DNA from: Acutalibacteraceae bacterium
GTDB taxonomy: Bacteria > Bacillota > Clostridia > Oscillospirales > Acutalibacteraceae
DNA length: 64,000 bases
Direction: 5' to 3'
Assembly: GCA_045616765.1 (NCBI GenBank)
Contig: JAZLHL010000012.1
Location: 1,756 to 65,755, forward strand
Shown here piece after piece: positions 1 to 64,000 of this stretch (its first letter is position 1; every line of letters begins with the position of its first letter). A program made the position numbers and the translations under genes. The notes below the pieces were generated by a model, which worked only from the letters and a program-made list of their open reading frames with translations, made no database searches and had not been told where the DNA came from.

Positions 1-774
1 CTTATTTAATATCCAATATTGGTCAGACCATGAACTTTCAAAATTTGCAACAAAAGCATTGTATCCGCTATCACTGTTTGTGGCAATAACAACATTTGAA
101 TTTGCCTTTGACCTTATGACATATACTCCTTCGGCTAAATCGGTTGTATACGGAATAGCAGGAATTGTTTGCGTATAAGTTTTACCGCAAGAGCAGGTTC
201 TGACTCTTGTCCCTGTGGCTGTTTTTGTTGGTGCTTTTGTGATCTTGGCAGAAGCTTTGAAATCACATGTGTGCGGGGACGAAACATAATGCCAACCGTT
301 ACTGAATGAATAACCGGTTCCCGATATTGAATTTGCACCTGTTATCGTATAATTCCATCCTATTCTGACTTTGGAATTATAATTGCCTTCGGCTACATAT
401 AAGCTGTTTCCGCTTCTCTTTAAAACCGCAAACCAGTGTCCGCCACCGTTTTCACCGCCGACGCTTATTACGTCTCCGGCTCTTATATCCCAAGCGCTTT
501 TAAAATTCTCGCCCGCCTTGGGACCTGATTTTCCAAAGCAGTAATATACAAAATCCGCACAATATGCACAGCATTGACTGCTTGACCATGATGACAGATA
601 AGGACTTCTGTCTCCCCAGCTCGCACCGTGCGTAAAACGGGAATCATTAATGAATGCGTCCATTTTTGCGTTTCCTGTTGATTCAAGCGCCGATGCACTG
701 ACGTCAATTATCCCAAACGGAATAAGCGAAAGAACGATTGTCAGTGAAAGTAATAAAGAAATCGCTTTTTTCAT
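1..774 (-). CDS. Secreted CHAP/NlpC-P60-like cysteine peptidase domain protein, C-terminus runs off the window start
   Basis: Absent from the ORF track because it has no stop in the window. Hand translation from ATG 774 (GGAGG upstream) gives a signal peptide MKKAISLLLSLTIVLSLIPFGIIDVSASA. It continues ...SSSQCCAYCADFVYYCFG...GGGHWFAVL (Cys...His peptidase-like). The tail has DQYW (ricin-type QxW-like). The frame is open to nt 1. Confidence 0.6.
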   Translation of the reverse strand, partial: MKKAISLLLSLTIVLSLIPFGIIDVSASALESTGNAKMDAFINDSRFTHGASWGDRSPYLSSWSSSQCCAYCADFVYYCFGKSGPKAGENFKSAWDIRAGDVISVGGENGGGHWFAVLKRSGNSLYVAEGNYNSKVRIGWNYTITGANSISGTGYSFSNGWHYVSSPHTCDFKASAKITKAPTKTATGTRVRTCSCGKTYTQTIPAIPYTTDLAEGVYVIRSKANSNVVIATNSDSGYNAFVANFESSWSDQYWILNK

Positions 775-823
775 ATACAAACCTCCGAATTCACACTTTT
801 TGTTAAATCTACCATAATATTTG

Positions 824-861
824 TAACTTGTCAAGTTATATTCGTTATTTATCAAGTTATA
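824..861. promoter_or_regulatory. Candidate operator: palindrome TAACTTG-T-CAAGTTA plus a third half-site, in a divergent promoter region
   Basis: A perfect 7-1-7 palindrome lies at 824-838. TCAAGTTATA is repeated at 852-861. The site sits between the divergent peptidase gene and the XRE regulator gene. Confidence 0.3.
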
Positions 862-903
862 GCGTATACTCGTTTTTCATTATATAATTTTATCGGTGAT
901 GAT

Positions 904-1131
904 ATGGATAACAGACATTCTGACGAATATAAACATCTCGGATTGAACATAGCATACTACCGTAAAGCAAACGGCTTATCACAGGAAAAGCTTGCGGAGC
1001 TTGTAAATATAAGCAGAACGCATATGAGCAGAATTGAAACGGCAGAATGTTCTGTTTCGCTGGATGTAATATTTGAAATATGCAAAGCCTTGAAAATCGC
1101 ACCGTTAAAGCTTTTTGATTTCAGAGAATAA
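904..1131 (+). CDS. XRE-family helix-turn-helix transcriptional regulator
   Basis: The 75-aa product contains ...GLSQEKLAELVNISRTHMSRIE..., a typical Cro/C1 HTH. Confidence 0.85.
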   Translation: MDNRHSDEYKHLGLNIAYYRKANGLSQEKLAELVNISRTHMSRIETAECSVSLDVIFEICKALKIAPLKLFDFRE

Positions 1132-1168
1132 CCGTTTATAAAAAAATTATTCGATTAGAGGTCTTTAT

Positions 1169-1366
1169 ATGATCGTTTTTGATAAGCTTTGGGTCACGCT
1201 CAAAGAGAAAAACATTTCGCAATACAAGCTTATAAAGGATTACGGAATAAGCACCGGACAGCTTGACCGGCTCAGAAAAAACGGAAATGTGAACACTTTT
1301 ACACTTAACGAGCTGTGCGAAATACTTGATTGCAGACTTGAAGATATAGCCGAATATAAAAACTGA
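1169..1366 (+). CDS. Small Cro/C1-type HTH protein (YozG-like)
   Basis: The 65-aa product contains ISQYKLIKDYGISTGQLDRLRKNGNVNTFTLNELCEILDC. An RBS AGAGG lies upstream. Confidence 0.75.
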   Translation: MIVFDKLWVTLKEKNISQYKLIKDYGISTGQLDRLRKNGNVNTFTLNELCEILDCRLEDIAEYKN

Positions 1367-1398
1367 CCGCTCCCGAAAATCGGAAGCGGAATTTTTAT
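1367..1398 (+). terminator. Intrinsic terminator after the HTH gene
   Basis: The hairpin is CCGCTCCCGA-AAAT-CGGAAGCGG, followed by AATTTTTA. Confidence 0.7.
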
Positions 1399-1459
1399 AC
1401 CCGAAATCGGTTATATATTAATTGGAATGCAGTTACTCGAAACTGCGTTGTTTGCATCT

Positions 1460-1678
1460 GTCAATCGCTGCGCGATTGACCCAGGCGCCCCGGGAGCGCC
1501 GCCCTACAAAGATTTATGAATTATTATTTTTCCCTTCGCGTGCATTCTCGCGCGTTCGCGCTTCAAACACCGCGGCGGTCAAACGGGCAGCCCGGGTGCG
1601 CTGCCCCTACAATCTCCTCCGAATTTTCGTATTGAAAACCGCGAGGGCGAGCGGGAGGCAGGTGTGCCTCCCCTACAA
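1460..1678 (+). repeat. Cluster of REP-like elements: GC hairpins ending in CCCTACAA, plus the 21-bp palindrome GTCAATCGC-TGC-GCGATTGAC
   Basis: Three variable GC-rich hairpins (1484-1509, 1585-1612, 1653-1678) each end in CC(C)CTACAA. A block of about 55 nt (1531-1585) recurs inverted at about 50752-50806. Confidence 0.7.
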
Positions 1679-1702
1679 TTTTCCCCGCGCAAACGCGACA
1701 AA

Positions 1703-1744
1703 AGAGGTCGGAACTTCGAGCATTTGCTCTTAATTCCGACCTCT
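1703..1744. terminator. Hairpin AGAGGTCGGAA...TTCCGACCTCT downstream of the cyclase gene
   Basis: An 11-bp perfect stem with a 20-nt loop. T-rich flanks are present on both strands. Confidence 0.5.
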
Positions 1745-1850
1745 TCATTTTCAATTATAATCCCGCGTTTGCGCCCGAAACTGAAAACTTCTATAATCCG
1801 CCGCTTTGCGCCCCGAAATTATTCATCATTCATTATGCACTTTTAATTAA

Positions 1851-2459
1851 TTATATTCCCGAATCCGACCAGAACAGGTGGTCTTTTATGAGCACCGCTC
1901 TGCACATTGCGGCTTCCACGCCTGAAATTTTAAGCGGCTGCGCCATGAGGAAATATCTGCCGGGGGCGACATTTTCAAGGTCAAGCCCCTCAAGAATCGG
2001 TATGTTTTCGGAAAGCAGGGCGCGGTGAATGACCGCGTTCGTGCCGTGTATGCCGATTGTGGCGGAATCCGTGCCTATAAGCTTTATGCCGTAATCGCTC
2101 ACGCAGTATGCGCTGCTTTCCATAAGGTACGAAAGCCCGTGCCCCTTTATGAGCAGGCGCTCGCAATTCTGCGGAAAGTGCTCCTCGGCATACTGCCCGG
2201 TTATGGGTCCGGGCGGCGCCTCAACCACACAGCACTCGCCTATGAATAAATCAAGCGGCATAGCGCTTATATCCGCACCGCCGTTTATGAAATGCAGCGG
2301 TGCATCCGCGTGGGTGGCTGTGTGCAGGCAGGTATACAGCGCGGTAAGGTTGCAATGGTCGCCGCGGCGCATATCCTGCGCAGCTTCAATTCTGCATTCC
2401 GGGTCGCCCGGGTAAACGGGAGTTTTCAGAATATCCTTTGAAATATCAATTATTTCCAC
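1851..2459 (-). CDS. Cyclase / kynurenine formamidase family protein
   Basis: GTG start with an AAGGGTG RBS. The motif HTATHADAPLHF matches the HxGTHxDxPxH metal site of the cyclase/arylformamidase family. Confidence 0.8.
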   Translation of the reverse strand: MEIIDISKDILKTPVYPGDPECRIEAAQDMRRGDHCNLTALYTCLHTATHADAPLHFINGGADISAMPLDLFIGECCVVEAPPGPITGQYAEEHFPQNCERLLIKGHGLSYLMESSAYCVSDYGIKLIGTDSATIGIHGTNAVIHRALLSENIPILEGLDLENVAPGRYFLMAQPLKISGVEAAMCRAVLIKDHLFWSDSGI

Positions 2460-2487
2460 ACGCTCACACCCTTTCGGTTATCTGTGC

Positions 2488-3837
2488 TTAAACATTAAAC
2501 AGCTTGTTTATATCCGTCTGTGTCATTCCCTCAAAATCGGCGGCTGCAATACCGGCGAATGCATCCTGCACCACCGTGTCGGAAAAATCGTCGCAGAATG
2601 TATCGAGCGAAAACTCCTTTTCCTCGGAATTTTCCATATTTTTGAGCTTAACAATACCGCTTTCAAGCTCACTGTCGCCTATTACAACGGTATATGTCGC
2701 GCCGATTTTATTTGCATATTTCATCTGCGCTTTTATTGACCTGCCGACTGTATCAATGCTCACGCAGTAACCCTCTGCGCGAATTTCCGAAGAAAGCTCA
2801 AGCGCTTTGAGCATCGCCGCATCACCGGCGGTAACAATGGCAAGGTCGCATTTCGGAGCTTCGGGGAAAGCAACACCCGTTTCCTCCATAAGTATGAGCA
2901 GGCGTTCAAGTCCTATTGCGAAGCCGCAGGCGGGCATCGCGGCGCCGCCGAGCTCCTCAACAAGTCCGTCGTATCTGCCGCCGCCGCCTATTACAAGCCC
3001 TGCGGTCTTTTCATTTACGGAAACGAACTCGAACACGGTGCGGGTGTAATAGTCAAGTCCGCGCACTATCTGCGGGTTGACCTTGTACTCTATTCCGAGT
3101 GCCTCGAGGTATTTTTTAAGCTGCTCAAAATGCTCGCGGCAGTCATCGCAGATATAGTCAAGCACCACGGGTGCATCCTTTGCTATTTCGGAGCACACGG
3201 GGCTTTTGCAGTCGAGTATTCTCATGGGGTTGCGGTCGAGCCTTGAAAGGCAGGTTTCGCAAAGCTCATCTTTTTTATTGGCAAAATACTCTTTAAGGGC
3301 GGCGGAATACCTTGCACGGCACTCCGGGCAGCCTATTGAATTTATTTCAAGCACATAATCCGAAATGCCGAGGTAGTTGAAATAACTGTTTGCAAGAGCA
3401 ATTATTTCGGCATCCTGCAAAGCGGAAGCCGAGCCGAAGCACTCCACGCCGAACTGATGAAATTCCCTGAGCCTGCCCGCCTGAGGTTTTTCGTAACGGT
3501 AGCAGGATGTGAGGTAGCATATTTTCTGCGGAAGCGGCTCGTTGAAAAGGCCGTGCTCCAGGAATGCACGCACTGCGCCTGCGGTACCCTCGGGTCTGAG
3601 TGTTATCGAGCGGTCGCCCTTATCGTTGAATGTGTACATCTCTTTCTGCACAACATCGCTCGTTTCGCCTACCGAACGGTCAAAAAGCTCGGTGTATTCA
3701 AAAACGGGCGTGCGCATCTCGTGAAAGCCGTATGTGCCGGCAACCGAAAGTGCCGCCTGCTCAACATACTGCAGCTTGTGGCTTTCGGTCGGTAATGTAT
3801 CTTTTGTTCCTTTAATTGCTTTTACACTTATAGCCAT
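2488..3837 (-). CDS. hisS: Histidine--tRNA ligase
   Basis: The N-terminus is ...GTKDTLPTESHKLQYVE...MRTPVFEYTELF...LRPEGTAGAVRAF, the classical class II HisRS motifs. An AGGAGG RBS is present. Confidence 0.95.
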   Translation of the reverse strand: MAISVKAIKGTKDTLPTESHKLQYVEQAALSVAGTYGFHEMRTPVFEYTELFDRSVGETSDVVQKEMYTFNDKGDRSITLRPEGTAGAVRAFLEHGLFNEPLPQKICYLTSCYRYEKPQAGRLREFHQFGVECFGSASALQDAEIIALANSYFNYLGISDYVLEINSIGCPECRARYSAALKEYFANKKDELCETCLSRLDRNPMRILDCKSPVCSEIAKDAPVVLDYICDDCREHFEQLKKYLEALGIEYKVNPQIVRGLDYYTRTVFEFVSVNEKTAGLVIGGGGRYDGLVEELGGAAMPACGFAIGLERLLILMEETGVAFPEAPKCDLAIVTAGDAAMLKALELSSEIRAEGYCVSIDTVGRSIKAQMKYANKIGATYTVVIGDSELESGIVKLKNMENSEEKEFSLDTFCDDFSDTVVQDAFAGIAAADFEGMTQTDINKLFNV

Positions 3838-3898
3838 AATAGCCTCCTACATAACAGAAAAACGGGTGCGAGCTTCCCGCACCCGACTTAAAATATGA

Positions 3899-4303
3899 TC
3901 AGTTCTTCGGGTTCACAATATCGCGCCAGTCAAGGTCGCCGCGTTCAAGGCTGTGAATAAGCGCCTCGGCGGTGGCAATATTCGTGGCAACGGGGATATT
4001 GTGCACATCGCAAAGCCTTAACAGATTCGTTTCGTTGGGCTCGCCCGGCTTCGGGTCAAGCGGATCGCGGAAAAGAAGAAGCAGGTCGATTTCATCGCAG
4101 GCGATGCGGGAGCCGATTTGCTGGTCGCCGCCCTGCGAGCCGCTTAAATATTTATCTATTTCAAGACCGGTCGCTTCGGAAACGAGCTTGCCGGTGGTGC
4201 CCGTTGCACAAATGCTGTGCTTGCTTAAAATGCCGCAGTATGCTATGCAGAACTGAGTCATAAGCTCTTTTTTGGAATCGTGTGCTATCAACGCAATATT
4301 CAC
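3899..4303 (-). CDS. mgsA: Methylglyoxal synthase
   Basis: The 134-aa product begins IALIAHDSKKELM...ATGTTG... and has an MgsA-like C-terminus. GTG start with a GAGGGGG RBS. Confidence 0.95.
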   Translation of the reverse strand: MNIALIAHDSKKELMTQFCIAYCGILSKHSICATGTTGKLVSEATGLEIDKYLSGSQGGDQQIGSRIACDEIDLLLLFRDPLDPKPGEPNETNLLRLCDVHNIPVATNIATAEALIHSLERGDLDWRDIVNPKN

Positions 4304-4369
4304 AAATAACGCCCCCTCAGGAATAATATTGCTATTTTAGCAGAATTGCCGCAATTTTTCAACACCGAA

Positions 4370-5959
4370 TTATGAATTCAGCATTGCGAAATTCTTTTTG
4401 TTGGAATTGTAAAGGTTTTTGTAAACCTCAAAGTATTTGTCGTAAACCTTTTTCGCTTCAAGGTTAGGCTTAAAGGTCTTGCTTACGGGTATAAGCTTAA
4501 CGGCTTCGTCAATGGATGCACACTCGCCGCTGCCTACCGCAACAAGCACCGCCGCGCCCATAGCACCGACATTCTGCGGACTTTCGACCGTTTCGACCAC
4601 CTTGCCGGTAACATCGGAAAGAATCCGGCAGGTAACATCCGAAAGTGCGCCGCCGCCTACGAACCTTACGCGGTCATTCGATTTGACCTTTTTATCTTCG
4701 GTTTCAAGAAACCAGCGCATATGGTAGCAAACGCCCTCGATTACGGAGCGGATAAGCTCGCTTTTGCCGGTTTCAAGGCTTATGTTGAAGAACATACCGT
4801 GAGCATTGGGGTCTTCAAACGGGCAGCGGTTGCCGTGAAGCCACGGGGTGAAAATAACGCCGCCGCTGCCTGCGGGAACCTTGTCGATCACCTCGCTCAT
4901 ATAGTCATAAAGGCTCGTGTATTTTTCTTCGTATGTATCGGTGATATGCTTCTTTTCGATGTAGATGCCGATTTCATCAAGTGCAAGGTGATCCTTTACC
5001 CATTCAAGGCACTTGCCCGCCGTTTCAAGCTCGGCAAAGTAATTGTATCTGTCGGGCTCTGCGCCTACAACTGCCGCTATCATGGCGGAAGCATCGACAA
5101 CGCTCTTGCCCACTACGGTGGAAACCCAGCCGGAAGTACCGTTGTAAATATGTGTGTCGCCGAGCTTTACGGAGCCTGCGCCCACGCCGATAAGCGAGGC
5201 ATCTCCTCCGCCGCCGTAAACGGCTATGCCGGGAACAAGTCCGAGCTCCTGCGCGGGTATTTCTTTAAGCTCGCCGATTTTGGCATCGGAGCGTTTAATA
5301 TCGGGCAGATGCGCCGGATTAACACCGAGCATTTTGCACATTTCGGGGCTGAATACTTTTTTCTTGATATCGTACAGCTCGGTGGCGAATGCGGAATCGT
5401 GAGTCATGCAGAATTCGCCCGTCATACGCGCAATGAAATACTCCTTAACATCAAGCCACTTGTGAACTCTTTTGAAATTTTCGGGCTCGTGAGCCTCTAC
5501 CCATTTATATTTCCACACGGGATCCTTGACCGAAGCCGCAACGGCACCGGTGATCATAAGCGATTTCAGAAGCTTGGGAACATTGGCACCCGCGATCTGC
5601 GGGCCGTATGCGATACCCTTTTTAAGCTCTTCGCGCGCACGCTGATCCATATAACTCATGGCGCGGCGAACGTGCTTTGCATCCTTATCGACAAGCACAA
5701 CGCCCTGCATCTGCGAGCAGAACGAAATGCCGACGATGTTGTGCGGATCTATGCCGGAGGAAAGCACCTTGCGCGTTGTGTCGCACATTGCCTGCCACCA
5801 TTCATCGGGATCCTGCTCGGCACCGCCGTCGGGAAAAACATAGAGCTTATACCCTGCCGAAGCCGCAGCAACCATTTTTATTGTTTCGCCCAGTTGAAAA
5901 ATACAGGTCTTAACGCCCGTGGTACCGATATCGTAACTTAATGCAAATTTTTCTGCCAT
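4370..5959 (-). CDS. FGGY-family carbohydrate kinase (xylulokinase/glycerol kinase-like)
   Basis: MAEKFALSYDIGTTGVKTCIF is an FGGY N-terminal motif. The start was trimmed to ATG 5959, which has a G-rich RBS. The longer track ORF (to 6076) has no RBS. Confidence 0.85.
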   Translation of the reverse strand: MAEKFALSYDIGTTGVKTCIFQLGETIKMVAAASAGYKLYVFPDGGAEQDPDEWWQAMCDTTRKVLSSGIDPHNIVGISFCSQMQGVVLVDKDAKHVRRAMSYMDQRAREELKKGIAYGPQIAGANVPKLLKSLMITGAVAASVKDPVWKYKWVEAHEPENFKRVHKWLDVKEYFIARMTGEFCMTHDSAFATELYDIKKKVFSPEMCKMLGVNPAHLPDIKRSDAKIGELKEIPAQELGLVPGIAVYGGGGDASLIGVGAGSVKLGDTHIYNGTSGWVSTVVGKSVVDASAMIAAVVGAEPDRYNYFAELETAGKCLEWVKDHLALDEIGIYIEKKHITDTYEEKYTSLYDYMSEVIDKVPAGSGGVIFTPWLHGNRCPFEDPNAHGMFFNISLETGKSELIRSVIEGVCYHMRWFLETEDKKVKSNDRVRFVGGGALSDVTCRILSDVTGKVVETVESPQNVGAMGAAVLVAVGSGECASIDEAVKLIPVSKTFKPNLEAKKVYDKYFEVYKNLYNSNKKNFAMLNS

Positions 5960-6106
5960 AAACTCATCCCCCCATACTTTCATTATATTATGCAACATTT
6001 TCTGTGAATAATCAATGGGGTTTGAGTAAAAAAATGAGATATTTTTATGGAAAATGCGCTTTTTGCCGCAACGCAAAAAAATATTGAAAAAAATCGAAAA
6101 AAAGTG

Positions 6107-6134
6107 TTGACATTTGAATTTTCCGTGCTATAAT
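6107..6134 (+). promoter_or_regulatory. SigA-type promoter driving the 5S rRNA gene
   Basis: TTGACA lies at 6107-6112, followed by a 16-nt spacer. TGcTATAAT (extended -10) has its TATAAT at 6129-6134. Confidence 0.7.
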
Positions 6135-6172
6135 AAATGAGCATTCAGACGGAGGACACAGAATTCTCCGCA

Positions 6173-6288
6173 GTTGGTGTTGATGGCGTTGAGGGTCCAC
6201 CCGTTCCCATCCCGAACACGGTAGTTAAGCTCAACCGCGCCGACAATACTCGGAGGGCAGCCTCCCGGGAAGATAGGGCGATGCCAAC
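6173..6288 (+). rRNA. rrf: 5S ribosomal RNA (stand-alone copy)
   Basis: It contains CCACCCGTTCCCATCCCGAACACGGTAGTTAAGC, the universal 5S loop/helix sequence. The ends GTTGGTG...ATGCCAAC pair as helix I. No 16S or 23S lies nearby. Confidence 0.9.
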
Positions 6289-6295
6289 ATAAGTA

Positions 6296-6329
6296 AACAA
6301 CCGTTCCGATAGGAACGGTTGTTTTTTTC
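6296..6329 (+). terminator. Intrinsic terminator after the 5S rRNA
   Basis: AACAACCGTTCC-GATA-GGAACGGTTGTT followed by TTTTTT. Confidence 0.85.
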
Positions 6330-6337
6330 TTATCTCA

Positions 6338-8605
6338 TCACACAAACTGTGAAATGGTATTCACAAGCTTGTTTATGTTTATGGGCTTTGAAATATGCGC
6401 ATCCATTCCGGCTTCAAGTGCCTTTTTCTTATCCTCATCAAAGGCGTTGGCGGTCATTGCAATTATCGGTATATGCACATTCTGCGGGTCGGGTATGGTG
6501 CGAATTTCACGCGTAGCCATATAGCCGTCCATAATCGGCATCTGAATATCCATAAGAATTAGGTCAAAATACTTCTCGCGCGAATGTATCATTTCGGTGC
6601 ATATTTCAACAGCCTTTGTACCGTCATCGGCTTCAACGATTTCCATACCGAATTCGCTTAAAATATCACAGGCAATTTCGCGGTTAAGCTCGTTATCCTC
6701 AACAAGCAGCACCTTTTTGCCGTTGAGTACCGATGCATCGGCTTTGGCGGCTTCTTCGGTCTTTGCGGTTACCTTGTCGGTAATTCTGAAATCAATGTAA
6801 ACCGTAAACTCCGAGCCCTCACCGAGCTTACTCTTAACATCTATTTTGCCGTGCATAAGGTCAATGAGCTGCTTGGTTATAGCCATACCGAGACCCGTAC
6901 CCTGAATACCCTTTGTGGATGCCGTCGTCTCGCGTGAGAAGGACTCAAATATGTGGCGCTGGAATTCCTCGCTCATACCGATGCCGTTGTCGGCAATTTT
7001 GAACATAAAGCTCGCACAACCCGGCTCCTTTGCGGGAAGCTCGCTTATGGTGTAAACCACCTTGCCGCCGGGGTTCGTGTACTTCATCGCATTGTTGAGA
7101 ATATTCATCATAATACGGTTAAGGCGCAATTCATCGGCAAGAATGTATCTGTGAGTTATTTTGTCGAAATTCCTTACGAACTCTATATTTTTCGCCGTTG
7201 AAGTAGGCTCGGCAATATCGCAGAGATTATGTGATGATTCGATAATATCAAGCGGCTGTTCATCTATTGTAACCTTGCCGCTTTCCACACGCGCCATATC
7301 AAGCACATCGTTTATCAGCGACAACAGATGCGTGCCGGATTTTTCAACATTTTCAAGGCAGTTTTCGGCTTTTTCGGAATCATCAATATGCTTTTTTGCC
7401 ATTGATGTATAGCCGATTATGGCATTCATCGGCGTGCGGATATCGTGGCTCATATTGAACAGGAACGATGTCTTCTGACGGTTTGCATAGTCTGCCGCTT
7501 CGCGCGCATTCTGCAATTCAAGCTCGCGCTGCTTTGCCCTTTCGCAATTCGCTATGCCGAGCACGACATTGCCCTGCTCCTCCTGAAACGCAAAATTAAA
7601 TCTGTACCATATCTTTTTATCCTTATCGCGAAGCTGAATATCAATATAAGGTGAGTGACCGTTTTTCATCTGCTGCATAAGCGGCTCACGCCTTGCCATT
7701 GCAATGAAATCGTCTATTTCATCCTCGGGGATGACTATGTGCATAATGGCATCGAAAGTGTGCGGATTAAGCGAGCCATCCGGTCCCACAAGGTTCGCAA
7801 ACTGCTTAAAGATACCCGCAATTTTATAAACCTTCATTTCATTTGTTTCGTTATCTATGTAGCAAACAAAGTCGTGCTTTGACGAAAGTATTGAAATAAT
7901 TTCGTAACTGCGGTATTCATCCTTGGTATCATCGTGGGATTTTTCGTAGACCTTGAAATACAAAATGATTGCCACTGATATAATGGAGCCGAAATATGTG
8001 AACGGAAGTCCCGGGGGAACAAGCATCTGAATCGTATTGAACACAAGCGACGGAATTATATAGAATATCTGCCAGAAATATTTTCTTTTCAGGAATTTGT
8101 CACTCGTTTTAAGGCAGGCAATTAGTGAAAGCAGGCAGCCCCACAAGCTGTAAATATATGTAATACCGGGATGCAGAAACTGAAACGCACCTCTGTAATA
8201 TTCGCCGTTTTCATCAAAGCCGAAAATAAGCCCCGTTTTAACGGATGTGAGCGCAATAAGGCTTGTAACTATTGTTATTGCAAGCACAAAACCCTCCACC
8301 CAGCGCGACGGCTTGAATTTTTCCGGCAGGGCTTTCAATATATACTTAAACCACAGCAGACCGATATATGTTGTGGCAAAAAAGTAAACCGAGTTGCTTA
8401 CTTTACTCAGAAACAGATACTGCTCTTTGCCGTTTATAAAGGGCCACACCGAGTCAAACAAGCACGAGCAAACGAGTATTATGAGTATTGCGGAAAGCGG
8501 ATCGAATCTGTTCATGGGCTTGACCTTTTTATTGGCAATAAAAAGACCTATGAGCAGCGCCGTACACATCAGCAGTGATTCAACATAAATTGCCAGTGAA
8601 TTCAT
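6338..8605 (-). CDS. Hybrid sensor histidine kinase / response regulator with a multi-TM N-terminal domain
   Basis: The H-box is FLFNMSHDIRTPMNAI. The N and G boxes are NILNNAMKYT and GTGLGMAI. The C-terminal receiver is KVLLVEDNELN...DLILMDIQMPIMDG. The N-terminal roughly 220 aa are hydrophobic. Confidence 0.9.
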   Translation of the reverse strand: MNSLAIYVESLLMCTALLIGLFIANKKVKPMNRFDPLSAILIILVCSCLFDSVWPFINGKEQYLFLSKVSNSVYFFATTYIGLLWFKYILKALPEKFKPSRWVEGFVLAITIVTSLIALTSVKTGLIFGFDENGEYYRGAFQFLHPGITYIYSLWGCLLSLIACLKTSDKFLKRKYFWQIFYIIPSLVFNTIQMLVPPGLPFTYFGSIISVAIILYFKVYEKSHDDTKDEYRSYEIISILSSKHDFVCYIDNETNEMKVYKIAGIFKQFANLVGPDGSLNPHTFDAIMHIVIPEDEIDDFIAMARREPLMQQMKNGHSPYIDIQLRDKDKKIWYRFNFAFQEEQGNVVLGIANCERAKQRELELQNAREAADYANRQKTSFLFNMSHDIRTPMNAIIGYTSMAKKHIDDSEKAENCLENVEKSGTHLLSLINDVLDMARVESGKVTIDEQPLDIIESSHNLCDIAEPTSTAKNIEFVRNFDKITHRYILADELRLNRIMMNILNNAMKYTNPGGKVVYTISELPAKEPGCASFMFKIADNGIGMSEEFQRHIFESFSRETTASTKGIQGTGLGMAITKQLIDLMHGKIDVKSKLGEGSEFTVYIDFRITDKVTAKTEEAAKADASVLNGKKVLLVEDNELNREIACDILSEFGMEIVEADDGTKAVEICTEMIHSREKYFDLILMDIQMPIMDGYMATREIRTIPDPQNVHIPIIAMTANAFDEDKKKALEAGMDAHISKPININKLVNTISQFV

Positions 8606-8914
8606 AAAACGCCCTCCTGATATTTTTTTAACAAATTAACCGTCAAAAAACGGCTGCCGTAAAAAACAGCAGCCGAAAAAAGCACATTATGTGCGCATTG
8701 TATAATAATTCGTATTATAGAAATACATCTTCATATGTACAACTCCCATTTGTTTCGCATAACGAAACGCATTAATATCATTATACCCTTTTAAATTTTA
8801 AATTCAATATGAATAGTTGTTAAAAATTTGTTCATTTCTTTATATATTTTACACAATGAATTGCACCGATTGTAGAAAACTTTTATGTAAAATTTGAACA
8901 ATGCCGCAAAGTTC

Positions 8915-8954
8915 GAAAAAAGCCGAGTGTCCTCAAAAACACTCGGCTTTTTAT
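8915..8954. terminator. Bidirectional intrinsic terminator (ends the PfkB-kinase operon)
   Basis: AAAAAA-AGCCGAGTGT-loop-ACACTCGGCT-TTTTAT. Confidence 0.8.
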
Positions 8955-8958
8955 TATT

Positions 8959-9070
8959 TAAACGGCGTTTCTGCGCTTTCCTCTTTTTTTAAAAAAAGAT
9001 GCAGAAGCGTCGTTCTTCGCCCGCAAGGCGTATATGGATACGTCAAGGGCGAAAACGGCGTTTCTGCGCT
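8959..9070. repeat. Small dispersed repeat element, family B (copy 1)
   Basis: AAACGGCGTTTCTGCGCTT occurs twice, at 8959-8977 and 9052-9070. The two copies flank an inverted GCAGAAGCGTCGTT. The same architecture is seen at 23393-23495. Confidence 0.6.
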
Positions 9071-9073
9071 TTT

Positions 9074-10150
9074 TTACCTTTTAACGCGCGCGTTGCCGTT
9101 CCAGATACTCCATATCTGTTCCTCATCGGCAGGCTGCGCATAGTCCGTAAGGAATGTGGTGGCAAGTGCGCCGGAAGCCCAGCCGAACTGAATCTGCTTT
9201 TCGGCTGACCACCCCTTGAGAACGGCGTAGAGAAGACCGCCCACAAAGCCGTCACCGCCGCCGATTCTGTCAAGCACGGTGATTTCGCGCGGCTCAACGA
9301 CCTGCCACTCATCGCCCGCAAGCATAATGGCACCCCAGAGGTGGCAATTTACGCTCTTGACCTGACGAAGCGTGGTGGCGAATACCGATGTATCGGGAAA
9401 TTCCTTTTTTACTCTTGTGATCATCTCTTTAAAGGAGTCGATTTTTGAAGCGAGATCCTTGCCGCCCGCTTCGGGACCTTTTATGCCGAGCGCAAGCTGG
9501 AAATCCTCCTCGTTGCCGACGAGAATATCCGCAACAGATGCGATTTCGGTGAATATCTCACGAAGCTCCTGCTCCCTGCCCTCCCAGAAAGTAGCGCGGT
9601 AGTTTAGGTCGAAAGAAATAACCGTACCGTACTTCTTTGCGGCTCTTGCAAGCTCAAGGCAGAAAATGCTCGTTTCGTGCGAAAGTGCGCAGACAAGTCC
9701 GCTCATGTGCAGGATCTGCACGCCCTCGGTACCGAAAATGCGGTCGAGGTCAAAATCATTTATATTGAGTGTTCTGCCGACCTCGCCCGCTCTGTCATTG
9801 TGAACGCGCGGGCCTCTTGAGCCGTAGCCGGAATCGGCAATATTGAACTGATGACGGTAGCCCCACGGTCCGCCCTGCGGTACATCCTTACCCTCAAATT
9901 CCATATTTCTTGAACGCAGGTCGGATTTTATGAACTGCGCTATGGGGCTGCCCTCAACGAATGTGGTAAGCACCTTTACGGGCAGACCGAGGTATGACGA
10001 AATGCTTGCAACATTTGTTTCGGCAGAGGTCGCCTGCATAAAGAACATATTTGAAGCCGCTACGGGCTGACCGCTCTGCGGACAGATGCGAACACCCATA
10101 CTTGTGGGCACTACAAGTGCGTATTTGCAATTTTCTTTTAACTGTTTCAT
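9074..10150 (-). CDS. PfkB-family sugar(-acid) kinase (KdgK-like)
   Basis: The 358-aa product has a C-terminal DRIGGGDGFVGGLLY, the PfkB ATP/anion-hole motif. An AAGGAG RBS is present. Confidence 0.85.
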   Translation of the reverse strand: MKQLKENCKYALVVPTSMGVRICPQSGQPVAASNMFFMQATSAETNVASISSYLGLPVKVLTTFVEGSPIAQFIKSDLRSRNMEFEGKDVPQGGPWGYRHQFNIADSGYGSRGPRVHNDRAGEVGRTLNINDFDLDRIFGTEGVQILHMSGLVCALSHETSIFCLELARAAKKYGTVISFDLNYRATFWEGREQELREIFTEIASVADILVGNEEDFQLALGIKGPEAGGKDLASKIDSFKEMITRVKKEFPDTSVFATTLRQVKSVNCHLWGAIMLAGDEWQVVEPREITVLDRIGGGDGFVGGLLYAVLKGWSAEKQIQFGWASGALATTFLTDYAQPADEEQIWSIWNGNARVKR

Positions 10151-10161
10151 ATCAATACTCC

Positions 10162-11613
10162 TTATGCATTATACTGTGTAGCTGCGGTGTCGCCGCCCTC
10201 GCCCGTCCAGTTGGTGTGGAAGAATTTGCCGCGCTCGCAGTCAACTCTTTCGTATGTGTGTGCGCCGAAATAGTCGCGCTGTGCCTGCAGAAGATTTGCG
10301 GGAAGTCTGTCGCAGCGGTAGCCGTCAAAATATGAAAGTGCGCTTGTCATAGCGGGTGCGGGAATGCCGCAGCTTATAGCCGCCGCGCAAACTCTGCGCC
10401 AGCCTGCCGATGCTTTCTGCACCTTCTCGGCAAAGAACGGGTCAAGCAGCAGGTTTGAAAGCTCGGGGTTTTTGTCGAAAGCCTCTTTTATCTTGCCGAG
10501 GAACACGCTTCTTATAATGCAGCCGCCGCGCCACATAAGCGCGATTCCGCCGTAGTTGAGATTCCAGCCGTAAGTTTTTGCGGCGGTGCGCATAAGCGTG
10601 TAGCCCTGAGCGTACGAAACGATTTTTGAAGCATAAAGAGCGTCTTTAAGGTCATTTATAAACTGCTTTTTGTCGCCATTGAATTCGCCTGCCGAAGTAC
10701 CGAGCACTTTCGAGGCATTTACGCGTTCCTCTTTCATTGCGGAAAGGCATCTTGCGAACACGGCTTCGCCTATAAGCGTAAGCGGAACGCCCTCATCGAG
10801 AGCGGCAATGCCCGTCCATTTGCCCGTACCCTTCTGACCTGCGGTATCAAGTATTTTTTCAACTATCGGCTTGCCGTCGGTATCCTTATAGGCAAGAATA
10901 TCTCGGGTGATTTCAATAAGGTAACTGTCGAGCTCGCCCTCGTTCCACTCTGCGAATACCTCGTGCATCTCGTCGTCATTAAGACCTACAACCGATTTCA
11001 TAAAGTGGTATGCTTCGCAGATAAGCTGCATATCGCCGTACTCGATGCCGTTATGCACCATTTTCACAAAATGGCCCGCACCGTTTTCGCCGACCCAGTC
11101 GCAGCAGGGAGTGCCGTCCTCGACCTTGGCGCAGATAGCCTGCAATATGGGCTTAACGCTTTCCCAAGCCTTCGGTGAGCCGCCGGGCATCATAGAGGGA
11201 CCGTGCAGAGCGCCCTCCTCACCACCGGAAACGCCCGTGCCGATATAAAGCTTGCCCTTGCTTTCGACATAAGCCGTTCTTCTTGCGGTATCGGGGAAAT
11301 GCGAGTTGCCGCCGTCAATGATTATATCACCGTCATCAAGCAGAGGCAGAAGCTGTTCGATCATATCGTCAACAGCGGAGCCCGCTTTTATCATCATCAT
11401 TACCTTGCGCGGCTTTTCGAGTGAAGCAACAAGCTCTTCAAGTGAATGTGTGCCCACAATGTTTTTGCCTGCGGCTCTGCCGGCAATGAATTTATCGACC
11501 TTTTCGGTAGTGCGGTTATAAACGGAAACGGTAAAGCCCTTGCTTTCCATATTTATAACAAGGTTTTCGCCCATAACGGCAAGTCCGATAAGACCTATAT
11601 CTGATTTTTTCAT
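10162..11613 (-). CDS. gnd: 6-phosphogluconate dehydrogenase, decarboxylating
   Basis: The product begins MKKSDIGLIGLAVMGENLVINM and contains ...GGNSHF...GHFVKMVHNGIEYGDMQLI. The start was trimmed to ATG 11613, which has a GGAGGT RBS. Confidence 0.95.
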   Translation of the reverse strand: MKKSDIGLIGLAVMGENLVINMESKGFTVSVYNRTTEKVDKFIAGRAAGKNIVGTHSLEELVASLEKPRKVMMMIKAGSAVDDMIEQLLPLLDDGDIIIDGGNSHFPDTARRTAYVESKGKLYIGTGVSGGEEGALHGPSMMPGGSPKAWESVKPILQAICAKVEDGTPCCDWVGENGAGHFVKMVHNGIEYGDMQLICEAYHFMKSVVGLNDDEMHEVFAEWNEGELDSYLIEITRDILAYKDTDGKPIVEKILDTAGQKGTGKWTGIAALDEGVPLTLIGEAVFARCLSAMKEERVNASKVLGTSAGEFNGDKKQFINDLKDALYASKIVSYAQGYTLMRTAAKTYGWNLNYGGIALMWRGGCIIRSVFLGKIKEAFDKNPELSNLLLDPFFAEKVQKASAGWRRVCAAAISCGIPAPAMTSALSYFDGYRCDRLPANLLQAQRDYFGAHTYERVDCERGKFFHTNWTGEGGDTAATQYNA

Positions 11614-11639
11614 ATATATTACCTCCGAATAATATTCAA

Positions 11640-12899
11640 TTACACATCCCACAGACCGAGTGCGGGGTTGCTTATATAGTAAATTTCTTCACCGTTAACG
11701 GTGTTGAAGCCGTCTTTAAGAACTGCCGGGTCATAAACCGCCGCGACCTCGTCATAAGGCTTCCAGCCGAAGTTCACGCCCTCGACTTCTTCTTTTGTAA
11801 CGAGCTTTGTGCAGTAGGTTATGTTGAATCTGCCGTCAGACGAGCCGTGAATGAGGTGCGCCGCAACGGAAAGATTATCTTTCAGCTCCTGCTCGGTTTC
11901 AACAAGCTCGAGAACCTTTTCCCTGCCGACATAACCGTATTTTCTTATGAGTCTGTCGTTTTCGTCATCCTCGCCGAATTTTTTAACGCCGGGCGCGAGC
12001 ACTATCAGCTCGCCGCCGTCCGCTATGGCAAGGCGCGTTCTGTAAACGGCTTTGTTGCCGAGCCACGTGCTCTTGAATTCGCGTGCATCAAGATTTACAA
12101 CGACCTTTTTAAGCTGCTTGCCCGTGTAAATGAGATTTGTTTGCCGGCTCTTTTTAACCGCCATTTCAAAAAGCTCGCGCTTTCTGCCGATATACACATC
12201 GTGAATAAGCGTTTCATCGCCCTTGTTGGTGGTAACGGTGAGCACATACATAAGCGGAATGTCGCTTATAAAATTCTCCTCGGCATAGTCAAAAACCTTT
12301 CTGACGGGCGAAAAATCCCTGCCCATAATGCGTTCAAGCCCGTAAAATGCGCCGAGCATATGCGATGAATTTATCATACTGCTGCCGCCGCAGCCGACAA
12401 ATATGTTTTTTGAGTAGTTCGCCATACCCACGACCTCGTGCGGCACGACCTGACCTATTGAAATAATAAGGTCATAGGATTTATCGGTAAGGCGCTTATT
12501 GACCTCAACATCTATTTTTTCATTTACCAGTCCCTCTGAAACGCCGCTGACAAACTCCGCAGGTACCTCACCGAGCTTTACAACATCGGTTTTCCAGTTG
12601 TGGACTATCATTTTATCAAACGGAACATCTTCAGAAAAAAACGCGAGCCACTCCTGCTTTGTCATCGGCTCGTGTGTGCCGAGCGCGGGCATAATGTCGA
12701 TTTCGCATTGATCTTTAAGAAGATTATAGTACATCCGCGTGATTTTACCCGCGCCGGAATACATCCTTGTATAATCCGGAGGCAAAATCAGAATTTTATT
12801 GAGCTTTTTACCCTCAACCGACTTTTTCACAAGCTCGAAAAGCTCGGCATCGGATATTACGCCGCTGCTTTCAATATACAAAAGCATCACCTTTTTCAA
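11640..12899 (-). CDS. LarA-like (lactate racemase superfamily, DUF2088) putative nickel-pincer-dependent hydroxyacid racemase/epimerase
   Basis: By-eye alignment with L. plantarum LarA, recalled from memory. ALGTHEP aligns with ATGFHRP. VVPHEVVGMANYSKN aligns with IESHFFAGFSGGRKS, with the His and tethering Lys kept. INSSHM aligns with MANHSG. The start is uncertain (TTG 12899 or ATG 12887). Confidence 0.7.
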   Translation of the reverse strand: MKKVMLLYIESSGVISDAELFELVKKSVEGKKLNKILILPPDYTRMYSGAGKITRMYYNLLKDQCEIDIMPALGTHEPMTKQEWLAFFSEDVPFDKMIVHNWKTDVVKLGEVPAEFVSGVSEGLVNEKIDVEVNKRLTDKSYDLIISIGQVVPHEVVGMANYSKNIFVGCGGSSMINSSHMLGAFYGLERIMGRDFSPVRKVFDYAEENFISDIPLMYVLTVTTNKGDETLIHDVYIGRKRELFEMAVKKSRQTNLIYTGKQLKKVVVNLDAREFKSTWLGNKAVYRTRLAIADGGELIVLAPGVKKFGEDDENDRLIRKYGYVGREKVLELVETEQELKDNLSVAAHLIHGSSDGRFNITYCTKLVTKEEVEGVNFGWKPYDEVAAVYDPAVLKDGFNTVNGEEIYYISNPALGLWDV

Positions 12900-13062
12900 G
12901 TTATTTTCTTACACAGTAATTCTATTGCAAACCGCGGCAAAAGTCAATTCATAATGTTCATTTTACCGTATTATGTTTCAAATATATTTCAACGAATTAT
13001 TGAAATACTCTGCGCGGTGTGCTAATATTAAAGCCGTAATTACATTATAAGGGGTGCTGTAT

Positions 13063-14460
13063 ATGAAAAAATTTATGGATAAGGATTTTCTGCTTTCCAC
13101 GGAAACGGCAAAAAAGCTTTATGCCGCCTGTGAAAATGAGCCGATTTTTGACTGGCACTGTCACCTTTCACCCAAAGAGATTTACGAAAATAAAGAGCCT
13201 GAGGATATTGCATACCTGTGGCTTGCGGGCGACCATTACAAATGGCGTGCCGAAAGAAGCTGCGGTGTAAGCGAAAAATACATAACCGGCGATGCGACAC
13301 CGTACGAAAAATTCAAAGCGTGGGCAGAGGTTATGCCGAACCTTATCGGCAACCCCCTTTACCATTGGACTCACCTTGAATTGCAGCGTTATTTCGGTAT
13401 TTACGAGCCCCTTTCACCTGCCACTTGCGATAAGATATGGAACGAGGCAAACGCAAAAATCAAGGCGGGCGGCTTCAAGCCCCGCGAAATAATCGAAAAA
13501 AGCAATGTTAAATTCGTATGCACCACCGACGATGCCGCCGACACGCTTGAGTACCACAAGCTAATTGCCGCCGACGAAAGCTTCAAATGCAAGGTGCTGC
13601 CTGCATTCCGTCCCGACAAGGCACTTGCAATAGAGGCTGATGCCTACCTCCCGTGGCTCGCTTCACTCGAAAAGGTGTGCGGCACAAAAATCGCAAGCTT
13701 CACCGAGCTTAAAAGTGCTATGCTTTCGCGCATAAATTTCTTTGCCGAAATGGGCTGCAGAGCCGCCGACCACGGCATTATGTCAGTGCCGTACGCGCGC
13801 GCCGATGAAAACGGACTTAACGCGATATTCGCAAAACGCCTCAACGGCGAAGCACTTACCGAAACGGAAGCGGATGCTTACAAAACAGAGCTTTTACTGT
13901 TCCTTGCAAACGAATACGCGGAGCGCGGCTGGGGTATGGAAATTCACATAGGCCCCATGCGCAACAACAATACACCTATGTTCCGCAAGCTCGGTCCCGA
14001 TGCAGGTTACGATTCAATCTGCGACCGCGGTATCGCCGAAAATCTTTCAAGGCTGCTTGATGCAATGCTCACCGACTACAAGCTGCCGAAGGTAGTGCTT
14101 TTCTGCCTCAACCCCAAGGATAATTATGTGCTCGGCACAATGCTCGGCAACTTCCAGAGCGATGAAGCCGAATCGAAAATCCAGTTCGGCTCCGCCTGGT
14201 GGTTCAATGACAATTACGACGGAATGAGAACACAGATGCAGACTCTTATGAATCTCGGCGCGATTTCAAAATTCGTGGGTATGATAACCGATTCAAGAAG
14301 CTTTCTTTCATACACGCGCCACGAGTATTTCCGCAGAATACTGTGCGAGCTTTTAGGCGACCTTGTTGAAGAGGGCAAATACCCCGATGATATTGAGTTC
14401 CTTTCCAAAGTTGTCAAGGATATTTCGTTCAACAATGCCGTAAAATATTTCGGCGTATAA
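13063..14460 (+). CDS. uxaC: Glucuronate isomerase
   Basis: The product begins MKKFMDKDFLLSTETAKKLY...PIFDWHCHLSPKEIYEN, the hallmark UxaC N-terminus. ATG 13063 lies after an AAGGGG RBS, so the track GTG at 13054 is unlikely. Confidence 0.95.
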   Translation: MKKFMDKDFLLSTETAKKLYAACENEPIFDWHCHLSPKEIYENKEPEDIAYLWLAGDHYKWRAERSCGVSEKYITGDATPYEKFKAWAEVMPNLIGNPLYHWTHLELQRYFGIYEPLSPATCDKIWNEANAKIKAGGFKPREIIEKSNVKFVCTTDDAADTLEYHKLIAADESFKCKVLPAFRPDKALAIEADAYLPWLASLEKVCGTKIASFTELKSAMLSRINFFAEMGCRAADHGIMSVPYARADENGLNAIFAKRLNGEALTETEADAYKTELLLFLANEYAERGWGMEIHIGPMRNNNTPMFRKLGPDAGYDSICDRGIAENLSRLLDAMLTDYKLPKVVLFCLNPKDNYVLGTMLGNFQSDEAESKIQFGSAWWFNDNYDGMRTQMQTLMNLGAISKFVGMITDSRSFLSYTRHEYFRRILCELLGDLVEEGKYPDDIEFLSKVVKDISFNNAVKYFGV

Positions 14461-14481
14461 AATAAACAGAGAGGTATTTTT

Positions 14482-16206
14482 ATGAAAAAGTGTTTAGCTG
14501 TAATACTTTCACTTGTAATGCTCACCGGCATACTTTCGGTTGCCGCTTCGGCACAGGGCACGGATTACGATGTTTCGTTTGCGGTTGCGTCAGACCTGCA
14601 CTTCTGCCTGCCCGAGGAAAGCCTTGAATGGTATTCCGAGGATCCGGTTTTCGGCTATGCGAACAGACGCGCCGCCATGGAAAACGAAAGCGGACTGATT
14701 ATCGACGAATTTCTCAGGCAGTGCGCCGAGGCAGACGATGTTGAATTCGTGCTTATTTCCGGCGATATTGTAAACGACGGCAGAACCGTGCTTGAACAGC
14801 ACGAGATCATGGCGCAGAAGCTTGCCGATTTTGAGGATGAAACAGGTAAGCAGGTCTATGTTATAGACGGCAACCACGATATGGGCATATACGGCGAGGG
14901 CACCTGCGTTTTCGGCGTTGAACAGTGGAAGCAGATGTATGCACGCTTCGGCTATGACGAGGCACTCACCGTGCGCGATGACGACTGCTCATATACCGCC
15001 GACCTCGGTGAAAAATACCGTCTTATCGCACTCGACAGCTGCAACCAGAAGGAATCCACCGAAGACGGTATGACACTTGATAAAATCAACTGGGTGCTCG
15101 ATCAGGCAAAGCTCGCAAAGCAGGCGGGCAGGCAGCCCGTACTTATGATGCACCACAACCTGCTCGACCATCTTCCCTTCCAGAGAATTTTATCAAGAAA
15201 TTTCATAGTTAAATTTCATTATTCGACCGCAGAGTTTTTTGCGGATGCAGGCATAAAGCTTGTATTCACGGGTCACGAGCATTGCTCGGATGCCACATCG
15301 TTCACAAGCGGCTACGGCAACACCATTTACGATTTCGCCACTACCTCGCTCACAATGTACCCCCTGCAGTACCGCGTGTTCAATATGAATGATGATGAAA
15401 TCAAGTACGAAGCACGCACCGTAGATAAAATCGACACCGCGGCACTCAAGGCACTTGTGCCCGATTATACCGATGAACAGCTCGCCGCCATGGATGCAGG
15501 GCTTAACGATTTTGCCAAGGAATACCTGAAAAACGGCGTTGAATACAGACTTGAACTGTCAATGTCGGAAGAAAAGCTCGGCGTTTCGCCCGACAGTATT
15601 TTCTACAATCTTGTTATGACGGCTGTGGGCGGTCTGCTTGATATATGCAATATGCCCATCAACGGCGAGGGCGGCTCACGCGAGCTTGCCGCACAGTACG
15701 GCTTTGAAATCCCCGAGTGCGATTACAAGGACGGCTGGGACCTTGCCACGGAGCTTGTAGCCGCGCACTACGGCGGCAGCGAAGCATTTATGCTTGACAG
15801 CACCGAAATAAAAACACTGTTAAGACTTGTGGTACTCATTCTCAGAACTGACTTTGCCGCTATTGCAGACAATACTCTGCTTGCCGCAGGCAATGCAATG
15901 TTTGAACATTTCGGTCTTGCCCCCGTCGCCGACAAAATCACCCGTATGGCTTGCGAGGAATTCGGCGCAATAAACAATGCCGATTACTTCATCCTTTCGG
16001 TCATTTCGCCGCTGCTTGTAAGCTTTGCGTGCGATGACGAAGTGGATGACAACAACGGCGTTTTAGAGGGCTACGGCGCGGTCGAAATCGAGGAAACGCC
16101 CGATTACGGCTACCCTGAAAGCATAAACAGCTTTATAGCTCTAATCGAAAAGATTCTTCACTACATTTCAAGAATATTTGATGCGTTTGATGCACTTATG
16201 AAATAA
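14482..16206 (+). CDS. Exported calcineurin-like metallophosphoesterase
   Basis: The signal peptide is MKKCLAVILSLVMLTGILSVAASA. Metallophosphoesterase motifs are present: SDLHF, SGDIVNDG, GNHD, MMHHNL, GHEH. The C-terminal tail is amphipathic (ALIEKILHYISRIF). Confidence 0.8.
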   Translation: MKKCLAVILSLVMLTGILSVAASAQGTDYDVSFAVASDLHFCLPEESLEWYSEDPVFGYANRRAAMENESGLIIDEFLRQCAEADDVEFVLISGDIVNDGRTVLEQHEIMAQKLADFEDETGKQVYVIDGNHDMGIYGEGTCVFGVEQWKQMYARFGYDEALTVRDDDCSYTADLGEKYRLIALDSCNQKESTEDGMTLDKINWVLDQAKLAKQAGRQPVLMMHHNLLDHLPFQRILSRNFIVKFHYSTAEFFADAGIKLVFTGHEHCSDATSFTSGYGNTIYDFATTSLTMYPLQYRVFNMNDDEIKYEARTVDKIDTAALKALVPDYTDEQLAAMDAGLNDFAKEYLKNGVEYRLELSMSEEKLGVSPDSIFYNLVMTAVGGLLDICNMPINGEGGSRELAAQYGFEIPECDYKDGWDLATELVAAHYGGSEAFMLDSTEIKTLLRLVVLILRTDFAAIADNTLLAAGNAMFEHFGLAPVADKITRMACEEFGAINNADYFILSVISPLLVSFACDDEVDDNNGVLEGYGAVEIEETPDYGYPESINSFIALIEKILHYISRIFDAFDALMK

Positions 16207-16292
16207 ACTGCAAAGCAAACAACATCCGCCCCGCATTCGGCGCGTGTTGATAAAGACGTTTTTCAATGTGTCTTGTTACGCGCCGAAAACGA

Positions 16293-16461
16293 AATAAATC
16301 CCCGGCGGGATTTGTGAAATGCGCTTCGCGCGTGAAATTGCCCTTCGGACAGTGAAATGCCTGCGGGCGTAAGTGGATTTATTTCATTTCACATTGCGAA
16401 GCAATATTTCACAATCTGCGAAGCAGATTATTTCACATTTGCCGCAAGGCAAATATTTCAC
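16293..16461. repeat. Array of 7-mer GTGAAAT (x3) and inverted ATTTCAC (x4), each followed by a short GC hairpin
   Basis: GTGAAAT occurs at 16314, 16332 and 16352. ATTTCAC occurs at 16386, 16406, 16430 and 16455. Intervening hairpins include ATTGC-GAA-GCAAT and AATCTGC-GAA-GCAGATT. Confidence 0.7.
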
Positions 16462-16536
16462 TTCTCGGAAACTATACATAATTTCAATTATATATAGTTT
16501 CCCTGCTTGCAATGGTGCGGGACATATACAAACGAA

Positions 16537-16580
16537 AACCTGCTGAAAAGGATTTCCCTTCTCAGCAGGTGCTTTTTTAC
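16537..16580 (+). terminator. Intrinsic terminator-like hairpin inside the MITE-like element
   Basis: CCTGCTGA-loop-TCAGCAGG followed by GCTTTTTT. Confidence 0.5.
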
Positions 16581-16654
16581 ACAAAAACCGCCTTATCAAC
16601 CCGTAGCATTCAGCGAGGCGGATGTTGTTATATTTGGACTCTTGTAACGCACGA

Positions 16655-16699
16655 AATACAATATTTTGTATTGCTATTTGTTATACAATGGTGTATAAT
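16655..16699 (+). promoter_or_regulatory. relBE promoter with an upstream palindromic operator
   Basis: The palindrome AATACAA-TATT-TTGTATT lies at 16655-16672. The promoter is TTGCTA (16671-16676), a 17-nt spacer, then TATAAT (16694-16699). Confidence 0.5.
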
Positions 16700-16721
16700 A
16701 TGCTTGAATGGAGATGATATT

Positions 16722-17021
16722 ATGGCATCCAAAACAGCAAATGTACTCGCAAGGGTAGAACCGGATGTTAAAGTTCAAGCCGAAAATATTCTTGAAACAC
16801 TCGGTGTTCCGACATCCGTGCTCATAAATATGCTGTATAAACAAATCATTTTAACAAAAAGCATACCCTTTTCTCTGTCAGTTCCGTATATGCCTGCGGC
16901 AAGAGACGAGATGGATTCCGAGGCTTTTGATAAAATGATGGAACAAGGCTTGTCTGAAGCAAATGCAAAATCCGGTAAACCTGCCGCAGAGGTATTTAAT
17001 AATTTAATGCAGGAAATATGA
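16722..17021 (+). CDS. relB: Type II antitoxin, RelB/DinJ family
   Basis: The product begins MASKTANVLARVEPDVKVQAENILETLGVPTSVLINMLYKQII, typical of DinJ/RelB ribbon-helix-helix antitoxins. ATG 16722 follows a GGAGA RBS. Confidence 0.85.
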   Translation: MASKTANVLARVEPDVKVQAENILETLGVPTSVLINMLYKQIILTKSIPFSLSVPYMPAARDEMDSEAFDKMMEQGLSEANAKSGKPAAEVFNNLMQEI

Positions 17022-17022
17022 T

Positions 17023-17352
17023 ATGGCGAAAGAATATAAAACAATAATTACTCCGCAGGCGCAGCAGCAGTTAATGGCGATAAAAGATTACATCTTTTTT
17101 GAACTCAAATCTCCCGCCGCGGCAAAAAATACACTTTCCGCATTAAAAACCGCAATTGAATCACTCGACCGTATGCCTGACCGTATTCCGCTTACAGATG
17201 AAAAAAAGTGGCGCGAAAAAGGCGTACATAAAATGCCGGTGAAAAATTTTCTTATATATTTTACCGTTAATGAGGAAAACTGCACGGTATATGTTATTGC
17301 GGTTGTATATGCTCGCAGAGATCAGAAAACAGCTCTGACAGAAACAGTTTAA
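17023..17352 (+). CDS. relE: Type II toxin, RelE/ParE family
   Basis: The 109-aa product starts 1 nt after the antitoxin stop. The segment ...IYFTVNEENCTVYVIAVVYARRD is typical of RelE/ParE C-terminal strands. Confidence 0.85.
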   Translation: MAKEYKTIITPQAQQQLMAIKDYIFFELKSPAAAKNTLSALKTAIESLDRMPDRIPLTDEKKWREKGVHKMPVKNFLIYFTVNEENCTVYVIAVVYARRDQKTALTETV

Positions 17353-17360
17353 TAAAAAGC

Positions 17361-17385
17361 AACGCGGTTCGCACTGAACCGCGTT
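17361..17385. terminator. Bidirectional terminator between relE and the convergent transporter gene
   Basis: AACGCGGTTC-GCACT-GAACCGCGTT. The T-run is on the minus-strand side. Confidence 0.7.
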
Positions 17386-17413
17386 TACTTATATCTGAAA
17401 ACCGAAAGCTATT

Positions 17414-19789
17414 TTATTTTCCCGCAAGAATCACATCAAGGTTTGAGTAGTTGTTGTATTCCTCCAGCACTTTGACCGCATCAAGGTACGGCTTTGCGGC
17501 GCGGTTAAAGAACGCCTGCTTATCCATTTCCTTTTTGGAGTTTTTGCGTGCTTCTGCGCGTTTTTCCTTAACGGCGGTGATTTCTTTTTCTATGCTCTTT
17601 GCAAGGCTCTTGTCGCTCTCGCGTTTTTTCGCATAGAGGGCGGTAAGCTGAGCATCGCATTCATCCTCGTCATCAAAGTAACCCTCAAGCACGGCAATAT
17701 CGGGTTGAACAAACTCCGCAGCGCCGCTGAAATACTTGCGGCACGCCTTGCAGGCACTCTTTTTGTTTCTTGCGATTTCAAGCGCGAATTTTCTTTCGAG
17801 CTTTTCGTCCGCATTGGAGTGGGGCATTGCTTTTGCCGCCGCAAGTTCCCTGTTGATTTGCGCGATATCGCCGTTCTTAATACCGTCAAGTCCGGCATCC
17901 GCGATTTTGCGCTCGGCTTCCACCTTCATAATATACGGCTTTGTGGAATACTTGTTAAGCTCATCGCACACGAATTTTGCGATTTCGATTTCCTCATTAT
18001 GCGCCACGGCATCTTTGTATGCTTTTTTGGCTTGCTTGCGGGCATCCTTATCCCTTACCGAACGGTAGGATTTTTTATCGGCGCCAACGCGCTCTTTGCC
18101 GAAAAACTCGCGCGCGGTTTCGATAATGCCTTTTACTTCTTCGCGCGTTTCATTCTTTAATGCGCCGTTGGTATAGTCCTCGCTCATCGCTCTTATTTTG
18201 AGCACGCGCACTACCGATTTCTGTTTAAGCTCGTTGAAATCGTACCAGAAATACGGTATAACATTCAGCAGCGCACCGAATGCGGAGAATATTATGAGAA
18301 TATGCAGCAGGCTCAGAAGAATATTCGGGTCATACAGAGCGTTGTACGCATTTTCAAACGGATTCTGACCGTTTGCCGCCTGCTCGGTGAGAATTTCACC
18401 GACCGTTCTGTCGCCTATAAGTCTTGACAGAATATCGGGGTTCGAGGTGACCTCAAGAGCCTTTTCCCTTGTAAGTCCGCTTTTTTCATAAACCATGGGA
18501 AGAACGGAGGATGTGGCGAGCGTTATAACCGTGCCGATTGTACCGACTGCGGAGAACATACCGTCAATACGCTCGCCGGTTATGTACTGCTGGTAGTCGC
18601 GAATATCCGCCTGAATCGAGGGGCTGAGTATAAGCGCGAACGAACCCATAAATGCGTTGAGGTACAGGCAGCCGAGCACGAGCCATATTGTGAGCCCGCT
18701 TATTGACTGTGTTACGGGCAGCATAAGCAGTATGAACAGAATATTGAAAAGGTTCGTTACGACAAGGACTCTCTTTTTGCCCCATTTGCGAATAAGGAAC
18801 GGCGCGAGTATCATACCCCAGAGCGAGGCGTTGCCGTATATGGTAACGATTATTCCGTAAACATTGCCGTTGCACGAGCCGCCGTAGTTATAGAGCCAGT
18901 ACATAATATTTGAATACGAGCTTTCAAGGAAGCCTATCCAGCCTGCAAGGGAAATGATCCAGAAATATTTGTTTTTGGCAACGGCGCGCAGGGCGTCGGT
19001 AAATTTGATTTGAATAATATGCGTTCTCGCCTGAACGATTTTTTCCTCGGTATGTTTATATACGACAATGCAAAGCAGTATGCCGAACACCGTAAGTATG
19101 GGGTAAAGCAAGCGGTAAACTCTTATATCGGTCGAGTTTGTGTGGAACACATTCTGTGCGATAATAGGTGTAAACAGGTTCACAAGCGTGGGTGCAAGTG
19201 AATAAACTATGCTCTTTATAGATGAAACATCGGCGCGCTCCTGCGAATCGGGCGATATAACGTGAATAAGGTTTTCGTAAGCATCGTTGAAGAAATAATA
19301 GAAGAAGTGCAGCAGCAGGTTGAGCAGCAGGATTATTGCGCATTTAACAACATACGCCCTGCTTTCGCCGAACCATGTACCCTCACCGAACAGTGCGCCG
19401 AATTTATCATACGGGAACCACACCATAGCGGTGCAGATTATGGCAGTGGGTATTGCCATGGTGGCAATATACGGTCTGTATTTGCCGGCTTTGTTGCGGG
19501 TATTGTCTATAATATTTGCACGAATTCCCGTAAGCGGAATATTCGCGAGCACCGCTATGATATACATAACATACATATCGGTGGGGTCAACGCCCAGCGT
19601 GCTTGAAAGCAGCGTGTTGCCCATGGCAAGCAGGCACGCCGTGCCGAGCGTTATAATGCAGTATGCGCCTATGCCGCCGCCTGCGTACGCCGCTATCTCT
19701 TTAAATGTCATATAGCGGCCGGGCATCGGCTTTTTCCAGTAAAGCTTCACCTTGGAAATTCCGTCGGTGATTTTGGCTTTTATATCCAT
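17414..19789 (-). CDS. GPH/MFS-type (glycoside-pentoside-hexuronide-like) transporter with a roughly 280-aa hydrophilic C-terminal extension
   Basis: The N-terminus MDIKAKITDGISKVKLYWKKPMPGRYMTFKEIAAYAGGGIG and about 12 hydrophobic segments resemble MelB/GPH carriers. The last roughly 280 aa are K/E/A-rich and look like coiled coil. The start was trimmed to ATG 19789, which has a GGAGG RBS. Confidence 0.8.
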   Translation of the reverse strand: MDIKAKITDGISKVKLYWKKPMPGRYMTFKEIAAYAGGGIGAYCIITLGTACLLAMGNTLLSSTLGVDPTDMYVMYIIAVLANIPLTGIRANIIDNTRNKAGKYRPYIATMAIPTAIICTAMVWFPYDKFGALFGEGTWFGESRAYVVKCAIILLLNLLLHFFYYFFNDAYENLIHVISPDSQERADVSSIKSIVYSLAPTLVNLFTPIIAQNVFHTNSTDIRVYRLLYPILTVFGILLCIVVYKHTEEKIVQARTHIIQIKFTDALRAVAKNKYFWIISLAGWIGFLESSYSNIMYWLYNYGGSCNGNVYGIIVTIYGNASLWGMILAPFLIRKWGKKRVLVVTNLFNILFILLMLPVTQSISGLTIWLVLGCLYLNAFMGSFALILSPSIQADIRDYQQYITGERIDGMFSAVGTIGTVITLATSSVLPMVYEKSGLTREKALEVTSNPDILSRLIGDRTVGEILTEQAANGQNPFENAYNALYDPNILLSLLHILIIFSAFGALLNVIPYFWYDFNELKQKSVVRVLKIRAMSEDYTNGALKNETREEVKGIIETAREFFGKERVGADKKSYRSVRDKDARKQAKKAYKDAVAHNEEIEIAKFVCDELNKYSTKPYIMKVEAERKIADAGLDGIKNGDIAQINRELAAAKAMPHSNADEKLERKFALEIARNKKSACKACRKYFSGAAEFVQPDIAVLEGYFDDEDECDAQLTALYAKKRESDKSLAKSIEKEITAVKEKRAEARKNSKKEMDKQAFFNRAAKPYLDAVKVLEEYNNYSNLDVILAGK

Positions 19790-19986
19790 AGTCTTCCTCC
19801 GATTCAAGAATGTAAATTTATTTTATCACATTTGCAGCACAGATTATTGCACAAACCTTTCACTTAATTTTTGTAAAATTTATATAAAAAGCAGAATTTT
19901 CGGCATCACACAATCTTTTAGTTGCCAACAGTTTGTACGAGTGATATTATGTATTGGTAAAAAATCAAACTTCGTGAGGTATCGTT

Positions 19987-21300
19987 ATGATAAAAGTTCT
20001 CAAATTCGGCGGCAGTTCACTTGCCGATGCCGACCAGTTCAGAAAAGTAGCCGCTATAATCAAAGCCGAGCCCGAGCGCAGGTATGTTGTTGCTTCTGCC
20101 CCCGGCAAACGCTTTTCGGATGATATTAAAGTTACCGATATGCTTTACGACTGCTACACGCTCGTAAAGCAGAATATGCCCATAGATGACGCTTTCTCAA
20201 AAATCGAAGAACGCTACAACGGCATTATAAAAGATTTGGGCATCAGCTTCTGGCTTCAGCCGGAATTTGACAGAATCAAAAACGCAATCGTTCACCACGC
20301 AGGGCGTGACTATATCGCAAGCCGCGGCGAATATCTCAACTCAATGATTCTTGCAAACTACATCGGTTACGATTTCATTGATGCGGAATTCGGCATTTTC
20401 TTCAACGACAACGGCACGCTTGACACCGAAAAAACCAATGAGGAGCTTGCCGCACTTATGGCAAAGCACGAGCACGCGGTCATCCCCGGCTTTTACGGCG
20501 TTATGCCCAACGGCACCATAAAGACCTTCTCCCGCGGCGGCTCGGATATTACAGGCTCCATAGTTGCCCGCGCAATCAAGGCGGATATTTACGAAAACTG
20601 GACCGATGTAAGCGGTATGCTTATGGCTGACCCGCGCTGCGTTGAAAATCCGCAGGTCATTCCGCTTATCACTTACCGTGAGCTTCGCGAGCTTTCGTAT
20701 ATGGGCGCAACCGTTCTGCACGAGGATGCCGTGTTCCCCGTAAGGCAGGCAGGCATCCCCATAAATATCAGGAACACCAACAAGCCGGAGGATGCCGGCA
20801 CCATGATAGTTGAAAAGGCTCCGTCGAATAAGGTCGATACCGTTATCACCGGCATCGCAGGCAAAAAGGGCTTCTCGGTCATCGCCATTGAAAAGGATAT
20901 GATGAACTCCGAGGTCGGTTTCGGCAGACGCGTGCTTGAGGTACTTGAAAACAACGGACTTTGCTTTGAGCATCTGCCCTCGGGTATAGACACAATGTCT
21001 GTTGTGGTAAATGACAATGACCTTATGCCGAAAAAGGATGCAATTCTCAATGAACTGCAGCGTGTCACCAAGGCTGATTCCATAAACCTTTACGGCGGTA
21101 TCGCACTTGTGGCGGTAGTCGGCAGAGGTATGGCAGGCTCAAAAGGCACCGCAGGCAGAATTTTCAAAGCCATTGCCGACAACGGCATAAATATAAGAAT
21201 GATAGACCAGGGCTCAAGCGAGCTGAACATCATCGTCGGCGTGGATGCCGATGATTACATCAATACGCTTGATGCTATCTATCACGAATTTGTGAAATAA
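19987..21300 (+). CDS. Aspartate kinase
   Basis: The product begins MIKVLKFGGSSLADADQF...VVASAPGKRF and has a C-terminal ACT-like region. A GTGAGGT RBS is present. Confidence 0.9.
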   Translation: MIKVLKFGGSSLADADQFRKVAAIIKAEPERRYVVASAPGKRFSDDIKVTDMLYDCYTLVKQNMPIDDAFSKIEERYNGIIKDLGISFWLQPEFDRIKNAIVHHAGRDYIASRGEYLNSMILANYIGYDFIDAEFGIFFNDNGTLDTEKTNEELAALMAKHEHAVIPGFYGVMPNGTIKTFSRGGSDITGSIVARAIKADIYENWTDVSGMLMADPRCVENPQVIPLITYRELRELSYMGATVLHEDAVFPVRQAGIPINIRNTNKPEDAGTMIVEKAPSNKVDTVITGIAGKKGFSVIAIEKDMMNSEVGFGRRVLEVLENNGLCFEHLPSGIDTMSVVVNDNDLMPKKDAILNELQRVTKADSINLYGGIALVAVVGRGMAGSKGTAGRIFKAIADNGINIRMIDQGSSELNIIVGVDADDYINTLDAIYHEFVK

Positions 21301-21312
21301 ACCCGATTACGG

Positions 21313-21349
21313 CGCACCTTTGTAATTTTACACAAAGGTGCGTTTTTTT
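21313..21349 (+). terminator. Intrinsic terminator after aspartate kinase
   Basis: CGCACCTTTGT-loop-ACAAAGGTGCG followed by TTTTTTT. Confidence 0.85.
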
Positions 21350-21459
21350 ATTTGTGCAAGACTATACTATATATAAATTAAAAAACAGTTTACAAACGCG
21401 AAACACTTGTGCTATACTGTATGCGTATATATGTACCTTTCAGAAAGGATGGTATTTTT

Positions 21460-23310
21460 ATGTCAAACACCAAAAAAGTTCTTGCAGTAGTGCTTGCGGT
21501 CATTATGGCTGTCAGCTGCTTCGCACTTTCCGCTTCTGCGGTCAAGGCGTCGTACATCCCCTCCATAGTTGTACCCGGCGTTTTCCAGAGCGAAGTTTTC
21601 TGCTACGATGAAAACGGCAACATCGAGTGCAATTCCGACGGCGAGCCGCTTGAAAAGCCCTTCTTCCTGCCCTCCACAATGGATATTGTCGGCAAGGCGA
21701 TCACCGAGGCTCTTTCCCCGCTTGCGCTTTTACTCGCAAACCAGGAGGATAAAGACGAGCAGGCTGCCAACGCGGTTGCAAATGTGCTTGCCGATGTTCT
21801 TATGGATAAGCAGCAGCTTGATTCAGAGGGCCACTTCGTAAACGACATCAGAGCCACCAAGTACGATGTCAGCTACGCCGAGCTTTCCGAGCACGACCGT
21901 GAGTACATTATGAATGAGCTCCCCCTGCAGAAATTTGTTGATATTGCAGGCGAAGAAAATCTTTTCGTATTCTCTTATGCTTCATTCGGCAATATGCATG
22001 ACACCGCTTATGAGCTCTATGAGTTCATCGCTCATGTTAAAGAGATCACCGGCGCACCCAAGGTAAACATTGTTCCCATCAGCCAGGGCGGTTCGGTCGC
22101 AGTTGCTCTTTTACAGATTTATGCCGACGAAGGCAGATCCGTTGCAGAAGATATCCACAAGATCCTTTACATAGTTCCCGCACTTGACGGTGCTATGGTA
22201 CTCGGTGAAGTTTACGAGTTCGGTCTTATTGACGATGATGAGGAGCTTTACAAAAAGATGCTCCCCGCGCTTATGGGCAGCGATGAATGGTCAGCATACC
22301 TCATCAACCTTGTTCTTCGCATCTTCCCCAATGCAGACCTCAACAACATTCTCGACAAGGCTGTTGATGTTCTCATTTCCAAGTACATCGGCTACTCAAC
22401 ACTTATGTGGGGCCTTGTTCCGAGCGGCAACTATATAAATGAAAACGGCGGCGCCCGCGAGAAATACCTTATGGGCGAAGAATTCGATGCTATCCGCGAG
22501 CAGACCGACTGGTTCTATGATGCTCAGATTCACAGATTTGACAATATTCAGAAAGCTATCGACGACGGCGTTCAGGTTTTCGATATTGTTGACTACAATG
22601 TAAATATGTATGAAATCGTTGATTCGTGGGACGATGTAAATGCCGACGGCATTATCCACACCGATTCCGAATCAATGGGCGCTTACTCAAAGGGCGTTAA
22701 CATTGAGCTTCCCGCAGATTATGTTTGCAAAAACAACCACTGCACCTGCGGCAACCCCGCTTCGCACGCAGACCCCAACAACATTGTTGATGCCTGCGCA
22801 GGTCTTCTTCCCGAGCAGACCTTCTACTTCTTCAACCAGAACCACGAAAAGACCGCAAGCAACAACATCATAATGTTCCTTGCTGCCGACATACTCACCG
22901 ATGACGATTTCACAAGCGTTCATTCATATCCCGACAAATATCCGCAGTTCAATGTAGAGCGCAACTCCAAGGGCTTTATGAGAGATATCGCCAAGATGAA
23001 AGCGTATGACACCTCCGACCTTTCTCCCGAGCTTCAGAAAGAGCTTGCCGATGCTATTGATGCCGCAGATGCCGCAATCAACAACACCAATATGGCTCCC
23101 GAAGATTTCGAGAAAGCAAAGCAGGATTTCAACCTTGCTTGCGCAAAGGTTATGAACGGCGGCAAAGTTCCCGAGGTCAAGGCTGACAGCAGCTTTGATT
23201 TCAACAACATACTTGTTAAGATATTCAAGTTCATCAGCGACCTGTTCTTCTGGCTCTTCAGAGGCGACAGCATAGGTGAAATAATCGGCTGGGAATACCT
23301 TGAGTTCTAA
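21460..23310 (+). CDS. Exported alpha/beta-hydrolase (lipase/esterase-like) protein
   Basis: The signal peptide is MSNTKKVLAVVLAVIMAVSCFALSASA. A nucleophile-elbow-like VPISQGGSV is present. The C-terminal tail is hydrophobic/amphipathic (ILVKIFKFISDLFFWLF). The start was trimmed to ATG 21460. Confidence 0.65.
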   Translation: MSNTKKVLAVVLAVIMAVSCFALSASAVKASYIPSIVVPGVFQSEVFCYDENGNIECNSDGEPLEKPFFLPSTMDIVGKAITEALSPLALLLANQEDKDEQAANAVANVLADVLMDKQQLDSEGHFVNDIRATKYDVSYAELSEHDREYIMNELPLQKFVDIAGEENLFVFSYASFGNMHDTAYELYEFIAHVKEITGAPKVNIVPISQGGSVAVALLQIYADEGRSVAEDIHKILYIVPALDGAMVLGEVYEFGLIDDDEELYKKMLPALMGSDEWSAYLINLVLRIFPNADLNNILDKAVDVLISKYIGYSTLMWGLVPSGNYINENGGAREKYLMGEEFDAIREQTDWFYDAQIHRFDNIQKAIDDGVQVFDIVDYNVNMYEIVDSWDDVNADGIIHTDSESMGAYSKGVNIELPADYVCKNNHCTCGNPASHADPNNIVDACAGLLPEQTFYFFNQNHEKTASNNIIMFLAADILTDDDFTSVHSYPDKYPQFNVERNSKGFMRDIAKMKAYDTSDLSPELQKELADAIDAADAAINNTNMAPEDFEKAKQDFNLACAKVMNGGKVPEVKADSSFDFNNILVKIFKFISDLFFWLFRGDSIGEIIGWEYLEF

Positions 23311-23319
23311 GATACACTA

Positions 23320-23364
23320 AAACAACGAGCTGTAGAACAATGTTTTACAGCTCGTTGTTTTTTA
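23320..23364 (+). terminator. Intrinsic terminator
   Basis: AAACAACGAGCTGTA-loop-TACAGCTCGTTGTTT followed by TTT. Confidence 0.85.
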
Positions 23365-23392
23365 ATGAATAGTTTTAATGATGAATCAGAGA

Positions 23393-23495
23393 AAAACGGC
23401 TTCTGCGCCTACCATCAAGATTCGGATGCAGAAGACGGAATTACCGAGCGACCGCGTATGCAGATACGCCGAGTGAGGTAAAACGGCTTCTGCGC
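23393..23495. repeat. Small dispersed repeat element, family B (copy 2)
   Basis: AAAACGGCTTCTGCGCC occurs twice, at 23393-23409 and 23479-23495. The two copies flank an inverted GATGCAGAAGACGG. The layout matches 8959-9070. Confidence 0.6.
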
Positions 23496-23499
23496 CGAA

Positions 23500-24261
23500 T
23501 TATTTACCCAATAATTTATTCATAAGTCCCGGGTCATCAGTAATCAGCCCGTCAACGCCGCGCTTTATAAGGCGTTTCGCCACACGCTCGCTGTCAATGG
23601 TCCAGGGGTTTACCTGTATTCCCGCTTTGTGCGCGGCTTCTATATAATGCCTTGTGCAGTATATGTAATGCGGGTGAAGCGCATCGCAGTTTATCTCGCG
23701 GCAGAATTTTACGGGATTAAGTGAAATTTTGTAGGCAAGCTTTCTTTCGGGGCTGTATAAAATGCCCGTCTTGCAGCGCGGCTCTATTTTTTTGCACGCC
23801 ACAAGCAGTGCGGGGTCAAAGCTCGAAACAAGCAGCTTGTCAATCATACCGAATTCATTTACAGCTTTCAGCATTTTTTCCGCTATCTCGGTGCCGGCTT
23901 TTCCGGGCACCTCGCTTTTCAGCTCAATATCAAGCACCTTCATTTTGTCGCCCATTCTTGCACTGACTTCAAGGAATTCGTCAAGAGTGGGTATTTTTGT
24001 GCCTTCAAATTCGGGACCGCGGTATTTGCCGAAATCGTAACGGCGCAGCTCCTCAAAGGTCATATTTTTAATATAGCCCTTGCCGTCGGAGGTCGCATCA
24101 ATATTAAAATTGTGACAGACAACGGGAACGCCGTCTTTCGTAAGGTGAATATCGGTTTCAAACCCATCGCAGCCGATTTCAATTGATTTTTCAAACGCAA
24201 CTATGGTATTCTGCGGAGCGACCTTATTTGCACCGCGATGCGATATTACATTTATATCCAT
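23500..24261 (-). CDS. Glycerophosphodiester phosphodiesterase
   Basis: The product begins MDINVISHRGANKVAPQNTIVAF...GCDGFETDIHLTKDGVPVVCHN, the GDPD signature. Confidence 0.9.
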   Translation of the reverse strand: MDINVISHRGANKVAPQNTIVAFEKSIEIGCDGFETDIHLTKDGVPVVCHNFNIDATSDGKGYIKNMTFEELRRYDFGKYRGPEFEGTKIPTLDEFLEVSARMGDKMKVLDIELKSEVPGKAGTEIAEKMLKAVNEFGMIDKLLVSSFDPALLVACKKIEPRCKTGILYSPERKLAYKISLNPVKFCREINCDALHPHYIYCTRHYIEAAHKAGIQVNPWTIDSERVAKRLIKRGVDGLITDDPGLMNKLLGK

Positions 24262-24331
24262 TCCAACACACCTCAGCCGTTAAATTTCAAAGGGGCTGTA
24301 AAAAACAATGTTCATTACATCCCCCGATAAA

Positions 24332-25468
24332 TCACTTTTTGAACTTTTTATAATGCCTTATGCCGACTGCCGCCGCAGTGCCTATTGCCGCCGCACTGAC
24401 CGCAATAATCGCCGCCTTGGTTTTCACCATATCGTCGGCATCCCACATATAGGCGACCTCGTTAAAGAAACCGCCGCCGCAAATTTCATCGTATGAAAAG
24501 ACCTCGGTTTCGTAAGTGCCGGTAGCCTCGTCAATAACGAATACCCTAACGCCTTTTTTTCTGTCGCCGTAGCAGCGGAACGAGGCGCACGGAGTCTGAA
24601 TAAAATCTATGCCTTTATACGGCGCCTCAAAGCTGTTTACATGGTCGTGACCGAAAATCATCGCCTTGACATCGCCGCCCTCAAGCATTGCATCGAACTC
24701 GCCGTTATCTTCATCGCAGATGCTCGGGTACTCGCCTATTTCGCCGCGAATATTCTTGCCGGGTTTAAGCCTGAAAAACTTGCCGTCGCGTCCGGGAGCC
24801 GCGCCTTCTTTCCATATAGGGCACTCCTCAATAAGCTCCAGCTCCTCTTTAACGGGAATATGCTGAAACAAAAATGACGGAACGGGCTTGCCGCCGTTTG
24901 CCGCTTTAAGCTCGGCGCTTTTCTGCTTATACCAGTCCACCGCGCCTTTGGTTACGGCACAATGGCACTCTTTGGTTTCCTTATCCTGCCAGGCAGAGTC
25001 GAACATCCAGAGGTTGAATGCGACCTTACTGCCGTCGCTTGACATAATCGGGATATTGTAAGTAGCGCAATCGTAACAGTCGCCGCTGTCATAAGGGATA
25101 TTGCTGCTGTATTTTTTGAAAATATCCGCCTGCTCCTGCTTGGTGATATTGTTCATATCATCGTGATTGCCGAAAATCATCGCAAAGGGAATTTTGCGTT
25201 TTTCTATCGGCGCGCAGAGCTTATCTATCGCCTTTTCCATAATAGCGCGCTCGCCCTGCACATCGGTAACGACCTTGCGCGAGCCGAAGCGTGCATCGCA
25301 AAGGTGATTGCCGAGGATGTTATCGCCTGTGAGGGCAATAAAATCGGGCTTTATCATATCGTATGCAGTGTTGAGCATACGAATCATAGTGGGTCTTACC
25401 CAGTGCAGATCCTGCGCATCGGACACCTGCATAATGACGAACTTGCCGTCTCTGAATTTTAATTCCAT
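24332..25468 (-). CDS. Metallophosphoesterase with a C-terminal membrane anchor
   Basis: Motifs present are VSDAQDLH, TGDNILG, GNHDD and FGHDH. The C-terminal TM segment is AAIIAVSAAAIGTAAAVGI followed by KKFKK. The start was trimmed to ATG 25468, which has a GGAGAGAG RBS. Confidence 0.75.
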   Translation of the reverse strand: MELKFRDGKFVIMQVSDAQDLHWVRPTMIRMLNTAYDMIKPDFIALTGDNILGNHLCDARFGSRKVVTDVQGERAIMEKAIDKLCAPIEKRKIPFAMIFGNHDDMNNITKQEQADIFKKYSSNIPYDSGDCYDCATYNIPIMSSDGSKVAFNLWMFDSAWQDKETKECHCAVTKGAVDWYKQKSAELKAANGGKPVPSFLFQHIPVKEELELIEECPIWKEGAAPGRDGKFFRLKPGKNIRGEIGEYPSICDEDNGEFDAMLEGGDVKAMIFGHDHVNSFEAPYKGIDFIQTPCASFRCYGDRKKGVRVFVIDEATGTYETEVFSYDEICGGGFFNEVAYMWDADDMVKTKAAIIAVSAAAIGTAAAVGIRHYKKFKK

Positions 25469-25483
25469 ATCTCTCTCCACACA

Positions 25484-26836
25484 TTATAACGGTAAAAATG
25501 ATTTTGCAACCGCAAAGTAAACAAGCAGCGAAACCGCATCGACTATTGTTGTAATAAACGGGCTTGCCATTACTGCCGGGTCAAATTTGAGCTTTTTTGC
25601 GATTATGGGCAGCGTGCAGCCTATAAACTTTGCGCACACCACGGTGACGGCGAGCGTTGCCGCAACCACAAGCGCAACGGTGGTATTCACACCGTCCGAT
25701 TTCATAATCATACCGTCAATAAGCATAACCTTTGCGAAAGCCGCCACCGCAAGCGATGCGCCGCAAAGAATTGAAACGCGAAATTCTTTCCACATAACCT
25801 TTAATATATCGCCAACGGTTATATCGCCAACGGAAAGTCCGCGTATGATGGTAACGGATGCCTGACTGCCGGAATTACCGCCCGTATCCATAAGCATGGG
25901 GATAAATGCGGTAAGTATGACGAGCTTCGAGAGCGCATCCTCAAACGAAGAAATGATTATGCCCGTAAACGTGGCGGAAATCATCAGTAAAAGAAGCCAC
26001 GGAATACGGCTGCCCCAAATGCTCCACACGGAAGTTTTAAGGTAGGGCTTGTCGTTAGGCGTGATAGCCGCCATTTTCTGGAAGTCTTCCTCGGCTTCCT
26101 CCTGAATAACGTCGATAGCATCGTCAACGGTAACGATACCGACCATACAGTTTTCGTTATCTACGACGGGTAATGCGAGAAAATCGTATTTATTAAAGAG
26201 CTGCGCAACCTCTTCCTTATCGGCGTGAGTTTTAACGCTTATAAGGTTTTCCTCCATAACCTCGCTCACGAGCTTGTCGTCATCCTCGGTAAGCAGATCC
26301 TTAGCCGTGATTATGCCGAGCAGCTTATGCTTTTCAACAACATAGCAGCTGTTGACGGTTTCGGAGTGAACGCCCTTTGACTTAATGCTCTGTATTGCTG
26401 CACCAATCGTCATATTCGGAGTAAGCGAAACATACTCCAGCGTCATAATGCTGCCGGCGCTGTCCTCGGGGTAATTGAGCACGGCATTTATGGAGTTGCG
26501 CTTGCTGCCTGCGGCGGCGAGCATACGCTCCACAACATTTGCAGGCATTTCCTCGATAATGTCGACCGTATCGTCTATGAACATATCGTCCATAATATTC
26601 TTCAGTTCATTATCGGTAAAAGCTTCAAGGAGCACCTGCTCCTCCTCGGCTTCAAGGTAGGTGAACACCATTGCGGCGTTCTCCTTGGGAATAAGTCTGA
26701 AAAGAAGCACAAGCTCGCGCTCGCCGAACTCGGGCAGCAGAGCCGCCGTATCAACGGGGTTCATCGTGTCGAAAATGCTTTTAATTGCCTTGTACTGCTT
26801 TTCGGATAAAAGTCTTTCAAAAACTTCTTTGGTCAC
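25484..26836 (-). CDS. mgtE: Magnesium transporter MgtE
   Basis: The MgtE N-domain, CBS pair and TM domain (...FIPMLMDTGGNSGSQ...) are all present. The start is set to GTG 26836, 8 nt after an AGGAGG RBS. The track ORF extension to 27001 lies in the leader. Confidence 0.9.
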   Translation of the reverse strand: MTKEVFERLLSEKQYKAIKSIFDTMNPVDTAALLPEFGERELVLLFRLIPKENAAMVFTYLEAEEEQVLLEAFTDNELKNIMDDMFIDDTVDIIEEMPANVVERMLAAAGSKRNSINAVLNYPEDSAGSIMTLEYVSLTPNMTIGAAIQSIKSKGVHSETVNSCYVVEKHKLLGIITAKDLLTEDDDKLVSEVMEENLISVKTHADKEEVAQLFNKYDFLALPVVDNENCMVGIVTVDDAIDVIQEEAEEDFQKMAAITPNDKPYLKTSVWSIWGSRIPWLLLLMISATFTGIIISSFEDALSKLVILTAFIPMLMDTGGNSGSQASVTIIRGLSVGDITVGDILKVMWKEFRVSILCGASLAVAAFAKVMLIDGMIMKSDGVNTTVALVVAATLAVTVVCAKFIGCTLPIIAKKLKFDPAVMASPFITTIVDAVSLLVYFAVAKSFLPL

Positions 26837-27235
26837 TGTCCATACCTCCTTTTTTGATAGCCGCAAAATGCGGCTCCTTGCGGGGGCGAATGCCCCACCG
26901 CGGCAAATGCCGACGGAACGCAGAGTAGGTACGGGTATTAAGAAAACAAAAAACCGAGCACACCGGGCACGAAACCGCACCCGCTTGCTCGCGGAAAACA
27001 CATAACTGCCGATAAAAGCAGGCCTTCATCGGTTTATATGCGCAACATAAACCGGAATAACAAAAATCATTCCGTCACGCAAAAATATGTGTGAACAGAC
27101 CTACGTTCCGGAGGCTGTTCTGTTCCGCTGATATTCGGATAATTGCTACTTCGCCCGTGTCCGCTGCTACTGCCGGATTCCATCTATCTGTCACACTCCT
27201 TATATTAGTATTGGCATTTCAAACGAAAATACCTG
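26837..27235 (-). promoter_or_regulatory. Roughly 400-nt structured 5' leader of mgtE containing an internal intrinsic terminator (candidate riboswitch/attenuator, class not recognised)
   Basis: Several hairpins are present. The terminator is GAGCA..CGGGUGC-loop-GUGCCCG..UGCUC followed by GGUUUUUUGUUUU, at about 26945-26993. That is roughly 110 nt before the start codon. Confidence 0.55.
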
Positions 27236-27242
27236 CATAGCT

Positions 27243-27271
27243 ATAATATACCTCAAATTGCAATTTGTCAA
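27243..27271 (-). promoter_or_regulatory. SigA-type promoter of mgtE
   Basis: On the minus strand: TTGACA (27271-27266), a 17-nt spacer, then TATTAT (27248-27243). Confidence 0.65.
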
Positions 27272-27490
27272 TAATCCGAGTGAACTATTGCACTGAAAGA
27301 AACAATATGAAAAAAGGTTGCTGTCTGAGGGTGCCGATCAACTGCTTACAAATTGTTAGCAGTTGAAAATGAGAGCTACTGACGGTACAATCATTTTGTC
27401 GGTTTCAACGAAAATTCTATTAAGAATCATCTATCTATCACAAATATGGCAGATATACTTACTTCGTAATAATTAGGACTGTTTGGGACA

Positions 27491-27515
27491 TAAAAACACA
27501 CCGCCGAAGCGGTGG
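27491..27515 (-). terminator. Intrinsic terminator ending the SPFH-TIR operon
   Basis: On the minus strand: CCACCGC-UUCG-GCGGUGUG followed by UUUUUAU, 32 nt after the stop of the 275-aa gene. Confidence 0.7.
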
Positions 27516-27546
27516 AAAGACTTGCAATATTTTTCACTCATTACTT

Positions 27547-28374
27547 TTAATCAAAAATTTTATTTTTTAATAATTGTACAACTTGTAAAACAGCAGCGCT
27601 CATTTCAAATTTGCCTTTAATTGCATCATTTCGCAAACGATTAAACTCAAACATTTCATCATCTGAAAGCATTAATGATAACATAGGAAAAATCTTATTA
27701 TAAAGCATAGAAATATCTTCAGAGAGTCTTCTGACAGCATTTATATCTGAATCTCGGCAATTTGTTATGTTGGAATACTTTACACTTTTTCTTATAAAAT
27801 CAATTGTATCACGATATGTATCTATTCTTATGTCTGTTTCACTTGATTTTTGAATCGCATAACCATTTTCAAGAAAAACAGATGCAAGATAATCTGCACT
27901 ATCGTAAATTTGAACTCGTGTTTTTTTATTTTCCGAAACACAAATACCCTCAATTTCATTTGTTACATATATCAAATCTTTATCTATTTTTTCGCGGTAA
28001 TAATCAGCAAGAATATCTATTGCGTTTTCGACCAATTGCTTTATACGGGCTTCAGATGCATTTGTTCCTGCAGATGCAAATATAAGGCAATGCTCAATAA
28101 TTCGCGTTTTGACCTTTTCGCGTTCTTCCGATTCACCCCAAAAGTACTGATTCAAGTCATCATTTAGATTATTTTGGATATAATCACTGATACCACCAAA
28201 ATCGATTTCCTCATCAAATGCGGCATCGAAATTTCGTACATTTTGTTTTTCTAAATAAGCGCTCAGACGATTTCGGGCACTTGTTTTATTTTTAAAATCA
28301 ACTATTTTATCTTTGATAACGCTCAATCCTATATCTGCAATAAACTCTATTATTCTGTTTTTTCCTAAACTCAT
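27547..28374 (-). CDS. Hypothetical 275-aa protein, no domain recognised (last gene of the TIR operon)
   Basis: The ORF is long, uninterrupted and AT-rich. Its ATG directly abuts the TAA of the upstream mini-ORF (TAAATG). The product looks predominantly helical by eye, with no TM segment or signal peptide. Confidence 0.7.
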   Translation of the reverse strand: MSLGKNRIIEFIADIGLSVIKDKIVDFKNKTSARNRLSAYLEKQNVRNFDAAFDEEIDFGGISDYIQNNLNDDLNQYFWGESEEREKVKTRIIEHCLIFASAGTNASEARIKQLVENAIDILADYYREKIDKDLIYVTNEIEGICVSENKKTRVQIYDSADYLASVFLENGYAIQKSSETDIRIDTYRDTIDFIRKSVKYSNITNCRDSDINAVRRLSEDISMLYNKIFPMLSLMLSDDEMFEFNRLRNDAIKGKFEMSAAVLQVVQLLKNKIFD

Positions 28375-28521
28375 TTAATCATCCTTTATTATTGTTTTTC
28401 TTTTTACTAATGCTTCTTCAGCATAAGTTTCACTAGTGCCGCAATATTTGTACTCAACAACAGTTACGCCATCGATAACATCCATGTTGCCGCCACACAC
28501 TTTGCATTTAAAAATTGACAT
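28375..28521 (-). CDS. 48-aa degenerate zinc-ribbon mini-protein, paralogue of the TIR protein N-terminus
   Basis: Below the ORF-track size cutoff. Hand translation gives MSIFKCKVCGGNMDVIDGVTVVEYKYCGTSETYAEEALVKRKTIIKDD. 23 of its first 29 aa match the TIR protein start, and 72 of 87 nt match. One of the four Cys is lost (C24->Y). Confidence 0.55.
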   Translation of the reverse strand: MSIFKCKVCGGNMDVIDGVTVVEYKYCGTSETYAEEALVKRKTIIKDD

Positions 28522-28534
28522 AATATTACTTGTT

Positions 28535-31500
28535 TCACTTGGTTTTGATATTTTTCCAACCGCCTACATCAAATTGGCCGTGATAATAATCTTTATTACC
28601 GGTATATTTCGTAGTAACAACGGTACCATCAGATTTCAAGCCGACCGTATGTTTATAAGTCGTCGAAACAGCAACTACATCAGTCCATTCATCGACATCG
28701 CATTCACCGCAATAAAAATCTTCATCTCCTGTATATTTCGTAGCAACAACGGTACCGTCGGATTTTAAGCCGACCGTATGAGAAGCACCTGCAGAAATGG
28801 CAACAATATCCATCCATTCATCGACATCGCATTCACCGTTACTATTAACACCGCAAGCAACAACAGTGCCGTCGGATTTTAAGCCAACCGTATGTAATGA
28901 ACCTGCAGAAACGGCAACTATATCTTTCCAGTCGCCGACATCGCATTGACCGTAATCATTAGCGCCGCAGGCAACAACGGTACCATCAGATTTCAAGCCG
29001 ACCGTATTATACCAGCCTGCAGAAACGGCAACTATATCCGTCCATTCATCGACATCGCATCGACCGTTACCATTACTACCACAAGCAACAACGGTACCGT
29101 CTGATTTCAAACTGACCGTGTGAAACTGACTTGCCGAAACGGCAACAATATCCGTCCACACATCAACATCACATTGACCACTATAGTTTTCTTTATTACC
29201 AGTATATTTAGTTGCAACAACAGTACCGTCGGATTTTAAGCCGACGGTATGATCTCTACCAGCCGAAACGGCAACTATATCTTTCCAACCGCCGACATCG
29301 CATTGACCGTAATAATTATCGCCGCAGGCAATAACGGTGCCGTCGGATTTCAAGCCGACCGTATTATACCAGCTTGCCGAAACGGTTTCGCGAAAAGCAT
29401 TTTTATCCCATAAGTCGATTGATTTTTGCTTTGCATCCTTATAACCGCTTGCCGCACCAAATGCGACGGCGGCTTCATATTGTTTACGATCTTTTTCCAG
29501 AATACTCGCTTTGTTATAATAGCACTCTTTGAGTTTATCCGAACTATCTTTATATTCACCGATTATCGTAAAAGCGGCTATAGCTTCTTCGTATTTTTCG
29601 TCATTCATCAAACTGACGGCATTGTTATATTTGCATTCTGTAATTCTGTCAGCACTATCTTTATATCCGTTCGTTGCTTCAAATGCCGAAATCGCTTCGC
29701 TATATTTTCTGTTATTCATCAAAGCAACAGCATTTTTATATCTACCGTTCGGAATTATTACCGTTGTCAAAACTATAAGGAAGGCAATACAGGTAACGGT
29801 AATTGGTGTAACTATTGCAATAATTTTTTTTCGTTTTTTTGCTGCCGTTTCATCCGCTATGCGTTTTTCTTCGGCTTTTCGTGCAGCTTTTAGTCGGTCG
29901 GATTCTTCCTTTGCTTTGATTCCCTCGATTTTCTTTTGGCAAGCGTAAATCTGTTCGACTGCATCTTTCCAACCGGAAATCGTCATAAACACTTCGATTG
30001 CCTCTTCATAAGAAGCAATCCTTTCGCCGGTCATCTTATTCTTTGCAGAAGCATAAACAGCATCCTTACGGCGAATCTCGGCTTTTTCAAGGCACTGCTT
30101 TGCAAATGCATCGGCATCCTTCCAGCTCGGTATCATCTTAAAACTTTCGGCAGCGCATTCAAAAGAGTCGGCATTATTTTCTTCCATTTTTCTCAATGCC
30201 GACTGATATATATCATTCTTGCGGCAAATTTCGGCTTTTTCAAGGCACTGCTTTGCAAGCACATCGGCATCCTTAAAGCCATTTATTTTATCAAATTCCG
30301 CTGCGGCATATTTAAACTCACTTTCGGATTTTGCAATACCGAAAAGTTCTGTGCCTTTGTCATAAATCACCTGCTGTTTTGCCGTTTCGTTGCGCTCACG
30401 GATATAATCATTATCCGCTTTCAGTTTTTCGGCAAGTCCGGAATTAAGACTGCACACTTTTACATAATATTTGTTGTTATCAAAGGGTTGGGCTAAATCT
30501 TTAAGTACCTCTTCGGTATGTACTTTTAAATAAGCCATCAGTTTGCCAAGATAAGCGCGTGCGTTTTCCGGCTCAATATCAAGCACTCGTTCGCAATACT
30601 CGTCAGCTGACTGCCATTCTTCGTCTTTCAGAAAAATAAACACTCGTTTAAGAAGAGATTCAACTGTGGGGTTATTGCGTTGTTCTCTTATTACTACTCT
30701 TTCGATTTCTGCCTTTTTTTCTCTGTCGAATATTTTATCAATGCCGCGCAACAAATCCTGCATAAAGCCGAGTTTGCTCATATCCTGCGACTGTAAACCC
30801 TTGAACCCTTCGGGCATATCGTAAGCATCCATACCCTTAAAGCAGGGAATGAGTACCTTTGACTTGTCTTTAGCCATAAGCTTAATAAATCTTGACCATT
30901 CATTCTTGACCCAAACGGCGTTGTAATATTCATAATCGGTACCGATTGCAAGCATAAGCTTTGCCGAATTGAGTGCGGCAAATATATAAGGCTCATACTG
31001 CTGACCTAATTTATCTTCAAGCGTAATTCTTGAAAAGAATACTTTGTAGCCTTTTTTCGTGAGTTCATCATAAATGTCCTGCGCAATGACGGAATCGGGC
31101 GTTCTGCCACCGTTTCTATCGGTTTCTTTGTAACATATAAAAATATCATAAGGTTTTTCGCTACTGCTTATCGACAGTATTTCACCCATAATGCGGTCAA
31201 TCTCTTTTGCCTGTTCCTGATAAACAACACGCGCGCCGAGGTCGGCATATTCAAGGGCAAGTTCACAATTTTCATCTTTACGCAGTTTTTCAAAACTTGC
31301 GCGGTGAACGGTAGGAATTTTGGCGCCCGTTGCCGGGTCATCAACATATTCTATACCATAATTGCAAAGGCAAAGCCCCCAATAAGCCTCGGCTTCTTCA
31401 GGAAACTCCGCGATTATCTGCTCATAGATAGCACCCGCCTTGTCAAATTCACTGCTCATACGCAGACGGTTTGCACGGTTATATAAATTGAGTTTTTTCT

Positions 31501-31615
31501 CGTCGTTGACCTCAGGCACAGTCTGCTTTGTTCCGCAATATTCACATTCAACAACGGTTATGCCGTCGGTAACATCTATATTGCCGCCGCACATTTTGCA
31601 TTTAAAGATTGACAT
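28535..31615 (-). CDS. Transmembrane TIR-domain protein: zinc ribbon - TIR - helical/TPR-like repeats - TM - 7x RCC1-like repeats
   Basis: The start was trimmed to ATG 31615 (GAGGAG RBS), giving MSIFKCKMCGG...ECEYCGT. The TIR-like block is YDIFICYKETD...VFFSRITLEDKLG...AVWVKNEW (aa about 155-295). The TM segment follows KKRKK: IIAIVTPITVTCIAFLIVLTTVII (aa about 598-622). Seven HTVGLKSDGTVVACG..GQCDV..W.DIVAV repeats follow. Confidence 0.85.
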   Translation of the reverse strand: MSIFKCKMCGGNIDVTDGITVVECEYCGTKQTVPEVNDEKKLNLYNRANRLRMSSEFDKAGAIYEQIIAEFPEEAEAYWGLCLCNYGIEYVDDPATGAKIPTVHRASFEKLRKDENCELALEYADLGARVVYQEQAKEIDRIMGEILSISSSEKPYDIFICYKETDRNGGRTPDSVIAQDIYDELTKKGYKVFFSRITLEDKLGQQYEPYIFAALNSAKLMLAIGTDYEYYNAVWVKNEWSRFIKLMAKDKSKVLIPCFKGMDAYDMPEGFKGLQSQDMSKLGFMQDLLRGIDKIFDREKKAEIERVVIREQRNNPTVESLLKRVFIFLKDEEWQSADEYCERVLDIEPENARAYLGKLMAYLKVHTEEVLKDLAQPFDNNKYYVKVCSLNSGLAEKLKADNDYIRERNETAKQQVIYDKGTELFGIAKSESEFKYAAAEFDKINGFKDADVLAKQCLEKAEICRKNDIYQSALRKMEENNADSFECAAESFKMIPSWKDADAFAKQCLEKAEIRRKDAVYASAKNKMTGERIASYEEAIEVFMTISGWKDAVEQIYACQKKIEGIKAKEESDRLKAARKAEEKRIADETAAKKRKKIIAIVTPITVTCIAFLIVLTTVIIPNGRYKNAVALMNNRKYSEAISAFEATNGYKDSADRITECKYNNAVSLMNDEKYEEAIAAFTIIGEYKDSSDKLKECYYNKASILEKDRKQYEAAVAFGAASGYKDAKQKSIDLWDKNAFRETVSASWYNTVGLKSDGTVIACGDNYYGQCDVGGWKDIVAVSAGRDHTVGLKSDGTVVATKYTGNKENYSGQCDVDVWTDIVAVSASQFHTVSLKSDGTVVACGSNGNGRCDVDEWTDIVAVSAGWYNTVGLKSDGTVVACGANDYGQCDVGDWKDIVAVSAGSLHTVGLKSDGTVVACGVNSNGECDVDEWMDIVAISAGASHTVGLKSDGTVVATKYTGDEDFYCGECDVDEWTDVVAVSTTYKHTVGLKSDGTVVTTKYTGNKDYYHGQFDVGGWKNIKTK
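28538..29380 (-). repeat. Seven tandem coding repeats (38 or 43 codons) encoding RCC1-like beta-propeller blades
   Basis: The units start SASWYNTVGL, SAGRDHTVGL, SASQFHTVSL, SAGWYNTVGL, SAGSLHTVGL, SAGASHTVGL and STTYKHTVGL. Long stretches are identical at DNA level, for example GGTACCGTCGGATTTTAAGCCGACCGTATG. Confidence 0.85.
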
Positions 31616-31628
31616 ATGTTTTATCTCC

Positions 31629-32294
31629 TCATTTAAGCAATTTGCACATATTATTTCTTTCCGCAACGATTTCGACAACGTCATCTGCAAGTGTATCGAT
31701 ATTTGCACCGCTGCTTGTTACAGCCGCTGCAAATTCACCGAATTTTACAGACAAACGGTTTTCGACCTCATAAAGTGCTGCATTTGATACGGGGTCAGAT
31801 AAGCTAATTGCTTCATAAACCTTTTTGCAGGCTGCTTTTGCTTCAGGTGATTTTGCTTTTTGAGAAAGGGTAAGGGCATTGGCAGTCAATGACTTGATAA
31901 ACGAGGTTTTAACCTTGACCTTTTCATCAACCTCGCTGACAATTTCGGCGGCAGCTTGTGCCTTTAACACGGCGATAACAGTAATCAGCAGCACAACGAG
32001 GCAAATTACGGCACCGAGCATTCTGCCTATGGTTAAAAATACCGAAACAAGGCTGACAACAGCAGTAATAATAAGCCCTATGTAACTGACTTTGACAGTT
32101 GCGATACCGTAAAATACTTTTGTAAGATTTTCTTCTTTGAGTGCAAAATATGCACAGCCGAGTTGCACACAAAACGCAAGCACGGTAAGAGCAAGCGCTA
32201 TGTAATTGACACCGGGCAAAACAAGCGATAGCGCAAAATAAATGATAAGTGCTGCTGCCCATGCAACCGCATAAATTTTAAAATTCTTTTTCAT
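31629..32294 (-). CDS. Membrane protein (4 predicted TM helices plus a roughly 100-aa soluble helical C-terminal domain), unknown function
   Basis: The 221-aa product has four hydrophobic stretches in aa 8-125. A GAGAGGG RBS is present. The stop lies 13 nt before the TIR gene start. Confidence 0.75.
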   Translation of the reverse strand: MKKNFKIYAVAWAAALIIYFALSLVLPGVNYIALALTVLAFCVQLGCAYFALKEENLTKVFYGIATVKVSYIGLIITAVVSLVSVFLTIGRMLGAVICLVVLLITVIAVLKAQAAAEIVSEVDEKVKVKTSFIKSLTANALTLSQKAKSPEAKAACKKVYEAISLSDPVSNAALYEVENRLSVKFGEFAAAVTSSGANIDTLADDVVEIVAERNNMCKLLK

Positions 32295-32309
32295 AATCTG
32301 ACCCTCTCG

Positions 32310-33722
32310 TTATATTCCCCCGCATTCAAAGCAGAATTTTGCACCCTCGGGCACATCCTTGCCGCATTTCGGGCACGCCGTTACAAATTTGTGACCGCAT
32401 TCAAGGCAAAACTTACCCTTTGCCACGGTTTTGCCGCATTCGGGGCAAACTGTCATTCCGTCTGCAACGGTTTCGATTTTTTCACCGCAGCCGAAGCAGA
32501 ATTTTGCATTTGCGGGAAGCTCTGCGCCGCACTTGGGGCATTTTACGGTGCTTTCGGCGTTCTGCGCGGGTTTACCGTCTGTGCCGAAATCGGGCATCAT
32601 ATTATCCATCTGCCCCATCATAACGCCTGCCATCTTCATACCAGCCATCATGGAGACCATATCCGAAGCAATTCCGCCGCCTGCAGCGCCGCCGCCGCCG
32701 ACAGCCGGACCCATATTGCCGATACCTTCGGCATAGGCTTTCTGCACCTCGGCTTGAATAACATCTTTTTCCGTATAGCCTTTGGCGCGCATTACCTCAG
32801 CCTCGGCTAAGCCGCCGAGCCTTGCCGCCTGTGCTTCTGCCTGTGCTTCAATCACGGTGCGCTCCGCCTCGCGTTTGGCGATTTCGGTCTGTGTGGTCTG
32901 CTTTTCAAGCTCTATTGCTCGGCGTGCTGCCATAACATCGGCCTCCGCCTGAGCCTGGGCAGTGCGTACTGCCGCCTCTGCCTTTGCAACGCGAGTCTGC
33001 AGCGAAATTGTGTGCAGCTCTTTAAGCCGCTTAAAATCGGCATTTTCTTCGGGAAGTACCACTGTTGTAAGATAGAATTCGGGAATTGTAAGGCCGTACT
33101 CCTCAAAGCCGGGGAGTATTTTTTGGTGTAAGGTTGCAGAGAGGCTTTCAAGGTGTTCGTCGATTTCAAGAATATCGAACTCCTCCGCCTTGATTGCCTG
33201 CGAAAGATTTGATTTTACCGCCGTGGAAATGAGCGGACGGAAGCACTGCTGCAGCGATTTTGTAAAGCTTGCGGGCTCACGCTCCCACGCAATGCCGCTC
33301 ATAGTGCCTACAAGCTTTACAAGCAGCTTGCGGCTGTCGCACACCTGCAGATTCAGCGAGCCGCTTGCGCCTATTTCAATAGGAATACCGAAATCAGGGT
33401 CAATGTAACGGATTTTGCTGTCGGTACCCCATTTAAGAGCCATCTGTACGGTCTGATTTATAAAGTAAACCTCGCAGTGGAACGGGGTATCGCCGTCGGT
33501 GGTTTTGTTGAGCAGCTTGCCTAATTTGGGAATATTCTGCGTTTCAAGAGTGTATCTGCCGGGCCCGAACAAATCGAGCGCCTGACCGTTCATAAAGAAT
33601 ATTGCTTCCTGACTTTCGTGAACTATAAGCTGTGTGAGGGAATTAAAATCCTCGCACGGGTGTTTCCAGATAAATGTTGAATTGTCGCCTTCGTACTTGA
33701 TGATTTCTGCAATTTTTGCCAT
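32310..33722 (-). CDS. SPFH/band-7 family protein (COG4260 / YdjI-like) with three C-terminal zinc ribbons
   Basis: The N-terminus MAKIAEIIKYEGDNSTFIWKHP...LIVHESQEAIFFMNGQ is typical of the Band_7_1 SPFH family. An A/E/Q-rich coiled coil and a Gly/Met-rich linker follow. Three CPxCG...FCxxCG ribbons close the protein. Confidence 0.85.
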   Translation of the reverse strand: MAKIAEIIKYEGDNSTFIWKHPCEDFNSLTQLIVHESQEAIFFMNGQALDLFGPGRYTLETQNIPKLGKLLNKTTDGDTPFHCEVYFINQTVQMALKWGTDSKIRYIDPDFGIPIEIGASGSLNLQVCDSRKLLVKLVGTMSGIAWEREPASFTKSLQQCFRPLISTAVKSNLSQAIKAEEFDILEIDEHLESLSATLHQKILPGFEEYGLTIPEFYLTTVVLPEENADFKRLKELHTISLQTRVAKAEAAVRTAQAQAEADVMAARRAIELEKQTTQTEIAKREAERTVIEAQAEAQAARLGGLAEAEVMRAKGYTEKDVIQAEVQKAYAEGIGNMGPAVGGGGAAGGGIASDMVSMMAGMKMAGVMMGQMDNMMPDFGTDGKPAQNAESTVKCPKCGAELPANAKFCFGCGEKIETVADGMTVCPECGKTVAKGKFCLECGHKFVTACPKCGKDVPEGAKFCFECGGI

Positions 33723-33783
33723 TGGTCCACCTCATATAATTATTATTTAGTCGTAAAAAAACAAAAATATATATTTTTTATAA

Positions 33784-33816
33784 AATACACCGCGGGTTTC
33801 GCACTCGCGGTGTATT
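33784..33816 (-). terminator. Terminator-like hairpin inside the 5' leader of the SPFH-TIR operon (possible attenuator)
   Basis: AATACACCGCG-11 nt-CGCGGTGTATT followed by TTTATAAAAAAT on the minus strand. It lies between the predicted promoter (about 33854-33883) and the start codon at 33722. Confidence 0.45.
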
Positions 33817-33853
33817 CAGCGAATTCTAAACAAGAACTCTTTACTGTGCCCCC

Positions 33854-33897
33854 ATATTACCATTGAACCCTTCGGCAAGTCTTATGCTGCGAGCATA
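33854..33897 (-). promoter_or_regulatory. Predicted promoter of the SPFH-TIR operon, overlapped by the 19-bp operator (copy 1)
   Basis: On the minus strand: AAGACT (33883-33878), an 18-nt spacer, then TAATAT (33859-33854). The operator GTCTTATGCTGCGAGCATA at 33879-33897 contains the palindrome TATGCT-GCG-AGCATA. Confidence 0.45.
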
Positions 33898-34052
33898 ATC
33901 ACAAATTAATAATACGGTTTTTGCCGAAATAATATTTATAAGTGTGCATTCATATTATAAATCGTATTATTCGCATTGTCAAGTGAATTCCGACTACGCG
34001 TTTGTTTAACCGCGCCACCTTACGATTTATGATATAAGTGAGGTGGTATAAT

Positions 34053-34379
34053 ATGTATGTAGATTATAAAGAAGTCGGCAAAAGAATTGCGGCACGGCGC
34101 AAAGAGCTCGGCTTAAAGCAGTGCGAAGTAACAGAGCTTGCCGAACTCAGTGATAAATACCTTTCAAACATTGAACGCGCAACATCGGTGGTGAGCATTG
34201 ACGTGCTTATGAAGCTTTGCAATGTACTCAACGCAACGCCGAATGACTTTTTGCTCGGCTCTACCGGTAATATTGCAGATAAAGCGCGTATAGATTATTA
34301 CGCCGCCAAAATAAACGAGCTTAATGACGACAAGAAAGCGCTTGTTATAGGTTTTATTGACTGGCTGAAAGATTTTTAA
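34053..34379 (+). CDS. XRE-family HTH transcriptional regulator
   Basis: The product begins MYVDYKEVGKRIAARRKELGLKQCEVTELAELSDKYLSNIERA. ATG 34053 follows a GTGAGGTGG RBS. Confidence 0.85.
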   Translation: MYVDYKEVGKRIAARRKELGLKQCEVTELAELSDKYLSNIERATSVVSIDVLMKLCNVLNATPNDFLLGSTGNIADKARIDYYAAKINELNDDKKALVIGFIDWLKDF

Positions 34380-34392
34380 AGCACTTTAATGC

Positions 34393-34430
34393 AACTCTCC
34401 GAACCATTCCCGGCGTTCGGAGAGTTTTTA
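34393..34430. terminator. Bidirectional terminator between convergent genes
   Basis: AACTCTCCGAAC-loop-GTTCGGAGAGTT followed by TTTA. Confidence 0.8.
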
Positions 34431-34436
34431 TAATTT

Positions 34437-35249
34437 TTATACCAAATAATACTCCGTCAACCAACCCATATTGTGCTCATAGCCCTCATAAAACCATGGA
34501 TTATATATCAGCAAAACCTGTTTTGAACCGTTTTGAAGCTCTTTAAACAAATCGGCAAAATCATCGCGAGTGGCGTAAATATACATTGTATCCATATATG
34601 AGCCGCCTTTTGGTGTTACCGAGATGCAGAAGCAAATCGGTTCAAGGTCACTGTAGCCCCAGTTATAATATGTATCAAGCTCAGCCGTACCCTCTACATA
34701 CACATTTTTACCGACATAGCTGAACGGAGCGTATTTGAAATCATTGATGTTAATATTGCTTTTCTTCTTATCTTCGATCAGTTGTTTATTCTTTTCGCTT
34801 TCTTTATGTGCTTCAACCGCATCAAGAACTACCTGCGGCGGAGTTTTGGTATCTGTGCTGATTTTATCATATAAATGAGTTCCTTCTATAAAGTTATCAT
34901 GCACCAATACTGTATTTTTACTGGTGCCGTCATCAGAAATAAGTTCTATGTAACCTTTCAGATTATACCTTACAGTGCCGCTCCAACCATTAATAAGGGC
35001 ATTATTGCCGTTGTTTATATATTCTGCAATCAAATAATTATTAATAGAGTAACTTTTGTAGGATTCGCCGTTGATAACCAAAACATCTCCGCTGTAATCG
35101 CCGTACCAGGTCCCTTTTAAATCATTTATCATATCGGACTCGGTTGAATATTTCTTTGTATTACTCGTATCAACACATCCCGAAAGCAGTGTGCACATCA
35201 TAGTCAAGACAATTAAAAGTGAAATTGCGGATATTACTTTCTTTTTCAT
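34437..35249 (-). CDS. Lipoprotein, unknown function
   Basis: The signal peptide carries a lipobox: MKKKVISAISLLIVLTMMCTLLSGC. An AAGGGGGA RBS is present. Confidence 0.8.
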   Translation of the reverse strand: MKKKVISAISLLIVLTMMCTLLSGCVDTSNTKKYSTESDMINDLKGTWYGDYSGDVLVINGESYKSYSINNYLIAEYINNGNNALINGWSGTVRYNLKGYIELISDDGTSKNTVLVHDNFIEGTHLYDKISTDTKTPPQVVLDAVEAHKESEKNKQLIEDKKKSNININDFKYAPFSYVGKNVYVEGTAELDTYYNWGYSDLEPICFCISVTPKGGSYMDTMYIYATRDDFADLFKELQNGSKQVLLIYNPWFYEGYEHNMGWLTEYYLV

Positions 35250-35293
35250 TAAAAATCCCCCTTAATTTTTGTGTAACCATATTCCATTGAATA

Positions 35294-35440
35294 TTAAACC
35301 CTGTTGCAGCTCCACCAGACTATTCTTGCACCGGGGAACGATGCGGCAATAAGCTTTTTCGCCTCGATACTTGACTGAGCCTTGACCATCTGCTCGGTGC
35401 GCACACCGTTTACCGAAAATACGCAGCGGTACATTTGCAT
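35294..35440 (-). CDS. Unannotated 48-aa small protein upstream of the lipoprotein gene
   Basis: Hand translation gives MQMYRCVFSVNGVRTEQMVKAQSSIEAKKLIAASFPGARIVWWSCNRV. A strong AGGGGGTGAG RBS lies directly upstream. A perfect TATAAT (minus strand, 35466-35461) lies about 20 nt further up. Confidence 0.5.
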   Translation of the reverse strand: MQMYRCVFSVNGVRTEQMVKAQSSIEAKKLIAASFPGARIVWWSCNRV

Positions 35441-35460
35441 ACTCTCACCCCCTTTTTGCG

Positions 35461-35532
35461 ATTATAGCGCAATGAAAGTGGTTTGTCTTATGCTGCGAGC
35501 ATATTGAAATTATTTTACTTTTGTGTTAATAT
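35461..35532. promoter_or_regulatory. Divergent promoter pair sharing the 19-bp operator (copy 2)
   Basis: The operator GTCTTATGCTGCGAGCATA lies at 35485-35503. The minus-strand promoter is AAGACA (35489-35484), a 17-nt spacer, then TATAAT (35466-35461). The plus-strand promoter is TTGAAA (35504-35509), a 17-nt spacer, then TGtTAATAT (35527-35532). Confidence 0.55.
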
Positions 35533-35554
35533 CGGCTTGTCAGGGGGAGTGAAT

Positions 35555-35977
35555 ATGCACAAGGATACCTCAAAAATGCTCGAAGAGCTCAAGGCTTGTA
35601 CTGAATTTGAGCGTTTTTATGATGAGAATAAAAAATACGCCGCGGATTTAACGCTCGCGGAATATATTGAAACGCTTTTAAAAGAAAAAAAGCTTTCAAA
35701 GGCAGCTGTGATAAAGGATGCGGAAATGAGCGAGGTTTACGCCTACCAGATAATGTCCGGTTTACGAATCCCGGACCGCAAAAAGCTCCTGTGTCTCGCA
35801 TTCGGTATGAAGCTCAATCTTGAAGAAACGCAGAAAATGCTTAAATGCACCGGCTACGCGCCGCTTTATGTGAAAAATACATTTGACTGCATTGTGATTT
35901 ACGGCTTGTGCAACGGCTTCACCGTGCCCGATGTGAACGAAAAGCTTTACGATTTCGGATTGGAGACGCTCGGATAA
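35555..35977 (+). CDS. XRE-like HTH domain protein (140 aa)
   Basis: The segment ...LSKAAVIKDAEMSEVYAYQIMSGLRIPDRKKLLCLAF... is HTH-like. ATG 35555 follows a GGGGGAG RBS. The stop overlaps the next start (TAATG). Confidence 0.7.
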   Translation: MHKDTSKMLEELKACTEFERFYDENKKYAADLTLAEYIETLLKEKKLSKAAVIKDAEMSEVYAYQIMSGLRIPDRKKLLCLAFGMKLNLEETQKMLKCTGYAPLYVKNTFDCIVIYGLCNGFTVPDVNEKLYDFGLETLG

Positions 35978-36729
35978 TGCAAAACAAAACCATTTGCCCG
36001 TATTGCGGCGCAGCCCTGCAGGAAAATGCCTCGTTTTGCCTGCACTGTATGAAAAGTCTTGATGAAAAAACCGAAATAAAAAAGAAAAAATCAGCTCCGA
36101 AAAAGCTGATTGTTACTGTCGGTATTGCTGCCGCCGTCTGCATTGCCGCGGTATGTATAATAATTGCCGTAATCGGCAACAAGCCAAAACCCATATGCAC
36201 GCCGGATGAGTTCATTGCCGCCGCTCAGGCTTCAACCGCAAAACTTGACTGCGCAGAGCTGTGGCAGCCTGCCGATTTAGTGCAGACCCATTACAATAAA
36301 AAAGAAAACGACAGTGTTTATAACACAAAGTGTTCGCTATGTGATGCAGGCGTTTCCGTAATATTCAGAAACGGCGGCGAGGTGGTGGATATTGCGCTTT
36401 GCGATATCCGTGAAAGCGACCTTGAAAATGCATATGTTATAAGCGAAAGCGCGCTTTCTGCGGCATTCGGGTATTATCAGGTCGAGCTTGCCGATATGCT
36501 GCACGATAAAAGCGCATATCCGCGCTTTGATTTTGAAAAGCCGTTTGAAGAATACTTTACCGATGTGCTCAAACGCACAGACAGATACAATGCTCTCGCC
36601 GAAAGCGGTGATATTTCCACCGAATTTTTTGAGGCGGTAACGGAAGACGGCGAAACTCTGCTGTACTTTTTGACAGAGCATACCGAAAGCAACGAAACAC
36701 TGTACGATTTATATTTTGAAATACAATAA
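35977..36729 (+). CDS. Zinc-ribbon / single-TM membrane protein with an extracytoplasmic domain
   Basis: The zinc ribbon is MQNKTICPYCGAALQENASFCLHCM. After KKKKSAPKK comes the TM segment LIVTVGIAAAVCIAAVCIIIAVI, then a roughly 170-aa domain. Confidence 0.75.
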   Translation: MQNKTICPYCGAALQENASFCLHCMKSLDEKTEIKKKKSAPKKLIVTVGIAAAVCIAAVCIIIAVIGNKPKPICTPDEFIAAAQASTAKLDCAELWQPADLVQTHYNKKENDSVYNTKCSLCDAGVSVIFRNGGEVVDIALCDIRESDLENAYVISESALSAAFGYYQVELADMLHDKSAYPRFDFEKPFEEYFTDVLKRTDRYNALAESGDISTEFFEAVTEDGETLLYFLTEHTESNETLYDLYFEIQ

Positions 36730-36734
36730 AAAGA

Positions 36735-36771
36735 TTGTGACGAAACAAAAAATCTTCGTCACAACTTTTTT
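36735..36771. terminator. Bidirectional terminator
   Basis: TTGTGACGAA-loop-TTCGTCACAA followed by CTTTTTT. The left flank is A-rich. Confidence 0.8.
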
Positions 36772-37475
36772 CACAGAGCCGATTTGACCGCAGCCACACT
36801 TTGATAACGCGCCGCAGGGTCAATACTTGTGCATTTCAGCACGATTTTGCCTGCTCTGCCGTCTGCAAGGCATTCACTCGGGTGGCGCTGCGTAAGCATA
36901 ACATTTATAAGCACGCCCAATGCGTAAATATCGGCGCGGCTGTCAGTCTGCGAAATACCAAGCTGCTCGGGCGCGGCATAGCCCACGGTACCAAGCACCT
37001 CAGTATCGGCGGAAGCTGCGGTTTTATATATGCGCGAGGCATTAAAATCAATAAGCTTTACCGTTCCGTTTTTATCTACAATGATATTTTCGGGCTTTAT
37101 ATCGCGGTGAACAAAGCCGTTTTTATGCATAATATCAAGCGCATCGCATACGGCGGATATTACTGTTTTCATTCCGTGATATGTATATTTACCGCTTTCA
37201 AGCACCTCGGCGACTGTCACGCCGTCAATGTATTCCTCAATAACCGCCTGCCCGTTATCCGTTTTGTAAACATCGTATATAACAGGCAGATTTTCAAAAA
37301 CAATGCCTTTAAAGAATGAATATACGGGCACCTCGGTTTCATATAGCCGCAAAACGAGCTTTTTATCTAATGCGCGGTGATTAAGCAGCAGCACTCGGCA
37401 ATCGTTTTTTTGCGACAACACGCGGCAAAGATAATATTCCGCCTTTAACTGCTCATAAAATTCGTCATTCGTCAT
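36771..37475 (-). CDS. Stand-alone Ser/Thr protein kinase catalytic domain with a degenerate N-lobe
   Basis: HRDIKPENIIV, DFN (in place of DFG) and GTVGYAAPEQ are present. No GxGxxG loop is visible. The position expected for the VAIK lysine reads LVLRL. Confidence 0.8.
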   Translation of the reverse strand: MTNDEFYEQLKAEYYLCRVLSQKNDCRVLLLNHRALDKKLVLRLYETEVPVYSFFKGIVFENLPVIYDVYKTDNGQAVIEEYIDGVTVAEVLESGKYTYHGMKTVISAVCDALDIMHKNGFVHRDIKPENIIVDKNGTVKLIDFNASRIYKTAASADTEVLGTVGYAAPEQLGISQTDSRADIYALGVLINVMLTQRHPSECLADGRAGKIVLKCTSIDPAARYQSVAAVKSAL

Positions 37476-37536
37476 ACTGATACCTTTTAAAAAGCCGGGC
37501 TTTCCGCAGAAAGCCCGGCTGAAAATTATTTAAAAA

Positions 37537-38142
37537 TTAAAGACTAACTCCGAAGAACGGGAGAATTATATCTAAAATCCAATGCCATATTTTTTCGATA
37601 AGTGATAAATGGTAACTTCTCTGGTCGCCGCAAACAGTGCAGGTTTCATCGGCACCATCAGCAAGAGAAGTGTGGGAGCCCATATCGCACTTGCCTTCGC
37701 ACTCGGCACATATACGCCAGTGGTCAAGCGCATCCTTTTCATAACCGCCCTGAGGTGTATGAGCAAGGGTAACAGTGCAAATATTAGAGGTTGTTTTTTC
37801 AGCACCGCTTCTGTCGGTAACAAAATACCTTACCCAAACTTCAGAGGAGCCGGGAGCAGAATTCTCCGGGAATGCGCTGCCGTCATAGGGATACCAATTG
37901 ACTGATTCGGGATCATCGCCGGGATCGCTGTAAGCGATTTCCCAGCCCTGCGAGAAAAGCTCTGAATACTCAATAAATTCCGGAGCTTCAAGCGGAAGAG
38001 CCGTGCCGGGGCAAACCTTAATTGTATCTTCAATATCAGCAATCTCAAAGCCGGCAGCACCTGCCGAAACGCTGCAAACGCAAGCGAACAAACTCATAAC
38101 GATAATAACGCTGATGAGTGCCGCCAATAATTTCTTTTTCAT
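37537..38142 (-). CDS. Exported protein with a Cys-rich segment and a hydrophobic C-terminal tail, unknown function
   Basis: The signal peptide is MKKKLLAALISVIIVMSLFACVCSVSAGAA. The Cys-rich segment is CAECEGKCD...CTVCGD. The tail is SLIEKIWHWILDIILPFFGVSL. The start was trimmed to ATG 38142. Confidence 0.7.
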   Translation of the reverse strand: MKKKLLAALISVIIVMSLFACVCSVSAGAAGFEIADIEDTIKVCPGTALPLEAPEFIEYSELFSQGWEIAYSDPGDDPESVNWYPYDGSAFPENSAPGSSEVWVRYFVTDRSGAEKTTSNICTVTLAHTPQGGYEKDALDHWRICAECEGKCDMGSHTSLADGADETCTVCGDQRSYHLSLIEKIWHWILDIILPFFGVSL

Positions 38143-38226
38143 CCGAAACATTCCTTTCGATAATGATAGTTTTCTTAATAATACCACAACACCTTACGAA
38201 TTGCAAGCAAATTTTAAAATTAATAA

Positions 38227-39993
38227 TCAATTAAGAATTGATTGCTCGCCATACTCGGTATGTTCTCTCAAAAATTTCTTTTCTTCGGGTTTGAGGTCAA
38301 GACCTATCGTACCGCCGGGATTCATATTGTAATTCGGGTCGAAATAATCTTTAAGCACCTTGAAAACGCCGAATTCCTTCTCGCCCACATAACCCTCGAG
38401 CCACGGAGCGAACATTTTACCGATGCCGTGGTGGTGGCTTATTGCGGCGCCGGAGCGCTGAATGGCATCGAGAATCGTTGCGTGGTATGCCTTGAACTCC
38501 TCCTCATCTTTCATTCTGGTGAGGAAGATGAAATAGAGGTTTGCGCCCTGCGGATAGCAATGTGACATATGCGTGGTAACAACGGTGTTCGGCAGAGCAT
38601 GGCAGATCTTTCTTACATCACGGTGCACCTGCGCCATATTCGACCAGTTAACGGTACATTCAAGCGTATCGGTAACAATGCCGAAATCCATTAGTGTATC
38701 ACGCAGATACGGGTCGTTGAATCTGCCCTTTTCCCAGCTTTTGGTAACATAGCCGGTAAGCGGCACCGCGCCGTGTTTAAGTGCGATTCTTGCGATTTTC
38801 GAGGCAACATTTATCGAGTAGCCTATTTCGCCGTCGGTAAAGCCGAGGAACAGGCAGCGCTCCATATCCTTAAAGCCGAGCTTGTCGAGCATCGGGTTAA
38901 GCGGAGTTTCATCAACATTGTAAAGGCGCAGCATAAGGTTTGTTTCCTCGGGGTCTGAAAGCCTGAACACCGAGGAAAATCCACATTCGCACTGCATCAT
39001 TTCCCTTGCGGCGTTCATTGCAACATCCCAGCTTTTGAACATATATGAGAAGCGCTTTCTGTTTTCGGGCATCCAGCGGAACACCTTTAATGTGACCTCA
39101 GTAAGCACGCCGAATGTGCCCTCGCTGCCCATCATGATCTGGTTGAGGTTTGGACCCGTTGCTTCGCGCGGATAATGGCTCGTTTTGATCGTGCCTATGG
39201 GCGTTGCATACTTCTGCGAAACGACTATATCTGTAATGCAGCCGTAATAGGTGCTGTTCTGACCGGCGCCGCGTGTAACGGTCCAGCCGCCGACGGATGA
39301 AAATTCAAATGACTGCGGGAAATGACCGCAGGTGTACGGTCTTCTTGCGCCGAAAAGGTGCGGTGCATCGTGCAGAGCCGCCTCAAGCGCGGGGCCCGAC
39401 ATACCCGCCTGCACGGTGATTGTCTGGTCGACCTCGTTGAATGCGAGGATTTTGTTGAAATTTTTACGCATATCGAGGGTAACGCCGCCCTTGACGGGTT
39501 CAACTCCCCTTGTAACGCTGCTGCCGCCGCCGTAAACATAAAGCGGTATGTTGTTCTTTGTAACATACTCAACTATTTTTTCTATCTGCGCGGTCTTTGC
39601 GGGGTACACGACAATATCAGGCACGCAGTCTATTCTTTTATGGCGCAGGCGCATAATATCGTATGCGGTGAAGCCGTAAGCAACGGAAAGTCTGTCATAA
39701 TCGGATGTGGATACATTTTCCTCACCGACTATTTTCTTTATTGCCTCGATATGCTTTTTTGCAAGCTTTACGGGATTATTCGGCAGCTCCACTTTATCAA
39801 AGCCGATATCGTCGGCATACTCTTTGAAATCGTCATCGGTCATTTCAAATCTTTCTTTCATAAGATTATAGAGAGACTCTTTCGGATATTTGAAGAACTC
39901 GGGATCTCCCCAACGGAAAATTGAACGGTAGCTGCCCTCCGGCGCGGGTGTAAGCACCCACTTCGGCTCAAATCCCTTATACGGCTTACTCAT
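38227..39993 (-). CDS. FAD-linked oxidase, alkyl-DHAP-synthase (AGPS)-like / GlcD superfamily
   Basis: The 588-aa product has an FAD_binding_4-type region (...VVYPAKTAQIEKIVEYVTKNNIPLYVYGGGSSVTRG). The C-terminal oxidase domain ends ...HHHGIGK. Confidence 0.85.
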   Translation of the reverse strand: MSKPYKGFEPKWVLTPAPEGSYRSIFRWGDPEFFKYPKESLYNLMKERFEMTDDDFKEYADDIGFDKVELPNNPVKLAKKHIEAIKKIVGEENVSTSDYDRLSVAYGFTAYDIMRLRHKRIDCVPDIVVYPAKTAQIEKIVEYVTKNNIPLYVYGGGSSVTRGVEPVKGGVTLDMRKNFNKILAFNEVDQTITVQAGMSGPALEAALHDAPHLFGARRPYTCGHFPQSFEFSSVGGWTVTRGAGQNSTYYGCITDIVVSQKYATPIGTIKTSHYPREATGPNLNQIMMGSEGTFGVLTEVTLKVFRWMPENRKRFSYMFKSWDVAMNAAREMMQCECGFSSVFRLSDPEETNLMLRLYNVDETPLNPMLDKLGFKDMERCLFLGFTDGEIGYSINVASKIARIALKHGAVPLTGYVTKSWEKGRFNDPYLRDTLMDFGIVTDTLECTVNWSNMAQVHRDVRKICHALPNTVVTTHMSHCYPQGANLYFIFLTRMKDEEEFKAYHATILDAIQRSGAAISHHHGIGKMFAPWLEGYVGEKEFGVFKVLKDYFDPNYNMNPGGTIGLDLKPEEKKFLREHTEYGEQSILN

Positions 39994-40008
39994 TTATATC
40001 ATCCTCCA

Positions 40009-40377
40009 TTACTGTTTTGCTGTTTTCAGAACACTGCTTGTTACTATAACATCCGCAGCGAGACCGAGCACATTTTCAATGACCTTATCGCCGCGTTCAA
40101 GGCGTTCGGTAACGGTTACGCCGTTTATTTCTTTCATCACATCGAAAATTCTGCTTTTCGGTATCTCTTTTGAAACGCGCACGGGCACAACGGGAACATC
40201 CGGGAACGAGGTCCTGACTGTGGAGCATATAGTTCTTTCCGGCGCGGTCATTTCGGTAACTGCAAAATCCCTGCCGCGCTTGCAGGTGTTGCCGCTTACG
40301 GTATATTCGCCGTCGTTTTCTTCAACGGTAAGGCGGCAGCCGCGCGGGCATACAATACAGACAAATTCCTTCATCAC
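40009..40377 (-). CDS. DUF1667 domain protein (third component of the Clostridia/Thermotoga-type glycerol-3-phosphate dehydrogenase cluster)
   Basis: The product begins MKEFVCIVCPRGCRLTVEE...GNTCKRGRDFA. It overlaps the upstream gene by 4 nt. Confidence 0.8.
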   Translation of the reverse strand: MMKEFVCIVCPRGCRLTVEENDGEYTVSGNTCKRGRDFAVTEMTAPERTICSTVRTSFPDVPVVPVRVSKEIPKSRIFDVMKEINGVTVTERLERGDKVIENVLGLAADVIVTSSVLKTAKQ

Positions 40378-41630
40378 GCGTTCACCTCCGCTTCAACCGT
40401 TATCCGGGAATTACCGTTAAGCTGTGCGCCGCTGAAATCAACGGTAAGCTTTTCCATTTCCGGCGGGCGCATAAATGCGTATTTTTTCGTGATTATCTCT
40501 TTGCCGTCAGCCTTTACGGTAACGCGGCAATTATTGAATTCGCCGCTGCTTCTGAAATAGAAATCGACCGCAGAATTATCTGCGCAAAGATTTAATTTCT
40601 GCGGAACAACATAAAGGAAGTTTTTGTCGGCATCCACGGGTATGAGTGTGCGTTCTTTTTGAACGAACTGCGCCGCGTTTTTGCCCGCCTGCCTGCCGCT
40701 TTCGCTCACGTGGTCAACAAGGTCGTTTACGTGCAAAGCATTACCGCACGAAAAAACGCCGTCGACCGAGGTCATAAGCTGGCCGTCGCAAACGGGGCCT
40801 TTCGTTTTGCCGTCAAGCACAACACCGAGACTTTCCGCCTGCTCGTTTTCGGGGATAAGGCCTACCGAAAGAATGAGCGCATCGCATTCCACGAGCTGCC
40901 CGGTGCCCTCTATGGGGCGCATTTTTTCATCCACCTTACAGATTTCAACACCCGTGAGCCTTTCATCACCGAAAGTCTTTGTAACGGTATGCGAAAGATA
41001 CAGAGGAATATTGTAATCGTTAAGGCACTGGTGAATATTCCTTGTAAGCCCCGACGGTGTCGGCTTTGCCTCATACACACCCACGACCTCTGCGCCCTCA
41101 AGTGTAAGGCGGCGCGCCATAATAAGACCTATATCGCCCGAGCCGAGAATCACACATTTATTCGCAGGCTTCACGCCGAGAATATTAGTAAAATACTGTG
41201 CCGTACCTGCGGTAAACACACCCGAGGGGCGTGTGCCGTGAATTGCGACCTGCTTTGCCGTGCGCTCACGGCAGCCGGTGGCAAGCACAAGCGTTTTTGA
41301 ACTGAATGTTTCAACGCCGCTGTTATTGACAACGGTAACACCGAATGTTCCGTCATCTTTTTTAACAAGGCGTGTAACGAATGTAAGGATTTTTGCCTCA
41401 ATGCCGAGATTGTTGAATTCATCGACATACCTTTCGGCATATTCGGGACCGGAGAGCTTTTCGCCGAAGCGGATAAGACCGAAGCCGTCGTGGATGCACT
41501 GCTTAAGAATACCGCCGAGACGTGCTTCGCGTTCAATAAGCAGCACCTTTGCGCCGTTTTCCTTGGCACTGATTGCCGCGGCAAGACCTGCGGGACCTCC
41601 GCCTATTACGGTAACATCATAATTTTTCAT
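40374..41630 (-). CDS. NAD(P)/FAD-dependent oxidoreductase (pyridine nucleotide-disulfide family, GlpB-like)
   Basis: MKNYDVTVIGGGPAGLAAA is a dinucleotide-binding fold, and a second GSGDIG motif is present. The start was trimmed to ATG 41630, after a GAGGTGG RBS. Confidence 0.85.
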   Translation of the reverse strand: MKNYDVTVIGGGPAGLAAAISAKENGAKVLLIEREARLGGILKQCIHDGFGLIRFGEKLSGPEYAERYVDEFNNLGIEAKILTFVTRLVKKDDGTFGVTVVNNSGVETFSSKTLVLATGCRERTAKQVAIHGTRPSGVFTAGTAQYFTNILGVKPANKCVILGSGDIGLIMARRLTLEGAEVVGVYEAKPTPSGLTRNIHQCLNDYNIPLYLSHTVTKTFGDERLTGVEICKVDEKMRPIEGTGQLVECDALILSVGLIPENEQAESLGVVLDGKTKGPVCDGQLMTSVDGVFSCGNALHVNDLVDHVSESGRQAGKNAAQFVQKERTLIPVDADKNFLYVVPQKLNLCADNSAVDFYFRSSGEFNNCRVTVKADGKEIITKKYAFMRPPEMEKLTVDFSGAQLNGNSRITVEAEVNA

Positions 41631-41640
41631 TGCCGCCACC

Positions 41641-43362
41641 TCATTTCGTTCTGCCGTAGGTTATTACTGAATTTTCAGAGGATTTTCTCACATCCGAAAG
41701 CTCCCTGCCCGTAAATTCGGCAATTATTGATGTAACAAGCGGCGAACAGAAGCCGCCCTGGCATCTGCCCATTCCGGGACGAACACGCTTTTTGATACCG
41801 TCAACCGTGGGAACACATATCGGCGAACGCAATGCATCAAGTATTTCGCCCTTGCTGATTTCTTCACAACGGCAGATTATAACGCCGTAATCGGGATTTT
41901 CTTTAATAAGAGCGTTGCGCTGTTCATCGTCCATTTCTTTCAAGCGCGGTATTGGTTGGCGGCGCGGATTATAGCTTGGGTTACGCTCAACCGTCATAAG
42001 CTTTTTAAGTTCATCCGTTACAAGCTCCTCAATATAGAGCGCAACCGCCGGAGCCGTGGTAAGGCCGGGTGACTGAATTCCTGCGCAATGTACGAGATTT
42101 TCGACTGCTCTGCCCTTTTCGAGTACAAAATCCTCCTCAAATGTGGGAGCACGCACACCGGTAAAATATGTAATAATATCACGCTGCGAAAGCTTGGGCA
42201 TTGTAACGGTCTGCTTATTGAACACCGTTTCTATGCTTTCGCGGTGCGTCTGAATATTCTCTTTTTCGTATGTTTCGACCGCATCGGGACCTGCAAGAAG
42301 GTTACCGTGAACGGTATGCAGTATCCCGCCGCCCTTTGTATGCGAGGAATTACCGACGGTAAGCTCCTTAACTGAAGCTATGGAGTGCATAAGCGCACCC
42401 GCTTTTCTGTCAAGTATGGAATTCGTGCCGCGGCGCGGATGGATCGAAAAGAATCTGTCGCCCGCCATATCGGCTACCGTTTCGCTGAAAACGCCTGCGG
42501 CGTTTACAACTATTTTCGGGTATACGGTACCTCTGTTGGTTTCGACCGAAACGATTTTGCCGTTTTCGGTCTTAATTGAAAGCACCGCCGTATCAAGCGA
42601 CACCTTTGCACCATTCATAACGGCATTTTCGGCATAAGCTATTGTAAGACCGTAGGGGCAGACGCAGCCCGAATCCGGGTTATATATAGCAAACTTGAAA
42701 TCACCGTTGAAATTCGGCTCGCGTTTTTTGAGTTCCTCGCCGGAAATGAGTGTTGTATCGGAAATTCCGTCGCGGTGCTTTCTCAAAGTGCAGTAAGCCG
42801 CGATCACGGGCTTAAGATACTCGCTATTGAAGCACACATACTGCCCCACGCGCTCAAACGGCACACCGAGTTCATCGCACACCTGCGTGTACATCGCGTT
42901 GCCCGCGCGCACGAATTTATGCTTTAATGTTCCCTTGCCCAAATCAATGCCGGGATGCACCTCGCCGTCATTTCTGCCGGAAGCCTGCATGGCAAGGTCA
43001 CTTTCCTTTTCAACAAGCAGTATATTTAGCTTCCATTTTGCAAGCTCACGCGCTATGGATGCGCCGGATATGCCGCCGCCGATTATAAGCACATCGGGCG
43101 AAGCGCCGTCAAGCGATTTGTCTGTAACGGAGGGCACCCTCATAGGCTTATCCTCACCGCCGGTAAAAACGATGTCATTCACCACATGAATACCGCTCTT
43201 AAAATTGTCCGGGTCGACACAGGAACGGCAGACCTCCACAACCTCGTTCCAATCGGCAGATTTGCCCTTAACAACAATTCTGTTGAGCTTTCTGTCATAA
43301 AAAGCACGGAATCTGCCGCCGTAGGTATTGATTAAATTTTCATTGACCTTGATAATGTTCAA
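41641..43362 (-). CDS. FAD-dependent glycerol-3-phosphate dehydrogenase-like oxidoreductase with a BFD-like [2Fe-2S] domain and a roughly 90-aa N-terminal extension
   Basis: The FAD fold DVLIIGGGISGASIARELA starts at about aa 90. CRCEEISKGEI...GMGRCQGGFC is BFD-like. TTG start after a GAAGGTGA RBS. Confidence 0.85.
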   Translation of the reverse strand: MNIIKVNENLINTYGGRFRAFYDRKLNRIVVKGKSADWNEVVEVCRSCVDPDNFKSGIHVVNDIVFTGGEDKPMRVPSVTDKSLDGASPDVLIIGGGISGASIARELAKWKLNILLVEKESDLAMQASGRNDGEVHPGIDLGKGTLKHKFVRAGNAMYTQVCDELGVPFERVGQYVCFNSEYLKPVIAAYCTLRKHRDGISDTTLISGEELKKREPNFNGDFKFAIYNPDSGCVCPYGLTIAYAENAVMNGAKVSLDTAVLSIKTENGKIVSVETNRGTVYPKIVVNAAGVFSETVADMAGDRFFSIHPRRGTNSILDRKAGALMHSIASVKELTVGNSSHTKGGGILHTVHGNLLAGPDAVETYEKENIQTHRESIETVFNKQTVTMPKLSQRDIITYFTGVRAPTFEEDFVLEKGRAVENLVHCAGIQSPGLTTAPAVALYIEELVTDELKKLMTVERNPSYNPRRQPIPRLKEMDDEQRNALIKENPDYGVIICRCEEISKGEILDALRSPICVPTVDGIKKRVRPGMGRCQGGFCSPLVTSIIAEFTGRELSDVRKSSENSVITYGRTK

Positions 43363-43379
43363 ATCAAATCACCTTCGAT

Positions 43380-44249
43380 TTATTCTTCAAGATTTCTGCG
43401 CCAATGGAAAAGATACTGCTGCGCTATGCCCTGCGTACCGTCAACACACTCGGGCAAGCCGTTCGGGTAAAGCTCGGCAACGATGCGCCTTACCCACACA
43501 TCAACGGGAAACGCCTCGTGCCTGCCGAAGCCGTAAAGCAGCGCACATTGAGCCACTTTTTCGCCCACGCCTTTTATTTTAAGAAGCTCCGCCTTTGCCT
43601 CGTCAAAGGGCAGAGATTTCACTTTTTCAATATCCACCTCGCCCGAAGAAATCTTGCGGGCGGCATCAATTATGTACTTTGCGCGAAAACCGGAGCGTAT
43701 AACGGCTAAATCTTCGACCTCGAGCGCCGCAATTTTTTCGGCAGACGGGAACGAATACGCACCGCCGATATCATCGCCGAAATTTTCGCAAAGGCGGTCT
43801 ATTATGCCCTTTATACGCGGAATGTTGTTGTTAGCCGAAATAATGAATGAACAGACCGTTTCCCACTCATCCTGCTTTAAAATCCTTATACCGTAATACT
43901 GCGAGCAGGCTTTTATAAGGTTTTCATCGGTATATGAAGCAATAATGGCGGCATAGTCGGTGTCAAAGTCGAAATAGCCACGCCACAGAGAATTGAAATC
44001 CTCCTCGCTCGTGTTATAAAGCACAGCGGTATCGCCCTCTGTTTTCAGTTCAAGATATTTCCCCTTCACAACGCCGCACCACACGCCGTTTTCATTCTGT
44101 TTCCAACGGAAAGCCTGACCGCAATCGAGGGTCAGCCCGTCATTAAAGCAATCGACAGATTTAAGAACAAGGTCGCTGCCGTCCTTTATCAATATCACAT
44201 AAATCACCAAAATAAGAATAGCACAAAACCGCAAATAACAAAAGTACAT
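43380..44249 (-). CDS. ogg: 8-oxoguanine DNA glycosylase / HhH-GPD family DNA glycosylase
   Basis: An OGG_N-like segment ...LDCGQAFRW... is present. The HhH-GPD region is ...LLKIKGVGEKVAQCALLYGFGRHEAFPVDVW. The start is uncertain: no good RBS at 44249, and an in-frame TTG at about 44192 is possible. Confidence 0.75.
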   Translation of the reverse strand: MYFCYLRFCAILILVIYVILIKDGSDLVLKSVDCFNDGLTLDCGQAFRWKQNENGVWCGVVKGKYLELKTEGDTAVLYNTSEEDFNSLWRGYFDFDTDYAAIIASYTDENLIKACSQYYGIRILKQDEWETVCSFIISANNNIPRIKGIIDRLCENFGDDIGGAYSFPSAEKIAALEVEDLAVIRSGFRAKYIIDAARKISSGEVDIEKVKSLPFDEAKAELLKIKGVGEKVAQCALLYGFGRHEAFPVDVWVRRIVAELYPNGLPECVDGTQGIAQQYLFHWRRNLEE

Positions 44250-44713
44250 ACACGATTATTTAGAATTATTTAATAATTTCTACATTTTCAACAGTTTTTC
44301 AGCGCCGATTTATGCACAATTTCAGTACATAAATCGCTTGTAAAAATTGCCCAAATTTCACAAATAAATCCGCCGAAAAAATAATTCCGTAATGTATAAT
44401 AGTAAAGCAAGTACAACACACCGTATATTTTAATTGTCGAATTCTTTTTTCTAAATTGGCAATAAAATGTAGAAAACCTTTGATTTTAGCCATTTTCAAC
44501 GCTAAGTTACTTACAAATTGAACACTGTTTTGAACAAAAAAGGCATAAAGTCAATTATACAGTTTGTATAATTTAAGCATTGTATATTTTGCCAATCGTC
44601 GCTTTGCGACAAATAGCGACAACTTTCCATACTGTAAATTTCGCAAAAATTCTCGCCAAGAATTGTATAAAAAACGGCAAAATGACCAACATATTGAAAA
44701 AGGAGTGACGGAC

Positions 44714-44986
44714 TTGATAAAAGGTGTAAATAAGCAGGTACTTGAAATAACCGAAACGCAAAACAGTTTTTTTGAAAAAGCCATATTTTTCGTAAAGCCC
44801 GAGTATATGGGGCTGTCAGAGGGCAAGCTGCACGAGCGCGCAAAAAACGAACTTGAAACAACAGGCAGACCACCGCGACGCGACATAAAAAATCAGCCTC
44901 ACCGCGCAAAAGCAGCAGTCGCAGTAGTTTCGGCAGCAGCTCTTGCGGTCGGCATTATTATAGGATTAATGATCGCAAAATTGTGA
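44714..44986 (+). CDS. Small C-terminally membrane-anchored protein, unknown function
   Basis: TTG start 8 nt after AGGAG. The product is (M)IKGVNKQVLEITETQNSFFEKAIFFVKPE...AAVAVVSAAALAVGIIIGLMIAKL. Confidence 0.55.
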   Translation: MIKGVNKQVLEITETQNSFFEKAIFFVKPEYMGLSEGKLHERAKNELETTGRPPRRDIKNQPHRAKAAVAVVSAAALAVGIIIGLMIAKL

Positions 44987-45094
44987 CCTCATAATTCACG
45001 CCGCAAGCTCAGTAGTGTTTACGGCGTGAATTTTAATTACTGTATTGCACTTTATATAAAATAGTGGTAAACTGTAATAAAGTGAGATGATACT

Positions 45095-46579
45095 ATGCAA
45101 TATAAATACATATTTTGGGATTTTAACGGCACCGTCATTGATGATGTAACAGTCGCGCTCACCTGCGTAAACGATATGCTTGACCGCAGGGGAAAACCTC
45201 ACATCAATATGGAACAGTATTATGATTATGTAGAAACGCCGATTATCGGCTTTTACCGTCACATACTTACGCCGGAAGAACTTGATTTTGATGTGATCAG
45301 CCGCGACTACCACGCAGATTATGCCCGTCACGGCGATATGCTCAGGCTTGCAGATGGCATATTCGATCTTATTCACGAGCTCAAAGACGCAGGCGTTCAC
45401 CAATATATAATCACCGCCACCCATGCCGATGAAGCTAATAATCTGCTTGAAAAGTTCGGCATACGCGATTGTTTCGATGAGGTTTTAGGTGCCGGTAACC
45501 TCCTTGCCGAAAGCAAATCAGGCAGAGCGCTGGAGCTTTTTGACAGCCTCGGCATAAACAGAAACGAAGCGATTTTTATAGGTGATACACTTCATGACCT
45601 TGAAACCGCAAATGTGCTCGGTATCGACTGTATTCTTGTTTCTTACGGTCACCAGGGGAAAAAGCTCATAAACGCACACGGCGCATTCACAGTTGACACA
45701 CCTGCCGACATCAAGCGCATACTATACGACGAAAGAGTTATTGACCTGCACACACATTCCTCGCGCTCGGACGGTACGCTCACACCCGCAGAGCTTGTCC
45801 GCAAGGCAAAGGAAATCGGTCTTTCGGCAATAGCACTCACAGACCACGACTCCGTTGACGGCATAGCCGAAGCCGCCGCAGAGGCTGAAAAAATCGGCAT
45901 AGAGTTCGTGCCGGGCATAGAGCTTTCCACCGCACAGGGTGCGGAAATACATATACTCGGACTTTTTATTGACCCCGAAAATGAGGAGCTGCTCAACACA
46001 ATAAAAACCTTGCGTGAGAGCCGCTCCACGCGTATGGCGCGTATGTGCGAAAACCTGCAAAAACTCGGCTTTGACATTTCACTTGATGATGCCGCCAAAG
46101 AATCCGGCAGCGAAAAATTCACCGGCAGACCTCACATTGCGCTCGCAATGGTCAAGAAAGGCTACTGCGCCAGCGTTCAGGAGTGCTTCGATAAATACAT
46201 CGGTTTCGGCAAGCCCGCCTATGTTAAAAAGGCAGTGTTGACCGCCAACGATGCCGTTAAACTCGTACGCAAGGCAGGCGGCGTTGCGGTATTCGCCCAC
46301 CCGCACCAGACGGGCTTCGATAACAAAAAGCTCGATGAACTTATAAAAGCACTGAAAAAAGACGGATTAAATGCCGTTGAAGGTTATTACACCGAATTCA
46401 CCAAAGATAACATATCCGATTTTCGCGCACTCGCACAAAGCAATTCGCTTATACTCACAGGCGGCTCAGATTACCACGGCGCAAGCAAAATGAAAATCGC
46501 ACTCGGAACCGGGTACGGCAACCTGAGAATTCCGTACTTTGTACTTGAAAACATAAAAAATTTACATAAAAATCAATAA
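45095..46579 (+). CDS. Fusion protein: N-terminal HAD-superfamily phosphatase plus C-terminal PHP-domain phosphoesterase (TrpH/YciV-like)
   Basis: HAD motif I is IFWDFNGTVIDD, and FIGDTLHD is also present. The PHP domain starts IDLHTHSSRSDG...LTDHDSVDG and ends ...GGSDYHG. Confidence 0.85.
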   Translation: MQYKYIFWDFNGTVIDDVTVALTCVNDMLDRRGKPHINMEQYYDYVETPIIGFYRHILTPEELDFDVISRDYHADYARHGDMLRLADGIFDLIHELKDAGVHQYIITATHADEANNLLEKFGIRDCFDEVLGAGNLLAESKSGRALELFDSLGINRNEAIFIGDTLHDLETANVLGIDCILVSYGHQGKKLINAHGAFTVDTPADIKRILYDERVIDLHTHSSRSDGTLTPAELVRKAKEIGLSAIALTDHDSVDGIAEAAAEAEKIGIEFVPGIELSTAQGAEIHILGLFIDPENEELLNTIKTLRESRSTRMARMCENLQKLGFDISLDDAAKESGSEKFTGRPHIALAMVKKGYCASVQECFDKYIGFGKPAYVKKAVLTANDAVKLVRKAGGVAVFAHPHQTGFDNKKLDELIKALKKDGLNAVEGYYTEFTKDNISDFRALAQSNSLILTGGSDYHGASKMKIALGTGYGNLRIPYFVLENIKNLHKNQ

Positions 46580-46601
46580 TAGAAGCCCCGAGGGGCAAAA
46601 T

Positions 46602-46642
46602 AAATCCGTCGGTTACAGCATTGTAACCGGCGGGATTTTTTA
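46602..46642 (+). terminator. Intrinsic terminator
   Basis: AAATCCGTCGGTTACA-GCAT-TGTAACCGGCGGGATTT followed by TTTAT. Confidence 0.85.
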
Positions 46643-46714
46643 TTTGTGGCACGAGCCCCAAGCTGCTTTGTGACACAAAGTGAAATACAATTCGTGACAC
46701 AAAGAGAGGATGCT

Positions 46715-47587
46715 ATGAACGGTCTTATAAAAATAGAAGCAAAAAGGATTTTACTCGGCAAAACGGCAAAATGCTTTGTTGCTTCGTTTACGTTGTTTTT
46801 AATTAAAGCAGCACTTACTGCCGCCGCGGTGTTCGGTGTATACGCTCTTACCAAACGCGAATTTTTCATAAAATATACGGAAGCCGTGGGCGGTCTGCCC
46901 GCAAACCTTACGGTTATTGCGGCACTTGCGGTCATTCGCCTTGCGGCGCTTACGGCGATCTGTGCGCTGCATCTCGGCGAAATTTCATTTTATACGGAAC
47001 TATGTGAAAACGGAAGACCCGAATTTTCAAGGCTCTTTTCATACTGTAAGCCGAAAAAAGCTTTCAAAGCTTTCAGGCTCTATGCCTCTTTATTTACACT
47101 TAAAGCCGCTTGGTTTCTGTTTTTTATGATTCCCGCGCTGTTGTGTGCGGTATCGGCATTTTTCACGGTTTACCGTGAGGGCATTTTTAATACCCCGGCA
47201 TATATTATGACGCTTGCTGCCGTAATACTGACCGTAATCGGGATAATGTTCTTTTACTGCATAACGCGGCGTTACAGCTTATGCTCATATTCGGCAATAA
47301 AAAATCACGAATTGAAAAACCGCGAAATCATACGGCAGGGCGTTGAAAGCACTGACGGCAGCCTTGCGGATGCCGCGCTTTTCGGCTTCTCAATGGCGGG
47401 GTGGCGTTTGCTTTCCATACTGCCGTTTTCATTCATATACGCCCTGCCCTACTGCAAAATCGCATACACATCATTTAATATTGCCGTTCACGAAAGCGCA
47501 AGCACTACGAGAGCATATACAAAAGCGCAAGCAGCAGAGTTTCGTCGGCATTTTCCTCGGCAAGCAGCAGCACCAGCGAAAGAATGA
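46715..47587 (+). CDS. Multi-pass membrane protein, unknown function
   Basis: The product is 290 aa from ATG 46715 (AGAGAGGA RBS) and has several hydrophobic helices. Its 3' 83 nt overlap the convergent gene 47505..47900. Confidence 0.65.
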   Translation: MNGLIKIEAKRILLGKTAKCFVASFTLFLIKAALTAAAVFGVYALTKREFFIKYTEAVGGLPANLTVIAALAVIRLAALTAICALHLGEISFYTELCENGRPEFSRLFSYCKPKKAFKAFRLYASLFTLKAAWFLFFMIPALLCAVSAFFTVYREGIFNTPAYIMTLAAVILTVIGIMFFYCITRRYSLCSYSAIKNHELKNREIIRQGVESTDGSLADAALFGFSMAGWRLLSILPFSFIYALPYCKIAYTSFNIAVHESASTTRAYTKAQAAEFRRHFPRQAAAPAKE

Positions 47588-47900
47588 GCGCACGGTCTTC
47601 GTCAATTTCCGGCAGATTGAGTGTCCCCTGCCGCATATTCTGTTTAACGCTTTCGGTCGGTGCATCATTACCGCGCAGGGCAGAGCCGCCTGCATAGCTT
47701 TTCAGCTTTTCAAGGTAATCGTCGGGCATGGGTACGCGCGTGGGCTGGGTTTTGACCGTAACCGCGGTGCTTTCCCGTTTATTCTCATCGGCGACGGAAT
47801 CAAGCCCCGATACGCTGCGGGCGCGCTTCTGCATCTCCTCAACGCGCCTCGCAGCATCGTTCTGCATTTTCATAATATCCGCATAGCTGTACTGAGCCAT
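47505..47900 (-). CDS. Hypothetical protein (131 aa) with the C-terminal hydrophobic motif ALILSLVLLLAEENADETLLLALLYML
   Basis: Third gene of a tightly coupled triplet. The start overlaps the upstream stop by 1 nt. Confidence 0.6.
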   Translation of the reverse strand: MAQYSYADIMKMQNDAARRVEEMQKRARSVSGLDSVADENKRESTAVTVKTQPTRVPMPDDYLEKLKSYAGGSALRGNDAPTESVKQNMRQGTLNLPEIDEDRALILSLVLLLAEENADETLLLALLYMLS

Positions 47901-48265
47901 TACATAATCCCCCTGTCCTTAAGCACCGGCAGCACCGACAGAAGCCGTATTATACGCGCGGCTTCGTCGGCTTTTTTGCGTCTGCCGTCGCTAAGAAGCG
48001 GCTTCATTGCATTTATAAAATCCACTCTGTCATCGTGCTCATTAAGCGCGGAAAGCACGGGTGCAAGACTGTTGAATAGCGCCATATCCGGCATACCGAG
48101 GGACTGAATACCGCCGCTTGCCGCAGGCGGCGACTGCTGCGCCGCACTTTCATCGGCTTTACCGCCGCTCATATTGCCGAGCACCGCTGCTGCGGTTTCT
48201 TTAAGCTTTGCCATATCGTCGGCGGAAAGCGAGCCGAGTATTGCGCTTAAATCCGGAGCCGCCAT
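47900..48265 (-). CDS. Hypothetical protein (121 aa)
   Basis: Coupled to both neighbours by 1-nt overlaps (TAATG). The composition looks coding-like. Confidence 0.6.
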   Translation of the reverse strand: MAAPDLSAILGSLSADDMAKLKETAAAVLGNMSGGKADESAAQQSPPAASGGIQSLGMPDMALFNSLAPVLSALNEHDDRVDFINAMKPLLSDGRRKKADEAARIIRLLSVLPVLKDRGIM

Positions 48266-48522
48266 TATCTTTTACCTCCGCCGAATTTTTCAAATAGCGC
48301 ACGCGCCGCATCACTTTCGAGAATAGTGCGCATTTTGTTTTCATCCGCAAGCACCTCACTGAGCTTTGCCGCCTGCGCACCCGAAAGATTATTGTTTATA
48401 AAATCCCTGACATCCGCCTCGTTTTTCGGCGTGCCGCCGTTATTCTTCAAGCCGAGAGCCTTAATGGCTTCACTTAAATCACTAAAATCTTTATTACCCA
48501 TTGAAATCGCCGCCTTAAACAT
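48265..48522 (-). CDS. Hypothetical protein (85 aa; alternative start ATG 48501)
   Basis: First gene of the triplet. There is no SD before 48522. An AAGGCGG lies before the internal ATG at 48501. Confidence 0.55.
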   Translation of the reverse strand: MFKAAISMGNKDFSDLSEAIKALGLKNNGGTPKNEADVRDFINNNLSGAQAAKLSEVLADENKMRTILESDAARALFEKFGGGKR

Positions 48523-48562
48523 ATATAATGTACTAAATACTTATGAAAGCGACGGTAACAAT

Positions 48563-49024
48563 ATGCGCATTCTTGTTCTTTCCGACGCTCACGGCAGATT
48601 ATCGTACATTCTCGATGCTATTGAAGCGGAGCCGACGGCGCAGTACATTTACTTTCTCGGCGACGGAATAGCCCAGCTTGAAGAGGCGGCGCAGTTCCAC
48701 CCGGACAGAACATATATCACCGTTACAGGCAACTGCGATTTTTCATCGAAATATCCGCAGCGCGATATACGCGAGCTCGGCGGCAGGCGCATACTTGCCA
48801 CGCACGGCTTTGTTGAACGCGTAAAAGACGGGCTTTTTGATTTGCGCATAGATGCCAATGACGAGCACTGCACCATAGCGCTTTACGGCCACACACATGA
48901 GCCGAAATCCGATTTTGTTGCGGGGCTGTACCTGTTTAACCCCGGCAGCATACGCGACGGCAATTACGGCGTAATTGACATAATCGGCGGCGGTGTTATG
49001 TGTATAAACAAACACCTGCAATAA
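48563..49024 (+). CDS. YfcE/MJ0936-family metallophosphoesterase
   Basis: The product contains MRILVLSDAHGRL...YFLGDG...GNCD...THG...YGHTHEP. The start was trimmed from the track ORF. Confidence 0.85.
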   Translation: MRILVLSDAHGRLSYILDAIEAEPTAQYIYFLGDGIAQLEEAAQFHPDRTYITVTGNCDFSSKYPQRDIRELGGRRILATHGFVERVKDGLFDLRIDANDEHCTIALYGHTHEPKSDFVAGLYLFNPGSIRDGNYGVIDIIGGGVMCINKHLQ

Positions 49025-49048
49025 GTAAAATTTCAAGGAGTGGTAAAT

Positions 49049-49813
49049 TTGGATTTTAAGACAAACTGGCTGATGTACGGCATTGCGGCATTCGTAATAC
49101 TGTTTGTGGTAGCCGAATCCGTATTCTTCATAGTCAAGGCGTGGAAACGCGCGGGCGTTCTCGGTATGGATAAGCAAAAGCTTAAAGATGCCGCGACCTC
49201 GAGCGCACTGTTCACGATAGCACCGGCTATTTCAATACTCGCAACGGTAATTGCGCTGACCTCGGCACTCGGCATAGTGCTGCCGTGGATTCGCCTTTCC
49301 GTAATAGGCAACCTTCAGTATGAAACCGTGGCGGCGGAGGCTATACTCAATCAACTCGGCGGCAGTATCTCGCGCGAGGTAACCGAAATGAAAGACTTTT
49401 CGGCTATTGCCTGGGTCATGACGATAGGCAGCGTGTTCCCGCTTATTCTTCTTCCCATACTCTGCAAATCAATTCAGAAAAAATTCGGTAATGTGGTCAG
49501 AAGCGAAAAGGTTTCCGCACTTGCCGATGTGATTTCCGCCGCGGCACTCATAGGCATTATCGCCGCGTTCGTCTGCCGCGCCATAAACGGCAAAAGTGCA
49601 GACGGCACAAACGATGCCGGCTTCCTTTCAATAGCGACGATGCTTACATCCATACTCGTATTCCTTGTTCTCGACACACTTGCAAAGAAATTCAAGTTAA
49701 GTAAATTTGAAAACTTTGTTATGCCCATAGCGATGTTTATAGGTATGGGTATGGCAATAGTACTTACAAATCTCCTGCCTGCTTCAATAGTCGGCTGGAC
49801 ATGGTGGAATTAA
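49049..49813 (+). CDS. Multi-pass membrane protein, unknown function
   Basis: In-frame TTG 49049 lies 8 nt after AAGGAG. The track GTG 49040 overlaps the RBS. The product is hydrophobic throughout. Confidence 0.7.
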   Translation: MDFKTNWLMYGIAAFVILFVVAESVFFIVKAWKRAGVLGMDKQKLKDAATSSALFTIAPAISILATVIALTSALGIVLPWIRLSVIGNLQYETVAAEAILNQLGGSISREVTEMKDFSAIAWVMTIGSVFPLILLPILCKSIQKKFGNVVRSEKVSALADVISAAALIGIIAAFVCRAINGKSADGTNDAGFLSIATMLTSILVFLVLDTLAKKFKLSKFENFVMPIAMFIGMGMAIVLTNLLPASIVGWTWWN

Positions 49814-49828
49814 GGGGGGGTGCGCACA

Positions 49829-50491
49829 ATGAAAAAAGCAAAAACTTATTTTGACAAGCTTCATACTTGGGGAAGAATATGGATACTGTCCGCATTATTT
49901 GTATTGCTCAGTGTTCCCCTCATTTTCTCGCTTTACTACAATGTGTGGCCCGATGCAGAGCCGATGTTCAAGGCGCTTTTGAGTGTTATACCGCTTTATT
50001 GGGGCACCGCGGTAATAGAGGTCGTAACATACTCCCCCATGCTCGGCACGGGCGCATACCTGAGCTTCGTCACCGGCAACATAGCAAACCTCAAGCTGCC
50101 CTGCGCTTTGAGCGCAATGGATAAGGCAGGCGTTAAGGCGGGCACCGAGGAGGGCGACATAATCGCCACCGTTTCCATAGGCGTTTCCTCAATAGTCACC
50201 ACGGTAATAATTGCCGCAGGCGTTATTATTCTCGGTCCGGCAATTTCAAAAATCACCGCGCCCGATTCATTCTTTGCCCCGGCATTCAATCAGGTGCTGC
50301 CCGCACTGTTCGGCGCACTCGGCGCGGCATACTTCAAAAAGTATTTCAAAATAAGCGTATTCCCGATTGTAGTCGGCTGCATAGTGCTCCTGTTCAGCCC
50401 GACATTGCCCGTAGGTACACTCATTGTTGTAACACTCGTTGCGGCAATCGGCGGCGCATTCGCAATGTTCAAATTAAAGCTTGTGAAATAA
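49829..50491 (+). CDS. Multi-pass membrane protein, unknown function
   Basis: ATG 49829 follows a GGGGGGG RBS. The product begins MKKAKTYFDKLHTWGRIWILSALFVLL... It is probably co-transcribed with the previous gene. Confidence 0.7.
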   Translation: MKKAKTYFDKLHTWGRIWILSALFVLLSVPLIFSLYYNVWPDAEPMFKALLSVIPLYWGTAVIEVVTYSPMLGTGAYLSFVTGNIANLKLPCALSAMDKAGVKAGTEEGDIIATVSIGVSSIVTTVIIAAGVIILGPAISKITAPDSFFAPAFNQVLPALFGALGAAYFKKYFKISVFPIVVGCIVLLFSPTLPVGTLIVVTLVAAIGGAFAMFKLKLVK

Positions 50492-50502
50492 GAACAATAA
50501 AT

Positions 50503-50547
50503 AACGGGTTGTGACGAAACGATGTTCCGTCACAACCCGTTGTTTTT
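50503..50547 (+). terminator. Intrinsic terminator
   Basis: AACGGGTTGTGACG-loop-CGTCACAACCCGTT followed by GTTTTT. Confidence 0.85.
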
Positions 50548-50622
50548 GCAGATATTCGGAGGAATATTCGTTATTTTGGTTGAACCTTTTCGGTTTTTGT
50601 ATATGAAAAATGAGAACGAACA

Positions 50623-50933
50623 GTAGGGGTGCCACACTGTGGCACCCGGGTCAATCGCGCAGCGATTGACAGTTTGCCGCCACCTTTCGGTTTCCGATTG
50701 CGGAAATTCGTAGGAACTTGTAGGGGGCGCATAGTATGCGCCCCGGTTTGCCCGAAGCGGTGTTTGAAGCGCGAATGCGCGAGAATGCACGCGAAGGGCA
50801 AAAGGAAAACCGCGTTGATTTCGTGTAATCAGCGCGATTTTTATAATATATGTTGTTTTCATCCGTCAATCACTCGGGCACACACGGTGCCGCTGCGCGA
50901 TTGACCCGGGCGCCCCGGGTGCGGCGCCCCTGC
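50623..50933. repeat. Second cluster of REP-like GTAG+hairpin elements (mostly inverted relative to 1460-1678)
   Basis: GTAGGGGTGCCAC..GTGGCACCC lies at 50623-50647. The palindrome GTCAATCGCGCAGCGATTGAC lies at 50650-50670. TTGTAGGGGGCGCAT..ATGCGCCCC lies at 50718-50744. A block of about 55 nt is the reverse complement of 1531-1585. Confidence 0.7.
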
Positions 50934-50971
50934 CGATTGTTCTTATTTTCGCATTGAAAAACCGAAAACTC

Positions 50972-51514
50972 TCAATTCTCTGCCGTGAGTATTTTTTCTG
51001 CTTTGAGTATCACCGTCTGTGTTTTCGCATCTTTTATTTCGCCGTTCATAACCATTTCCACCGCTTTTTTGAGCGAAATAAGCTCAACATTTATGAACTC
51101 ATCTTCATCCAGATCCTGCTCGCCGCCGTGCAGTCCGCGCGCAAGGTAAAGGTAAATTACCTCGTCAATCATAGCGGGCGTGGTGTAAAGCTCGCCCATG
51201 GGTATAAGCTCATCGGCGGTAAGCCCCGTTTCCTCGCGCAGCTCGCGCTTGGCGGCTTCAAAAATATCCTCGCCGCGCTCGAGCTTGCCTGCGGGCGCTT
51301 CAAGCGTTACGCGGTCAAATGCATAACGGAACTGCTTAACGAAATATGCATTCCCGTTTTCATCTACCGGCAGTACGCACACCGCGCCCGGGTGGCGTAT
51401 CACCTCGCGCACCGCCTCGTTGCCGTCGGGCAATTCAACGGTATCACGGTAAAGGTGTATAAGCACGCCGTTAAAAACCTCGGTCGAGGTAAGTTTCTTT
51501 TCTTCAAGCTTCAT
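50972..51514 (-). CDS. NUDIX hydrolase (ADP-ribose pyrophosphatase-like)
   Basis: The Nudix box is GKLERGEDIFEAAKRELREETG. The start was trimmed to ATG 51514, which has a GGAGG RBS. Confidence 0.85.
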   Translation of the reverse strand: MKLEEKKLTSTEVFNGVLIHLYRDTVELPDGNEAVREVIRHPGAVCVLPVDENGNAYFVKQFRYAFDRVTLEAPAGKLERGEDIFEAAKRELREETGLTADELIPMGELYTTPAMIDEVIYLYLARGLHGGEQDLDEDEFINVELISLKKAVEMVMNGEIKDAKTQTVILKAEKILTAEN

Positions 51515-51569
51515 ATTTTCCTCCGATTTAAGAAGTGCGGCATCCGCAAGGATACCGCACAAAATTTTC

Positions 51570-53480
51570 TCAAAGAACCATATTGTCTATTTCTTCTTTG
51601 ATGAATGCCTTGAAATCCTCAACGCCCATAGAGCCCTTGTCGCCGTCTTTTCTGCTTCTTACGGAAACGGTGCCCTCCTCGGCTTCCTTATCGCCCACAA
51701 CGAGCATATAGGGGATCTTCTGCAGCTGAGCATCGCGCAGCTTGTAGCCGAGTTTTTCGCTTCTGAGGTCGACCTCAACTCTTATGCCTGCTTCGTCAAG
51801 CGTTTTCTTTATAGCCTCGCAGGTTTCCTGATGGCGGTCGGCTATCGGTAAAATTCTGACCTGAACGGGAGCGAGCCATGTGGGGAACGCACCTGCAAAA
51901 TGCTCGGTGATAACGCCGATGAATCTTTCAACAGAGCCGAACACAACTCTGTGGATCATAACGGGGCAATGCTTTTCGCCGTCTGCGCCCGTATATTCAA
52001 GGTTGAATCTGCCGGGAAGCTGATAGTCGAGCTGAATCGTACCGCACTGCCATGTTCTGCCGAGAGAATCTTCAATATGGAAGTCAAGCTTCGGGCCGTA
52101 GAATGCGCCGTCGCCCTCATTTACGATATAGGTCTTGCCGACTGAGGTAATTGCATCCGCAAGAGCGTTTGTGGCTATTTTCCAATCCTCCTCGGAGCCC
52201 ATATGGTCCTCGGGCATGGTGGAAAGTTCAATGGTGTAGGGCAGCTTAAAGACCGAGTAAAGCTCGTCAAAGAGCTGTGCTATTCTTACGACCTCGTCAC
52301 GAATCTGCTGGGGAGCGAGAAGAATGTGAGCATCGTCCTGAGTGAAGCAGCGAACACGGAACAGACCGTGAAGCGCACCGGAAAGCTCATTTCTGTGCAC
52401 TCTGCCGAGCTCGCCGTAACGCAGCGGAAGCTCCTTATATGAATGGGGCTCAAGGTCGTAAACAAGAATCGAGCCGGGGCAGTTCATGGGCTTGATGGCG
52501 AAATCCTCATCATCAATAACGGTGGTGTACATATCGTCATGGTAATGCTCCCAGTGACCGGAGGTTTCCCAAAGGCTTCTTCTCATAATCTGCGGAGTGG
52601 AGATTTCAAGATAATCCCATTTTTTGTGTACCTTGTGCCAGTAGTCAATAAGGGTATTGCGCAGTACCATACCTTTCGGGAGGAAGAAGGGCATACCGGG
52701 GGCTTCATCGCGCAGTGCGAAAAGTCCGAGCTCCCTGCCGAGCTTTCTGTGGTCGCGCTTCTTGGCTTCTTCGATTCTTTCAAGGTATTCGTCAAGTTCT
52801 GCCTGCTTCGGGAAAGCAATGGCGTAAATCCTCTGCAGCATCTTGTTCTTTTCGTCGCCGCGCCAATATGCGCCCGTGCAGGATGTAAGCTTGAATGCCT
52901 TTATTGCGCCCGTGCTCATAATATGCGGACCTGCGCAAAGCTCGTTGAACTCGCCCTGCTTGTAGAACGAAATCTTTTCGCCCTTTGCGGCGTGCTCCTC
53001 AATAAGCTCGTACTTGTAAATCTCACCGTTTTCCTTGAAATAGTCAAGGGCATCCTGCGGCTCCATTTCATAGCGTTCAAGGGGCAAATCCTCTTTAACG
53101 ATTTTCTTCATTTCGGCTTCGATTTTTTCAAGCACATCGGGAGTAAATGTAACCTCGCTGTCAAAATCGTAATAGAAGCCGTTATCGATAGCCGGACCTA
53201 TTGCAAGCTTGGTTTCGGGGTAAAGTCTTTTAACTGCCTGCGCAAGAATATGCGAAGCGGTGTGCCAGAAGGTCTTTTTGCCGTCAAGGTCATCGCCGAA
53301 GGTAACTATTTCAAGTGCGCAATCCTCGGTAACGGGGGTACGCAAATCGCAATACTCGCCGTTGATTCTGCCGCCGAGTGCCGCTTTGTAAAGACCCATA
53401 CCTATGGACTTTGCGATTTCCGCTATGGTGATGCCGCTTTCAAACTCCTTAACATCATCACGAAGCGTAACTTTAATCAT
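51570..53480 (-). CDS. thrS: Threonine--tRNA ligase
   Basis: A TGS N-terminus, the editing domain (HTASHILAQA) and class II motifs are present. ATG 53480 follows an AAGGGTGG RBS. Confidence 0.95.
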   Translation of the reverse strand: MIKVTLRDDVKEFESGITIAEIAKSIGMGLYKAALGGRINGEYCDLRTPVTEDCALEIVTFGDDLDGKKTFWHTASHILAQAVKRLYPETKLAIGPAIDNGFYYDFDSEVTFTPDVLEKIEAEMKKIVKEDLPLERYEMEPQDALDYFKENGEIYKYELIEEHAAKGEKISFYKQGEFNELCAGPHIMSTGAIKAFKLTSCTGAYWRGDEKNKMLQRIYAIAFPKQAELDEYLERIEEAKKRDHRKLGRELGLFALRDEAPGMPFFLPKGMVLRNTLIDYWHKVHKKWDYLEISTPQIMRRSLWETSGHWEHYHDDMYTTVIDDEDFAIKPMNCPGSILVYDLEPHSYKELPLRYGELGRVHRNELSGALHGLFRVRCFTQDDAHILLAPQQIRDEVVRIAQLFDELYSVFKLPYTIELSTMPEDHMGSEEDWKIATNALADAITSVGKTYIVNEGDGAFYGPKLDFHIEDSLGRTWQCGTIQLDYQLPGRFNLEYTGADGEKHCPVMIHRVVFGSVERFIGVITEHFAGAFPTWLAPVQVRILPIADRHQETCEAIKKTLDEAGIRVEVDLRSEKLGYKLRDAQLQKIPYMLVVGDKEAEEGTVSVRSRKDGDKGSMGVEDFKAFIKEEIDNMVL

Positions 53481-53494
53481 ATATACCACCCTTT

Positions 53495-53750
53495 CAAAAG
53501 TTGAAAATATTTACAATATAAAAAATAATGCTCCACCCCGATATACGGGATGAAGCATATACTCCACGGTTCCACCCGAATTACGGCTTGCGCCGTCACT
53601 CAAACGCCTTAACGCGGCATACGGCGGCACTTGTTTCGCGCCGCACTCGGAAGTGGTATTCGGGTAATGCGTTTTCGCACCTTTCACCTGCCGGTGCGCT
53701 CTCTGAAAAACGGAATTTACCGTACTGTCTTCGTCAACGATTTTATAATA
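53495..53750 (-). promoter_or_regulatory. T-box riboswitch leader (threonine) upstream of thrS
   Basis: On the minus strand: an AGAGAG / GGTGAAA stem-I signature. ACC triplets are present in ...CATTACCCGAATACCACTT... The T-box sequence is AATTCGGGTGGAACCGTGG (53582-53564). The terminator is CUUCAUCCCG-UAUA-UCGGGGUGGAG followed by CAUUAUUUUUU. Confidence 0.8.
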
Positions 53751-53761
53751 TTATTTACAGA

Positions 53762-54751
53762 TTATTCTTCGTTATTTTCGGCTGCAGCGGGCTTTCTGGG
53801 CTCGATTTTGCCGTATCTTGAAGATGCGGCGGCATCGACCTTCTGCTCTCTGGGTTCTGCGGAAGTCTGCGGAACATAAGGGGCGCGTCTTTCGCGTCTG
53901 TCGCCGCGGCGTTCTCTTGAATAGCCGCCCTTACGCTCGCCGTCTGCGGGAGTGATGACAACGCGCCTTCTGTCGCCCTCGCCTACGGAGTGCGATGTAA
54001 CGCCCTCGACCTCCTGAATGGCGGTGTGGATGATTCTGCGCTCGTAAGGATTCATCGGTTCAAGTGCCGAGCTTCTGCCATATTTAATTACACGGGCAGC
54101 CTGCCTCTTGGCAAGTGACTTTAAAGCTTCCTCGCGGTGCTTTCTGTAATCGCCTACATTAAGAGCAACGCGCTTGTTGCTGTCTTCGGAGCGGTTTACA
54201 AAAAGTCTGGTGAGGTACTGCAAAGCATCAAGTGTCTCACCGCGTCTGCCTATAATGTTGCCGTAATCCTCGCTGCAGGTGATTTCAAAGTAAATATCGG
54301 TTTCGGTTTCGCGAGCTACGACCTCGGCATCGGCAAAACCCATACCCCTGATAATTGACTCAAGGTATGCGGTTGCATCGGTCTTTTTCGCTTCTATTGC
54401 GGAAAGGTCGATTTCCGGCTCCGCGGCAGCTTTCGGCTGCTCTTTGACTTCTTTACTTTCCTTTTTGGGCTGAGGTTTCTTTTCAGCCTTTTTGGGAGCC
54501 TCTGCGACAGGCTTCTTTTCAGCCTTGGGTGCAGCCGGCTTTTCTTTTACGACGGGTTTTTCTTCAACGCCGTCATCGTACGATGCTTTAACCTTAGCAT
54601 CGGAGCCGCCGAAAATACCGAGCAGCTTTTTCTTGGGCATTTCTACGATTTCGACTTTAACATCGGCTTCTATCGGAGCGTGAAGCGACTCGATCGCCTT
54701 TTTACGGGCCTCGTCAATAGTCGCGCCAACGCCTATTGCTTCCTTAATCAT
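53762..54751 (-). CDS. khpB: Jag/KhpB RNA-binding protein (Jag_N, KH, R3H)
   Basis: The N-terminus is MIKEAIGVGATIDEARKKAIE. A lysine-rich linker follows. The C-terminus has ...ALEPMNPYERRIIHTAIQEV (R3H). Confidence 0.9.
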   Translation of the reverse strand: MIKEAIGVGATIDEARKKAIESLHAPIEADVKVEIVEMPKKKLLGIFGGSDAKVKASYDDGVEEKPVVKEKPAAPKAEKKPVAEAPKKAEKKPQPKKESKEVKEQPKAAAEPEIDLSAIEAKKTDATAYLESIIRGMGFADAEVVARETETDIYFEITCSEDYGNIIGRRGETLDALQYLTRLFVNRSEDSNKRVALNVGDYRKHREEALKSLAKRQAARVIKYGRSSALEPMNPYERRIIHTAIQEVEGVTSHSVGEGDRRRVVITPADGERKGGYSRERRGDRRERRAPYVPQTSAEPREQKVDAAASSRYGKIEPRKPAAAENNEE

Positions 54752-54761
54752 TTTTTACACC

Positions 54762-55706
54762 TTATTTCTTTTCAATTTCCACACGCTTTTTGGTGTTATT
54801 TTCTTTAGAGCGTCTTAAAACGGTTTCGTCGACCATCTGCTGTGCTATAACTTTCTTTGGGCTGTAAACGCGGGTAAGCACTACCTGCTGAATGAAAGAA
54901 AGCACATTTGAAATGATCCAGTAAACGCCGACACCTGCGGGGAACATAAATGTGAATGCGAGTGACATGAGCGGTGACATAAAGGTCATGCAGCCCATGG
55001 ATGGGTTCTTTGCCATTTCGGGATTCTGCTGTTTCTGCTTAATGTACATAAACACCGCGCTGAGCATAGCGGTAGCAAACGAAAGCAGCGGAATAAGCCA
55101 ATATGCGTTAAATTCTTTAACATTGGGGGTCTGTGTAAGGTCAAGACCCATAAAATTGAACTGCTCTTTAAGAGTCAAAAGAGCGTTTAGTTCTTTGCCG
55201 CTGAGCACTTCGCCGATTTGCTCCTTGAATTCGGTAACACCGTTAAGGATGTTGATTTCAAGCATACGGGAGGTGTTGTTGCCTTTGCCGGAATTGCTTA
55301 CGACTATGTTCATAACACCCTGCAGCTTTGCAACAAGCTCGTTACTGAAGCGCAGAACGCTTGACAGAGGCGTATAAATGACCTCGTAAAGACCTATCAT
55401 AACAATAAGCTGAACGGCGAGGGGTGCGCAGCCCATATTTGAAACGCCGAAGCCTTCACGCTGGTAAAGAGCCTGAGTTTCCTCCTGAATTTTCTGCTGG
55501 TTACCTGCGTATTTCTGCTTGATTTTGTTTACCTTGGTATTAAGGCGCACCTGTTTTGCGCTGTTTTTCTGCTGACTTATGGAAACGGGCAGCAGTAAAA
55601 GTCTGATTATAACGGTAAGCACGAGTATGGAAATAAGGTAACTGCCCGTGATGTTATAAAACAGAGAAAGCACCCAACCGAAAGGCATTGCAAGAATTTC
55701 TCTCAT
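54762..55706 (-). CDS. yidC: Membrane protein insertase YidC
   Basis: ...SILVLTVIIRLLLLPVSISQQKNSAK...IQ.KY... is the typical Gram-positive YidC/OxaA core. Confidence 0.9.
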   Translation of the reverse strand: MREILAMPFGWVLSLFYNITGSYLISILVLTVIIRLLLLPVSISQQKNSAKQVRLNTKVNKIKQKYAGNQQKIQEETQALYQREGFGVSNMGCAPLAVQLIVMIGLYEVIYTPLSSVLRFSNELVAKLQGVMNIVVSNSGKGNNTSRMLEINILNGVTEFKEQIGEVLSGKELNALLTLKEQFNFMGLDLTQTPNVKEFNAYWLIPLLSFATAMLSAVFMYIKQKQQNPEMAKNPSMGCMTFMSPLMSLAFTFMFPAGVGVYWIISNVLSFIQQVVLTRVYSPKKVIAQQMVDETVLRRSKENNTKKRVEIEKK

Positions 55707-55750
55707 TATTTTGTTAATCCTTTCCGAAAAAAGAGCCTCGCACGAGCGAA

Positions 55751-55984
55751 TTATTTGCCCTTTTTCTCCTTTTTGGGGGGAACGGGATCCACTCCGCCGG
55801 GGAACAGAATATTGCAGCGCATCAAACGCAAAACGGCAAGAATACTCCCTTTGAATGCACCGTGAATTCTTATGGCATCAAGAGCATACTGCGAGCAGGT
55901 AGGGTAATACCTGCAACGCGCAGGAAACAGCGGTGATATGCGGCGCTGATAAAAGCCGATAGCCTTTACAAGAAAGTCTTTCAC
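55751..55984 (-). CDS. yidD: Membrane protein insertion efficiency factor YidD
   Basis: [28 protein letters not shown] is the YidD signature. GTG 55984 follows a GGGGAG RBS, 4 nt after the rnpA stop. Confidence 0.8.
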
Positions 55985-55988
55985 GCTA

Positions 55989-56330
55989 TCACTCCCCTGC
56001 GAGCATACCTTCATTTGAAAATATGCGGCGCATAGCCTCGGCAACGGCGGTGCTTTTGCGGTATTTTGTAGAGGAACGCGCTACAAGAACAATGTCGTAG
56101 CACGGCGCAAGCTGACCGCACACCTCTCTGAATGCCGCCCTGAGAACGCGCCTTGAACGGTTGCGCTCAACGGCATTGCCGATTTTTTTGCTTGTAGTTA
56201 TACCGATACGGCAAATTCCCGCGTGGTTCTTACGGTAATAAACAACCAACGCAGGATCAGTTACAGCCTTGCCTCTGTTATAGAGCCTTCTGAAATCGGT
56301 ATTGCTTTTAAGCGTGATGAATTCTGACAC
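55989..56330 (-). CDS. rnpA: Ribonuclease P protein component
   Basis: The 113-aa product contains ...[11 protein letters not shown]... and ...[17 protein letters not shown]... Confidence 0.9.
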
Positions 56331-56368
56331 TTTACTCCCCCGTCGGATGACCGAACGGTCAGCAGCAA

Positions 56369-56503
56369 TTAATAAGTAAGCTGCTTTCTGCCTTTTTTGC
56401 GGCGGCGTGCAAGTACCTTGCGGCCGTTTCTGTCTGCCATTCTTTTGCGGAAGCCGTGTTCCATCATTCTGTGTCTTTTCTTGGGCTGGTAAGTTCTTTT
56501 CAT
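56369..56503 (-). CDS. rpmH: 50S ribosomal protein L34
   Basis: Below the ORF-track cutoff. Hand translation gives [44 protein letters not shown]. Confidence 0.95.
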
Positions 56504-56631
56504 GATTTTCTACTCCATTCTATTATTCAGGCTGATTATTTACGGAAGTGTGAGAAGTAGCAGTAAATATTAACACCTGTTTTTGATATTTCAATTCGCT
56601 TTATTTTCGTGACCGAAAATATGCACATTGT

Positions 56632-56660
56632 ATTATACAAAAATGCCCTCCACTTGTCAA
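56632..56660 (-). promoter_or_regulatory. Consensus SigA promoter for rpmH-rnpA-yidD-yidC-jag
   Basis: On the minus strand: TTGACA (56660-56655), a 17-nt spacer, then TATAAT (56637-56632). Confidence 0.65.
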
Positions 56661-56741
56661 GTGCTATTTTCTTCCCTTTCGCTTGATATTGGCGAAACAT
56701 TGTGTTAAAATACTAAGGTAATATTTTTAGGAGATGTTTTT

Positions 56742-57569
56742 ATGAGTGAATGTACACACGATTGCAGCAACTGCTCGGCAAACTGCCCTTCCAAAGAGCA
56801 GCAGCCCGAAAGCTTTCTTGAAAAGCCGCATGAACTGTCAAATATCAAAAAAGTTATCGGCGTGGTAAGCGGCAAGGGCGGCGTAGGCAAATCCCTTGTT
56901 ACCTCACTGCTTGCGGTCACTATGCAGCGCCGCGGCTTCAACACCGCCATTCTCGATGCCGATATAACAGGCCCCTCCATCCCCAAGGCGTTCGGCGTTA
57001 AGGAAAAGGCACAGGGCACCGAAAACGGCATACTGCCCTGCAAAACCGCAACCGGCATAAGCGTTATGTCCGTAAACCTGCTGCTTGAAAACGATACCGA
57101 CCCCGTTGTATGGCGCGGCCCCGTTATTGCAGGTGCGGTAAAGCAGTTCTGGACCGATGTTATCTGGAACGATGTTGACTATATGTTTGTGGATATGCCC
57201 CCCGGAACGGGCGATGTGCCGCTCACCGTTTTCCAGAGTATTCCCGTTGACGGCATAATCATAGTCGCTTCACCGCAGGAGCTTGTGGGTATGATCGTTG
57301 AAAAGGCAGTAAAAATGGCTGACCTTATGAACATTCCCGTGCTCGCTTTCGTTGAAAATATGGCTTACTTTGAGTGCCCCGACTGCGGCAAGCGCCACAA
57401 GATTTTCGGTGAATCCGATATAAACGCTGTTGCCGAAAAGCACGGTGTGGCAACCGCCGCCGAAATCCCCGTAAGCAATAAACTCGCCGCCGCCTGCGAT
57501 GCCGGAGCGATCGAGCTCTTTAAGGGCAGCTGGCTTGACGGTGTTGCCGACAAGCTCGAAACATTATGA
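56742..57569 (+). CDS. mrp: Mrp/NBP35/ApbC-family Fe-S cluster carrier ATPase
   Basis: The N-terminus is Cys-rich. The deviant Walker A is VVSGKGGVGKS. The segment ...CPDCGK... is present. An AGGAG RBS is present. Confidence 0.9.
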   Translation: MSECTHDCSNCSANCPSKEQQPESFLEKPHELSNIKKVIGVVSGKGGVGKSLVTSLLAVTMQRRGFNTAILDADITGPSIPKAFGVKEKAQGTENGILPCKTATGISVMSVNLLLENDTDPVVWRGPVIAGAVKQFWTDVIWNDVDYMFVDMPPGTGDVPLTVFQSIPVDGIIIVASPQELVGMIVEKAVKMADLMNIPVLAFVENMAYFECPDCGKRHKIFGESDINAVAEKHGVATAAEIPVSNKLAAACDAGAIELFKGSWLDGVADKLETL

Positions 57570-58681
57570 AAATTTTAGCAGCCTGCGATTCATTCAAAGG
57601 AACACTCACCTCGCCCCAAGCGTGCGAGGTGATTTGTAATGCCTTTAAGTCTGTTTCGCCCGAATACGAAGCGGCGATGTGCCCCGTTGCCGACGGCGGC
57701 GAGGGCACCGTGAATGCCATGGCGTGCGCACTCGGCGGTGAAATAATCACCGTGAATGTGTGCGGTCCGTTTATGCAGCGCGTGGATGCTCACTACTGCC
57801 TTGCAGGCAGTACCGCCGTGCTTGAAATGGCGGAGGCTTCGGGCATAACATTACAGCCTAAAGAGATGCTCAATCCCCTGACCGCCACTACCTACGGCAC
57901 GGGCGAGCTGATAAAAGACGCTGTGAAACGCGGTGCAAAGCGTATAATTATAGGTATAGGCGGCAGTGCCACCAATGACGGCGGCGCAGGGTGTGTGCGC
58001 GCACTCGGCGGCAGCTTTACCGATAAAAACGGGAAAGAACTGAAAGAGGGCGGCGGCTCACTCGCAGAGCTTTATGCTTTCAACTTTGATAATGTTAGAG
58101 AGCTTTTAAAGGATACCGAGCTGCTTGTGGCTTGCGATGTGGTTTCGCCGCTGCATGGCGAAAAAGGCGCGACTATGGTATTTTCGCCGCAAAAGGGCGC
58201 AGATGAAAGCAAAAAAACGATCCTTGAAAACGCCCTTAAACATTACGGCGACCTTATATGCGAAAAGCTCGGCACGAATTACGCCGAAATGCCCGGTGCG
58301 GGCGCGGCGGGCGGTCTCGGGTTTGCGCTTGTGGCGATGTGCGGCGGCAGACTCGTTTCGGGCTTTGATGTAATTGCCGATACCGTCGGGCTTGAAAAGA
58401 AAATAGCCGCGTGCGATATACTGATTACGGGCGAAGGCAAAACGGATTCATCGTCACTTTTGGGTAAGCTCCCCGTAAAAATGGCGGAACTTGCAAAAAA
58501 GCACGGCAAAAAATGCGTGCTTTTAAGCGGCGGCATAACCTGCACCCGGGAAGAACTGAAAAATCATTTTTACTATGCCGAGCAAACGATGCTGCCCGAT
58601 GATACACTTGAAGAAGCTATGGCAAATGCCGAAGCAAGACTGTTTGAAGCGGCAAAGAAAGCCGCAATGGAATTACTATGA
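57566..58681 (+). CDS. glxK: Glycerate kinase
   Basis: The product begins MKILAACDSFKGTLTSPQACE...PVADGGEGT...IGIGGSATNDGGAG. It overlaps mrp by 4 nt. Confidence 0.9.
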   Translation: MKILAACDSFKGTLTSPQACEVICNAFKSVSPEYEAAMCPVADGGEGTVNAMACALGGEIITVNVCGPFMQRVDAHYCLAGSTAVLEMAEASGITLQPKEMLNPLTATTYGTGELIKDAVKRGAKRIIIGIGGSATNDGGAGCVRALGGSFTDKNGKELKEGGGSLAELYAFNFDNVRELLKDTELLVACDVVSPLHGEKGATMVFSPQKGADESKKTILENALKHYGDLICEKLGTNYAEMPGAGAAGGLGFALVAMCGGRLVSGFDVIADTVGLEKKIAACDILITGEGKTDSSSLLGKLPVKMAELAKKHGKKCVLLSGGITCTREELKNHFYYAEQTMLPDDTLEEAMANAEARLFEAAKKAAMELL

Positions 58682-59355
58682 TAAAGCATATTTTAATAGA
58701 CCTCGACAATACAATTATAGATTTTAACGAGTGTGCGCGCCATGCCATGATTGAAGGTTTTGAAAAATTCGGTGCAGAATACACCGAAGATGCCTTTCCC
58801 ACATTCCTGCGCGAAAACAACAAGCTGTGGGCATCGCACGAGCGCGGCGAAATAGACAGAGCGTATATAAGAGCGAACCGCTGGAACATCATTTTCAAAA
58901 AGCTCGGCATAGAATGTGACGGTCCTGCTATGGAAATATTCTTTGAGGATTACATAGCACACAGCGCATACCCTGTTGAATACGCTTATGAGCTGCTCGA
59001 TTATTTAAAGGATAAATATAATCTGTATATAGTCAGCAACGGCTTTCGCGCAGTTCAGCAAAGCAGGATGAAAAAAGGCGATCTGAATAAATATTTTAAA
59101 GCCGTTTTCGTTTCTGAGGATGCGGGCGCACCGAAGCCGTCTAAGGAATTTTTCGATTACTGCTTTAAAAAACTCGGCGGCGTGAGCGTTGATGAATGTA
59201 TGCTTATAGGCGACAGCCTTACGGCAGATATTCGGGGCGGCAACGATTACGGCATAAAAACCGTGTGGTTTGACCGCACCGGCGAAACCCCCGACGGCGA
59301 CAAAATACCGACATATACGGTGAAAAAGCTTGAAGAGATAAAAAATATTTTATAA
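58678..59355 (+). CDS. HAD-superfamily hydrolase (YjjG-like nucleotidase subfamily)
   Basis: Motif I is ILIDLDNTIIDF. Also present are ...SNG... and ...MLIGDSLTADIRGG. It overlaps the upstream gene by 4 nt. Confidence 0.8.
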   Translation: MIKHILIDLDNTIIDFNECARHAMIEGFEKFGAEYTEDAFPTFLRENNKLWASHERGEIDRAYIRANRWNIIFKKLGIECDGPAMEIFFEDYIAHSAYPVEYAYELLDYLKDKYNLYIVSNGFRAVQQSRMKKGDLNKYFKAVFVSEDAGAPKPSKEFFDYCFKKLGGVSVDECMLIGDSLTADIRGGNDYGIKTVWFDRTGETPDGDKIPTYTVKKLEEIKNIL

Positions 59356-59435
59356 AAATAATGGCTTTACGGTTTATTAAACGCTTAATTCACCGTAAAG
59401 TCATTGTCTTTTACTATTCTGTTTTTCGCTCTGCG

Positions 59436-60407
59436 CTAAATGCAGCAGTTTCTTTCAAAGTTTATTGCTTTTGATATATTCAGGTCGCTGTATTCCGTCT
59501 GCTTCGACCAGTATTTTATTACATCAATTATATCGCGCTCGCAAAGCCCGCCTTTTTCCGCGCGCTTCACATCGGCGCAAAGGGCGATATACCCCACCGC
59601 TTCGGCACAGAAGCAGGCACGCGCATAAATATCGCCGTCATAAAGTCCTGCGGTAAGGTAGCGGTAAAGTAAATACGAAAACACGAAGCGGAGCCACGGC
59701 TCATCGGTTTTGTTGAAGCCCTTACAGCTTTCGGCAAAAGCCGCAATTTTTTCGGCATAAGCACTCCAGTTATCATCTATCGGCTCCGTTGTTTTATAAA
59801 ATTCGGAAACATCTTTTGCGGTTTTGAGCGTACGGTCTTCGCCGCAGCAAAATTCACTGCTTTTGACCGCAGCAAGCACATTTTCAATACATTCGGCTAA
59901 AGCTTTGCTTTCATCCGATACGGTATTAAAAAGATTTTCACGAAAAGCGAAAAATGAATCGTAGATTTCGGCTTCTTCGTCTTCGGCTTCCCCGTTACCG
60001 TCAACCGCAAGCGAAAATTCGCCGCAGTTCAGAAGCAGTCTGCACGCTTCCTCGCAGCAAAGGCCGAGACCGCACTCGGTAACATCCGCCGCCCACTCAT
60101 AAAAGCGCGGATGCTCGCGGCAGATTTCGCACAGAAAGCCGCTGCCCGCTTCGGTGATAATATCGCAAAGATTATTTTCATTCAGAAAAGGGCATCTGCC
60201 GTCGGCGCGCATCTTAAAGCAGGGCGAGCCGTCTTCACTCACGGTCAACTCGCCGCGCAGCCTTTCACCGAGAGCACCGCTGTAAGCTGCGTATTTTTCG
60301 GCGGTGTCGCAGTCGACATCCACTTCCCAGCCGATGCAGCAGTTATCGGTGCATTTTTCGGCAATACATTTGAATTTGTCAAAAAAATCGGGTTTTACGG
60401 TTCTCAT
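59436..60407 (-). CDS. FliB-family Cys-rich protein (family annotated as flagellin lysine-N-methylase)
   Basis: The N-terminus is KPDFFDKFKCIAEKCTDNCCIGWEVDVD...GRCPFLNENNLCDI. The family assignment is from memory of similar sequences. Confidence 0.6.
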   Translation of the reverse strand: MRTVKPDFFDKFKCIAEKCTDNCCIGWEVDVDCDTAEKYAAYSGALGERLRGELTVSEDGSPCFKMRADGRCPFLNENNLCDIITEAGSGFLCEICREHPRFYEWAADVTECGLGLCCEEACRLLLNCGEFSLAVDGNGEAEDEEAEIYDSFFAFRENLFNTVSDESKALAECIENVLAAVKSSEFCCGEDRTLKTAKDVSEFYKTTEPIDDNWSAYAEKIAAFAESCKGFNKTDEPWLRFVFSYLLYRYLTAGLYDGDIYARACFCAEAVGYIALCADVKRAEKGGLCERDIIDVIKYWSKQTEYSDLNISKAINFERNCCI

Positions 60408-60408
60408 A

Positions 60409-61098
60409 TCATTCCACCGCGGTAACGGTCAGCACACCACCGTTGACCTTAAATTTGATTTCGATGCCGCCGAAGGTCATACCGTACTCTCGCTGCGCAT
60501 CACTCTGGTATGAGGGGCGCGGGTCGAGCGCAAGCGATTCCGAAAGCGCACCGCGCTTTCCGGGCGGCACTTTTTCGTAAAGTCCGTCGGCAAACACAAC
60601 TTCAAGACGGTAATTTTTATGTTCCTCGGCAAAACCGCCGAGAGCATCGGGTATGCTGTCAACATACGGCAGATACGGCTTGACATCGTAAACGGGCGTG
60701 CTGTTTTTCAAATCGGCGCCGCTGACGAAAAGCACCGTTCCGTTTTCACCGTCGGGCGCAATTCTTTCAAGCTTAACGCAGGAAAGCCCTATGGGGTTCG
60801 GTCTGTTCGGCGAGCGTGTTGCGAAAACGCCCACCCTTTCGTTGCCGCCGAGGCGCGGCGGCCTTACCGTAGGCGACCAGCCGTCCGACTGCGGATTTTC
60901 GGAAAAGCCCCACAGAAGCCACAGGTGCGAATACTGCTCAATTCCGCGCAAGGCGTTACTGTCGCGGTATTTTTCGCAGAACACGATTTTCGACACCTCG
61001 GACGGAGCAAGCCCGCTCTGGCGCGGCACGCCGAATTTGGTGCCGTAATCGTTATAGATTACCGCAATCTGTTCAATTTTCATTTCAGCGTTATCCAT
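60409..61098 (-). CDS. trmO: tRNA (t6A37-N6)-methyltransferase TrmO (TsaA family)
   Basis: ...YGTKFGVPRQSGL...FATRSPNRPNPIGLS... is the TsaA-like beta-barrel signature. ATG 61098 follows a GGGGTG RBS. Confidence 0.85.
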   Translation of the reverse strand: MDNAEMKIEQIAVIYNDYGTKFGVPRQSGLAPSEVSKIVFCEKYRDSNALRGIEQYSHLWLLWGFSENPQSDGWSPTVRPPRLGGNERVGVFATRSPNRPNPIGLSCVKLERIAPDGENGTVLFVSGADLKNSTPVYDVKPYLPYVDSIPDALGGFAEEHKNYRLEVVFADGLYEKVPPGKRGALSESLALDPRPSYQSDAQREYGMTFGGIEIKFKVNGGVLTVTAVE

Positions 61099-61195
61099 AA
61101 ACACACCCCGGATTCGGTATGATTTAATTATTCAATTATTAAAGCAGTAATGAAACAAATTCGATTTGTCGGTGTTTTTATTATATCGCCTTTTA

Positions 61196-61224
61196 TTGAC
61201 AAGAAACGGCGTATATGATAATAT
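61196..61224 (+). promoter_or_regulatory. SigA-type promoter of the small hydrophobic peptide transcript
   Basis: TTGACA (61196-61201), a 17-nt spacer, then TGaTAATAT with the -10 at 61219-61224. Confidence 0.65.
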
Positions 61225-61330
61225 TTCATCGGTACACAAAGTACCCTGAAAGGTGACTATATTCGGTAGGCGGTTAGCCCTCTATTAAGGAGGGCAAAAC
61301 ACTTTTCGCCCTCGGAAAGGGGGCGGTGCA

Positions 61331-61420
61331 ATGGTTACATACGAAGCATTATTCTTATTACTTGCTTTAATTGTGTCAGTGATTGCACTTGTTGTCGATA
61401 TAACAACAAAAAAGAAATAA
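61331..61420 (+). CDS. 29-aa hydrophobic peptide, candidate type I toxin (holin-like toxin / Fst-TxpA-like class)
   Basis: The product is MVTYEALFLLLALIVSVIALVVDITTKKK, one TM helix with a lysine tail. The RBS AAAGGGGGCGG is sequestered in the hairpin CGCCCTC...GGGGGCG. The 5' UTR is about 100 nt and structured. Confidence 0.6.
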   Translation: MVTYEALFLLLALIVSVIALVVDITTKKK

Positions 61421-61490
61421 ACCGCCCGGGCTAATGGTGCGGTTTATTTCTAAACCAAACTCAGGCTAACCGTCTATCGGTCACCTTTCT
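61405..61490 (-). ncRNA. Candidate antisense sRNA (antitoxin) convergent with the toxin mRNA
   Basis: The minus-strand promoter is TTGACA (61524-61519), a 16-nt spacer, then TGcTATAAT (61502-61497). The terminator has a 12-bp stem GAAATAAACCGC / GCGGTTTATTTC followed by CTTTTTTG on the minus strand. The RNA overlaps the last about 16 nt of the ORF and its 3' region. Confidence 0.45.
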
Positions 61491-61576
61491 GTTTTCATTA
61501 TAGCATATCTTCGCAGTTTGTCAACCGAGTTAAAAATAAATTTTTATGCCTTTAAAGTCCGTTAACAACCGAAAAC

Positions 61577-62977
61577 TTAAAACTTCACTCTGTCCTCAAT
61601 ATACTTTTCAAGCTCTGCGATCGGGATCCTTACCTGCTCCATGGAGTCTCTTTCACGGACTGTTACGCAGTTGTCGGCAGGAGTATTCTCGTCGCCTACG
61701 GTTTCAAAGTCAACGGTAATGCAGAACGGTGTGCCGATTTCATCCTGACGGCGATAGCGTTTGCCTATTGAGCCTGCATCATCGTAATCCACAAAGAATT
61801 TCTTTGAAAGCTCTGCGTAGATTTCATTTGCCTTGTCGCCGAGTTTCTTTGAAAGCGGCAGAACTGCGCACTTGTAGGGTGCAAGGGCTGGATGAAGTCT
61901 TAACACAACTCTCGTGTCATTCTTTGCCTCGTCAACGACTTCCTCATCATAAGCCTCGGTAAGTACGGTCAGGAAAAGTCTTTCAACGCCGAGTGACGGC
62001 TCAACAACATAGGGAACATATCTTTCGTTTGTTTCCGGGTCAAAGTAGTCAAGGCTCTTACCGGAGGTGTTGATGTGCTGAGTAAGGTCGTAGTCGGTTC
62101 TGTCGGCAACGCCCCAAAGCTCGCCCCAGCCGAACGGGAAAAGGTACTCGAAGTCGGTGGTAGCCTTTGAATAGAAGCAAAGCTCCTCTTTATCGTGGTC
62201 GCGCAGTCTGAGGTTTTCCTCCTTGATGCCGAGTGAATACAGCCAGTCGCGGCAGAATGCACGCCAATACTCAAACCATTCAAGGTCGGTGCCGGGCTTG
62301 CAGAAAAACTCAAGCTCCATCTGCTCAAATTCGCGAACGCGGAAAATGAAGTTGCCGGGAGTGATCTCGTTACGGAAGGATTTGCCGACCTGCGCAACGC
62401 CGAACGGCACTTTTCTTCTTGTGGTTCTCTGAATATTTGCAAAGTTCACGAAGATGCCCTGTGCGGTTTCGGGGCGCAGGTAGAGCTCGTTTTTGGAGTC
62501 CTCGGTAACACCCTGGAAGGTTTTGAACATAAGGTTAAACTGTCTTATATCGGTAAAATTGTGCTTGCCGCACTCGGGGCAGGGAATGTTCTTTTCCTTG
62601 ATGTAGTTCATCATCTGCTCATTTGACCAGCCTGCAACATTTGTGCCGTCAAAATCTTCTATGAGATTATCGGCTCTGTGGCGCGTTTTGCACTCGCGGC
62701 AGTCCATAAGCGGATCGGAGAAGCCGCCGAGATGACCCGAAGCCACCCATGTCTGCGGATTCATAAGGATTGCACTGTCAAGACCGACATTATAGGGATT
62801 TTCCTGAATAAATTTCTTTCTCCACGCGTTTTTGATGTTGTTTTTAAGCTCAACACCGAGGGGACCGTAATCCCATGTGTTGGCGAGACCGCCGTAGATT
62901 TCACTGCCTGCGTACACGAAGCCTCTGCCCTTGCAGAGAGCAACGAGTTTTTCCATGGATTTTTCTGTGTTTTTCAT
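61577..62977 (-). CDS. glyQS: Glycine--tRNA ligase (dimeric GlyQS type)
   Basis: The product contains ...[41 protein letters not shown] and class II motifs. Confidence 0.95.
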
Positions 62978-63004
62978 TCCTATTTTCCTTTCGGTCTTTA
63001 TTTA

Positions 63005-64000
63005 TCAATAGTCGCCGTCAAGTGACGCGGAAGAAACCGTGCCGCCGAACTGACTGTAATACATATCCGCATACAAGCCGCCTTTTTTAAGCAGCTCGTC
63101 GTGTGTGCCGCGCTCTTTCACGGTGCCCTTGTCTATGAAAAGGATCTCATCCGCCTTGCGTATGGTCGAAAGTCTGTGGGCAATAACGAAATTCGTTCTG
63201 CCCTTCATAATTTCGCTCATAGCCTCCTGAACAAGCAGCTCCGTTCTTGTATCGACCGAGCTTGTGGCTTCATCGAGAATGAGGATTTTCGGATCTTTAA
63301 GCAAAGCGCGCGCTATGGTTATAAGCTGGCGCTGACCCTGCGAAATGTTTTCGCCGTTTTCTTCAAGCACGGTGTTGTAGCCCTCGGGCAGCTCGCTTAT
63401 AAATTCATCGGCGCGTGCCGCCTTTGCGGCGGCTATGACCTCGTCATCGGTTGCACCGAGCCTGCCGTAACGCAGGTTATCCATAACCGTACCCTTAAAT
63501 AACCACGTATCCTGCAGCACCATACCGTAAAGCGAACGCAGCGTATCACGCGAAACGTCGCGTATATCCGTGCCGTCAATGGTGATTTTGCCGCCCGTAA
63601 CATCGTAAAAGCGCATAAGCAGATTTACGAATGTGGTCTTGCCCGCACCCGTGGGACCCACGAGCGCAACAAGTGAGCCGGCTTTCAGCGTAATATCAAG
63701 ATGCTCCATAAGGGGTTTGTCCGGTGAGTATGAGAACGAAACATCCTCAAATTTCAAGGCATCCTTGAATTCAAGCGTAGTGTCAACGGCTTCGTCAGGT
63801 TCAATATCTTCATCAAGCATTGTGAACACACGCTCTGCCGATGCCATGCACGACTGCAGCTGGTTTACTATCTGCGCAAGGCTTGAAATGGGGGAAGTGA
63901 ACAGCTTTGAATAAGTGATGAATGTAAGAATACCGCCTATGGTGAACGCTTCGCCCATATCGTAAAGCACTTTGCCGCCGACGGCGAAAACGCCGTTATT
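63005..64000 (-). CDS. ABC transporter ATP-binding/permease (exporter type), N-terminus beyond the window end
   Basis: Walker A is GPTGAGKTT, the signature is ISQGQRQ and Walker B is ILILDEATS. The reading frame is open to nt 64000. Confidence 0.9.
   Translation of the reverse strand, partial: NNGVFAVGGKVLYDMGEAFTIGGILTFITYSKLFTSPISSLAQIVNQLQSCMASAERVFTMLDEDIEPDEAVDTTLEFKDALKFEDVSFSYSPDKPLMEHLDITLKAGSLVALVGPTGAGKTTFVNLLMRFYDVTGGKITIDGTDIRDVSRDTLRSLYGMVLQDTWLFKGTVMDNLRYGRLGATDDEVIAAAKAARADEFISELPEGYNTVLEENGENISQGQRQLITIARALLKDPKILILDEATSSVDTRTELLVQEAMSEIMKGRTNFVIAHRLSTIRKADEILFIDKGTVKERGTHDELLKKGGLYADMYYSQFGGTVSSASLDGDY

Follow-up and report, generated by a model that had tools for sequence, protein, structure and literature searches.

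A three-gene SPFH, 4TM and TIR-protein module of Clostridia as a candidate surface-sensing system

Five closely packed genes on one strand of a gut Clostridia genome raise the question of which of them work together, and whether they serve in defence. They lie in a window of 64,000 nucleotides, the whole stretch of DNA analysed here (Acutalibacteraceae bacterium GCA_045616765.1, JAZLHL010000012.1:1756-65755), where five minus-strand ORFs, designated P1 to P5, run from 33722 to 27547 with intergenic gaps of 15, 13, 13 and 0 nt. The gene mgtE is a neighbour of the operon. A first, sequence-only reading of this DNA had listed the five ORFs, their spacing of 0-15 nt and mgtE at the flank of the block; the ORFs and their spacing were all found again, and mgtE was seen adjoining.

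P1 (32310-33722, minus strand, 470 aa) is a soluble, cytosolic SPFH (flotillin-like) scaffold protein. A Band_7_1 domain occupies residues 30-226 (Pfam, E 1.2e-37, 130 bits against a cut-off of 24) and is followed by an Ala/Glu-rich coiled coil, a Gly/Met-rich low-complexity linker and three C-terminal zinc ribbons (residues ~390-470), which are CxxC...CxxC units with DZR/Zn_ribbon matches in Pfam; within the corresponding part of the gene a 33-nt DNA repeat occurs three times. A hydropathy scan of P1 detected no TM segment.

P2 (31629-32294, minus strand, 221 aa), the 4TM protein, represents a new protein family without known sequence or structural relatives. In its AF2 model (50 homologues, pLDDT 83.9) the last of four TM helices runs on into a long cytoplasmic helix, which leads to a three-helix bundle; the count of four comes from this model, the hydropathy scan having flagged two segments only. 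P2 has no Pfam match above threshold, no NCBIfam match and no TPM domain, none of its 154 homologues is named, and the model finds no matching fold in PDB or BFVD (best E 0.096 and 1.1). Comparison with PADLOC gave nothing significant, with a stray LmuB match at E 0.0039. A C-terminal motif, CKKVYEAxRYSDP(M/V)S, is conserved in the family.

P3 (28535-31615, minus strand, as are the features that follow) has 1026 aa counted from a conserved MSIFKCK start, with the ORF staying open upstream to a GTG at 31708. From the N-terminus it comprises a CxxC...CxxC zinc ribbon, a TPR-like helical domain, a TIR domain, helical repeats, one TM helix, juxtamembrane TPR-like repeats and a seven-blade RCC1 propeller. 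The TIR domain (residues 158-281; 30773-31144) matches Pfam TIR_2 with 42 bits against a cut-off of 28 (E 1.6e-10). Its WVKNEW motif contains Glu239 (codon 30899-30901), whose counterpart in an alignment with the flax L6 TIR is the Glu of WCLMEL and which we take to be the catalytic residue; the conserved catalytic-type Glu suggests that the domain cleaves NAD+. The TM helix (residues ~598-620; 29756-29824) emerged from the hydropathy scan with KKRKK just before it, and by the positive-inside rule P3 is predicted to lie N-in, C-out, as a type II protein. With a single N-in membrane helix, the RCC1 propeller (28556-29383; seven RCC1_2 stretches, Pfam E 2.5e-48; DNA repeat families D1 and D2) is predicted to face outward. 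P3 would thus be built like a receptor, with a cytoplasmic ZnR-TPR-TIR head and a propeller on the outside. The sequence-only reading had recognised an SPFH/band-7 protein with three zinc ribbons, a 4-TM protein and a ZnR-TIR-TM-RCC1 protein with an extracellular propeller; the Band_7_1, TIR_2 and RCC1_2 matches are significant, the AF2 model supplies the four helices, and the predicted topology again places the TIR domain in the cytoplasm and the propeller outside.

How far the module extends was addressed by a census, in which a search with the 4TM protein alone returned 80 independent species-level (species-representative) loci, a recurrence beyond chance. An SPFH gene lies within 4 kb of the 4TM gene in 70 of them, or in 77 by clustering, and directly upstream of it in 70-77; at least one ZnR-TIR gene is found within 8 kb in 59 loci and at least two in 36, with one to four paralogues each. 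In a reciprocal check, five of six TIR-RCC1 homologues adjoin an SPFH gene and a ~230-aa gene. The only families recurring in more than six of the 80 loci are SPFH, 4TM, TIR and RHH. The sequence-only reading had proposed comparing neighbourhoods across genomes, and SPFH, 4TM and ZnR-TIR genes are indeed neighbours in many of these loci; the system is common among uncultured Clostridia of the gut and rumen. SPFH and 4TM genes without a TIR gene occur at five loci with full 10-kb flanks (L009, L014, L016, L017 and L064), so the pair has a role of its own. Overall, the conserved unit is three genes only, SPFH, 4TM and ZnR-TIR, whereas P4 and P5 are passengers.

The TIR proteins of these loci are conserved at one end and variable at the other. 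Their heads are 55-70% identical across families; the four zinc-ribbon Cys do not vary, and neither does Glu239 among 46 heads; in a set of 95 it is 97% conserved. Between paralogues of one locus, identity is 57% for the head and 21% for the tail. A TM helix follows the TIR domain in 59 of 91 TIR proteins and RCC1 repeats are present in 33. Hypervariable tails on conserved heads point to receptor-like diversification.

The closest comparison is offered by a related genome with a locus designated L090. At the DNA level the two loci are 87-92% identical in the flanks and from the promoter through the leader to nucleotide ~420 of the SPFH gene, beyond which identity is ~64%, placing a recombination breakpoint at about codon 120-140 of the SPFH gene. 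At its C-terminus the L090 SPFH protein has SHOCT where P1 has zinc ribbons, and the L090 TIR protein has a different ectodomain and keeps its own zinc ribbon. The locus is therefore a mosaic, with flanks kept in a close relative and a divergent cassette. Fresh insertion of the block was considered and rejected, the locus being chromosomally syntenic with L090.

What might such a module do? We favour, at a probability of roughly one half, an SPFH-scaffolded TIR receptor module in which an event at the cell surface leads to TIR clustering, NAD+ cleavage and arrest or death of the cell. P1 would form oligomers at the cytoplasmic side of the membrane, with P2, and perhaps also the zinc-ribbon head of P3, keeping it in place. 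Docking of zinc ribbon on zinc ribbon is speculative; the SPFH protein of L090 has SHOCT although its TIR partner keeps the ribbon. The SPFH assembly would keep the TIR receptors apart and silent, in the manner of SamI on SamGH and of SPFH cages around client membrane proteins. A trigger would then act on the variable ectodomain; it could be a foreign ligand such as a phage, or damage to the envelope or membrane by which the SPFH assembly is disturbed. The TIR heads would cluster and cleave NAD+, yielding depletion or an ADPR-type signal, and the affected cell would stop growing or die in the style of abortive infection. No downstream effector for the module is evident within the window.

As in Thoeris (ThsB/ThsA), TIR-STING, SpbK and further TIR NADases that act as single proteins, the module's TIR_2 domain keeps the catalytic-type Glu. 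Like Thoeris with its multiple ThsB genes, it can have several TIR paralogues per locus, and a SIR2-like gene in the operon at 6 of 80 loci. Unlike in these antiphage systems, however, the TIR domain is membrane-tethered and joined to a predicted extracellular sensor, and the SPFH scaffold and 4TM protein are obligate partners, which are not known there; the window also lacks a SLOG, Macro or STING sensor-effector and gives no match to ThsB/ThsA models. SIR2, Macro and SLOG domains were absent from all five window proteins in Pfam and PADLOC searches, P1, P3, P4 and P5 had no matches among PADLOC v2.0.0 models (for P3 at E <= 0.1, ThsB and TIR models included), and NCBIfam ThcB4 reached 15.7 bits on P3 against a cut-off of 220. 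The literature search found no published description of this combination, and there is no Rfam family either. The sequence-only reading, which knew of no named system of this make-up, is supported by these searches, and we regard it as a three-protein membrane module without earlier description.

Evidence from gene neighbourhoods points both ways. Company of the conflict type includes an RHH gene at the head of the operon (33/80 loci), a SIR2_2/AbiH-like gene inside the module (~330 aa, weak match; 6/80), the domain that P5 has in common with AbiGii-like and STAND-like proteins, and an integrase adjoining the module at locus L005. Known defence genes are not commoner near the module: PADLOC matches 20 families among 140 proximal neighbours versus 46 families among 140 distal ones, and the defence island that the sequence-only reading had suggested looking for did not appear. 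The module has no match in 50,697 phage and 72,556 plasmid records, and IMG/VR holds one contig with a matching layout.

A further, tentative step would make the module a counterpart of Toll-like receptors in layout and logic. Bacteria would possess a form of 'outside-in' immunity, in which hypervariable sensors with one helix and an enzymatic TIR domain, gated in an SPFH microdomain by the 4TM protein, sense an attack at the surface, by phage adsorption or otherwise, ahead of or independently of the entry of DNA, and in which tandem, recombining ZnR-TIR cassettes form a repertoire of specificities. Animal Toll-like receptors likewise join a sensor of repeat domains outside the cell through one TM helix to a TIR domain in the cytoplasm and, like the module, are associated with SPFH/flotillin-type membrane microdomains. 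The parallel is one of analogy only and does not imply common ancestry of the whole architecture: P3 is a type II protein with the TIR at its N-terminus, the opposite orientation, this TIR keeps its enzymatic Glu, and in the ectodomain an RCC1 propeller takes the place of LRR.

The main rival explanation, which we hold to be possible though not probable, is a non-immune system for envelope stress or surface sensing. It would be an elaborated relative of B. subtilis PspA-YdjGHI (SamGHI), in which the SPFH protein tunes a membrane sensor, the propeller reads the cell wall or an environmental or host glycan, and the TIR domain makes a nucleotide messenger or adjusts NAD+ without killing. In B. 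subtilis, YdjH is described with a TPM-phosphatase domain, and YdjG combines a YpeB/NTF2-like domain with two zinc ribbons (PMC11237479); in the published model SamI restrains SamGH signalling, an SPFH precedent for holding a membrane sensor (bioRxiv 10.64898/2026.02.06.704340). Compared by published description, P1 has the make-up of YdjI/SamI, a Band_7_1 protein that lacks a membrane anchor and has, besides a low-complexity linker, a zinc finger at the C-terminus. In both systems the SPFH gene is accompanied by genes for two membrane proteins, and one of these, YdjG in B. subtilis, bears zinc ribbon(s) at the N-terminus and crosses the membrane with one TM helix. A stress-sensing role would also suit a locus that is chromosomal, syntenic and not mobile, the lack of enrichment of known defence genes nearby, and the existence of SPFH-4TM pairs without TIR. 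However, P2, with its new 4TM and helical-bundle family, lacks the TPM domain of YdjH and matches no PDB fold, and P3 resembles YdjG in layout only, having one zinc ribbon with TIR, TPR and RCC1 where YdjG has its YpeB/NTF2-like domain. Gene order differs too, pspA appears neither in the window's operon, which has no further gene, nor among the families that recur in more than six of the 80 loci, and there is no sigma-W-type context. The YdjGHI-like scaffold of the sequence-only reading is thus upheld for the SPFH protein and not for the rest. Moreover, the module's partners are diversified tandem paralogues, up to four TIR genes with hypervariable tails, and close relatives show an allelic cassette swap, all of which is unusual for housekeeping stress sensors. 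Bacterial TIR domains that keep the catalytic Glu are so far known to act in conflict systems, which also counts against a role in envelope stress. Because the neighbouring genes show no excess of known defence functions, L090 is syntenic at this locus and the YdjGHI likeness is limited to the SPFH protein, the defence role of the SPFH-scaffolded TIR receptor module is something we infer, plausible but unproven.

The sequence-only reading had treated all five genes, P4 and P5 included, as one functional, operon-encoded system, which now appears improbable. Its basis is the shared strand, the gaps of 0-15 nt, the single promoter and terminator, and the ribosome-binding site (AGGA) that P5 has of its own while abutting the P4 stop codon. 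P4 (28375-28521, minus strand, 48 aa), by contrast, is a dead remnant of the 5' end of a second ZnR-TIR gene. Over its first 87 nt (28436-28522) it matches 31530-31616, the 5' end of P3 (repeat D4), at 84% identity, it has Tyr where ZnR-TIR heads have an invariant Cys24, and the 13-nt spacer before it, AACAAGTAATATT, contains no Shine-Dalgarno sequence. The degenerate zinc ribbon described earlier is real as an ORF with a lost Cys, but not as a functional member of the module.

P5 (27547-28374, minus strand, 275 aa) is a separately acquired gene, and the earlier label of orphan no longer applies. Residues ~8-220 align at 35-41% identity with the N-terminal region of ~575-aa AbiGii-like abortive-infection proteins, whose C-terminal half matches PADLOC AbiGii; P5 lacks that AbiGii-like domain, has no AbiGii match in PADLOC or Pfam and belongs to no Pfam family, and no remnant of the C-terminal domain was found downstream. 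The same N-terminal domain occurs in NB-ARC, LRR, WD40 and AAA fusion proteins. The relatives of P5 that were recovered (AbiGii-like, NB-ARC, LRR and WD40 fusions; one contig, 948 bp) are architecturally unrelated to the module. In 80+ related loci there is no P5 homologue, and other loci have different genes at the P4/P5 position. Composition changes here as well: GC drops from ~0.42 to 0.32 at P4/P5 and is 0.32-0.34 at 27-28.5 kb. The whole block had been thought AT-richer than its flanks; as the SPFH gene is GC-rich (0.51-0.54), AT-richness is confined to the distal end of the operon.

Alternatively, P3 could be mainly a surface or adhesion protein that the SPFH and 4TM proteins only place in membrane microdomains and whose TIR domain serves interaction, not catalysis. 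RCC1-repeat ectodomains are common in Clostridia surface proteins, and TIR domains can be pure adaptors, as in animals. This explanation is nevertheless very doubtful: the TIR head with its invariant WVKNEW Glu, not the ectodomain, is the most conserved part, and many partners have no RCC1 repeats and some no TM helix. Fortuitous adjacency of unrelated neighbours is refuted by the comparative data, in which the same three families stand adjacent and co-oriented in dozens of species from several Clostridia families and adjacent also in Chloroflexi MAGs (L030, L072 and L073), with the SPFH-4TM pair in one Bacteroidota MAG (L054).

If the receptor reading is true, surface surveillance would be added to bacterial TIR biology, where the known systems sense infection inside the cell. 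Bacterial SPFH/flotillin-like proteins would gain a concrete client and a regulatory role, and animal TIR-receptor signalling from membrane microdomains a prokaryotic parallel, in uncultured gut and rumen Clostridia in which phage defence is poorly charted. Even as envelope-stress signalling, the module would carry the recently described SamGHI logic over to a large new clade whose output is enzymatic. It may represent a new way for bacteria to sense trouble at the cell surface.

Expression of the operon is probably controlled by a divergent XRE repressor and a structured leader. The sequence-only reading had placed a promoter with an operator upstream and a UUCG-loop terminator at ~27500. A sigma-70-type promoter (TTGACA-17-TATAAT, 12/12) is present at 33954-33982 on the minus strand, in a region ~92% identical in L090, and an intrinsic terminator closes the gene string at 27499-27514 (minus strand), with a 6-bp stem (CACCGC-TTCG-GCGGTG), a UUCG loop and a U tract. 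The putative operator is backed, at sequence level only, by a 20-nt inverted repeat (33947-34040; arms 33947-33966 and 34021-34040, 85% complementary) whose arms overlap the -10 boxes of both divergent promoters. The XRE-family HTH regulator (34038-34379, plus strand, 113-aa ORF; Pfam HTH_3 1.4e-08, HTH_31, HTH_19) probably starts at an ATG at about 34053 and has a counterpart in the matching position in L090; in 33 of the 80 related loci an RHH gene of ~65 aa replaces it as the small regulator at the operon head. The 228-nt leader (33723-33950, minus strand) has no Rfam match and folds at -60.8 kcal/mol (z = -3.95), with none of 200 shuffles folding as well. It holds a 14-bp GC-rich hairpin (33784-33816; inverted repeat I2) followed by a U-rich tract, which together may act as an attenuator.

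A three-component membrane module, composed of an SPFH protein (P1), a four-transmembrane (4TM) protein (P2) and a zinc-ribbon-headed TIR protein (ZnR-TIR; P3 in the window), is real and widespread, and apparently undescribed. TIR+RCC1 homologues of P3 are very numerous in gut metagenomes, and five of the six homologues whose contigs were read adjoin a Band_7_1/DZR protein and a protein of ~230 aa without a Pfam family. As an unbiased test, an alignment of the 4TM protein alone was searched against one genome per GTDB species; this returned 107 relatives, and 80 loci were kept, from Oscillospiraceae, Ruminococcus, Lachnospiraceae, Acutalibacteraceae and other Clostridia, together with three Chloroflexi MAGs and one Bacteroidota MAG. 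The ORFs of these loci were mapped with phmmer and clustered all-against-all. An SPFH gene lies within 4 kb of the 4TM gene in 70 of the 80 loci (77 by clustering), most of the remaining loci being on truncated contigs, while 59 loci have one or more ZnR-TIR genes inside 8 kb, 36 of them two to four. The 80-locus search thus bears out the neighbourhood of these three genes, which the sequence-only reading had presented as part of a five-gene TIR-based sensing or defence operon (27491-33897). In five loci with complete flanks (L009, L014, L016, L017 and L064) the SPFH and 4TM genes stand by themselves, and in L010-L013, from Ruminococcus/Clostridia, a ~500-aa protein combining a zinc ribbon, multiple TM segments and DUF6591 replaces the ZnR-TIR protein (e.g. 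L010:2308-3846). The core is therefore the SPFH-4TM pair, and its usual partners are zinc-ribbon-headed membrane proteins, mostly TIR proteins. The replacement in L010-L013 suggests that the pair takes clients which can be exchanged for one another and which are marked by their zinc-ribbon head.

In the window, the five minus-strand ORFs are present as claimed, with spacings of 15, 13, 13 and 0 nt, and ORF, Pfam and signal checks confirmed the gene string, its domains, its promoter and its terminator. P1 (33722-32310, minus strand; 470 aa) matches Pfam Band_7_1 (E 1.2e-37) and DZR/Zn_ribbon models; its SPFH domain is followed by an Ala/Glu-rich coiled coil, a Gly/Met-rich low-complexity linker and three zinc ribbons, seen as three CxxC...CxxC units under the DZR/Zn_ribbon matches and as a triple repeat in the DNA. 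A hydropathy scan found no hydrophobic segment in P1, and a PDB sequence search with it gave no match. P2 (32294-31629, minus strand; 221 aa) is without a family in Pfam, NCBIfam or PADLOC. Its AF2 model, built from a 50-sequence alignment, is confident (pLDDT 83.9) and predicts four TM helices, the fourth of which would be prolonged by a long helical stretch in the cytoplasm that leads to a bundle of three helices; because of the N-terminal MKKNFK and the even helix count, this bundle is predicted to lie in the cytoplasm, on the side shared with P1 and the TIR head. Foldseek found nothing significant for the model in either PDB or BFVD, and comparison of the family with PDB sequences yielded spurious helical matches only (ribosomal protein S20).

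P3 (31615-28535, minus strand; 1026 aa) combines Pfam TIR_2 (residues 158-281; 42 bits against a cut-off of 28) with seven RCC1_2 matches (E 2.5e-48) and, by hydropathy scan, a single TM helix at residues ~598-620 with KKRKK just before it. Because of this motif and the positive-inside rule, P3 is probably oriented N-in/C-out, with the ZnR-TPR-TIR part in the cytoplasm and the juxtamembrane repeats and a seven-blade RCC1 propeller outside. In an alignment with the TIR domain of flax L6, Glu239 of the motif WVKNEW falls on the Glu of WCLMEL, which we take to be the catalytic Glu of enzymatic TIRs. A PDB profile search with the TIR heads returned mostly spurious matches to WD40 and TPR repeats, and a TLR TIR domain weakly (E 0.017).

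The proposal that all five genes form one unit fails at its distal end, where genes 4 and 5 are passengers: P4 is a partial duplicate and P5 is absent from related loci. P4 (28521-28375, minus strand; 48 aa) is most plausibly what is left of a second ZnR-TIR paralogue. It shares 84% identity with P3 over the first 87 nt of each (28436-28522 vs 31530-31616), the similarity ends at about codon 30, a Tyr occupies the position of the third, otherwise invariant, Cys, and the 13-nt spacer before its start codon lacks a Shine-Dalgarno sequence, for which P3 has GAGGAG. P5 (28374-27547, minus strand; 275 aa) has no Pfam match, and ORF mapping found no homologue in any related locus. A word-indexed search retrieved P5 itself only, and exhaustive HMMER 253 relatives; residues ~8-165 (to ~220 by BLASTP) match the N-terminus of ~575-aa proteins whose C-terminal half matches PADLOC AbiGii, and elsewhere the same N-terminal domain is fused to NB-ARC/TPR, LRR, WD40 and AAA modules. 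The AbiGii-like part is absent from P5 and no remnant of it was found downstream, for which reason a truncated AbiGii gene was rejected; P4 and P5 as a single gene read through the in-frame TAA was likewise rejected, P4 being a duplicated 5′ fragment and P5 homologues starting at the Met of P5. A single-sequence AF2 model of P5 (pLDDT 40) was unusable. P5 sits in an AT-rich segment; the suggestion that the whole block is AT-rich holds for P4, P5 and the spacer before mgtE (GC 0.32-0.34) but not for the SPFH gene, which is GC-rich.

No PADLOC model matches the module, in agreement with the view that it is not a named system, and both defining components of Thoeris are missing. The likeness to YdjGHI/SamGHI that had been proposed for the scaffold extends to P1, which fits the published description of YdjI/SamI, but not to its partners: YdjH has a TPM domain, and YdjG combines two zinc ribbons with a YpeB/NTF2-like domain (PMC11237479). 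By domain content, therefore, P2 and P3 do not correspond to them, and the module has no pspA. A literature search covering part of the journals, for work linking SPFH/Band-7 proteins with TIR, Thoeris or defence, or on transmembrane TIR proteins, found no description of the module, and a paper on gut-microbial TIR NADases is silent on architectures with RCC1, transmembrane or zinc-ribbon parts (PMC9092222). The module is made of known domain types plus one new family, and can be placed among the TIR-based systems as a variant whose layout is receptor-like and, as proposed, gated by the SPFH protein; its function is putative.

The ZnR-TIR proteins couple a conserved head to a variable tail. 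Across 46 of them, from different loci, the first ~300 residues are 54-70% identical to P3, and the four zinc-ribbon Cys as well as W235, V236, N238, E239 and W240 are invariant; Glu239 is 97% conserved among 95 sequences. Between paralogues of one locus, identity is 57% in the head but only 21% beyond it. A TM helix follows the TIR domain in 59 of 91 ZnR-TIR proteins, and RCC1 repeats are present in 33. The locus of a close relative, L090, is 87% identical to the window in DNA across 6.6 kb of upstream flank and 91.7% identical over a stretch that takes in the lipoprotein and XRE genes, promoter and leader and reaches ~420 nt into the SPFH gene; past this point similarity drops to ~64%. Its SPFH protein is near-identical to P1 for ~120 residues, then diverges and ends in a C-terminal SHOCT rather than zinc ribbons; in its TIR protein, head and TM helix are retained and the ectodomain is a different one. 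These comparisons show an allelic cassette replacement whose breakpoint falls within the SPFH gene, a pattern that is expected of loci under diversifying selection. The first ~87 nt of ZnR-TIR genes retain ~84% DNA identity even across loci and genomes (31530-31616 and 28436-28522; L088:5712-5791, in the locus with the closest relatives of the window SPFH and 4TM genes, at 77% DNA identity), and these starts could be recombination anchors for swapping TIR-receptor cassettes.

For a module with established composition and conservation and a predicted topology, we infer the following mechanism. P1 would assemble beneath the membrane on P2, and this assembly would keep the TIR receptors inactive; an event at the surface, which could be envelope damage that disturbs the SPFH assembly or a ligand acting on the variable ectodomain, would then let the TIR heads cluster, and the clustered heads would cleave NAD+, so that the cell stops. 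Support comes from three precedents: in B. subtilis SamGH signalling is restrained by SamI (bioRxiv 10.64898/2026.02.06.704340), a case of SPFH restraint of membrane partners; client membrane proteins are reported to be enclosed by SPFH cages; and oligomerisation activates TIR NADases, and TirC, a TIR protein of an amoeba, is held back by its tether to the membrane (PMC13142454).

As to function, an immune or abortive-infection-like role is given a probability of about 0.5. Speaking for it are the catalytic-type TIR, the tandem paralogues with diversifying tails, the cassette replaced between close relatives, the small RHH or XRE regulators alongside and the AbiGii-like relatives of P5. In six of the 80 loci, a gene of ~330 aa (~310-340 aa) with a weak SIR2_2/AbiH-like match also forms part of the module, where it separates the TIR gene from the SPFH gene (e.g. 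L005:11889-12881, L031, L037:7208-8137, L075 and L077); the L005/L006 module has an additional 1427-aa gene and adjoins a phage-type integrase, and one IMG/VR contig carries a module copy. A non-immune role in envelope or surface sensing is possible, though the less probable of the two. Against a conflict role stand the lack of a matching PADLOC model, the chromosomal synteny of the locus in a relative, the existence of SPFH-4TM pairs without TIR, and the absence of the module from isolate phage and plasmid collections, in which tblastn with the TIR head found no match. Defence-island enrichment beside the module was not seen: in a crude test, PADLOC families numbered 20 among 140 proximal neighbours vs 46 among 140 distal ones.

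Transcription of the string would start from a perfect TTGACA-17-TATAAT promoter (33982-33954, minus strand) and end at a terminator with a UUCG loop (27514-27499, minus strand). The 228-nt leader between promoter and P1 (33723-33950, minus strand) shows more structure than shuffled sequences do (z = -3.95), is ~92% identical in L090 and matched no Rfam family; it contains a terminator-like hairpin (33784-33816) with a 14-bp GC stem followed by a U-rich tract, ~60 nt 5′ of the start codon, which may be an attenuator, or the leader may be a novel cis-regulatory RNA. One arm (33947-33966) of a 20-nt inverted repeat lies over the operon promoter's -10 box and the other (34021-34040) over that of a candidate XRE promoter, an arrangement that fits a candidate operator pair for an autoregulated repressor. 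In 33 of the 80 loci, all within L008-L087, a ribbon-helix-helix (RHH) gene of ~65 aa heads the operon (e.g. L073:7830-8042), its product carrying the motif SxRxPKDMxxDxDxxAxxTGRTRNE; the window lacks it and has the divergent XRE gene in its stead.

Upstream of the module lie the XRE regulator, small genes without assignment and a Ser/Thr kinase gene, and downstream mgtE, a GDPD gene and a metallophosphatase gene. The small-gene block at 34437-37475, ~87-92% identical in DNA to L090, encodes a lipoprotein-like protein of 270 aa, a protein of 164 aa, a zinc-ribbon membrane protein of 273 aa and a Ser/Thr kinase of 234 aa, whose gene is on the opposite side of the module in L088. L088 also has a 23S_rRNA_IVP four-helix-bundle gene, then a gene for a 552-aa TIR protein without RCC1 and then an SLFN_AlbA_2/HATPase_c_4 gene (L088:5269-5664 and 7663-9099). 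At L035:6825-8284, the TIR and SPFH genes are separated by an insertion that encodes a DUF4869 protein along with an AAA ATPase, with weak LmuB-like matches; the two may be a separate small defence pair. The mgtE leader (26857-27271, minus strand) is untranslated for ~390 nt and starts at a near-consensus promoter (27271-27243, TTGACA-17-TATTAT); neither an M-box nor another Rfam family was detected in it at the gathering threshold. An Rfam scan of the whole window and of 27000-34500 gave no match in the SPFH-TIR locus; elsewhere, the window contains two facing copies of Gut-1 RNA (RF01706, 67 and 69 bits) 18 nt apart (16287-16363, plus strand; 16381-16463, minus strand), a T-box leader (53543-53746, minus strand) and a lone 5S rRNA (6173-6289, plus strand).

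Follow-up and report, generated by a model that had tools for sequence, protein, structure and literature searches.

Does this stretch of DNA encode a bacterial receptor built on the logic of the eukaryotic Toll-like receptors (TLRs)? The question is raised by gene 3 (Table 1), which lies in a 64,000-nucleotide stretch from an Acutalibacteraceae bacterium, referred to here as the window. A preliminary description had assigned to its product a cytoplasmic zinc ribbon and TIR domain, a single transmembrane (TM) helix and an extracellular seven-bladed RCC1-like propeller, and this anatomy proved correct in every detail when each listed feature was checked. The product is 100% identical to a 1026-aa database protein and starts at an ATG at position 31615 that follows a strong ribosome-binding site, GAGGAG, at a distance of 8 nt; a longer GTG-initiated frame from 31708 finds no support because the homologues all start with MxxFKCKMCGG. 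The architecture recurs among at least 8000 candidates in the matches listed by a database search and is thus no chance pattern. It consists of a constant head, predicted to be cytoplasmic, in which a conserved helical domain lies between a Cys4 zinc ribbon and a TIR domain with the WxxxE glutamate Glu239, and a swappable tail, predicted to be extracytoplasmic, of three helical repeats and the propeller (AF2 model, mean pLDDT 84.7).

Table 1. Features of the gene 3 locus, in window coordinates.
Feature	Residues	Position	Strand	Basis
Divergent 113-aa XRE-type HTH protein		34038..34379	(+)	Pfam HTH_3; PADLOC HTH_VI and capH-like matches, E 1e-8 to 1e-9
Operon promoter candidate (TTGACA, 17-nt spacer, TATAAT; 12/12)		33954..33982	(-)	Consensus match only
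Gene 1, 470-aa soluble SPFH/zinc-ribbon protein		32310..33722	(-)	Pfam Band_7_1 E 1.2e-37, DZR E 1.8e-17
Gene 2, 221-aa multi-pass membrane protein		31629..32294	(-)	Hydropathy, ORF
Gene 3, 1026-aa ZnR/helical/TIR/TM/RCC1-propeller protein	1-1026	28535..31615	(-)	ORF, profile and model evidence
Cys4 zinc ribbon (C6, C9, C24, C27), modelled as four short beta strands	1-36	31508..31615	(-)	
Helical domain with beta hairpin	37-152	31160..31507	(-)	Weak Pfam TPR_16/TPR_19 matches, invariant columns, model
TIR domain	153-297	30725..31159	(-)	Pfam TIR_2, AF2 pLDDT ~85-90, Foldseek, Glu alignment, invariance
Cytoplasmic helical-repeat region	318-597	29825..30664	(-)	Repeat scan, model
Single transmembrane helix	598-622	29750..29824	(-)	Kyte-Doolittle 2.76, charge bias, helix in model
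Three extracytoplasmic helical-hairpin repeats (Y..A..L....Y.EAI.AF...GYKDS)	623-740	29396..29749	(-)	
Seven-bladed RCC1-like beta propeller	741-1026	28538..29395	(-)	Pfam RCC1_2 x7, Foldseek, blade alignment, DNA repeats
Second tandem paralogue, reduced to a 48-codon stump, MSIFKCKVCGGNMDV...VEYKYCGT		28375..28521	(-)	
Gene 4, 275-aa soluble protein, no detectable family		27547..28374	(-)	
Terminator-like hairpin CACCGCTTCGGCGGTG with T-rich tail		27499..27514	(-)	Consensus match only

Column identity averages 76% over the TIR block and 7% over the tails. Within the zinc ribbon, 120/120 homologues retain C9, C24 and C27, and 118/120 retain C6. The helical domain comprises, in the model, TPR-like helices (residues 39-85) and a hairpin (88-103); it contains ~20 invariant residues, for example in EAEAYWGL.LC.YGIEYVDDP...PTCHR, and is a candidate docking surface. 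The TIR-like block proposed for residues ~155-295 was confirmed by profile and fold: Pfam TIR_2 matches residues 158-281 with E 1.6e-10 and a score of 42 bits, above its cut-off of 28, and the model places strand beta-A at 158-161 and helix alpha-E at 284-295. A Foldseek comparison of the head model with the PDB, which the preliminary description had recommended, returned only TIR structures, the top 15 matches all being TIR domains at probability 1.0 (L7, Roq1, SARM1, TIR-STING, SPARTA and AbTir among the best), with target-normalised TM-scores of 0.6-0.7 against stand-alone TIR structures. PDB sequence matches are individually weak (E 0.02-0.4), and the TIR assignment rests on Pfam together with the predicted fold.

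Glu239 had been aligned by eye with the catalytic glutamate of NADase TIRs, and the HMMER alignments agree. The motif W235-V-K-N-E239-W opens helix alpha-C (Glu239 codon, 30899..30901), and its W and E align with those of flax L6/L7 SKWCLMEL, in which we take the Glu to be the catalytic residue, and of TLR TIR SCWCQYEL. Both residues are invariant in 120/120 homologues and 115/115 family members, and ~40 further TIR residues are also strictly invariant in the family. Conservation of this kind suggests an active-site pattern rather than a mere scaffold, and the invariant WxxxE suggests a TIR of the enzyme type rather than one that recruits adaptors, as in TLRs. Judged from its sequence, the gene 3 TIR domain is probably enzyme-active.

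Between the head and the propeller, the repeats and helices counted in the preliminary description were all recovered. Three G[FW]KDA repeats occur at residues 446, 497 and 548 (repeat span ~419-571), and a K/E-rich long helix, the proposed coiled coil, extends in the model from residue 552 to ~597/598, ending in KKRKK. The segment that follows, IIAIVTPITVTCIAFLIVLTTVIIP, is the sole hydrophobic stretch of the protein, and three G/E-YKD[SA] repeats come after it at residues 650, 687 and 724. The repeat type is identical on both membrane faces, three copies being cytoplasmic and three extracytoplasmic, which suggests insertion of the TM helix into a pre-existing soluble architecture rather than a layout dedicated to signalling across the membrane. 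The placement of the TIR domain in the cytoplasm by the positive-inside rule also withstood comparison with relatives: in 111 TM-bearing homologues, the 15 residues before the TM helix hold a mean of 7.2 K/R against 2.1 after it, and the excess is on the N-terminal side in 110/111. The hydropathy scan detected a single helix and no N-terminal signal peptide, and both a Cys4 zinc ribbon and an NAD-using fold are expected in the cytoplasm. Together, these hydropathy and charge heuristics support a type II (N-in/C-out) single-pass membrane protein, with the TIR domain predicted inside and the propeller outside.

The seven blades themselves are supported by seven Pfam RCC1_2 matches (E 2.5e-48), by their mutual alignment, by a model whose pLDDT is mostly >90 and by Foldseek matches to UVR8, the RLDs of HERC1/2 and RCC1 (best E 3.5e-12). 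Blade lengths are 36-50 aa, with short blades of 38 or 43 aa, and in the DNA the propeller appears as tandem repeats with a period of 114/129 (79-81% matches). Blade-to-blade identity averages 65%, and the differences cluster in two loops of each blade.

Across thousands of Clostridia proteins, the 300-aa head retains 57-76% identity, while the identity of their tails is near zero. These tails include RCC1 (n = 33), DUF6273 (n = 29), MORN, LRR_5, LRR_8, WG-repeat and multi-TM types, with BspA-type LRR tails in two family members. The DUF6273 domain has the C-type-lectin fold found in phage receptor-binding proteins and in DGR targets (PMC10743442). A DGR-diversified receptor was therefore considered for the DUF6273-tailed paralogues and rejected, as the nine genes scanned yielded no template/variable repeat pair, only paralogue similarity with no A-biased mismatches. 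We found no publication describing this ZnR-TIR family, and the PADLOC models do not detect it; it is a very large, unstudied family of gut Clostridia. With blades as self-similar as those of repeat adhesins, and with related heads bearing surface- or binding-type tails (RCC1_2, BspA-type LRR_5, lectin-like DUF6273), gene 3 could be read as a surface-display or adhesion protein, in which the propeller binds cell wall, host glycans or other cells, the head anchors or regulates it and the TIR domain is vestigial. We regard this as very improbable, since it is the head and not the tail that is conserved, the catalytic motif does not vary, the protein has one internal helix without an N-terminal signal sequence, and 62/115 family members lack a TM helix, so that their tails cannot be displayed.

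The TM helix is likewise absent in 21/34 RCC1-tailed members from species-representative genomes, often beside a TM-bearing paralogue. The Toll-like layout is therefore one variant and not the family's defining logic; an outer propeller is optional, and outside-in signalling through it cannot be the general mechanism. These relatives weigh against a stand-alone bacterial 'Toll-like receptor', whose propeller would bind an external ligand and whose TIR domain would signal alone, with the neighbouring genes incidental. Such a receptor would fit the topology and domain order first described, as well as the loop position of the between-blade variation, and bacterial sensors that place a large N-terminal domain in the cytoplasm and the C-terminus outside, PASTA kinases and RsgI anti-sigma factors for example, provide precedents. 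Nevertheless, the helical repeats before and after the TM helix are of one type, no downstream adaptor or effector is evident in the operon, and we consider this reading improbable.

In its operon, gene 3 comes third, preceded by a YdjI-like SPFH/zinc-ribbon gene and a gene for a multi-pass membrane protein, a context absent from the preliminary description. The gap from the SPFH stop to the gene 2 start is 15 nt and that from the gene 2 stop to the gene 3 ATG is 13 nt, and the candidate promoter and terminator hairpin bracket four genes (1-4). No other perfect promoter match occurs in the 27-36 kb scanned; the candidate lies ~230 nt before the SPFH start codon, and the hairpin 33 nt past the gene 4 stop. 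In the gene 1 product, a Band_7_1 domain (residues 30-226) is followed by a coiled coil, a low-complexity stretch rich in Gly and Met, and a pair of double zinc ribbons (391-470); the hydropathy scan shows no hydrophobic segment in it. The gene 2 product has a hydrophobic region (residues 7-111, ~four helices), after which ~110 aa form a helical cytoplasmic tail that contains a conserved SDP motif and ends in ERNxxCKLxK, and it matches no significant Pfam, NCBIfam or PADLOC family. The paralogue stump after gene 3 is 71% identical to residues 1-35 of gene 3, has lost the third Cys and ends in a stop codon. Gene 4 has a homologue in 0/84 related loci and is therefore probably a local replacement outside the core system, and the divergent XRE-type HTH protein is possibly a local regulator. 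GC content over ~26-36 kb of the window is 0.40-0.42 against 0.46-0.50 in the flanks, with 0.475 in the SPFH gene (32-34 kb).

Searches of the operon for known defence systems returned little. PADLOC gave no significant match to the four operon proteins, only a marginal LmuB match to gene 2 (E 0.0039), and the sole NCBIfam match, to Thoeris ThcB4, scored 15.7 bits, below the cut-off of 220. Thoeris was rejected, as Pfam and PADLOC scans of the operon neighbours revealed SPFH/zinc-ribbon and family-less proteins and no ThsA-type SIR2, SLOG or Macro domain; no SIR2, SLOG, Macro, STING or SAVED effector or receptor is recognisable in the operon.

The association of the first three genes extends well beyond the window. 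An SPFH homologue adjoins the TIR family in 51/84 fetched loci, always on the same strand, and a gene 2 homologue is present in 44/84, in each case with the SPFH gene on one side and a TIR gene on the other. Starting from the TIR gene, SPFH was found in 44/74 species-genome loci with a full TIR ORF and in 20/29 when the flank reached 5 kb or more; in the reverse direction, from SPFH genes in metagenomes, a TIR head was found in 60/80 loci and in 18/19 with enough flank. The conserved cassette comprises an SPFH gene (S), a gene for a ~230-aa membrane protein (m) and one to five ZnR-TIR paralogues (T) with differing tails, in tandem arrays of up to five genes; typical orders are T-S-m-T, S-m-T and S-m-T-T, co-oriented throughout. 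The organism-named loci retrieved all belong to Bacillota of the gut or rumen, with very few outside the Clostridia, and comparison of loci L001 and L002 reveals strain-level paralogue replacement beside recombinases and a Fic/VbhA module. Because the linkage is reciprocal and co-oriented, the neighbours are not incidental, contrary to what a stand-alone receptor would require. The SPFH linkage suggests an undescribed surveillance or immune module in gut Clostridia.

The soluble SPFH protein YdjI of Bacillus subtilis carries a zinc finger at its C-terminus, and to form clusters at the membrane it requires two membrane proteins, YdjG, which has a zinc ribbon, and YdjH (PMC8581546; Popp et al.). 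This provides a precedent for an SPFH scaffold, and it also opens another reading, in which the cassette is a Clostridial elaboration of YdjG/H/I membrane repair, that is, an envelope-stress or housekeeping module. The zinc-ribbon membrane proteins would then be YdjG-like anchors or cell-wall-state sensors, and the TIR domain would be mainly an oligomerisation or adaptor domain or a modest metabolic regulator, not an immune NADase. The partner genes speak for it, since the SPFH protein has the YdjI architecture (Band_7_1, no TM helix, a low-complexity stretch, C-terminal zinc fingers), YdjG, too, is a membrane protein with a zinc ribbon, and these closest characterised analogues serve in envelope stress rather than immunity. 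The cassette is also chromosomal, without a significant PADLOC match, and is flanked in the window by housekeeping genes (MgtE, GDPD, an MFS transporter, oxidoreductases); its near absence from phage and plasmid collections fits as well, although that absence in itself argues neither for nor against a defence role. Set against this are the lack of a PspA/IM30 gene in the window operon and in the annotated homologous locus L001, the strict invariance of WxxxE and the other TIR residues, and the paralogue arrays with unrelated ligand-binding tails, strain gain and loss, and stumps, which would be unusual for housekeeping. We therefore consider an envelope-stress or housekeeping module rather unlikely, if the most serious of the alternatives.

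Based on our results, we propose that the gene 3 protein is most likely a triggered NAD-cleaving module on an SPFH scaffold. The complex of SPFH and membrane protein would hold the TIR heads at the membrane, and a cue would be read by the tail, outside the cell in TM forms like gene 3 and inside it in TM-less paralogues; alternatively, the cue may be a membrane perturbation sensed by the SPFH assembly. Either cue would cluster the TIR domains, and clustering would complete a composite active site and lead to NAD+ cleavage, as in other TIR enzymes, with NAD+ depletion or an ADPR-derived signal as the outcome. Tandem arrays, ligand-binding tails, strain-level replacement, the paralogue stump and the lower GC are hallmarks of conflict systems, and the role is most likely defence against phage or another envelope-directed attack, or a linked envelope-damage response. 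Taken as a whole, an NAD-cleaving module on an SPFH scaffold with a defence or envelope role is a reading that we hold with about even confidence.

Among known systems, the B. subtilis PspA-YdjG-YdjH-YdjI module is similar in the architecture of its SPFH protein, soluble with a low-complexity stretch and a C-terminal zinc finger, and in its membrane partners. It differs in that no PspA_IM30 match was found in our operon, its flanks or locus L001, and in that the zinc-ribbon membrane partner here, compared with YdjG, has a TIR domain, large variable tails and paralogue arrays. The enzymatic TIR proteins of immunity in bacteria and plants (AbTir, Thoeris ThsB, TIR-STING, SPARTA TIR-APAZ, plant TNL TIRs) and SARM1 share with gene 3 the TIR fold, the W...E at the start of alpha-C and the fusion to a repeat-type putative sensor. 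Activation by oligomerisation is expected for such enzymes. In contrast to them, gene 3 has a zinc ribbon and a conserved helical domain, unseen in those systems, ahead of its TIR domain, and is partnered not by ThsA, STING, SAVED, Argonaute or NB-ARC but by an SPFH/zinc-ribbon protein and a polytopic membrane protein; many ZnR-TIR members, gene 3 included, are moreover predicted to be integral to the membrane with an extracytoplasmic tail. The propeller shares seven blades and the RCC1_2 repeat signature with RCC1, UVR8 and the HERC RLDs, but its blades are short (38-43 aa) and unusually alike, and a TM helix is predicted to tether it outside the cytoplasm. BLIP-II, a secreted Streptomyces inhibitor, is a precedent for an RCC1-like binder that is both short-bladed and extracellular.

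The proposed Toll-receptor logic stands in part. As in Toll-like and IL-1 receptors, a single-pass protein is predicted to combine an ectodomain of repeats, outside the cell, with a cytoplasmic TIR domain. The polarity, however, is inverted: Toll-like receptors combine a signal peptide, LRRs, a TM helix and a C-terminal TIR, whereas gene 3 encodes a type II protein without a signal peptide, its TIR domain N-terminal to the TM helix, and so does not belong among them. Its ectodomain is an RCC1 propeller with helical repeats instead of LRR or Ig domains, its TIR domain retains a catalytic-type Glu, it has operon partners, and most of its RCC1-tailed relatives dispense with the TM helix. The likeness to Toll-like receptors is an analogy of layout, not an architecture shared by descent.

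Translation of the TIR gene, the third gene of its operon, from an ATG at 31615 gives a protein of 1026 aa. A GAGGAG ribosome-binding site lies 8 nt upstream of this ATG, a 1026-aa database protein matches the translation exactly, and the sequence MxxFKCKMCGG, which forms the N-terminus of all homologues, agrees with the same position. Based on these three observations we consider ATG 31615 to be the real start; a GTG at 31708, which would give a longer ORF, was dropped, since the ribosome-binding site and the homologue N-termini favour the ATG. The features that had been counted by hand in the preliminary description are all present, as judged by Pfam, hydropathy, repeat and model evidence (see table).

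Coordinates of the TIR gene, its domains and the neighbouring features (window positions; residues are those of the 1026-aa protein)
Feature	Position (strand)	Residues	Remarks
Gene 1	32310..33722		470 aa; Band_7_1 SPFH domain (E 1.2e-37), coiled coil, Gly/Met-rich stretch, two double zinc ribbons
Gene 2	31629..32294		221 aa; hydrophobic N-terminal half (about four helices), helical tail
TIR gene	28535..31615 (-)	1-1026	
Cys4 zinc ribbon		C6, C9, C24, C27	
TIR_2 domain		158-281	Pfam, E 1.6e-10, exceeds Pfam's threshold
Cytoplasmic helical repeats	29903..30361 (-)	419-571	G[FW]KDA at aa 446, 497, 548
Long K/E-rich helix		552-598	structure model
KKRKK, then 25-residue hydrophobic stretch		598-622	sole hydrophobic segment
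Extracytoplasmic helical repeats	29396..29749 (-)	623-740	G/E-YKD[SA] at aa 650, 687, 724
Seven RCC1_2 blades		741-1026	Pfam, E 2.5e-48
Tandem DNA repeats in propeller	28583..29179		period 114 and 129 nt, 79-81% matches
Zinc-ribbon stump	28375..28521 (-)		48 codons
XRE-type HTH protein	34038..34379 (+)		113 aa
Zinc ribbon-TM protein	35908..36729 (+)		273 aa
Ser/Thr kinase domain	36771..37475 (-)		234 aa
RelB-domain protein	16512..17021 (+)		169 aa; RelB antitoxin domain (E 7e-10)

An AlphaFold2 model of residues 1-340, built from 29 family sequences (mean pLDDT 84.7), has only TIR domains as its top Foldseek matches in the PDB, among them flax L7, Roq1, SARM1, TIR-STING, the SPARTA TIR-APAZ, MAL, AbTir and MyD88, with a probability of 1.0 and target-normalised TM-scores of ~0.6-0.7 against stand-alone TIR structures. 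Sequence matches to TIR proteins in the PDB are individually weak (E 0.02-0.4), and the assignment is therefore based on Pfam and the fold. A profile of the family TIR block found no PDB sequence at E <= 0.01 and three weak matches, all TIR, at E <= 10; because the family is too tight for a profile to gain sensitivity, the fold comparison was used in its place. HMMER aligned W235-V-K-N-E239-W to SKWCLMEL of L6/L7 and to SCWCQYEL of a TLR TIR, so that both the Trp and the Glu land on the alpha-C motif, which we take to carry the catalytic Glu in NAD-cleaving TIRs. W235, E239 and some 40 further TIR positions are invariant in all 120 close homologues, these two residues also in 115 of 115 members from different species, and mean column identity across the TIR block is 76%, a pattern that fits an enzyme under strong constraint. 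The catalytic-type role proposed earlier for Glu239 thus gains an alignment with the motif Glu of L6/L7 and a TLR, together with invariance. By sequence and modelled fold, we assign the protein to the TIR superfamily, with the signature of the enzymatic class.

Hydropathy places no hydrophobic segment at the N-terminus and exactly one internally. One such helix is found in 111 of the 120 best homologues, with a mean of 7.2 Lys or Arg in the 15 residues before it versus 2.1 after it, and the bias has the same direction in 110 of these 111. A Cys4 zinc ribbon belongs in the cytoplasm, as does an NAD-using fold. The single helix, the charge bias and the cytoplasmic nature of these two domains together support a predicted N-in/C-out topology, in which ~400 residues, comprising three helical repeats and the propeller, would be exported; the preliminary description had proposed this same single-TM arrangement, and as a prediction it agrees with the hydropathy and charge-bias heuristics. 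In the full-length model (pLDDT 84.7) the membrane segment is part of an unbroken helix, and the propeller is closed and confidently modelled; its closest solved relatives are UVR8, the RLDs of HERC1/2, and RCC1 (down to E 3.5e-12).

Blade length is either 38 or 43 aa, mean pairwise identity is 65%, and the underlying DNA consists of tandem repeats. The blades fall into two subtypes, a 38-aa ACGxNxxG and a 43-aa ATKYTGxxxxYxG form, with the differences concentrated in two loops, which suggests recent intragenic duplication or conversion of blades. A helical repeat, Y..A......Y.EAI..F..I.G[YWF]KD[AS]....C, occurs in three copies on the cytoplasmic and three on the extracytoplasmic side, flanking the TM helix. 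A single repeat family on either side of a membrane is unusual, and in the window protein it looks as though a TM helix had been dropped into a soluble repeat array.

The TIR gene belongs to a compact operon, in which 15 nt separate gene 1 from gene 2 and 13 nt separate gene 2 from the TIR gene. A perfect consensus match to TTGACA-17-TATAAT lies ahead of the SPFH gene (gene 1), whose product is without a hydrophobic segment, and a GC-rich hairpin with a T-rich tail, likewise a consensus match, lies 3' of gene 4. The 275-aa product of gene 4 matches no detectable family; since all 84 related loci lack a homologue (0/84), the gene was dropped as a candidate component of the system. Several further genes in the window deserve mention. 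An XRE-type HTH protein is encoded divergently from the operon promoter, and its PADLOC matches to HTH_VI and capH, a CBASS regulator (E 1e-8 to 1e-9), may reflect only the generic HTH fold. A protein that combines an N-terminal zinc ribbon, a single TM helix and an extracytoplasmic domain, and so resembles the zinc ribbon-TM layout on a small scale, adjoins a short Ser/Thr kinase domain, whose matches to the PADLOC PD-T4-6 kinase models (E down to 3e-37) may be generic kinase matches. A RelB-domain protein is encoded elsewhere in the window.

Linkage between the SPFH and TIR genes is conserved and reciprocal. Scanning the head alignment (zinc ribbon, helical domain and TIR) against one genome per species returned at least 585 matches, from which 80 loci were kept. 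Starting from the TIR head, an SPFH gene is present in 44 of 74 species-genome loci with a full TIR ORF, and in 20 of the 29 with at least 5 kb on each side; starting from the SPFH protein, a TIR head is present in 60 of 80 metagenome loci, and in 18 of the 19 with enough flank. A homologue of the 221-aa membrane protein occurs in 44 of 84 fetched loci. The genes of this cassette are invariably co-stranded, typically in the orders T-S-m-T, S-m-T, T-S-m or S-m-T-T (T, TIR; S, SPFH; m, membrane protein), and TIR paralogues form runs of up to five. The same core accompanies a 49%-identical relative that sits on 688 contigs. All 80 kept loci are from gut or rumen Bacillota, the organism-named ones almost all Clostridia (Oscillospiraceae, Acutalibacteraceae, Lachnospiraceae, Ruminococcaceae), and the closest relatives with a name are MAGs assigned to Clostridia, Acutalibacteraceae and Oscillospiraceae. 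A database search puts the family at 8000 candidates or more.

Across 4642 database proteins the head, i.e., the first ~300-340 residues, is 57-76% identical, and the tails that follow are essentially unalignable (7% mean column identity). All-against-all BLAST joined the tails into one component through their shared helical linker repeats, and we therefore replaced this clustering with a Pfam census of 113 tails. RCC1_2 (33 members) and DUF6273 (29) are accompanied by MORN (3), BspA-type LRR_5 (2), LRR_8 (1) and WG repeats (1), and the remaining tails, without a Pfam family, include multi-TM, tail-anchored and zinc-ribbon endings. Among RCC1-tailed members (n=34), a TM helix precedes the propeller in 13 and is absent from 21, and 62 of the 115 proteins in the whole sample are without one. 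TM and TM-less RCC1 paralogues often share one locus, suggesting paired 'inside' and 'outside' versions; at related loci such as L007, L008, L014 and L032, among others, a TM-less paralogue often adjoins a TM-bearing one, flanking the SPFH gene. About a quarter of family members (e.g., at loci L005, L017, L020, L029, L048, L056 and L082) carry DUF6273, for which models of phage receptor-binding proteins and of DGR targets show a C-type-lectin fold (PMC10743442, PMC11792537). Here the domain forms the very C-terminal end of the protein, its position in DGR targets too; diversification by a DGR was nevertheless rejected, since the fetched flanks of nine DUF6273-tailed genes hold no template/variable repeats.

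Several observations bear on turnover of these genes. Directly 3' of the TIR gene stop is a 48-codon stump, 71% identical over 35 aa to the gene's own zinc-ribbon start, with the third Cys changed to Tyr; the stop codon at its end directly adjoins the ATG of the 275-aa gene, which is not conserved. We read the stump as the probable remnant of a lost second tandem paralogue. Between assemblies, the locus of a common gut relative differs in one paralogue, which three of them contain and a fourth has replaced; serine recombinases, a Mob protein and a Fic/VbhA pair lie next to this locus. GC content over ~26-36 kb of the window (2-kb bins) is 0.40-0.42, versus 0.46-0.50 in the housekeeping flanks, with the SPFH gene (32-34 kb) as an exception at 0.475, and is consistent with acquisition as an island; the propeller-coding repeats have a strongly negative GC skew (-0.21). 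A phage- or plasmid-borne element was rejected, as tblastn of the head found no match in 50,697 phage or 72,556 plasmid records, and only 3 weak or contextual matches among 2.9 million IMG/VR contigs. Two IMG/VR loci classed as viral, L085 and L086, carry full heads at 57% identity.

We propose that the TIR would be an NAD-cleaving enzyme turned on by clustering, that the SPFH and 221-aa proteins would form its membrane platform, and that the tails would supply the trigger, outside the cell in TM forms like the window protein and inside in others. We favour a role in conflict, i.e., immunity, because of the paralogue arrays, the putative ligand-binding tails, the turnover and the invariant predicted TIR active site. 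A role in envelope stress is a serious rival; the two are compatible, since membrane damage itself could be the trigger. Tentatively, and with distinctly less than even confidence, we suggest that the cassette, made up of a YdjI-like SPFH/zinc-ribbon protein, a membrane protein of ~230 aa and an array of zinc ribbon-TIR 'receptors', serves immunity or surveillance in gut Clostridia as a very widespread system not described before. The receptors would form a germline-like repertoire with one NAD-cleaving TIR head and interchangeable ligand-binding tails, some facing out, as the propeller would here, and others in, and an SPFH membrane scaffold would be the place where they assemble and fire.

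Innate immunity relies on TIR domains in animals, plants and bacteria alike, and a family in which one helix links an extracellular binding domain to a cytoplasmic TIR equipped for catalysis would open an old question to testing, namely when and how TIR signalling first joined surface recognition. To our knowledge, characterised bacterial TIR systems all sense their trigger inside the cell; if our proposal is true, direct coupling of extracellular recognition to a cytoplasmic TIR enzyme would be seen for the first time in bacterial proteins, namely in the outward-facing members. Obligatory SPFH linkage would also assign a concrete biochemical task to bacterial SPFH proteins of a poorly understood class. 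The family is very large, unannotated, directly testable and concentrated in abundant gut and rumen Clostridia, and if it serves defence or envelope surveillance, it represents a sizeable blind spot in the phage-host biology of microbiomes.

The few source annotations of relatives read only 'TIR domain-containing protein', and we found no description of the family or cassette in the literature outside subscription journals, where an earlier one is possible. A known defence system was rejected, since none of the four operon proteins has a significant PADLOC hit (2023 models), the sole one being a marginal match of gene 2 to LmuB (E 0.0039), and the NCBIfam match to Thoeris ThcB4 is far under the cut-off; by the partner criterion, the TIR protein is not a ThsB. 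In the YdjG/H/I system of B. subtilis, the membrane clusters of YdjI, a soluble SPFH protein with a C-terminal zinc finger, require the membrane proteins YdjG, with a zinc ribbon, and YdjH, and recruit PspA (PMC8581546; Popp et al.), whereas a PspA gene was not found in the operon, its flanks or related locus L001. Compared with these systems, we rate the cassette as a putative enzymatic TIR system whose head architecture and obligatory partners are new and of which one subclass would face outward. The preliminary description had likened the protein to Toll-like receptors, and the analogy of layout stands, but it overlooks the operon with its reciprocal SPFH linkage and the TM-less siblings (21/34). 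By architecture the window protein is not a Toll-like receptor, because its polarity is inverted, its predicted ectodomain is a propeller in place of leucine-rich repeats, and it has no signal peptide; if our proposal is true, it would instead be a functional analogue of these receptors that arose independently.

Follow-up and report, generated by a model that had tools for sequence, protein, structure and literature searches.

The window (the whole stretch of DNA analysed, 64,000 nucleotides long) contains a cassette spanning about 350 bases, flanked by housekeeping genes, in which a short open reading frame (ORF) with its promoter on the plus strand is faced by a second promoter on the minus strand. 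In the annotation of an Acutalibacteraceae genome, this cassette accounts for a 29-aa ORF and for an 'empty' spacer of 450 bp. About twenty homologous cassettes were found in metagenome-assembled genomes of Acutalibacteraceae, Oscillospiraceae and Lachnospiraceae, in metagenomes and on one prophage-like contig, where they occupy unrelated genomic contexts and sometimes form tandem arrays. The copy on the prophage-like contig (L043) came from one viral-contig pattern scan; two other such scans gave chance matches or nothing, and BLASTN and TBLASTN searches of phage and plasmid collections returned no related sequence. The check for paralogues suggested in the original prediction found none within the 64-kb window, the related copies lying in other genomes and metagenomes.

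Both predicted promoters were recovered. That of the putative toxin gene (61196–61224, plus strand) has a −35 element TTGACA at 61196–61201, a 17-nt spacer and an extended −10 element of the form TG-n-TAATAT (TG at 61216–17, TAATAT at 61219–24), a 10/12 match to consensus; that of the putative antitoxin gene (61497–61524, minus strand) has TTGACA at 61524–61519, a 16-nt spacer and TGcTATAAT ending at 61497, a 12/12 match. In homologous cassettes the toxin promoter keeps its −35 and usually has a weaker −10 than the antisense promoter does; the latter is near-consensus and stands at a constant distance from the adjoining repeat arm in all complete loci. A promoter scan found 7 promoter-like sites, compared with 1.8 ± 1.6 in shuffled sequences.

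The ORF (61331–61420, plus strand) appears as predicted in the list of open reading frames and encodes MVTYEALFLLLALIVSVIALVVDITTKKK, a 29-aa peptide whose single hydrophobic helix is combined with a KKK C-terminus. The predicted toxin mRNA (61231–61495, plus strand) was delimited from the promoter at its 5′ end, from its folds and by analogy with the bsrG mRNA; its 3′ end is uncertain and would lie at about 61452 if the stop-codon hairpin described below terminates transcription, or at about 61495 in the case of read-through. Relative to dinucleotide shuffles, the predicted transcript has a fold z-score of −6.7 when ended at that hairpin and of −11.8 when extended through the right arm of the long inverted repeat.

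In its predicted fold, the mRNA starts with a 5′-terminal hairpin, H1 (GGUAC-ACAAA-GUACC, 61231–61245), which shows compensatory changes in relatives (GGUGC/GCACC, GAUGC/GCAUC); more distant cassettes are without H1, and their predicted mRNA begins directly at the arm. The stem of the next hairpin, H2 (GCCCUCU-AUUAA-GGAGGGC, 61277–61295, repeats I9/I10), is retained, with changes, in relatives, and its 3′ strand could alternatively pair with 61304–61313. A further hairpin (CGCCCUC-GGAAA-GGGGGCG, 61307–61325) would sequester the Shine–Dalgarno (SD) sequence, which lies at about 61314–61323 with the ATG 7 nt downstream: CGCCCUC at 61307–13 pairs with GGGGGCG at 61319–25 over 7 bp, closing a GGAAA loop. 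Occlusion of the ribosome-binding site by CGCCCTC, as first proposed, is borne out by the predicted fold and by a stem that is unchanged across 15 aligned loci; in L043 the stem differs but stays paired (CCUCCUCC/GGAGGAGG). The hairpin aligns to the SD stem of the Rfam BsrG model.

A 13-bp hairpin at 61413–61451 (repeat I2) spans the end of the ORF. Its arms (61413–25 and 61439–51) are complementary at 13/13 positions and the TAA stop codon (61418–20) falls within the 5′ arm, as in the bsrG/SR4 architecture, so that the same element would serve as antisense terminator and, on the mRNA, as the analogue of bsrG SL3. Minus-strand sequence beyond the stem reads TTTTTTGTTG, and it is the Lys codons of the toxin that encode the terminator U-run. 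Plus-strand sequence beyond the hairpin's GC core is the U-rich UUUAUUUCU; the mRNA could therefore stop here and never contain the right arm. Across loci, counts of T in the 9 nt beyond the full stem are 5–8 on the minus strand and 0–5 (mostly 0–3) on the plus strand, and the stem shows four compensatory pairs. A YUNR U-turn motif in the hairpin loop was considered and rejected: the window has CUAA, but the loop of L027, another of the cassettes, is without any U.

With ends placed from the promoter and the U-run, the predicted antisense RNA (61400–61490, minus strand) would be about 90 nt long and consist of a 5′ stem-loop, a spacer and the terminator, complementary to the last 5–7 codons, the hairpin and the right arm. 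The convergent small RNA was originally sized at about 85 nt with a 12-bp stem; its promoter, stem and U-run stand, and the size and stem length are revised to about 90 nt and 13 bp. The fold of this RNA has z = −3.8 relative to dinucleotide shuffles, and an Rfam search of the antisense (minus) strand returned no family match. Every complete locus has the antisense promoter, 5′ arm and terminator, including those retrieved by a pattern limited to the SD hairpin. At the level of sequence, then, the cassette contains a predicted gene for an antisense RNA with complementarity to the toxin mRNA, as expected of a type I system.

The left arm of the long inverted repeat (61248–61279, plus strand, repeats I1 and I7) consists of GAAAGGUGAC, a UAUAUU bulge and CGGUAGGCGGUUAGCC; the right arm (61464–61489, plus strand) has as its complement the antisense 5′ stem-loop. 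Positions 61248–57 match 61480–89 at 10/10 and positions 61264–79 match 61464–79 at 14/16, giving about 26 bp in total, two of them G-U, and a 6-nt bulge. The fold-back pairing of the original prediction is therefore present, bulge included, but the 22 bp given for it fall slightly short. In the mRNA, these arms would form the 5′ and 3′ strands of an analogue of bsrG helix P1, although only if the transcript reaches 61489.

Several lines of comparative evidence bear on this helix. RNAalifold predicts its inner part, the 16 pairs of which are 97.5% paired over 15 loci with three compensatory and seven one-sided changes, counts that do not represent independent events because the loci are related. 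The covariation score of the three-helix structure was reached by 0/500 shuffles, and slid partners pair at only 33–52%. For the outer arm helix, duplex energies served as the test, with a mean of −17.6 kcal/mol for cognate duplexes versus −9.7 ± 4.7 between classes (permutation test, 0/20000). The right arm is kept in all complete loci, though the search patterns did not demand it. In a strand test, 137/142 cells pair on the plus strand versus 119/142 on the minus strand; through arm wobble, 22 cells pair on the plus strand only and four on the minus strand only, a pattern that favours pairing in a plus-strand RNA. The untranscribed promoter spacers adjoining the arms show no co-variation (p = 0.31). 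The fold-back clamp originally envisaged is thus supported by arm covariation between loci, and its counterpart, P1 of bsrG, has been probed experimentally (PMC3834814). Each arm is also able to fold locally, with several changes fitting a local hairpin and the long helix alike, and four arm differences are compatible with minus-strand pairing alone.

As the repeat is inverted in the DNA, the antisense 5′ end reads in the same sense as the mRNA 5′ arm and is not complementary to it. Pairing in trans between the antisense 5′ arm and the mRNA 5′ UTR was rejected as a family feature, the partner segments being unconserved in distant cassettes. A candidate for such pairing in the window (the quasi-palindromic GGUUAGCC with itself, GAUAGA/UCUAUU and GAAAGGUG/CACUUUUC) scores −25.5 kcal/mol, a value equalled by shuffled sequences in about 5% of trials.

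The strongest alternative retains a type I pair and dispenses with the fold-back: both RNAs would stop at a shared bidirectional terminator, overlapping by about 50 nt, and the arms would be homologous 5′ stem-loops from inverted duplication of a promoter-leader module, each protecting the 5′ end of its own RNA or binding a factor common to both, with template switching or gene conversion across the inverted repeats keeping them alike. Symmetric A-tract/U-tract hairpins commonly terminate transcription in both directions, and the plus-strand sequence after the hairpin's GC core (UUUAUUUCU) is suitably U-rich. This reading would also suit the local folding of each arm, the loci in which the predicted mRNA begins directly at the arm, the changes that are compensatory within local hairpins too (L039) and the match, in reverse, of the minus-strand half of a cassette profile to the plus-strand promoter-arm region (E ~5e-4). 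It fits poorly with covariation that ends at the transcribed arms, the promoter spacers having no within-locus similarity, and with the 22 versus four arm-difference cells that preserve plus-strand pairing; moreover, the equivalent strands pair in the experimentally probed homologue bsrG. Gene conversion is argued against because the two G-U positions and a 5–7-nt bulge have escaped homogenisation in nearly all loci. Overall, we judge an arrangement of this kind unlikely and prefer intramolecular pairing of the arms in the mRNA. Concerted evolution of whole promoter-arm modules was considered separately and rejected, given spacers without within-locus similarity.

Comparison of the window with L027 gave pS 0.72 and pN 0.13 for the ORF, values indicating that the sequence for this small hydrophobic 29-aa peptide is under purifying selection. 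Between the same two loci, differing sites amount to 4–6% in the arms, 4% in the UTR and 0% in the hairpin stems, and to 29% in the ORF, 46% in the hairpin loop and 27–38% in the flanks. Both the ORF and the antisense promoter are kept in homologous cassettes, a point on which the original prediction had staked itself, and several cassette copies carry disrupted or decayed toxin ORFs. Called peptide homologues are few: searches with in-frame extensions of the peptide as queries gave three matches (43-aa query) and six matches (32-aa query). In a close relative (L015), BLASTN shows flanking genes 87–92% identical to those of the window around a spacer that is not alignable, segment 61109–61562 being replaced by 92 unrelated nt; this relative thus has a glyQS-trmO spacer without the cassette, a presence/absence polymorphism. 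Because of these comparative data, we regard the cassette as a conserved genetic module and not a chance assembly of motifs. Tandem arrays, varied contexts, presence/absence, a prophage copy and decayed ORFs are typical of type I systems.

The 'holin-like toxin' label originally attached to the peptide holds, at a sub-threshold level, for a hydrophobic peptide that scores 20.5 bits (E = 4.4e-4) against Pfam Hol_Tox (PF16935), below the gathering cut-off of 23.3 bits. In an alignment of 14 variant family peptides, ten match Hol_Tox at E up to 1, the best at 8.7e-5. BsrG itself (34.5 bits) and the L043 cassette peptide (26.4 bits) score above the cut-off, and the window peptide is therefore a sub-threshold Hol_Tox relative, linked to that family through its cassette homologues. 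At the RNA level, the window matches Rfam BsrG (RF01412) at 33.4 bits (E = 4.5e-6) over model positions 35–145, covering the SD hairpin and ORF; the best relative (L024) reaches 38.3 bits over positions 1–259, end to end including the outer helix, and both scores are below the gathering cut-off of 55 bits.

Whether the peptide poisons the cell was weighed against a non-lethal role, in which a conserved gene for a small membrane protein would have its level tuned by a cis-antisense RNA. YhzE-2 of Bacillus subtilis, a predicted type I toxin, was not toxic when overproduced (PMC2887945), BsrG itself does not permeabilise the membrane (PMC8309996) and the window copy sits among housekeeping genes. 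However, the family members tested, BsrG, TxpA and EF3263, are toxic on overexpression, and a benign role would sit awkwardly with a cassette that is patchy, multi-copy, present or absent between relatives and found on a prophage-like contig, with several copies whose ORFs are disrupted and with a predicted structure that heavily blocks translation. We consider a harmless regulated gene very improbable; by analogy, the 29-aa membrane peptide is probably self-poisoning. A miniature mobile element, with the inverted repeats as terminal repeats and the ORF and promoters incidental, would explain the indel relative to L015, the many unrelated sites and the tandem copies, but is scarcely credible given purifying selection on the ORF, arm imperfections conserved as G-U pairs and the lack of a target-site duplication or clean insertion boundary in the comparison with L015. 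Conservation runs 50–85 nt past both arms, promoters included, so the repeats are internal, and terminal repeats were rejected on this ground.

Given the homology, selection on the ORF, conserved promoters and terminator, and covarying arms, we think it probable that the locus is a compact, divergent type I toxin-antitoxin module of the bsrG/SR4 type, of the TxpA/BsrG (Hol_Tox) kind. From it we infer two transcripts, read-through, a pairing pathway, RNase III dependence and toxicity, as follows. A moderately strong promoter would yield the mRNA for the 29-aa membrane peptide, with the SD held in its 7-bp hairpin. This mRNA would read through its own stop-codon hairpin and reach the right arm, whereupon its 5′ and 3′ arms would form a helix of about 26 bp closing the whole molecule, keeping it stable and poorly translated. 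The consensus convergent promoter would produce the antisense RNA of about 90 nt, in which the terminator is complementary to the stop-codon hairpin and the 5′ stem-loop to the P1 analogue's 3′ strand. By analogy with SR4, first contact would be made loop to loop at the two complementary hairpins, and pairing would then spread into a duplex of about 90 bp, displacing the mRNA's own 5′ arm; RNase III would cut this duplex and the freed 5′ region would refold with its SD hairpin intact.

A more speculative variant, which we doubt, has transcription ended by the closing helix together with the conserved U-rich run, so that the mRNA would be born locked and the antitoxin would be a same-sense mimic of the 5′ arm that invades the lock. 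If such a self-terminating helix were real, the antitoxin gene would have arisen by inverted duplication of the toxin promoter-leader, and duplication of this sort would offer a generally available way for type I antitoxins to originate.

According to a 2019 review, looking for known type I toxins in Clostridia has turned up almost none (PMC6563280). Under our preferred interpretation as a bsrG/SR4-type module, the cassette is of a familiar type and reveals no new principle; the family would carry the bsrG/SR4 design into uncultured Oscillospirales and Lachnospiraceae of the gut. The parts surviving that distance are the sequestered SD, the stop-codon hairpin doubling as antitoxin terminator, the 5′-3′ closing helix and an antitoxin complementary to that helix's 3′ strand. 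As a minimal natural version with a predicted antisense RNA of about 90 nt, it could aid in dissecting or re-using the design.

The closest known system is bsrG/SR4 of the B. subtilis prophage SPbeta. Structure probing of bsrG mRNA paired nucleotides 1–35 with 232–262 (helix P1) and showed a stem-bound SD and an SL3 that contains the stop codon, and SR4 contacts bsrG loop 3 through its terminator loop, pairs with the 3′ half of P1 and alters the SD region of the mRNA (PMC3834814). The folding method used on the window recovered P1 from SPbeta bsrG. Shared with the cassette are the peptide plan (an M-x-x-Y-E start, one hydrophobic helix and a Lys-rich end), an SD enclosed by a short GC stem (CCCU..GAAAGGGG), a long helix joining the start of the mRNA to sequence downstream of the ORF, a hairpin with the stop codon in its 5′ portion and the antitoxin terminator as its complement, a terminator U-run originating from Lys codons, and a convergent antitoxin overlapping at the 3′ end, with complementarity to the long helix's 3′ strand; the architectural match originally drawn to BsrG/SR4 is upheld in these features. 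The systems differ in the length of the antisense RNA (about 90 nt here, 183 nt in SR4), of the peptide (29 aa versus 38 aa) and of the SD stem (7 bp versus 4 bp), and the hosts here are uncultured Clostridia, with most copies outside prophages. The antisense RNA corresponds to the minimal active SR4 fragment, 111–180, without equivalents of SL1 and SL2. No separate mRNA terminator equivalent to bsrG SL4 follows the right arm, just a U-rich run and the antisense promoter, and the Rfam SL4 columns align poorly, with many non-pairs.

The txpA/RatA pair of the B. subtilis skin element and the EF3263/RatA-like pair of Enterococcus faecalis belong to the same toxin superfamily as the cassette, and have convergent antisense RNAs of about 100 nt over the toxin 3′ end, an SD in a stem and RNase III-dependent decay. 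The TxpA peptide is longer, at 59 aa. Unlike bsrG/SR4, txpA has no reported SD refolding upon antitoxin binding, and an Rfam search of the window found no detectable match to the RatA model. Members of this superfamily are annotated as 'holin-like toxins' (PMC2887945). The par system of plasmid pAD1 (fst RNAI/RNAII) likewise has convergent RNAs, a bidirectional terminator hairpin and motifs repeated near both 5′ ends. Its repeats are direct in the DNA, and the RNAI and RNAII 5′ regions are therefore complementary and pair in trans; those of the cassette are inverted, so both RNA 5′ regions are of the same sense and cannot pair as in par.

The likeness to hok/Sok drawn in the original prediction survives as an analogy of working, in that a 5′-3′ helix keeps the full-length toxin mRNA inert; homology does not, there being no Hok/Sok match in Pfam or Rfam, and the antisense RNA lies at the 3′ end of the toxin gene and not against a 5′ leader with its mok region. 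In aapA1/IsoA1, too, a 5′-3′ long-distance interaction locks the full-length toxin mRNA. Activation in both hok/Sok and aapA1/IsoA1 depends on trimming at the 3′ end, and their antisense RNAs target the 5′ leader or the processed mRNA; the predicted antisense RNA here is instead complementary to the lock's own 3′ strand.

[quoted passage not shown] The plus-strand promoter matches at 10/12 positions, with an extended −10, and the minus-strand promoter at 12/12; a promoter scan returned seven promoter-like sites against 1.8 ± 1.6 in shuffles. Between them lie a 29-codon ORF (61331-61420), a Shine–Dalgarno (SD) sequence sequestered in a 7-bp hairpin (61307-61325), a perfect 13-bp terminator-type hairpin at the stop codon (61413-25/61439-51) with a U-run after it on the minus strand only, and an inverted repeat (61248-57/61480-89, 10/10 pairs; 61264-79/61464-79, 14/16 pairs). 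The predicted RNAs would fold far better than shuffles, with z-scores of −6.7 for a short mRNA, −11.8 for an mRNA extended through the right arm (61464-89) and −3.8 for the antisense RNA. As the repeat is inverted in the DNA, the antisense RNA has the same-sense sequence as the 5′ arm of the mRNA (GAAAGGUGAC...CGGUUAGCC), and the 5′ regions of the two RNAs show no mutual complementarity.

The cassette sits inside a 472-bp spacer (61105-61576) flanked by two genes on the minus strand, glyQS (61577-62977) and a gene for a TrmO-family tRNA methyltransferase (60409-61104; its homologues match Pfam TrmO_N/TrmO_C). In L015, the nearest relative of this region, the flanking genes are 87–92% identical and 92 unrelated nt (649-740) replace the 454 nt bearing the cassette (61109-61562): the window and this close relative differ by the presence or absence of the entire cassette. 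L015 also lacks a cysteine-rich ORF of 323 aa that lies between trmO and a HAD hydrolase gene in the window (59436-60407, minus strand), a second indel less than 2 kb from the cassette. The 92-nt spacer of L015 has its own hairpin and T-run downstream of glyQS. Within 61413-61576 (minus strand) we found no terminator belonging to glyQS itself, and the first on that strand is the antisense RNA's, so glyQS read-through would bear antitoxin sequence at its 3′ end. No clear trmO promoter was found, a lone TATAAT lying at 61187-61182 (minus strand).

Searching with an in-frame 43-aa extension of the 29-aa ORF recovered two near relatives, one of which (L016/L027, from an Acutalibacteraceae MAG) has a cassette that aligns between the plus −35 and a point just beyond the minus −35, in a wholly unlike gene context. 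A UTR pattern run over a genome collection retrieved ten true loci, from Acutalibacteraceae, Oscillospiraceae, ‘Eubacteriales’ and Lachnospiraceae MAGs; two further matches were due to chance. An SD-hairpin-only pattern found seven true loci in metagenomes, six of them more divergent than the genome-scan loci (an eighth duplicated L020, another retrieved locus). Viral contigs supplied one cassette, L043 (3763-4070), on a prophage-like IMG/VR contig that also has a phage integrase gene (7835-9001) 4 kb away; the cassette’s peptide, MVTYEALFSFCIVIISIIALFQGKKK, scores above the Pfam Hol_Tox cut-off. Copies were also found twice on one contig, and head-to-tail arrays occur in L019 (3-1181; 3.4 units, 343-nt period) and L017 (7130-7674; two neighbouring copies), where one unit’s antisense promoter stands back to back with the next unit’s toxin promoter. 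A patchy distribution of this kind, with multiple and tandem copies and presence/absence differences, is what Fozo et al. (PMC2887945) describe for type I loci.

Several loci had features of their own. L017 7125-7495 is a mosaic, with hairpin, loop and spacer identical to those of the window (61180-61550) and an ORF matching that of L027 with zero synonymous differences, which suggests recombination between cassette copies. Some toxin ORFs have decayed, through a 164-nt MITE-like insertion after codon 11 with 35-nt terminal inverted repeats (89%) in L041 (1088-1251), an insertion of ~90 nt close to the 3′ end in L033 (~6000-6090) and loss of the stop codon in L031 (~2860-2900); the arms are retained in L031 and L033, while the stretch of L041 examined ends before the right arm. 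L018 carries an Rfam Gut-1 RNA match (RF01706; 1-68, plus strand; 48.1 bits, just below the cut-off of 50) ~1.9 kb from its cassette and interrupted by the locus end.

Both the ORF and the antisense promoter are kept in homologous cassettes. Against L027 the ORF shows pS 0.72 (near saturation) and pN 0.13, and is evidently protein-coding. Divergence is 29% in the ORF, 46% in the hairpin loop and 27–38% in the flanks, compared with 4–6% in the arms, 4% in the remaining 5′ UTR and 0% in the hairpin stems; at this distance these non-coding parts are far more constrained than the ORF. The right arm and minus promoter are always present, though outside every search pattern; this promoter stays close to consensus, reading TTGACA-16/18-TATAAT in most loci, and a short, fixed interval separates it from the right arm in every complete locus. 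In the plus promoter the −35 is retained but the −10 is usually weaker. The stop-codon hairpin stem has four compensatory pairs, and the SD stem does not vary across 15 loci; L043 has another, fully paired anti-SD/SD stem in its place (CCUCCUCC/GGAGGAGG).

The proposed fold-back between the arms, a predicted pairing in the window, is backed by covariation. The outer arm varies by lineage (GGUGAC, GGUAAC, GGCAAC, GGCAGC, GGCAGUCGU, GCGUUGCCG, GGCGCUGCC, GGUGCUACC) and agrees between both arms within each locus; the mean energy of cognate outer duplexes is −17.6 kcal/mol, that of between-class duplexes −9.7 ± 4.7 (permutation test on nine class representatives, 0/20000). RNAalifold predicts an inner 16-bp helix, 97.5% paired, with three compensatory and seven one-sided (G-C to G-U) pairs, slid partners pairing at just 33–52%. 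Of 500 shuffles, none scored as high in covariation as the complete structure under test, SD and stop-codon hairpins included.

The main uncertainty in reading the arms as one long 5′–3′ mRNA helix, and the basis of the chief rival explanation, is that some or all of the toxin mRNA could end at the stop-codon hairpin, without the right arm: on the plus strand the GC core of that hairpin is itself followed by UUUAUUUCU, and each arm is predicted to be capable of folding locally. Pairing within a plus-strand RNA is favoured over DNA-level homogenisation of the repeat because 22 cells pair on plus only against four on minus only, two G-U positions and the bulge are maintained in nearly all loci, and the untranscribed promoter spacers adjoining the arms showed no within-locus similarity (p = 0.31). 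The core of the arms, GGUUAGCC (61272-61279, 61464-61471), hardly varies; with G-U allowed it is self-complementary, and in L039 it becomes a perfect palindrome, GGCUAGCC. In principle the two same-sense arms could ‘kiss’ through it, a possible trans contact that is seen in the window but is not conserved; L036, L040 and L030 have lost the property.

On homology, conservation, arm covariation and the bsrG/SR4 precedent, the type I interpretation is supported, and sequence comparison shows the cassette to be genuine and conserved, placing it among TxpA/BsrG-type systems as a compact, divergent member from uncultured gut Clostridia. Its peptide scores 20.5 bits against Hol_Tox (cut-off 23.3), of which BsrG itself (sequence 100% matched to SPbeta) is a member at 34.5 bits; ‘holin-like toxins’ is an annotation of TxpA-family toxins (Fozo et al., PMC2887945). 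The Rfam BsrG model aligns the SD stem and ORF (61306-61413; 33.4 bits, E = 4.5e-6, below the cut-off of 55), and the full model aligns end to end with the related locus L024. In structure probing of bsrG mRNA (Jahn and Brantl 2013, PMC3834814), a long helix called P1 joined nt 1-35 to nt 232-262, a short stem enclosed the SD, and SL3 contained the stop codon in its 5′ part. Given that layout, the recovery of the bsrG P1 by RNAfold and the L024 alignment, we read the window arms (61248-79/61464-89) as a P1 analogue. The complementarity of SR4 extends over SL3, the 3′ half of P1 and SL4; its terminator loop first contacts loop 3, and binding frees the P1 5′ strand and extends the SD stem from 4 to 8 bp (PMC3834814). 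The window differs in having no SL4-like terminator behind its right arm, which in every locus is followed by a U-rich run and then the antisense promoter. The window’s 13-bp hairpin is the analogue of SL3 and the antitoxin terminator, and in both SPbeta and the window the terminator on the opposite strand draws its U-run from the Lys codons that precede the stop. The predicted antisense RNA (~90 nt, minus strand 61400-61490) corresponds to the minimal active part of SR4, whose nt 111-180 fragment retains full activity (PMC3834814).
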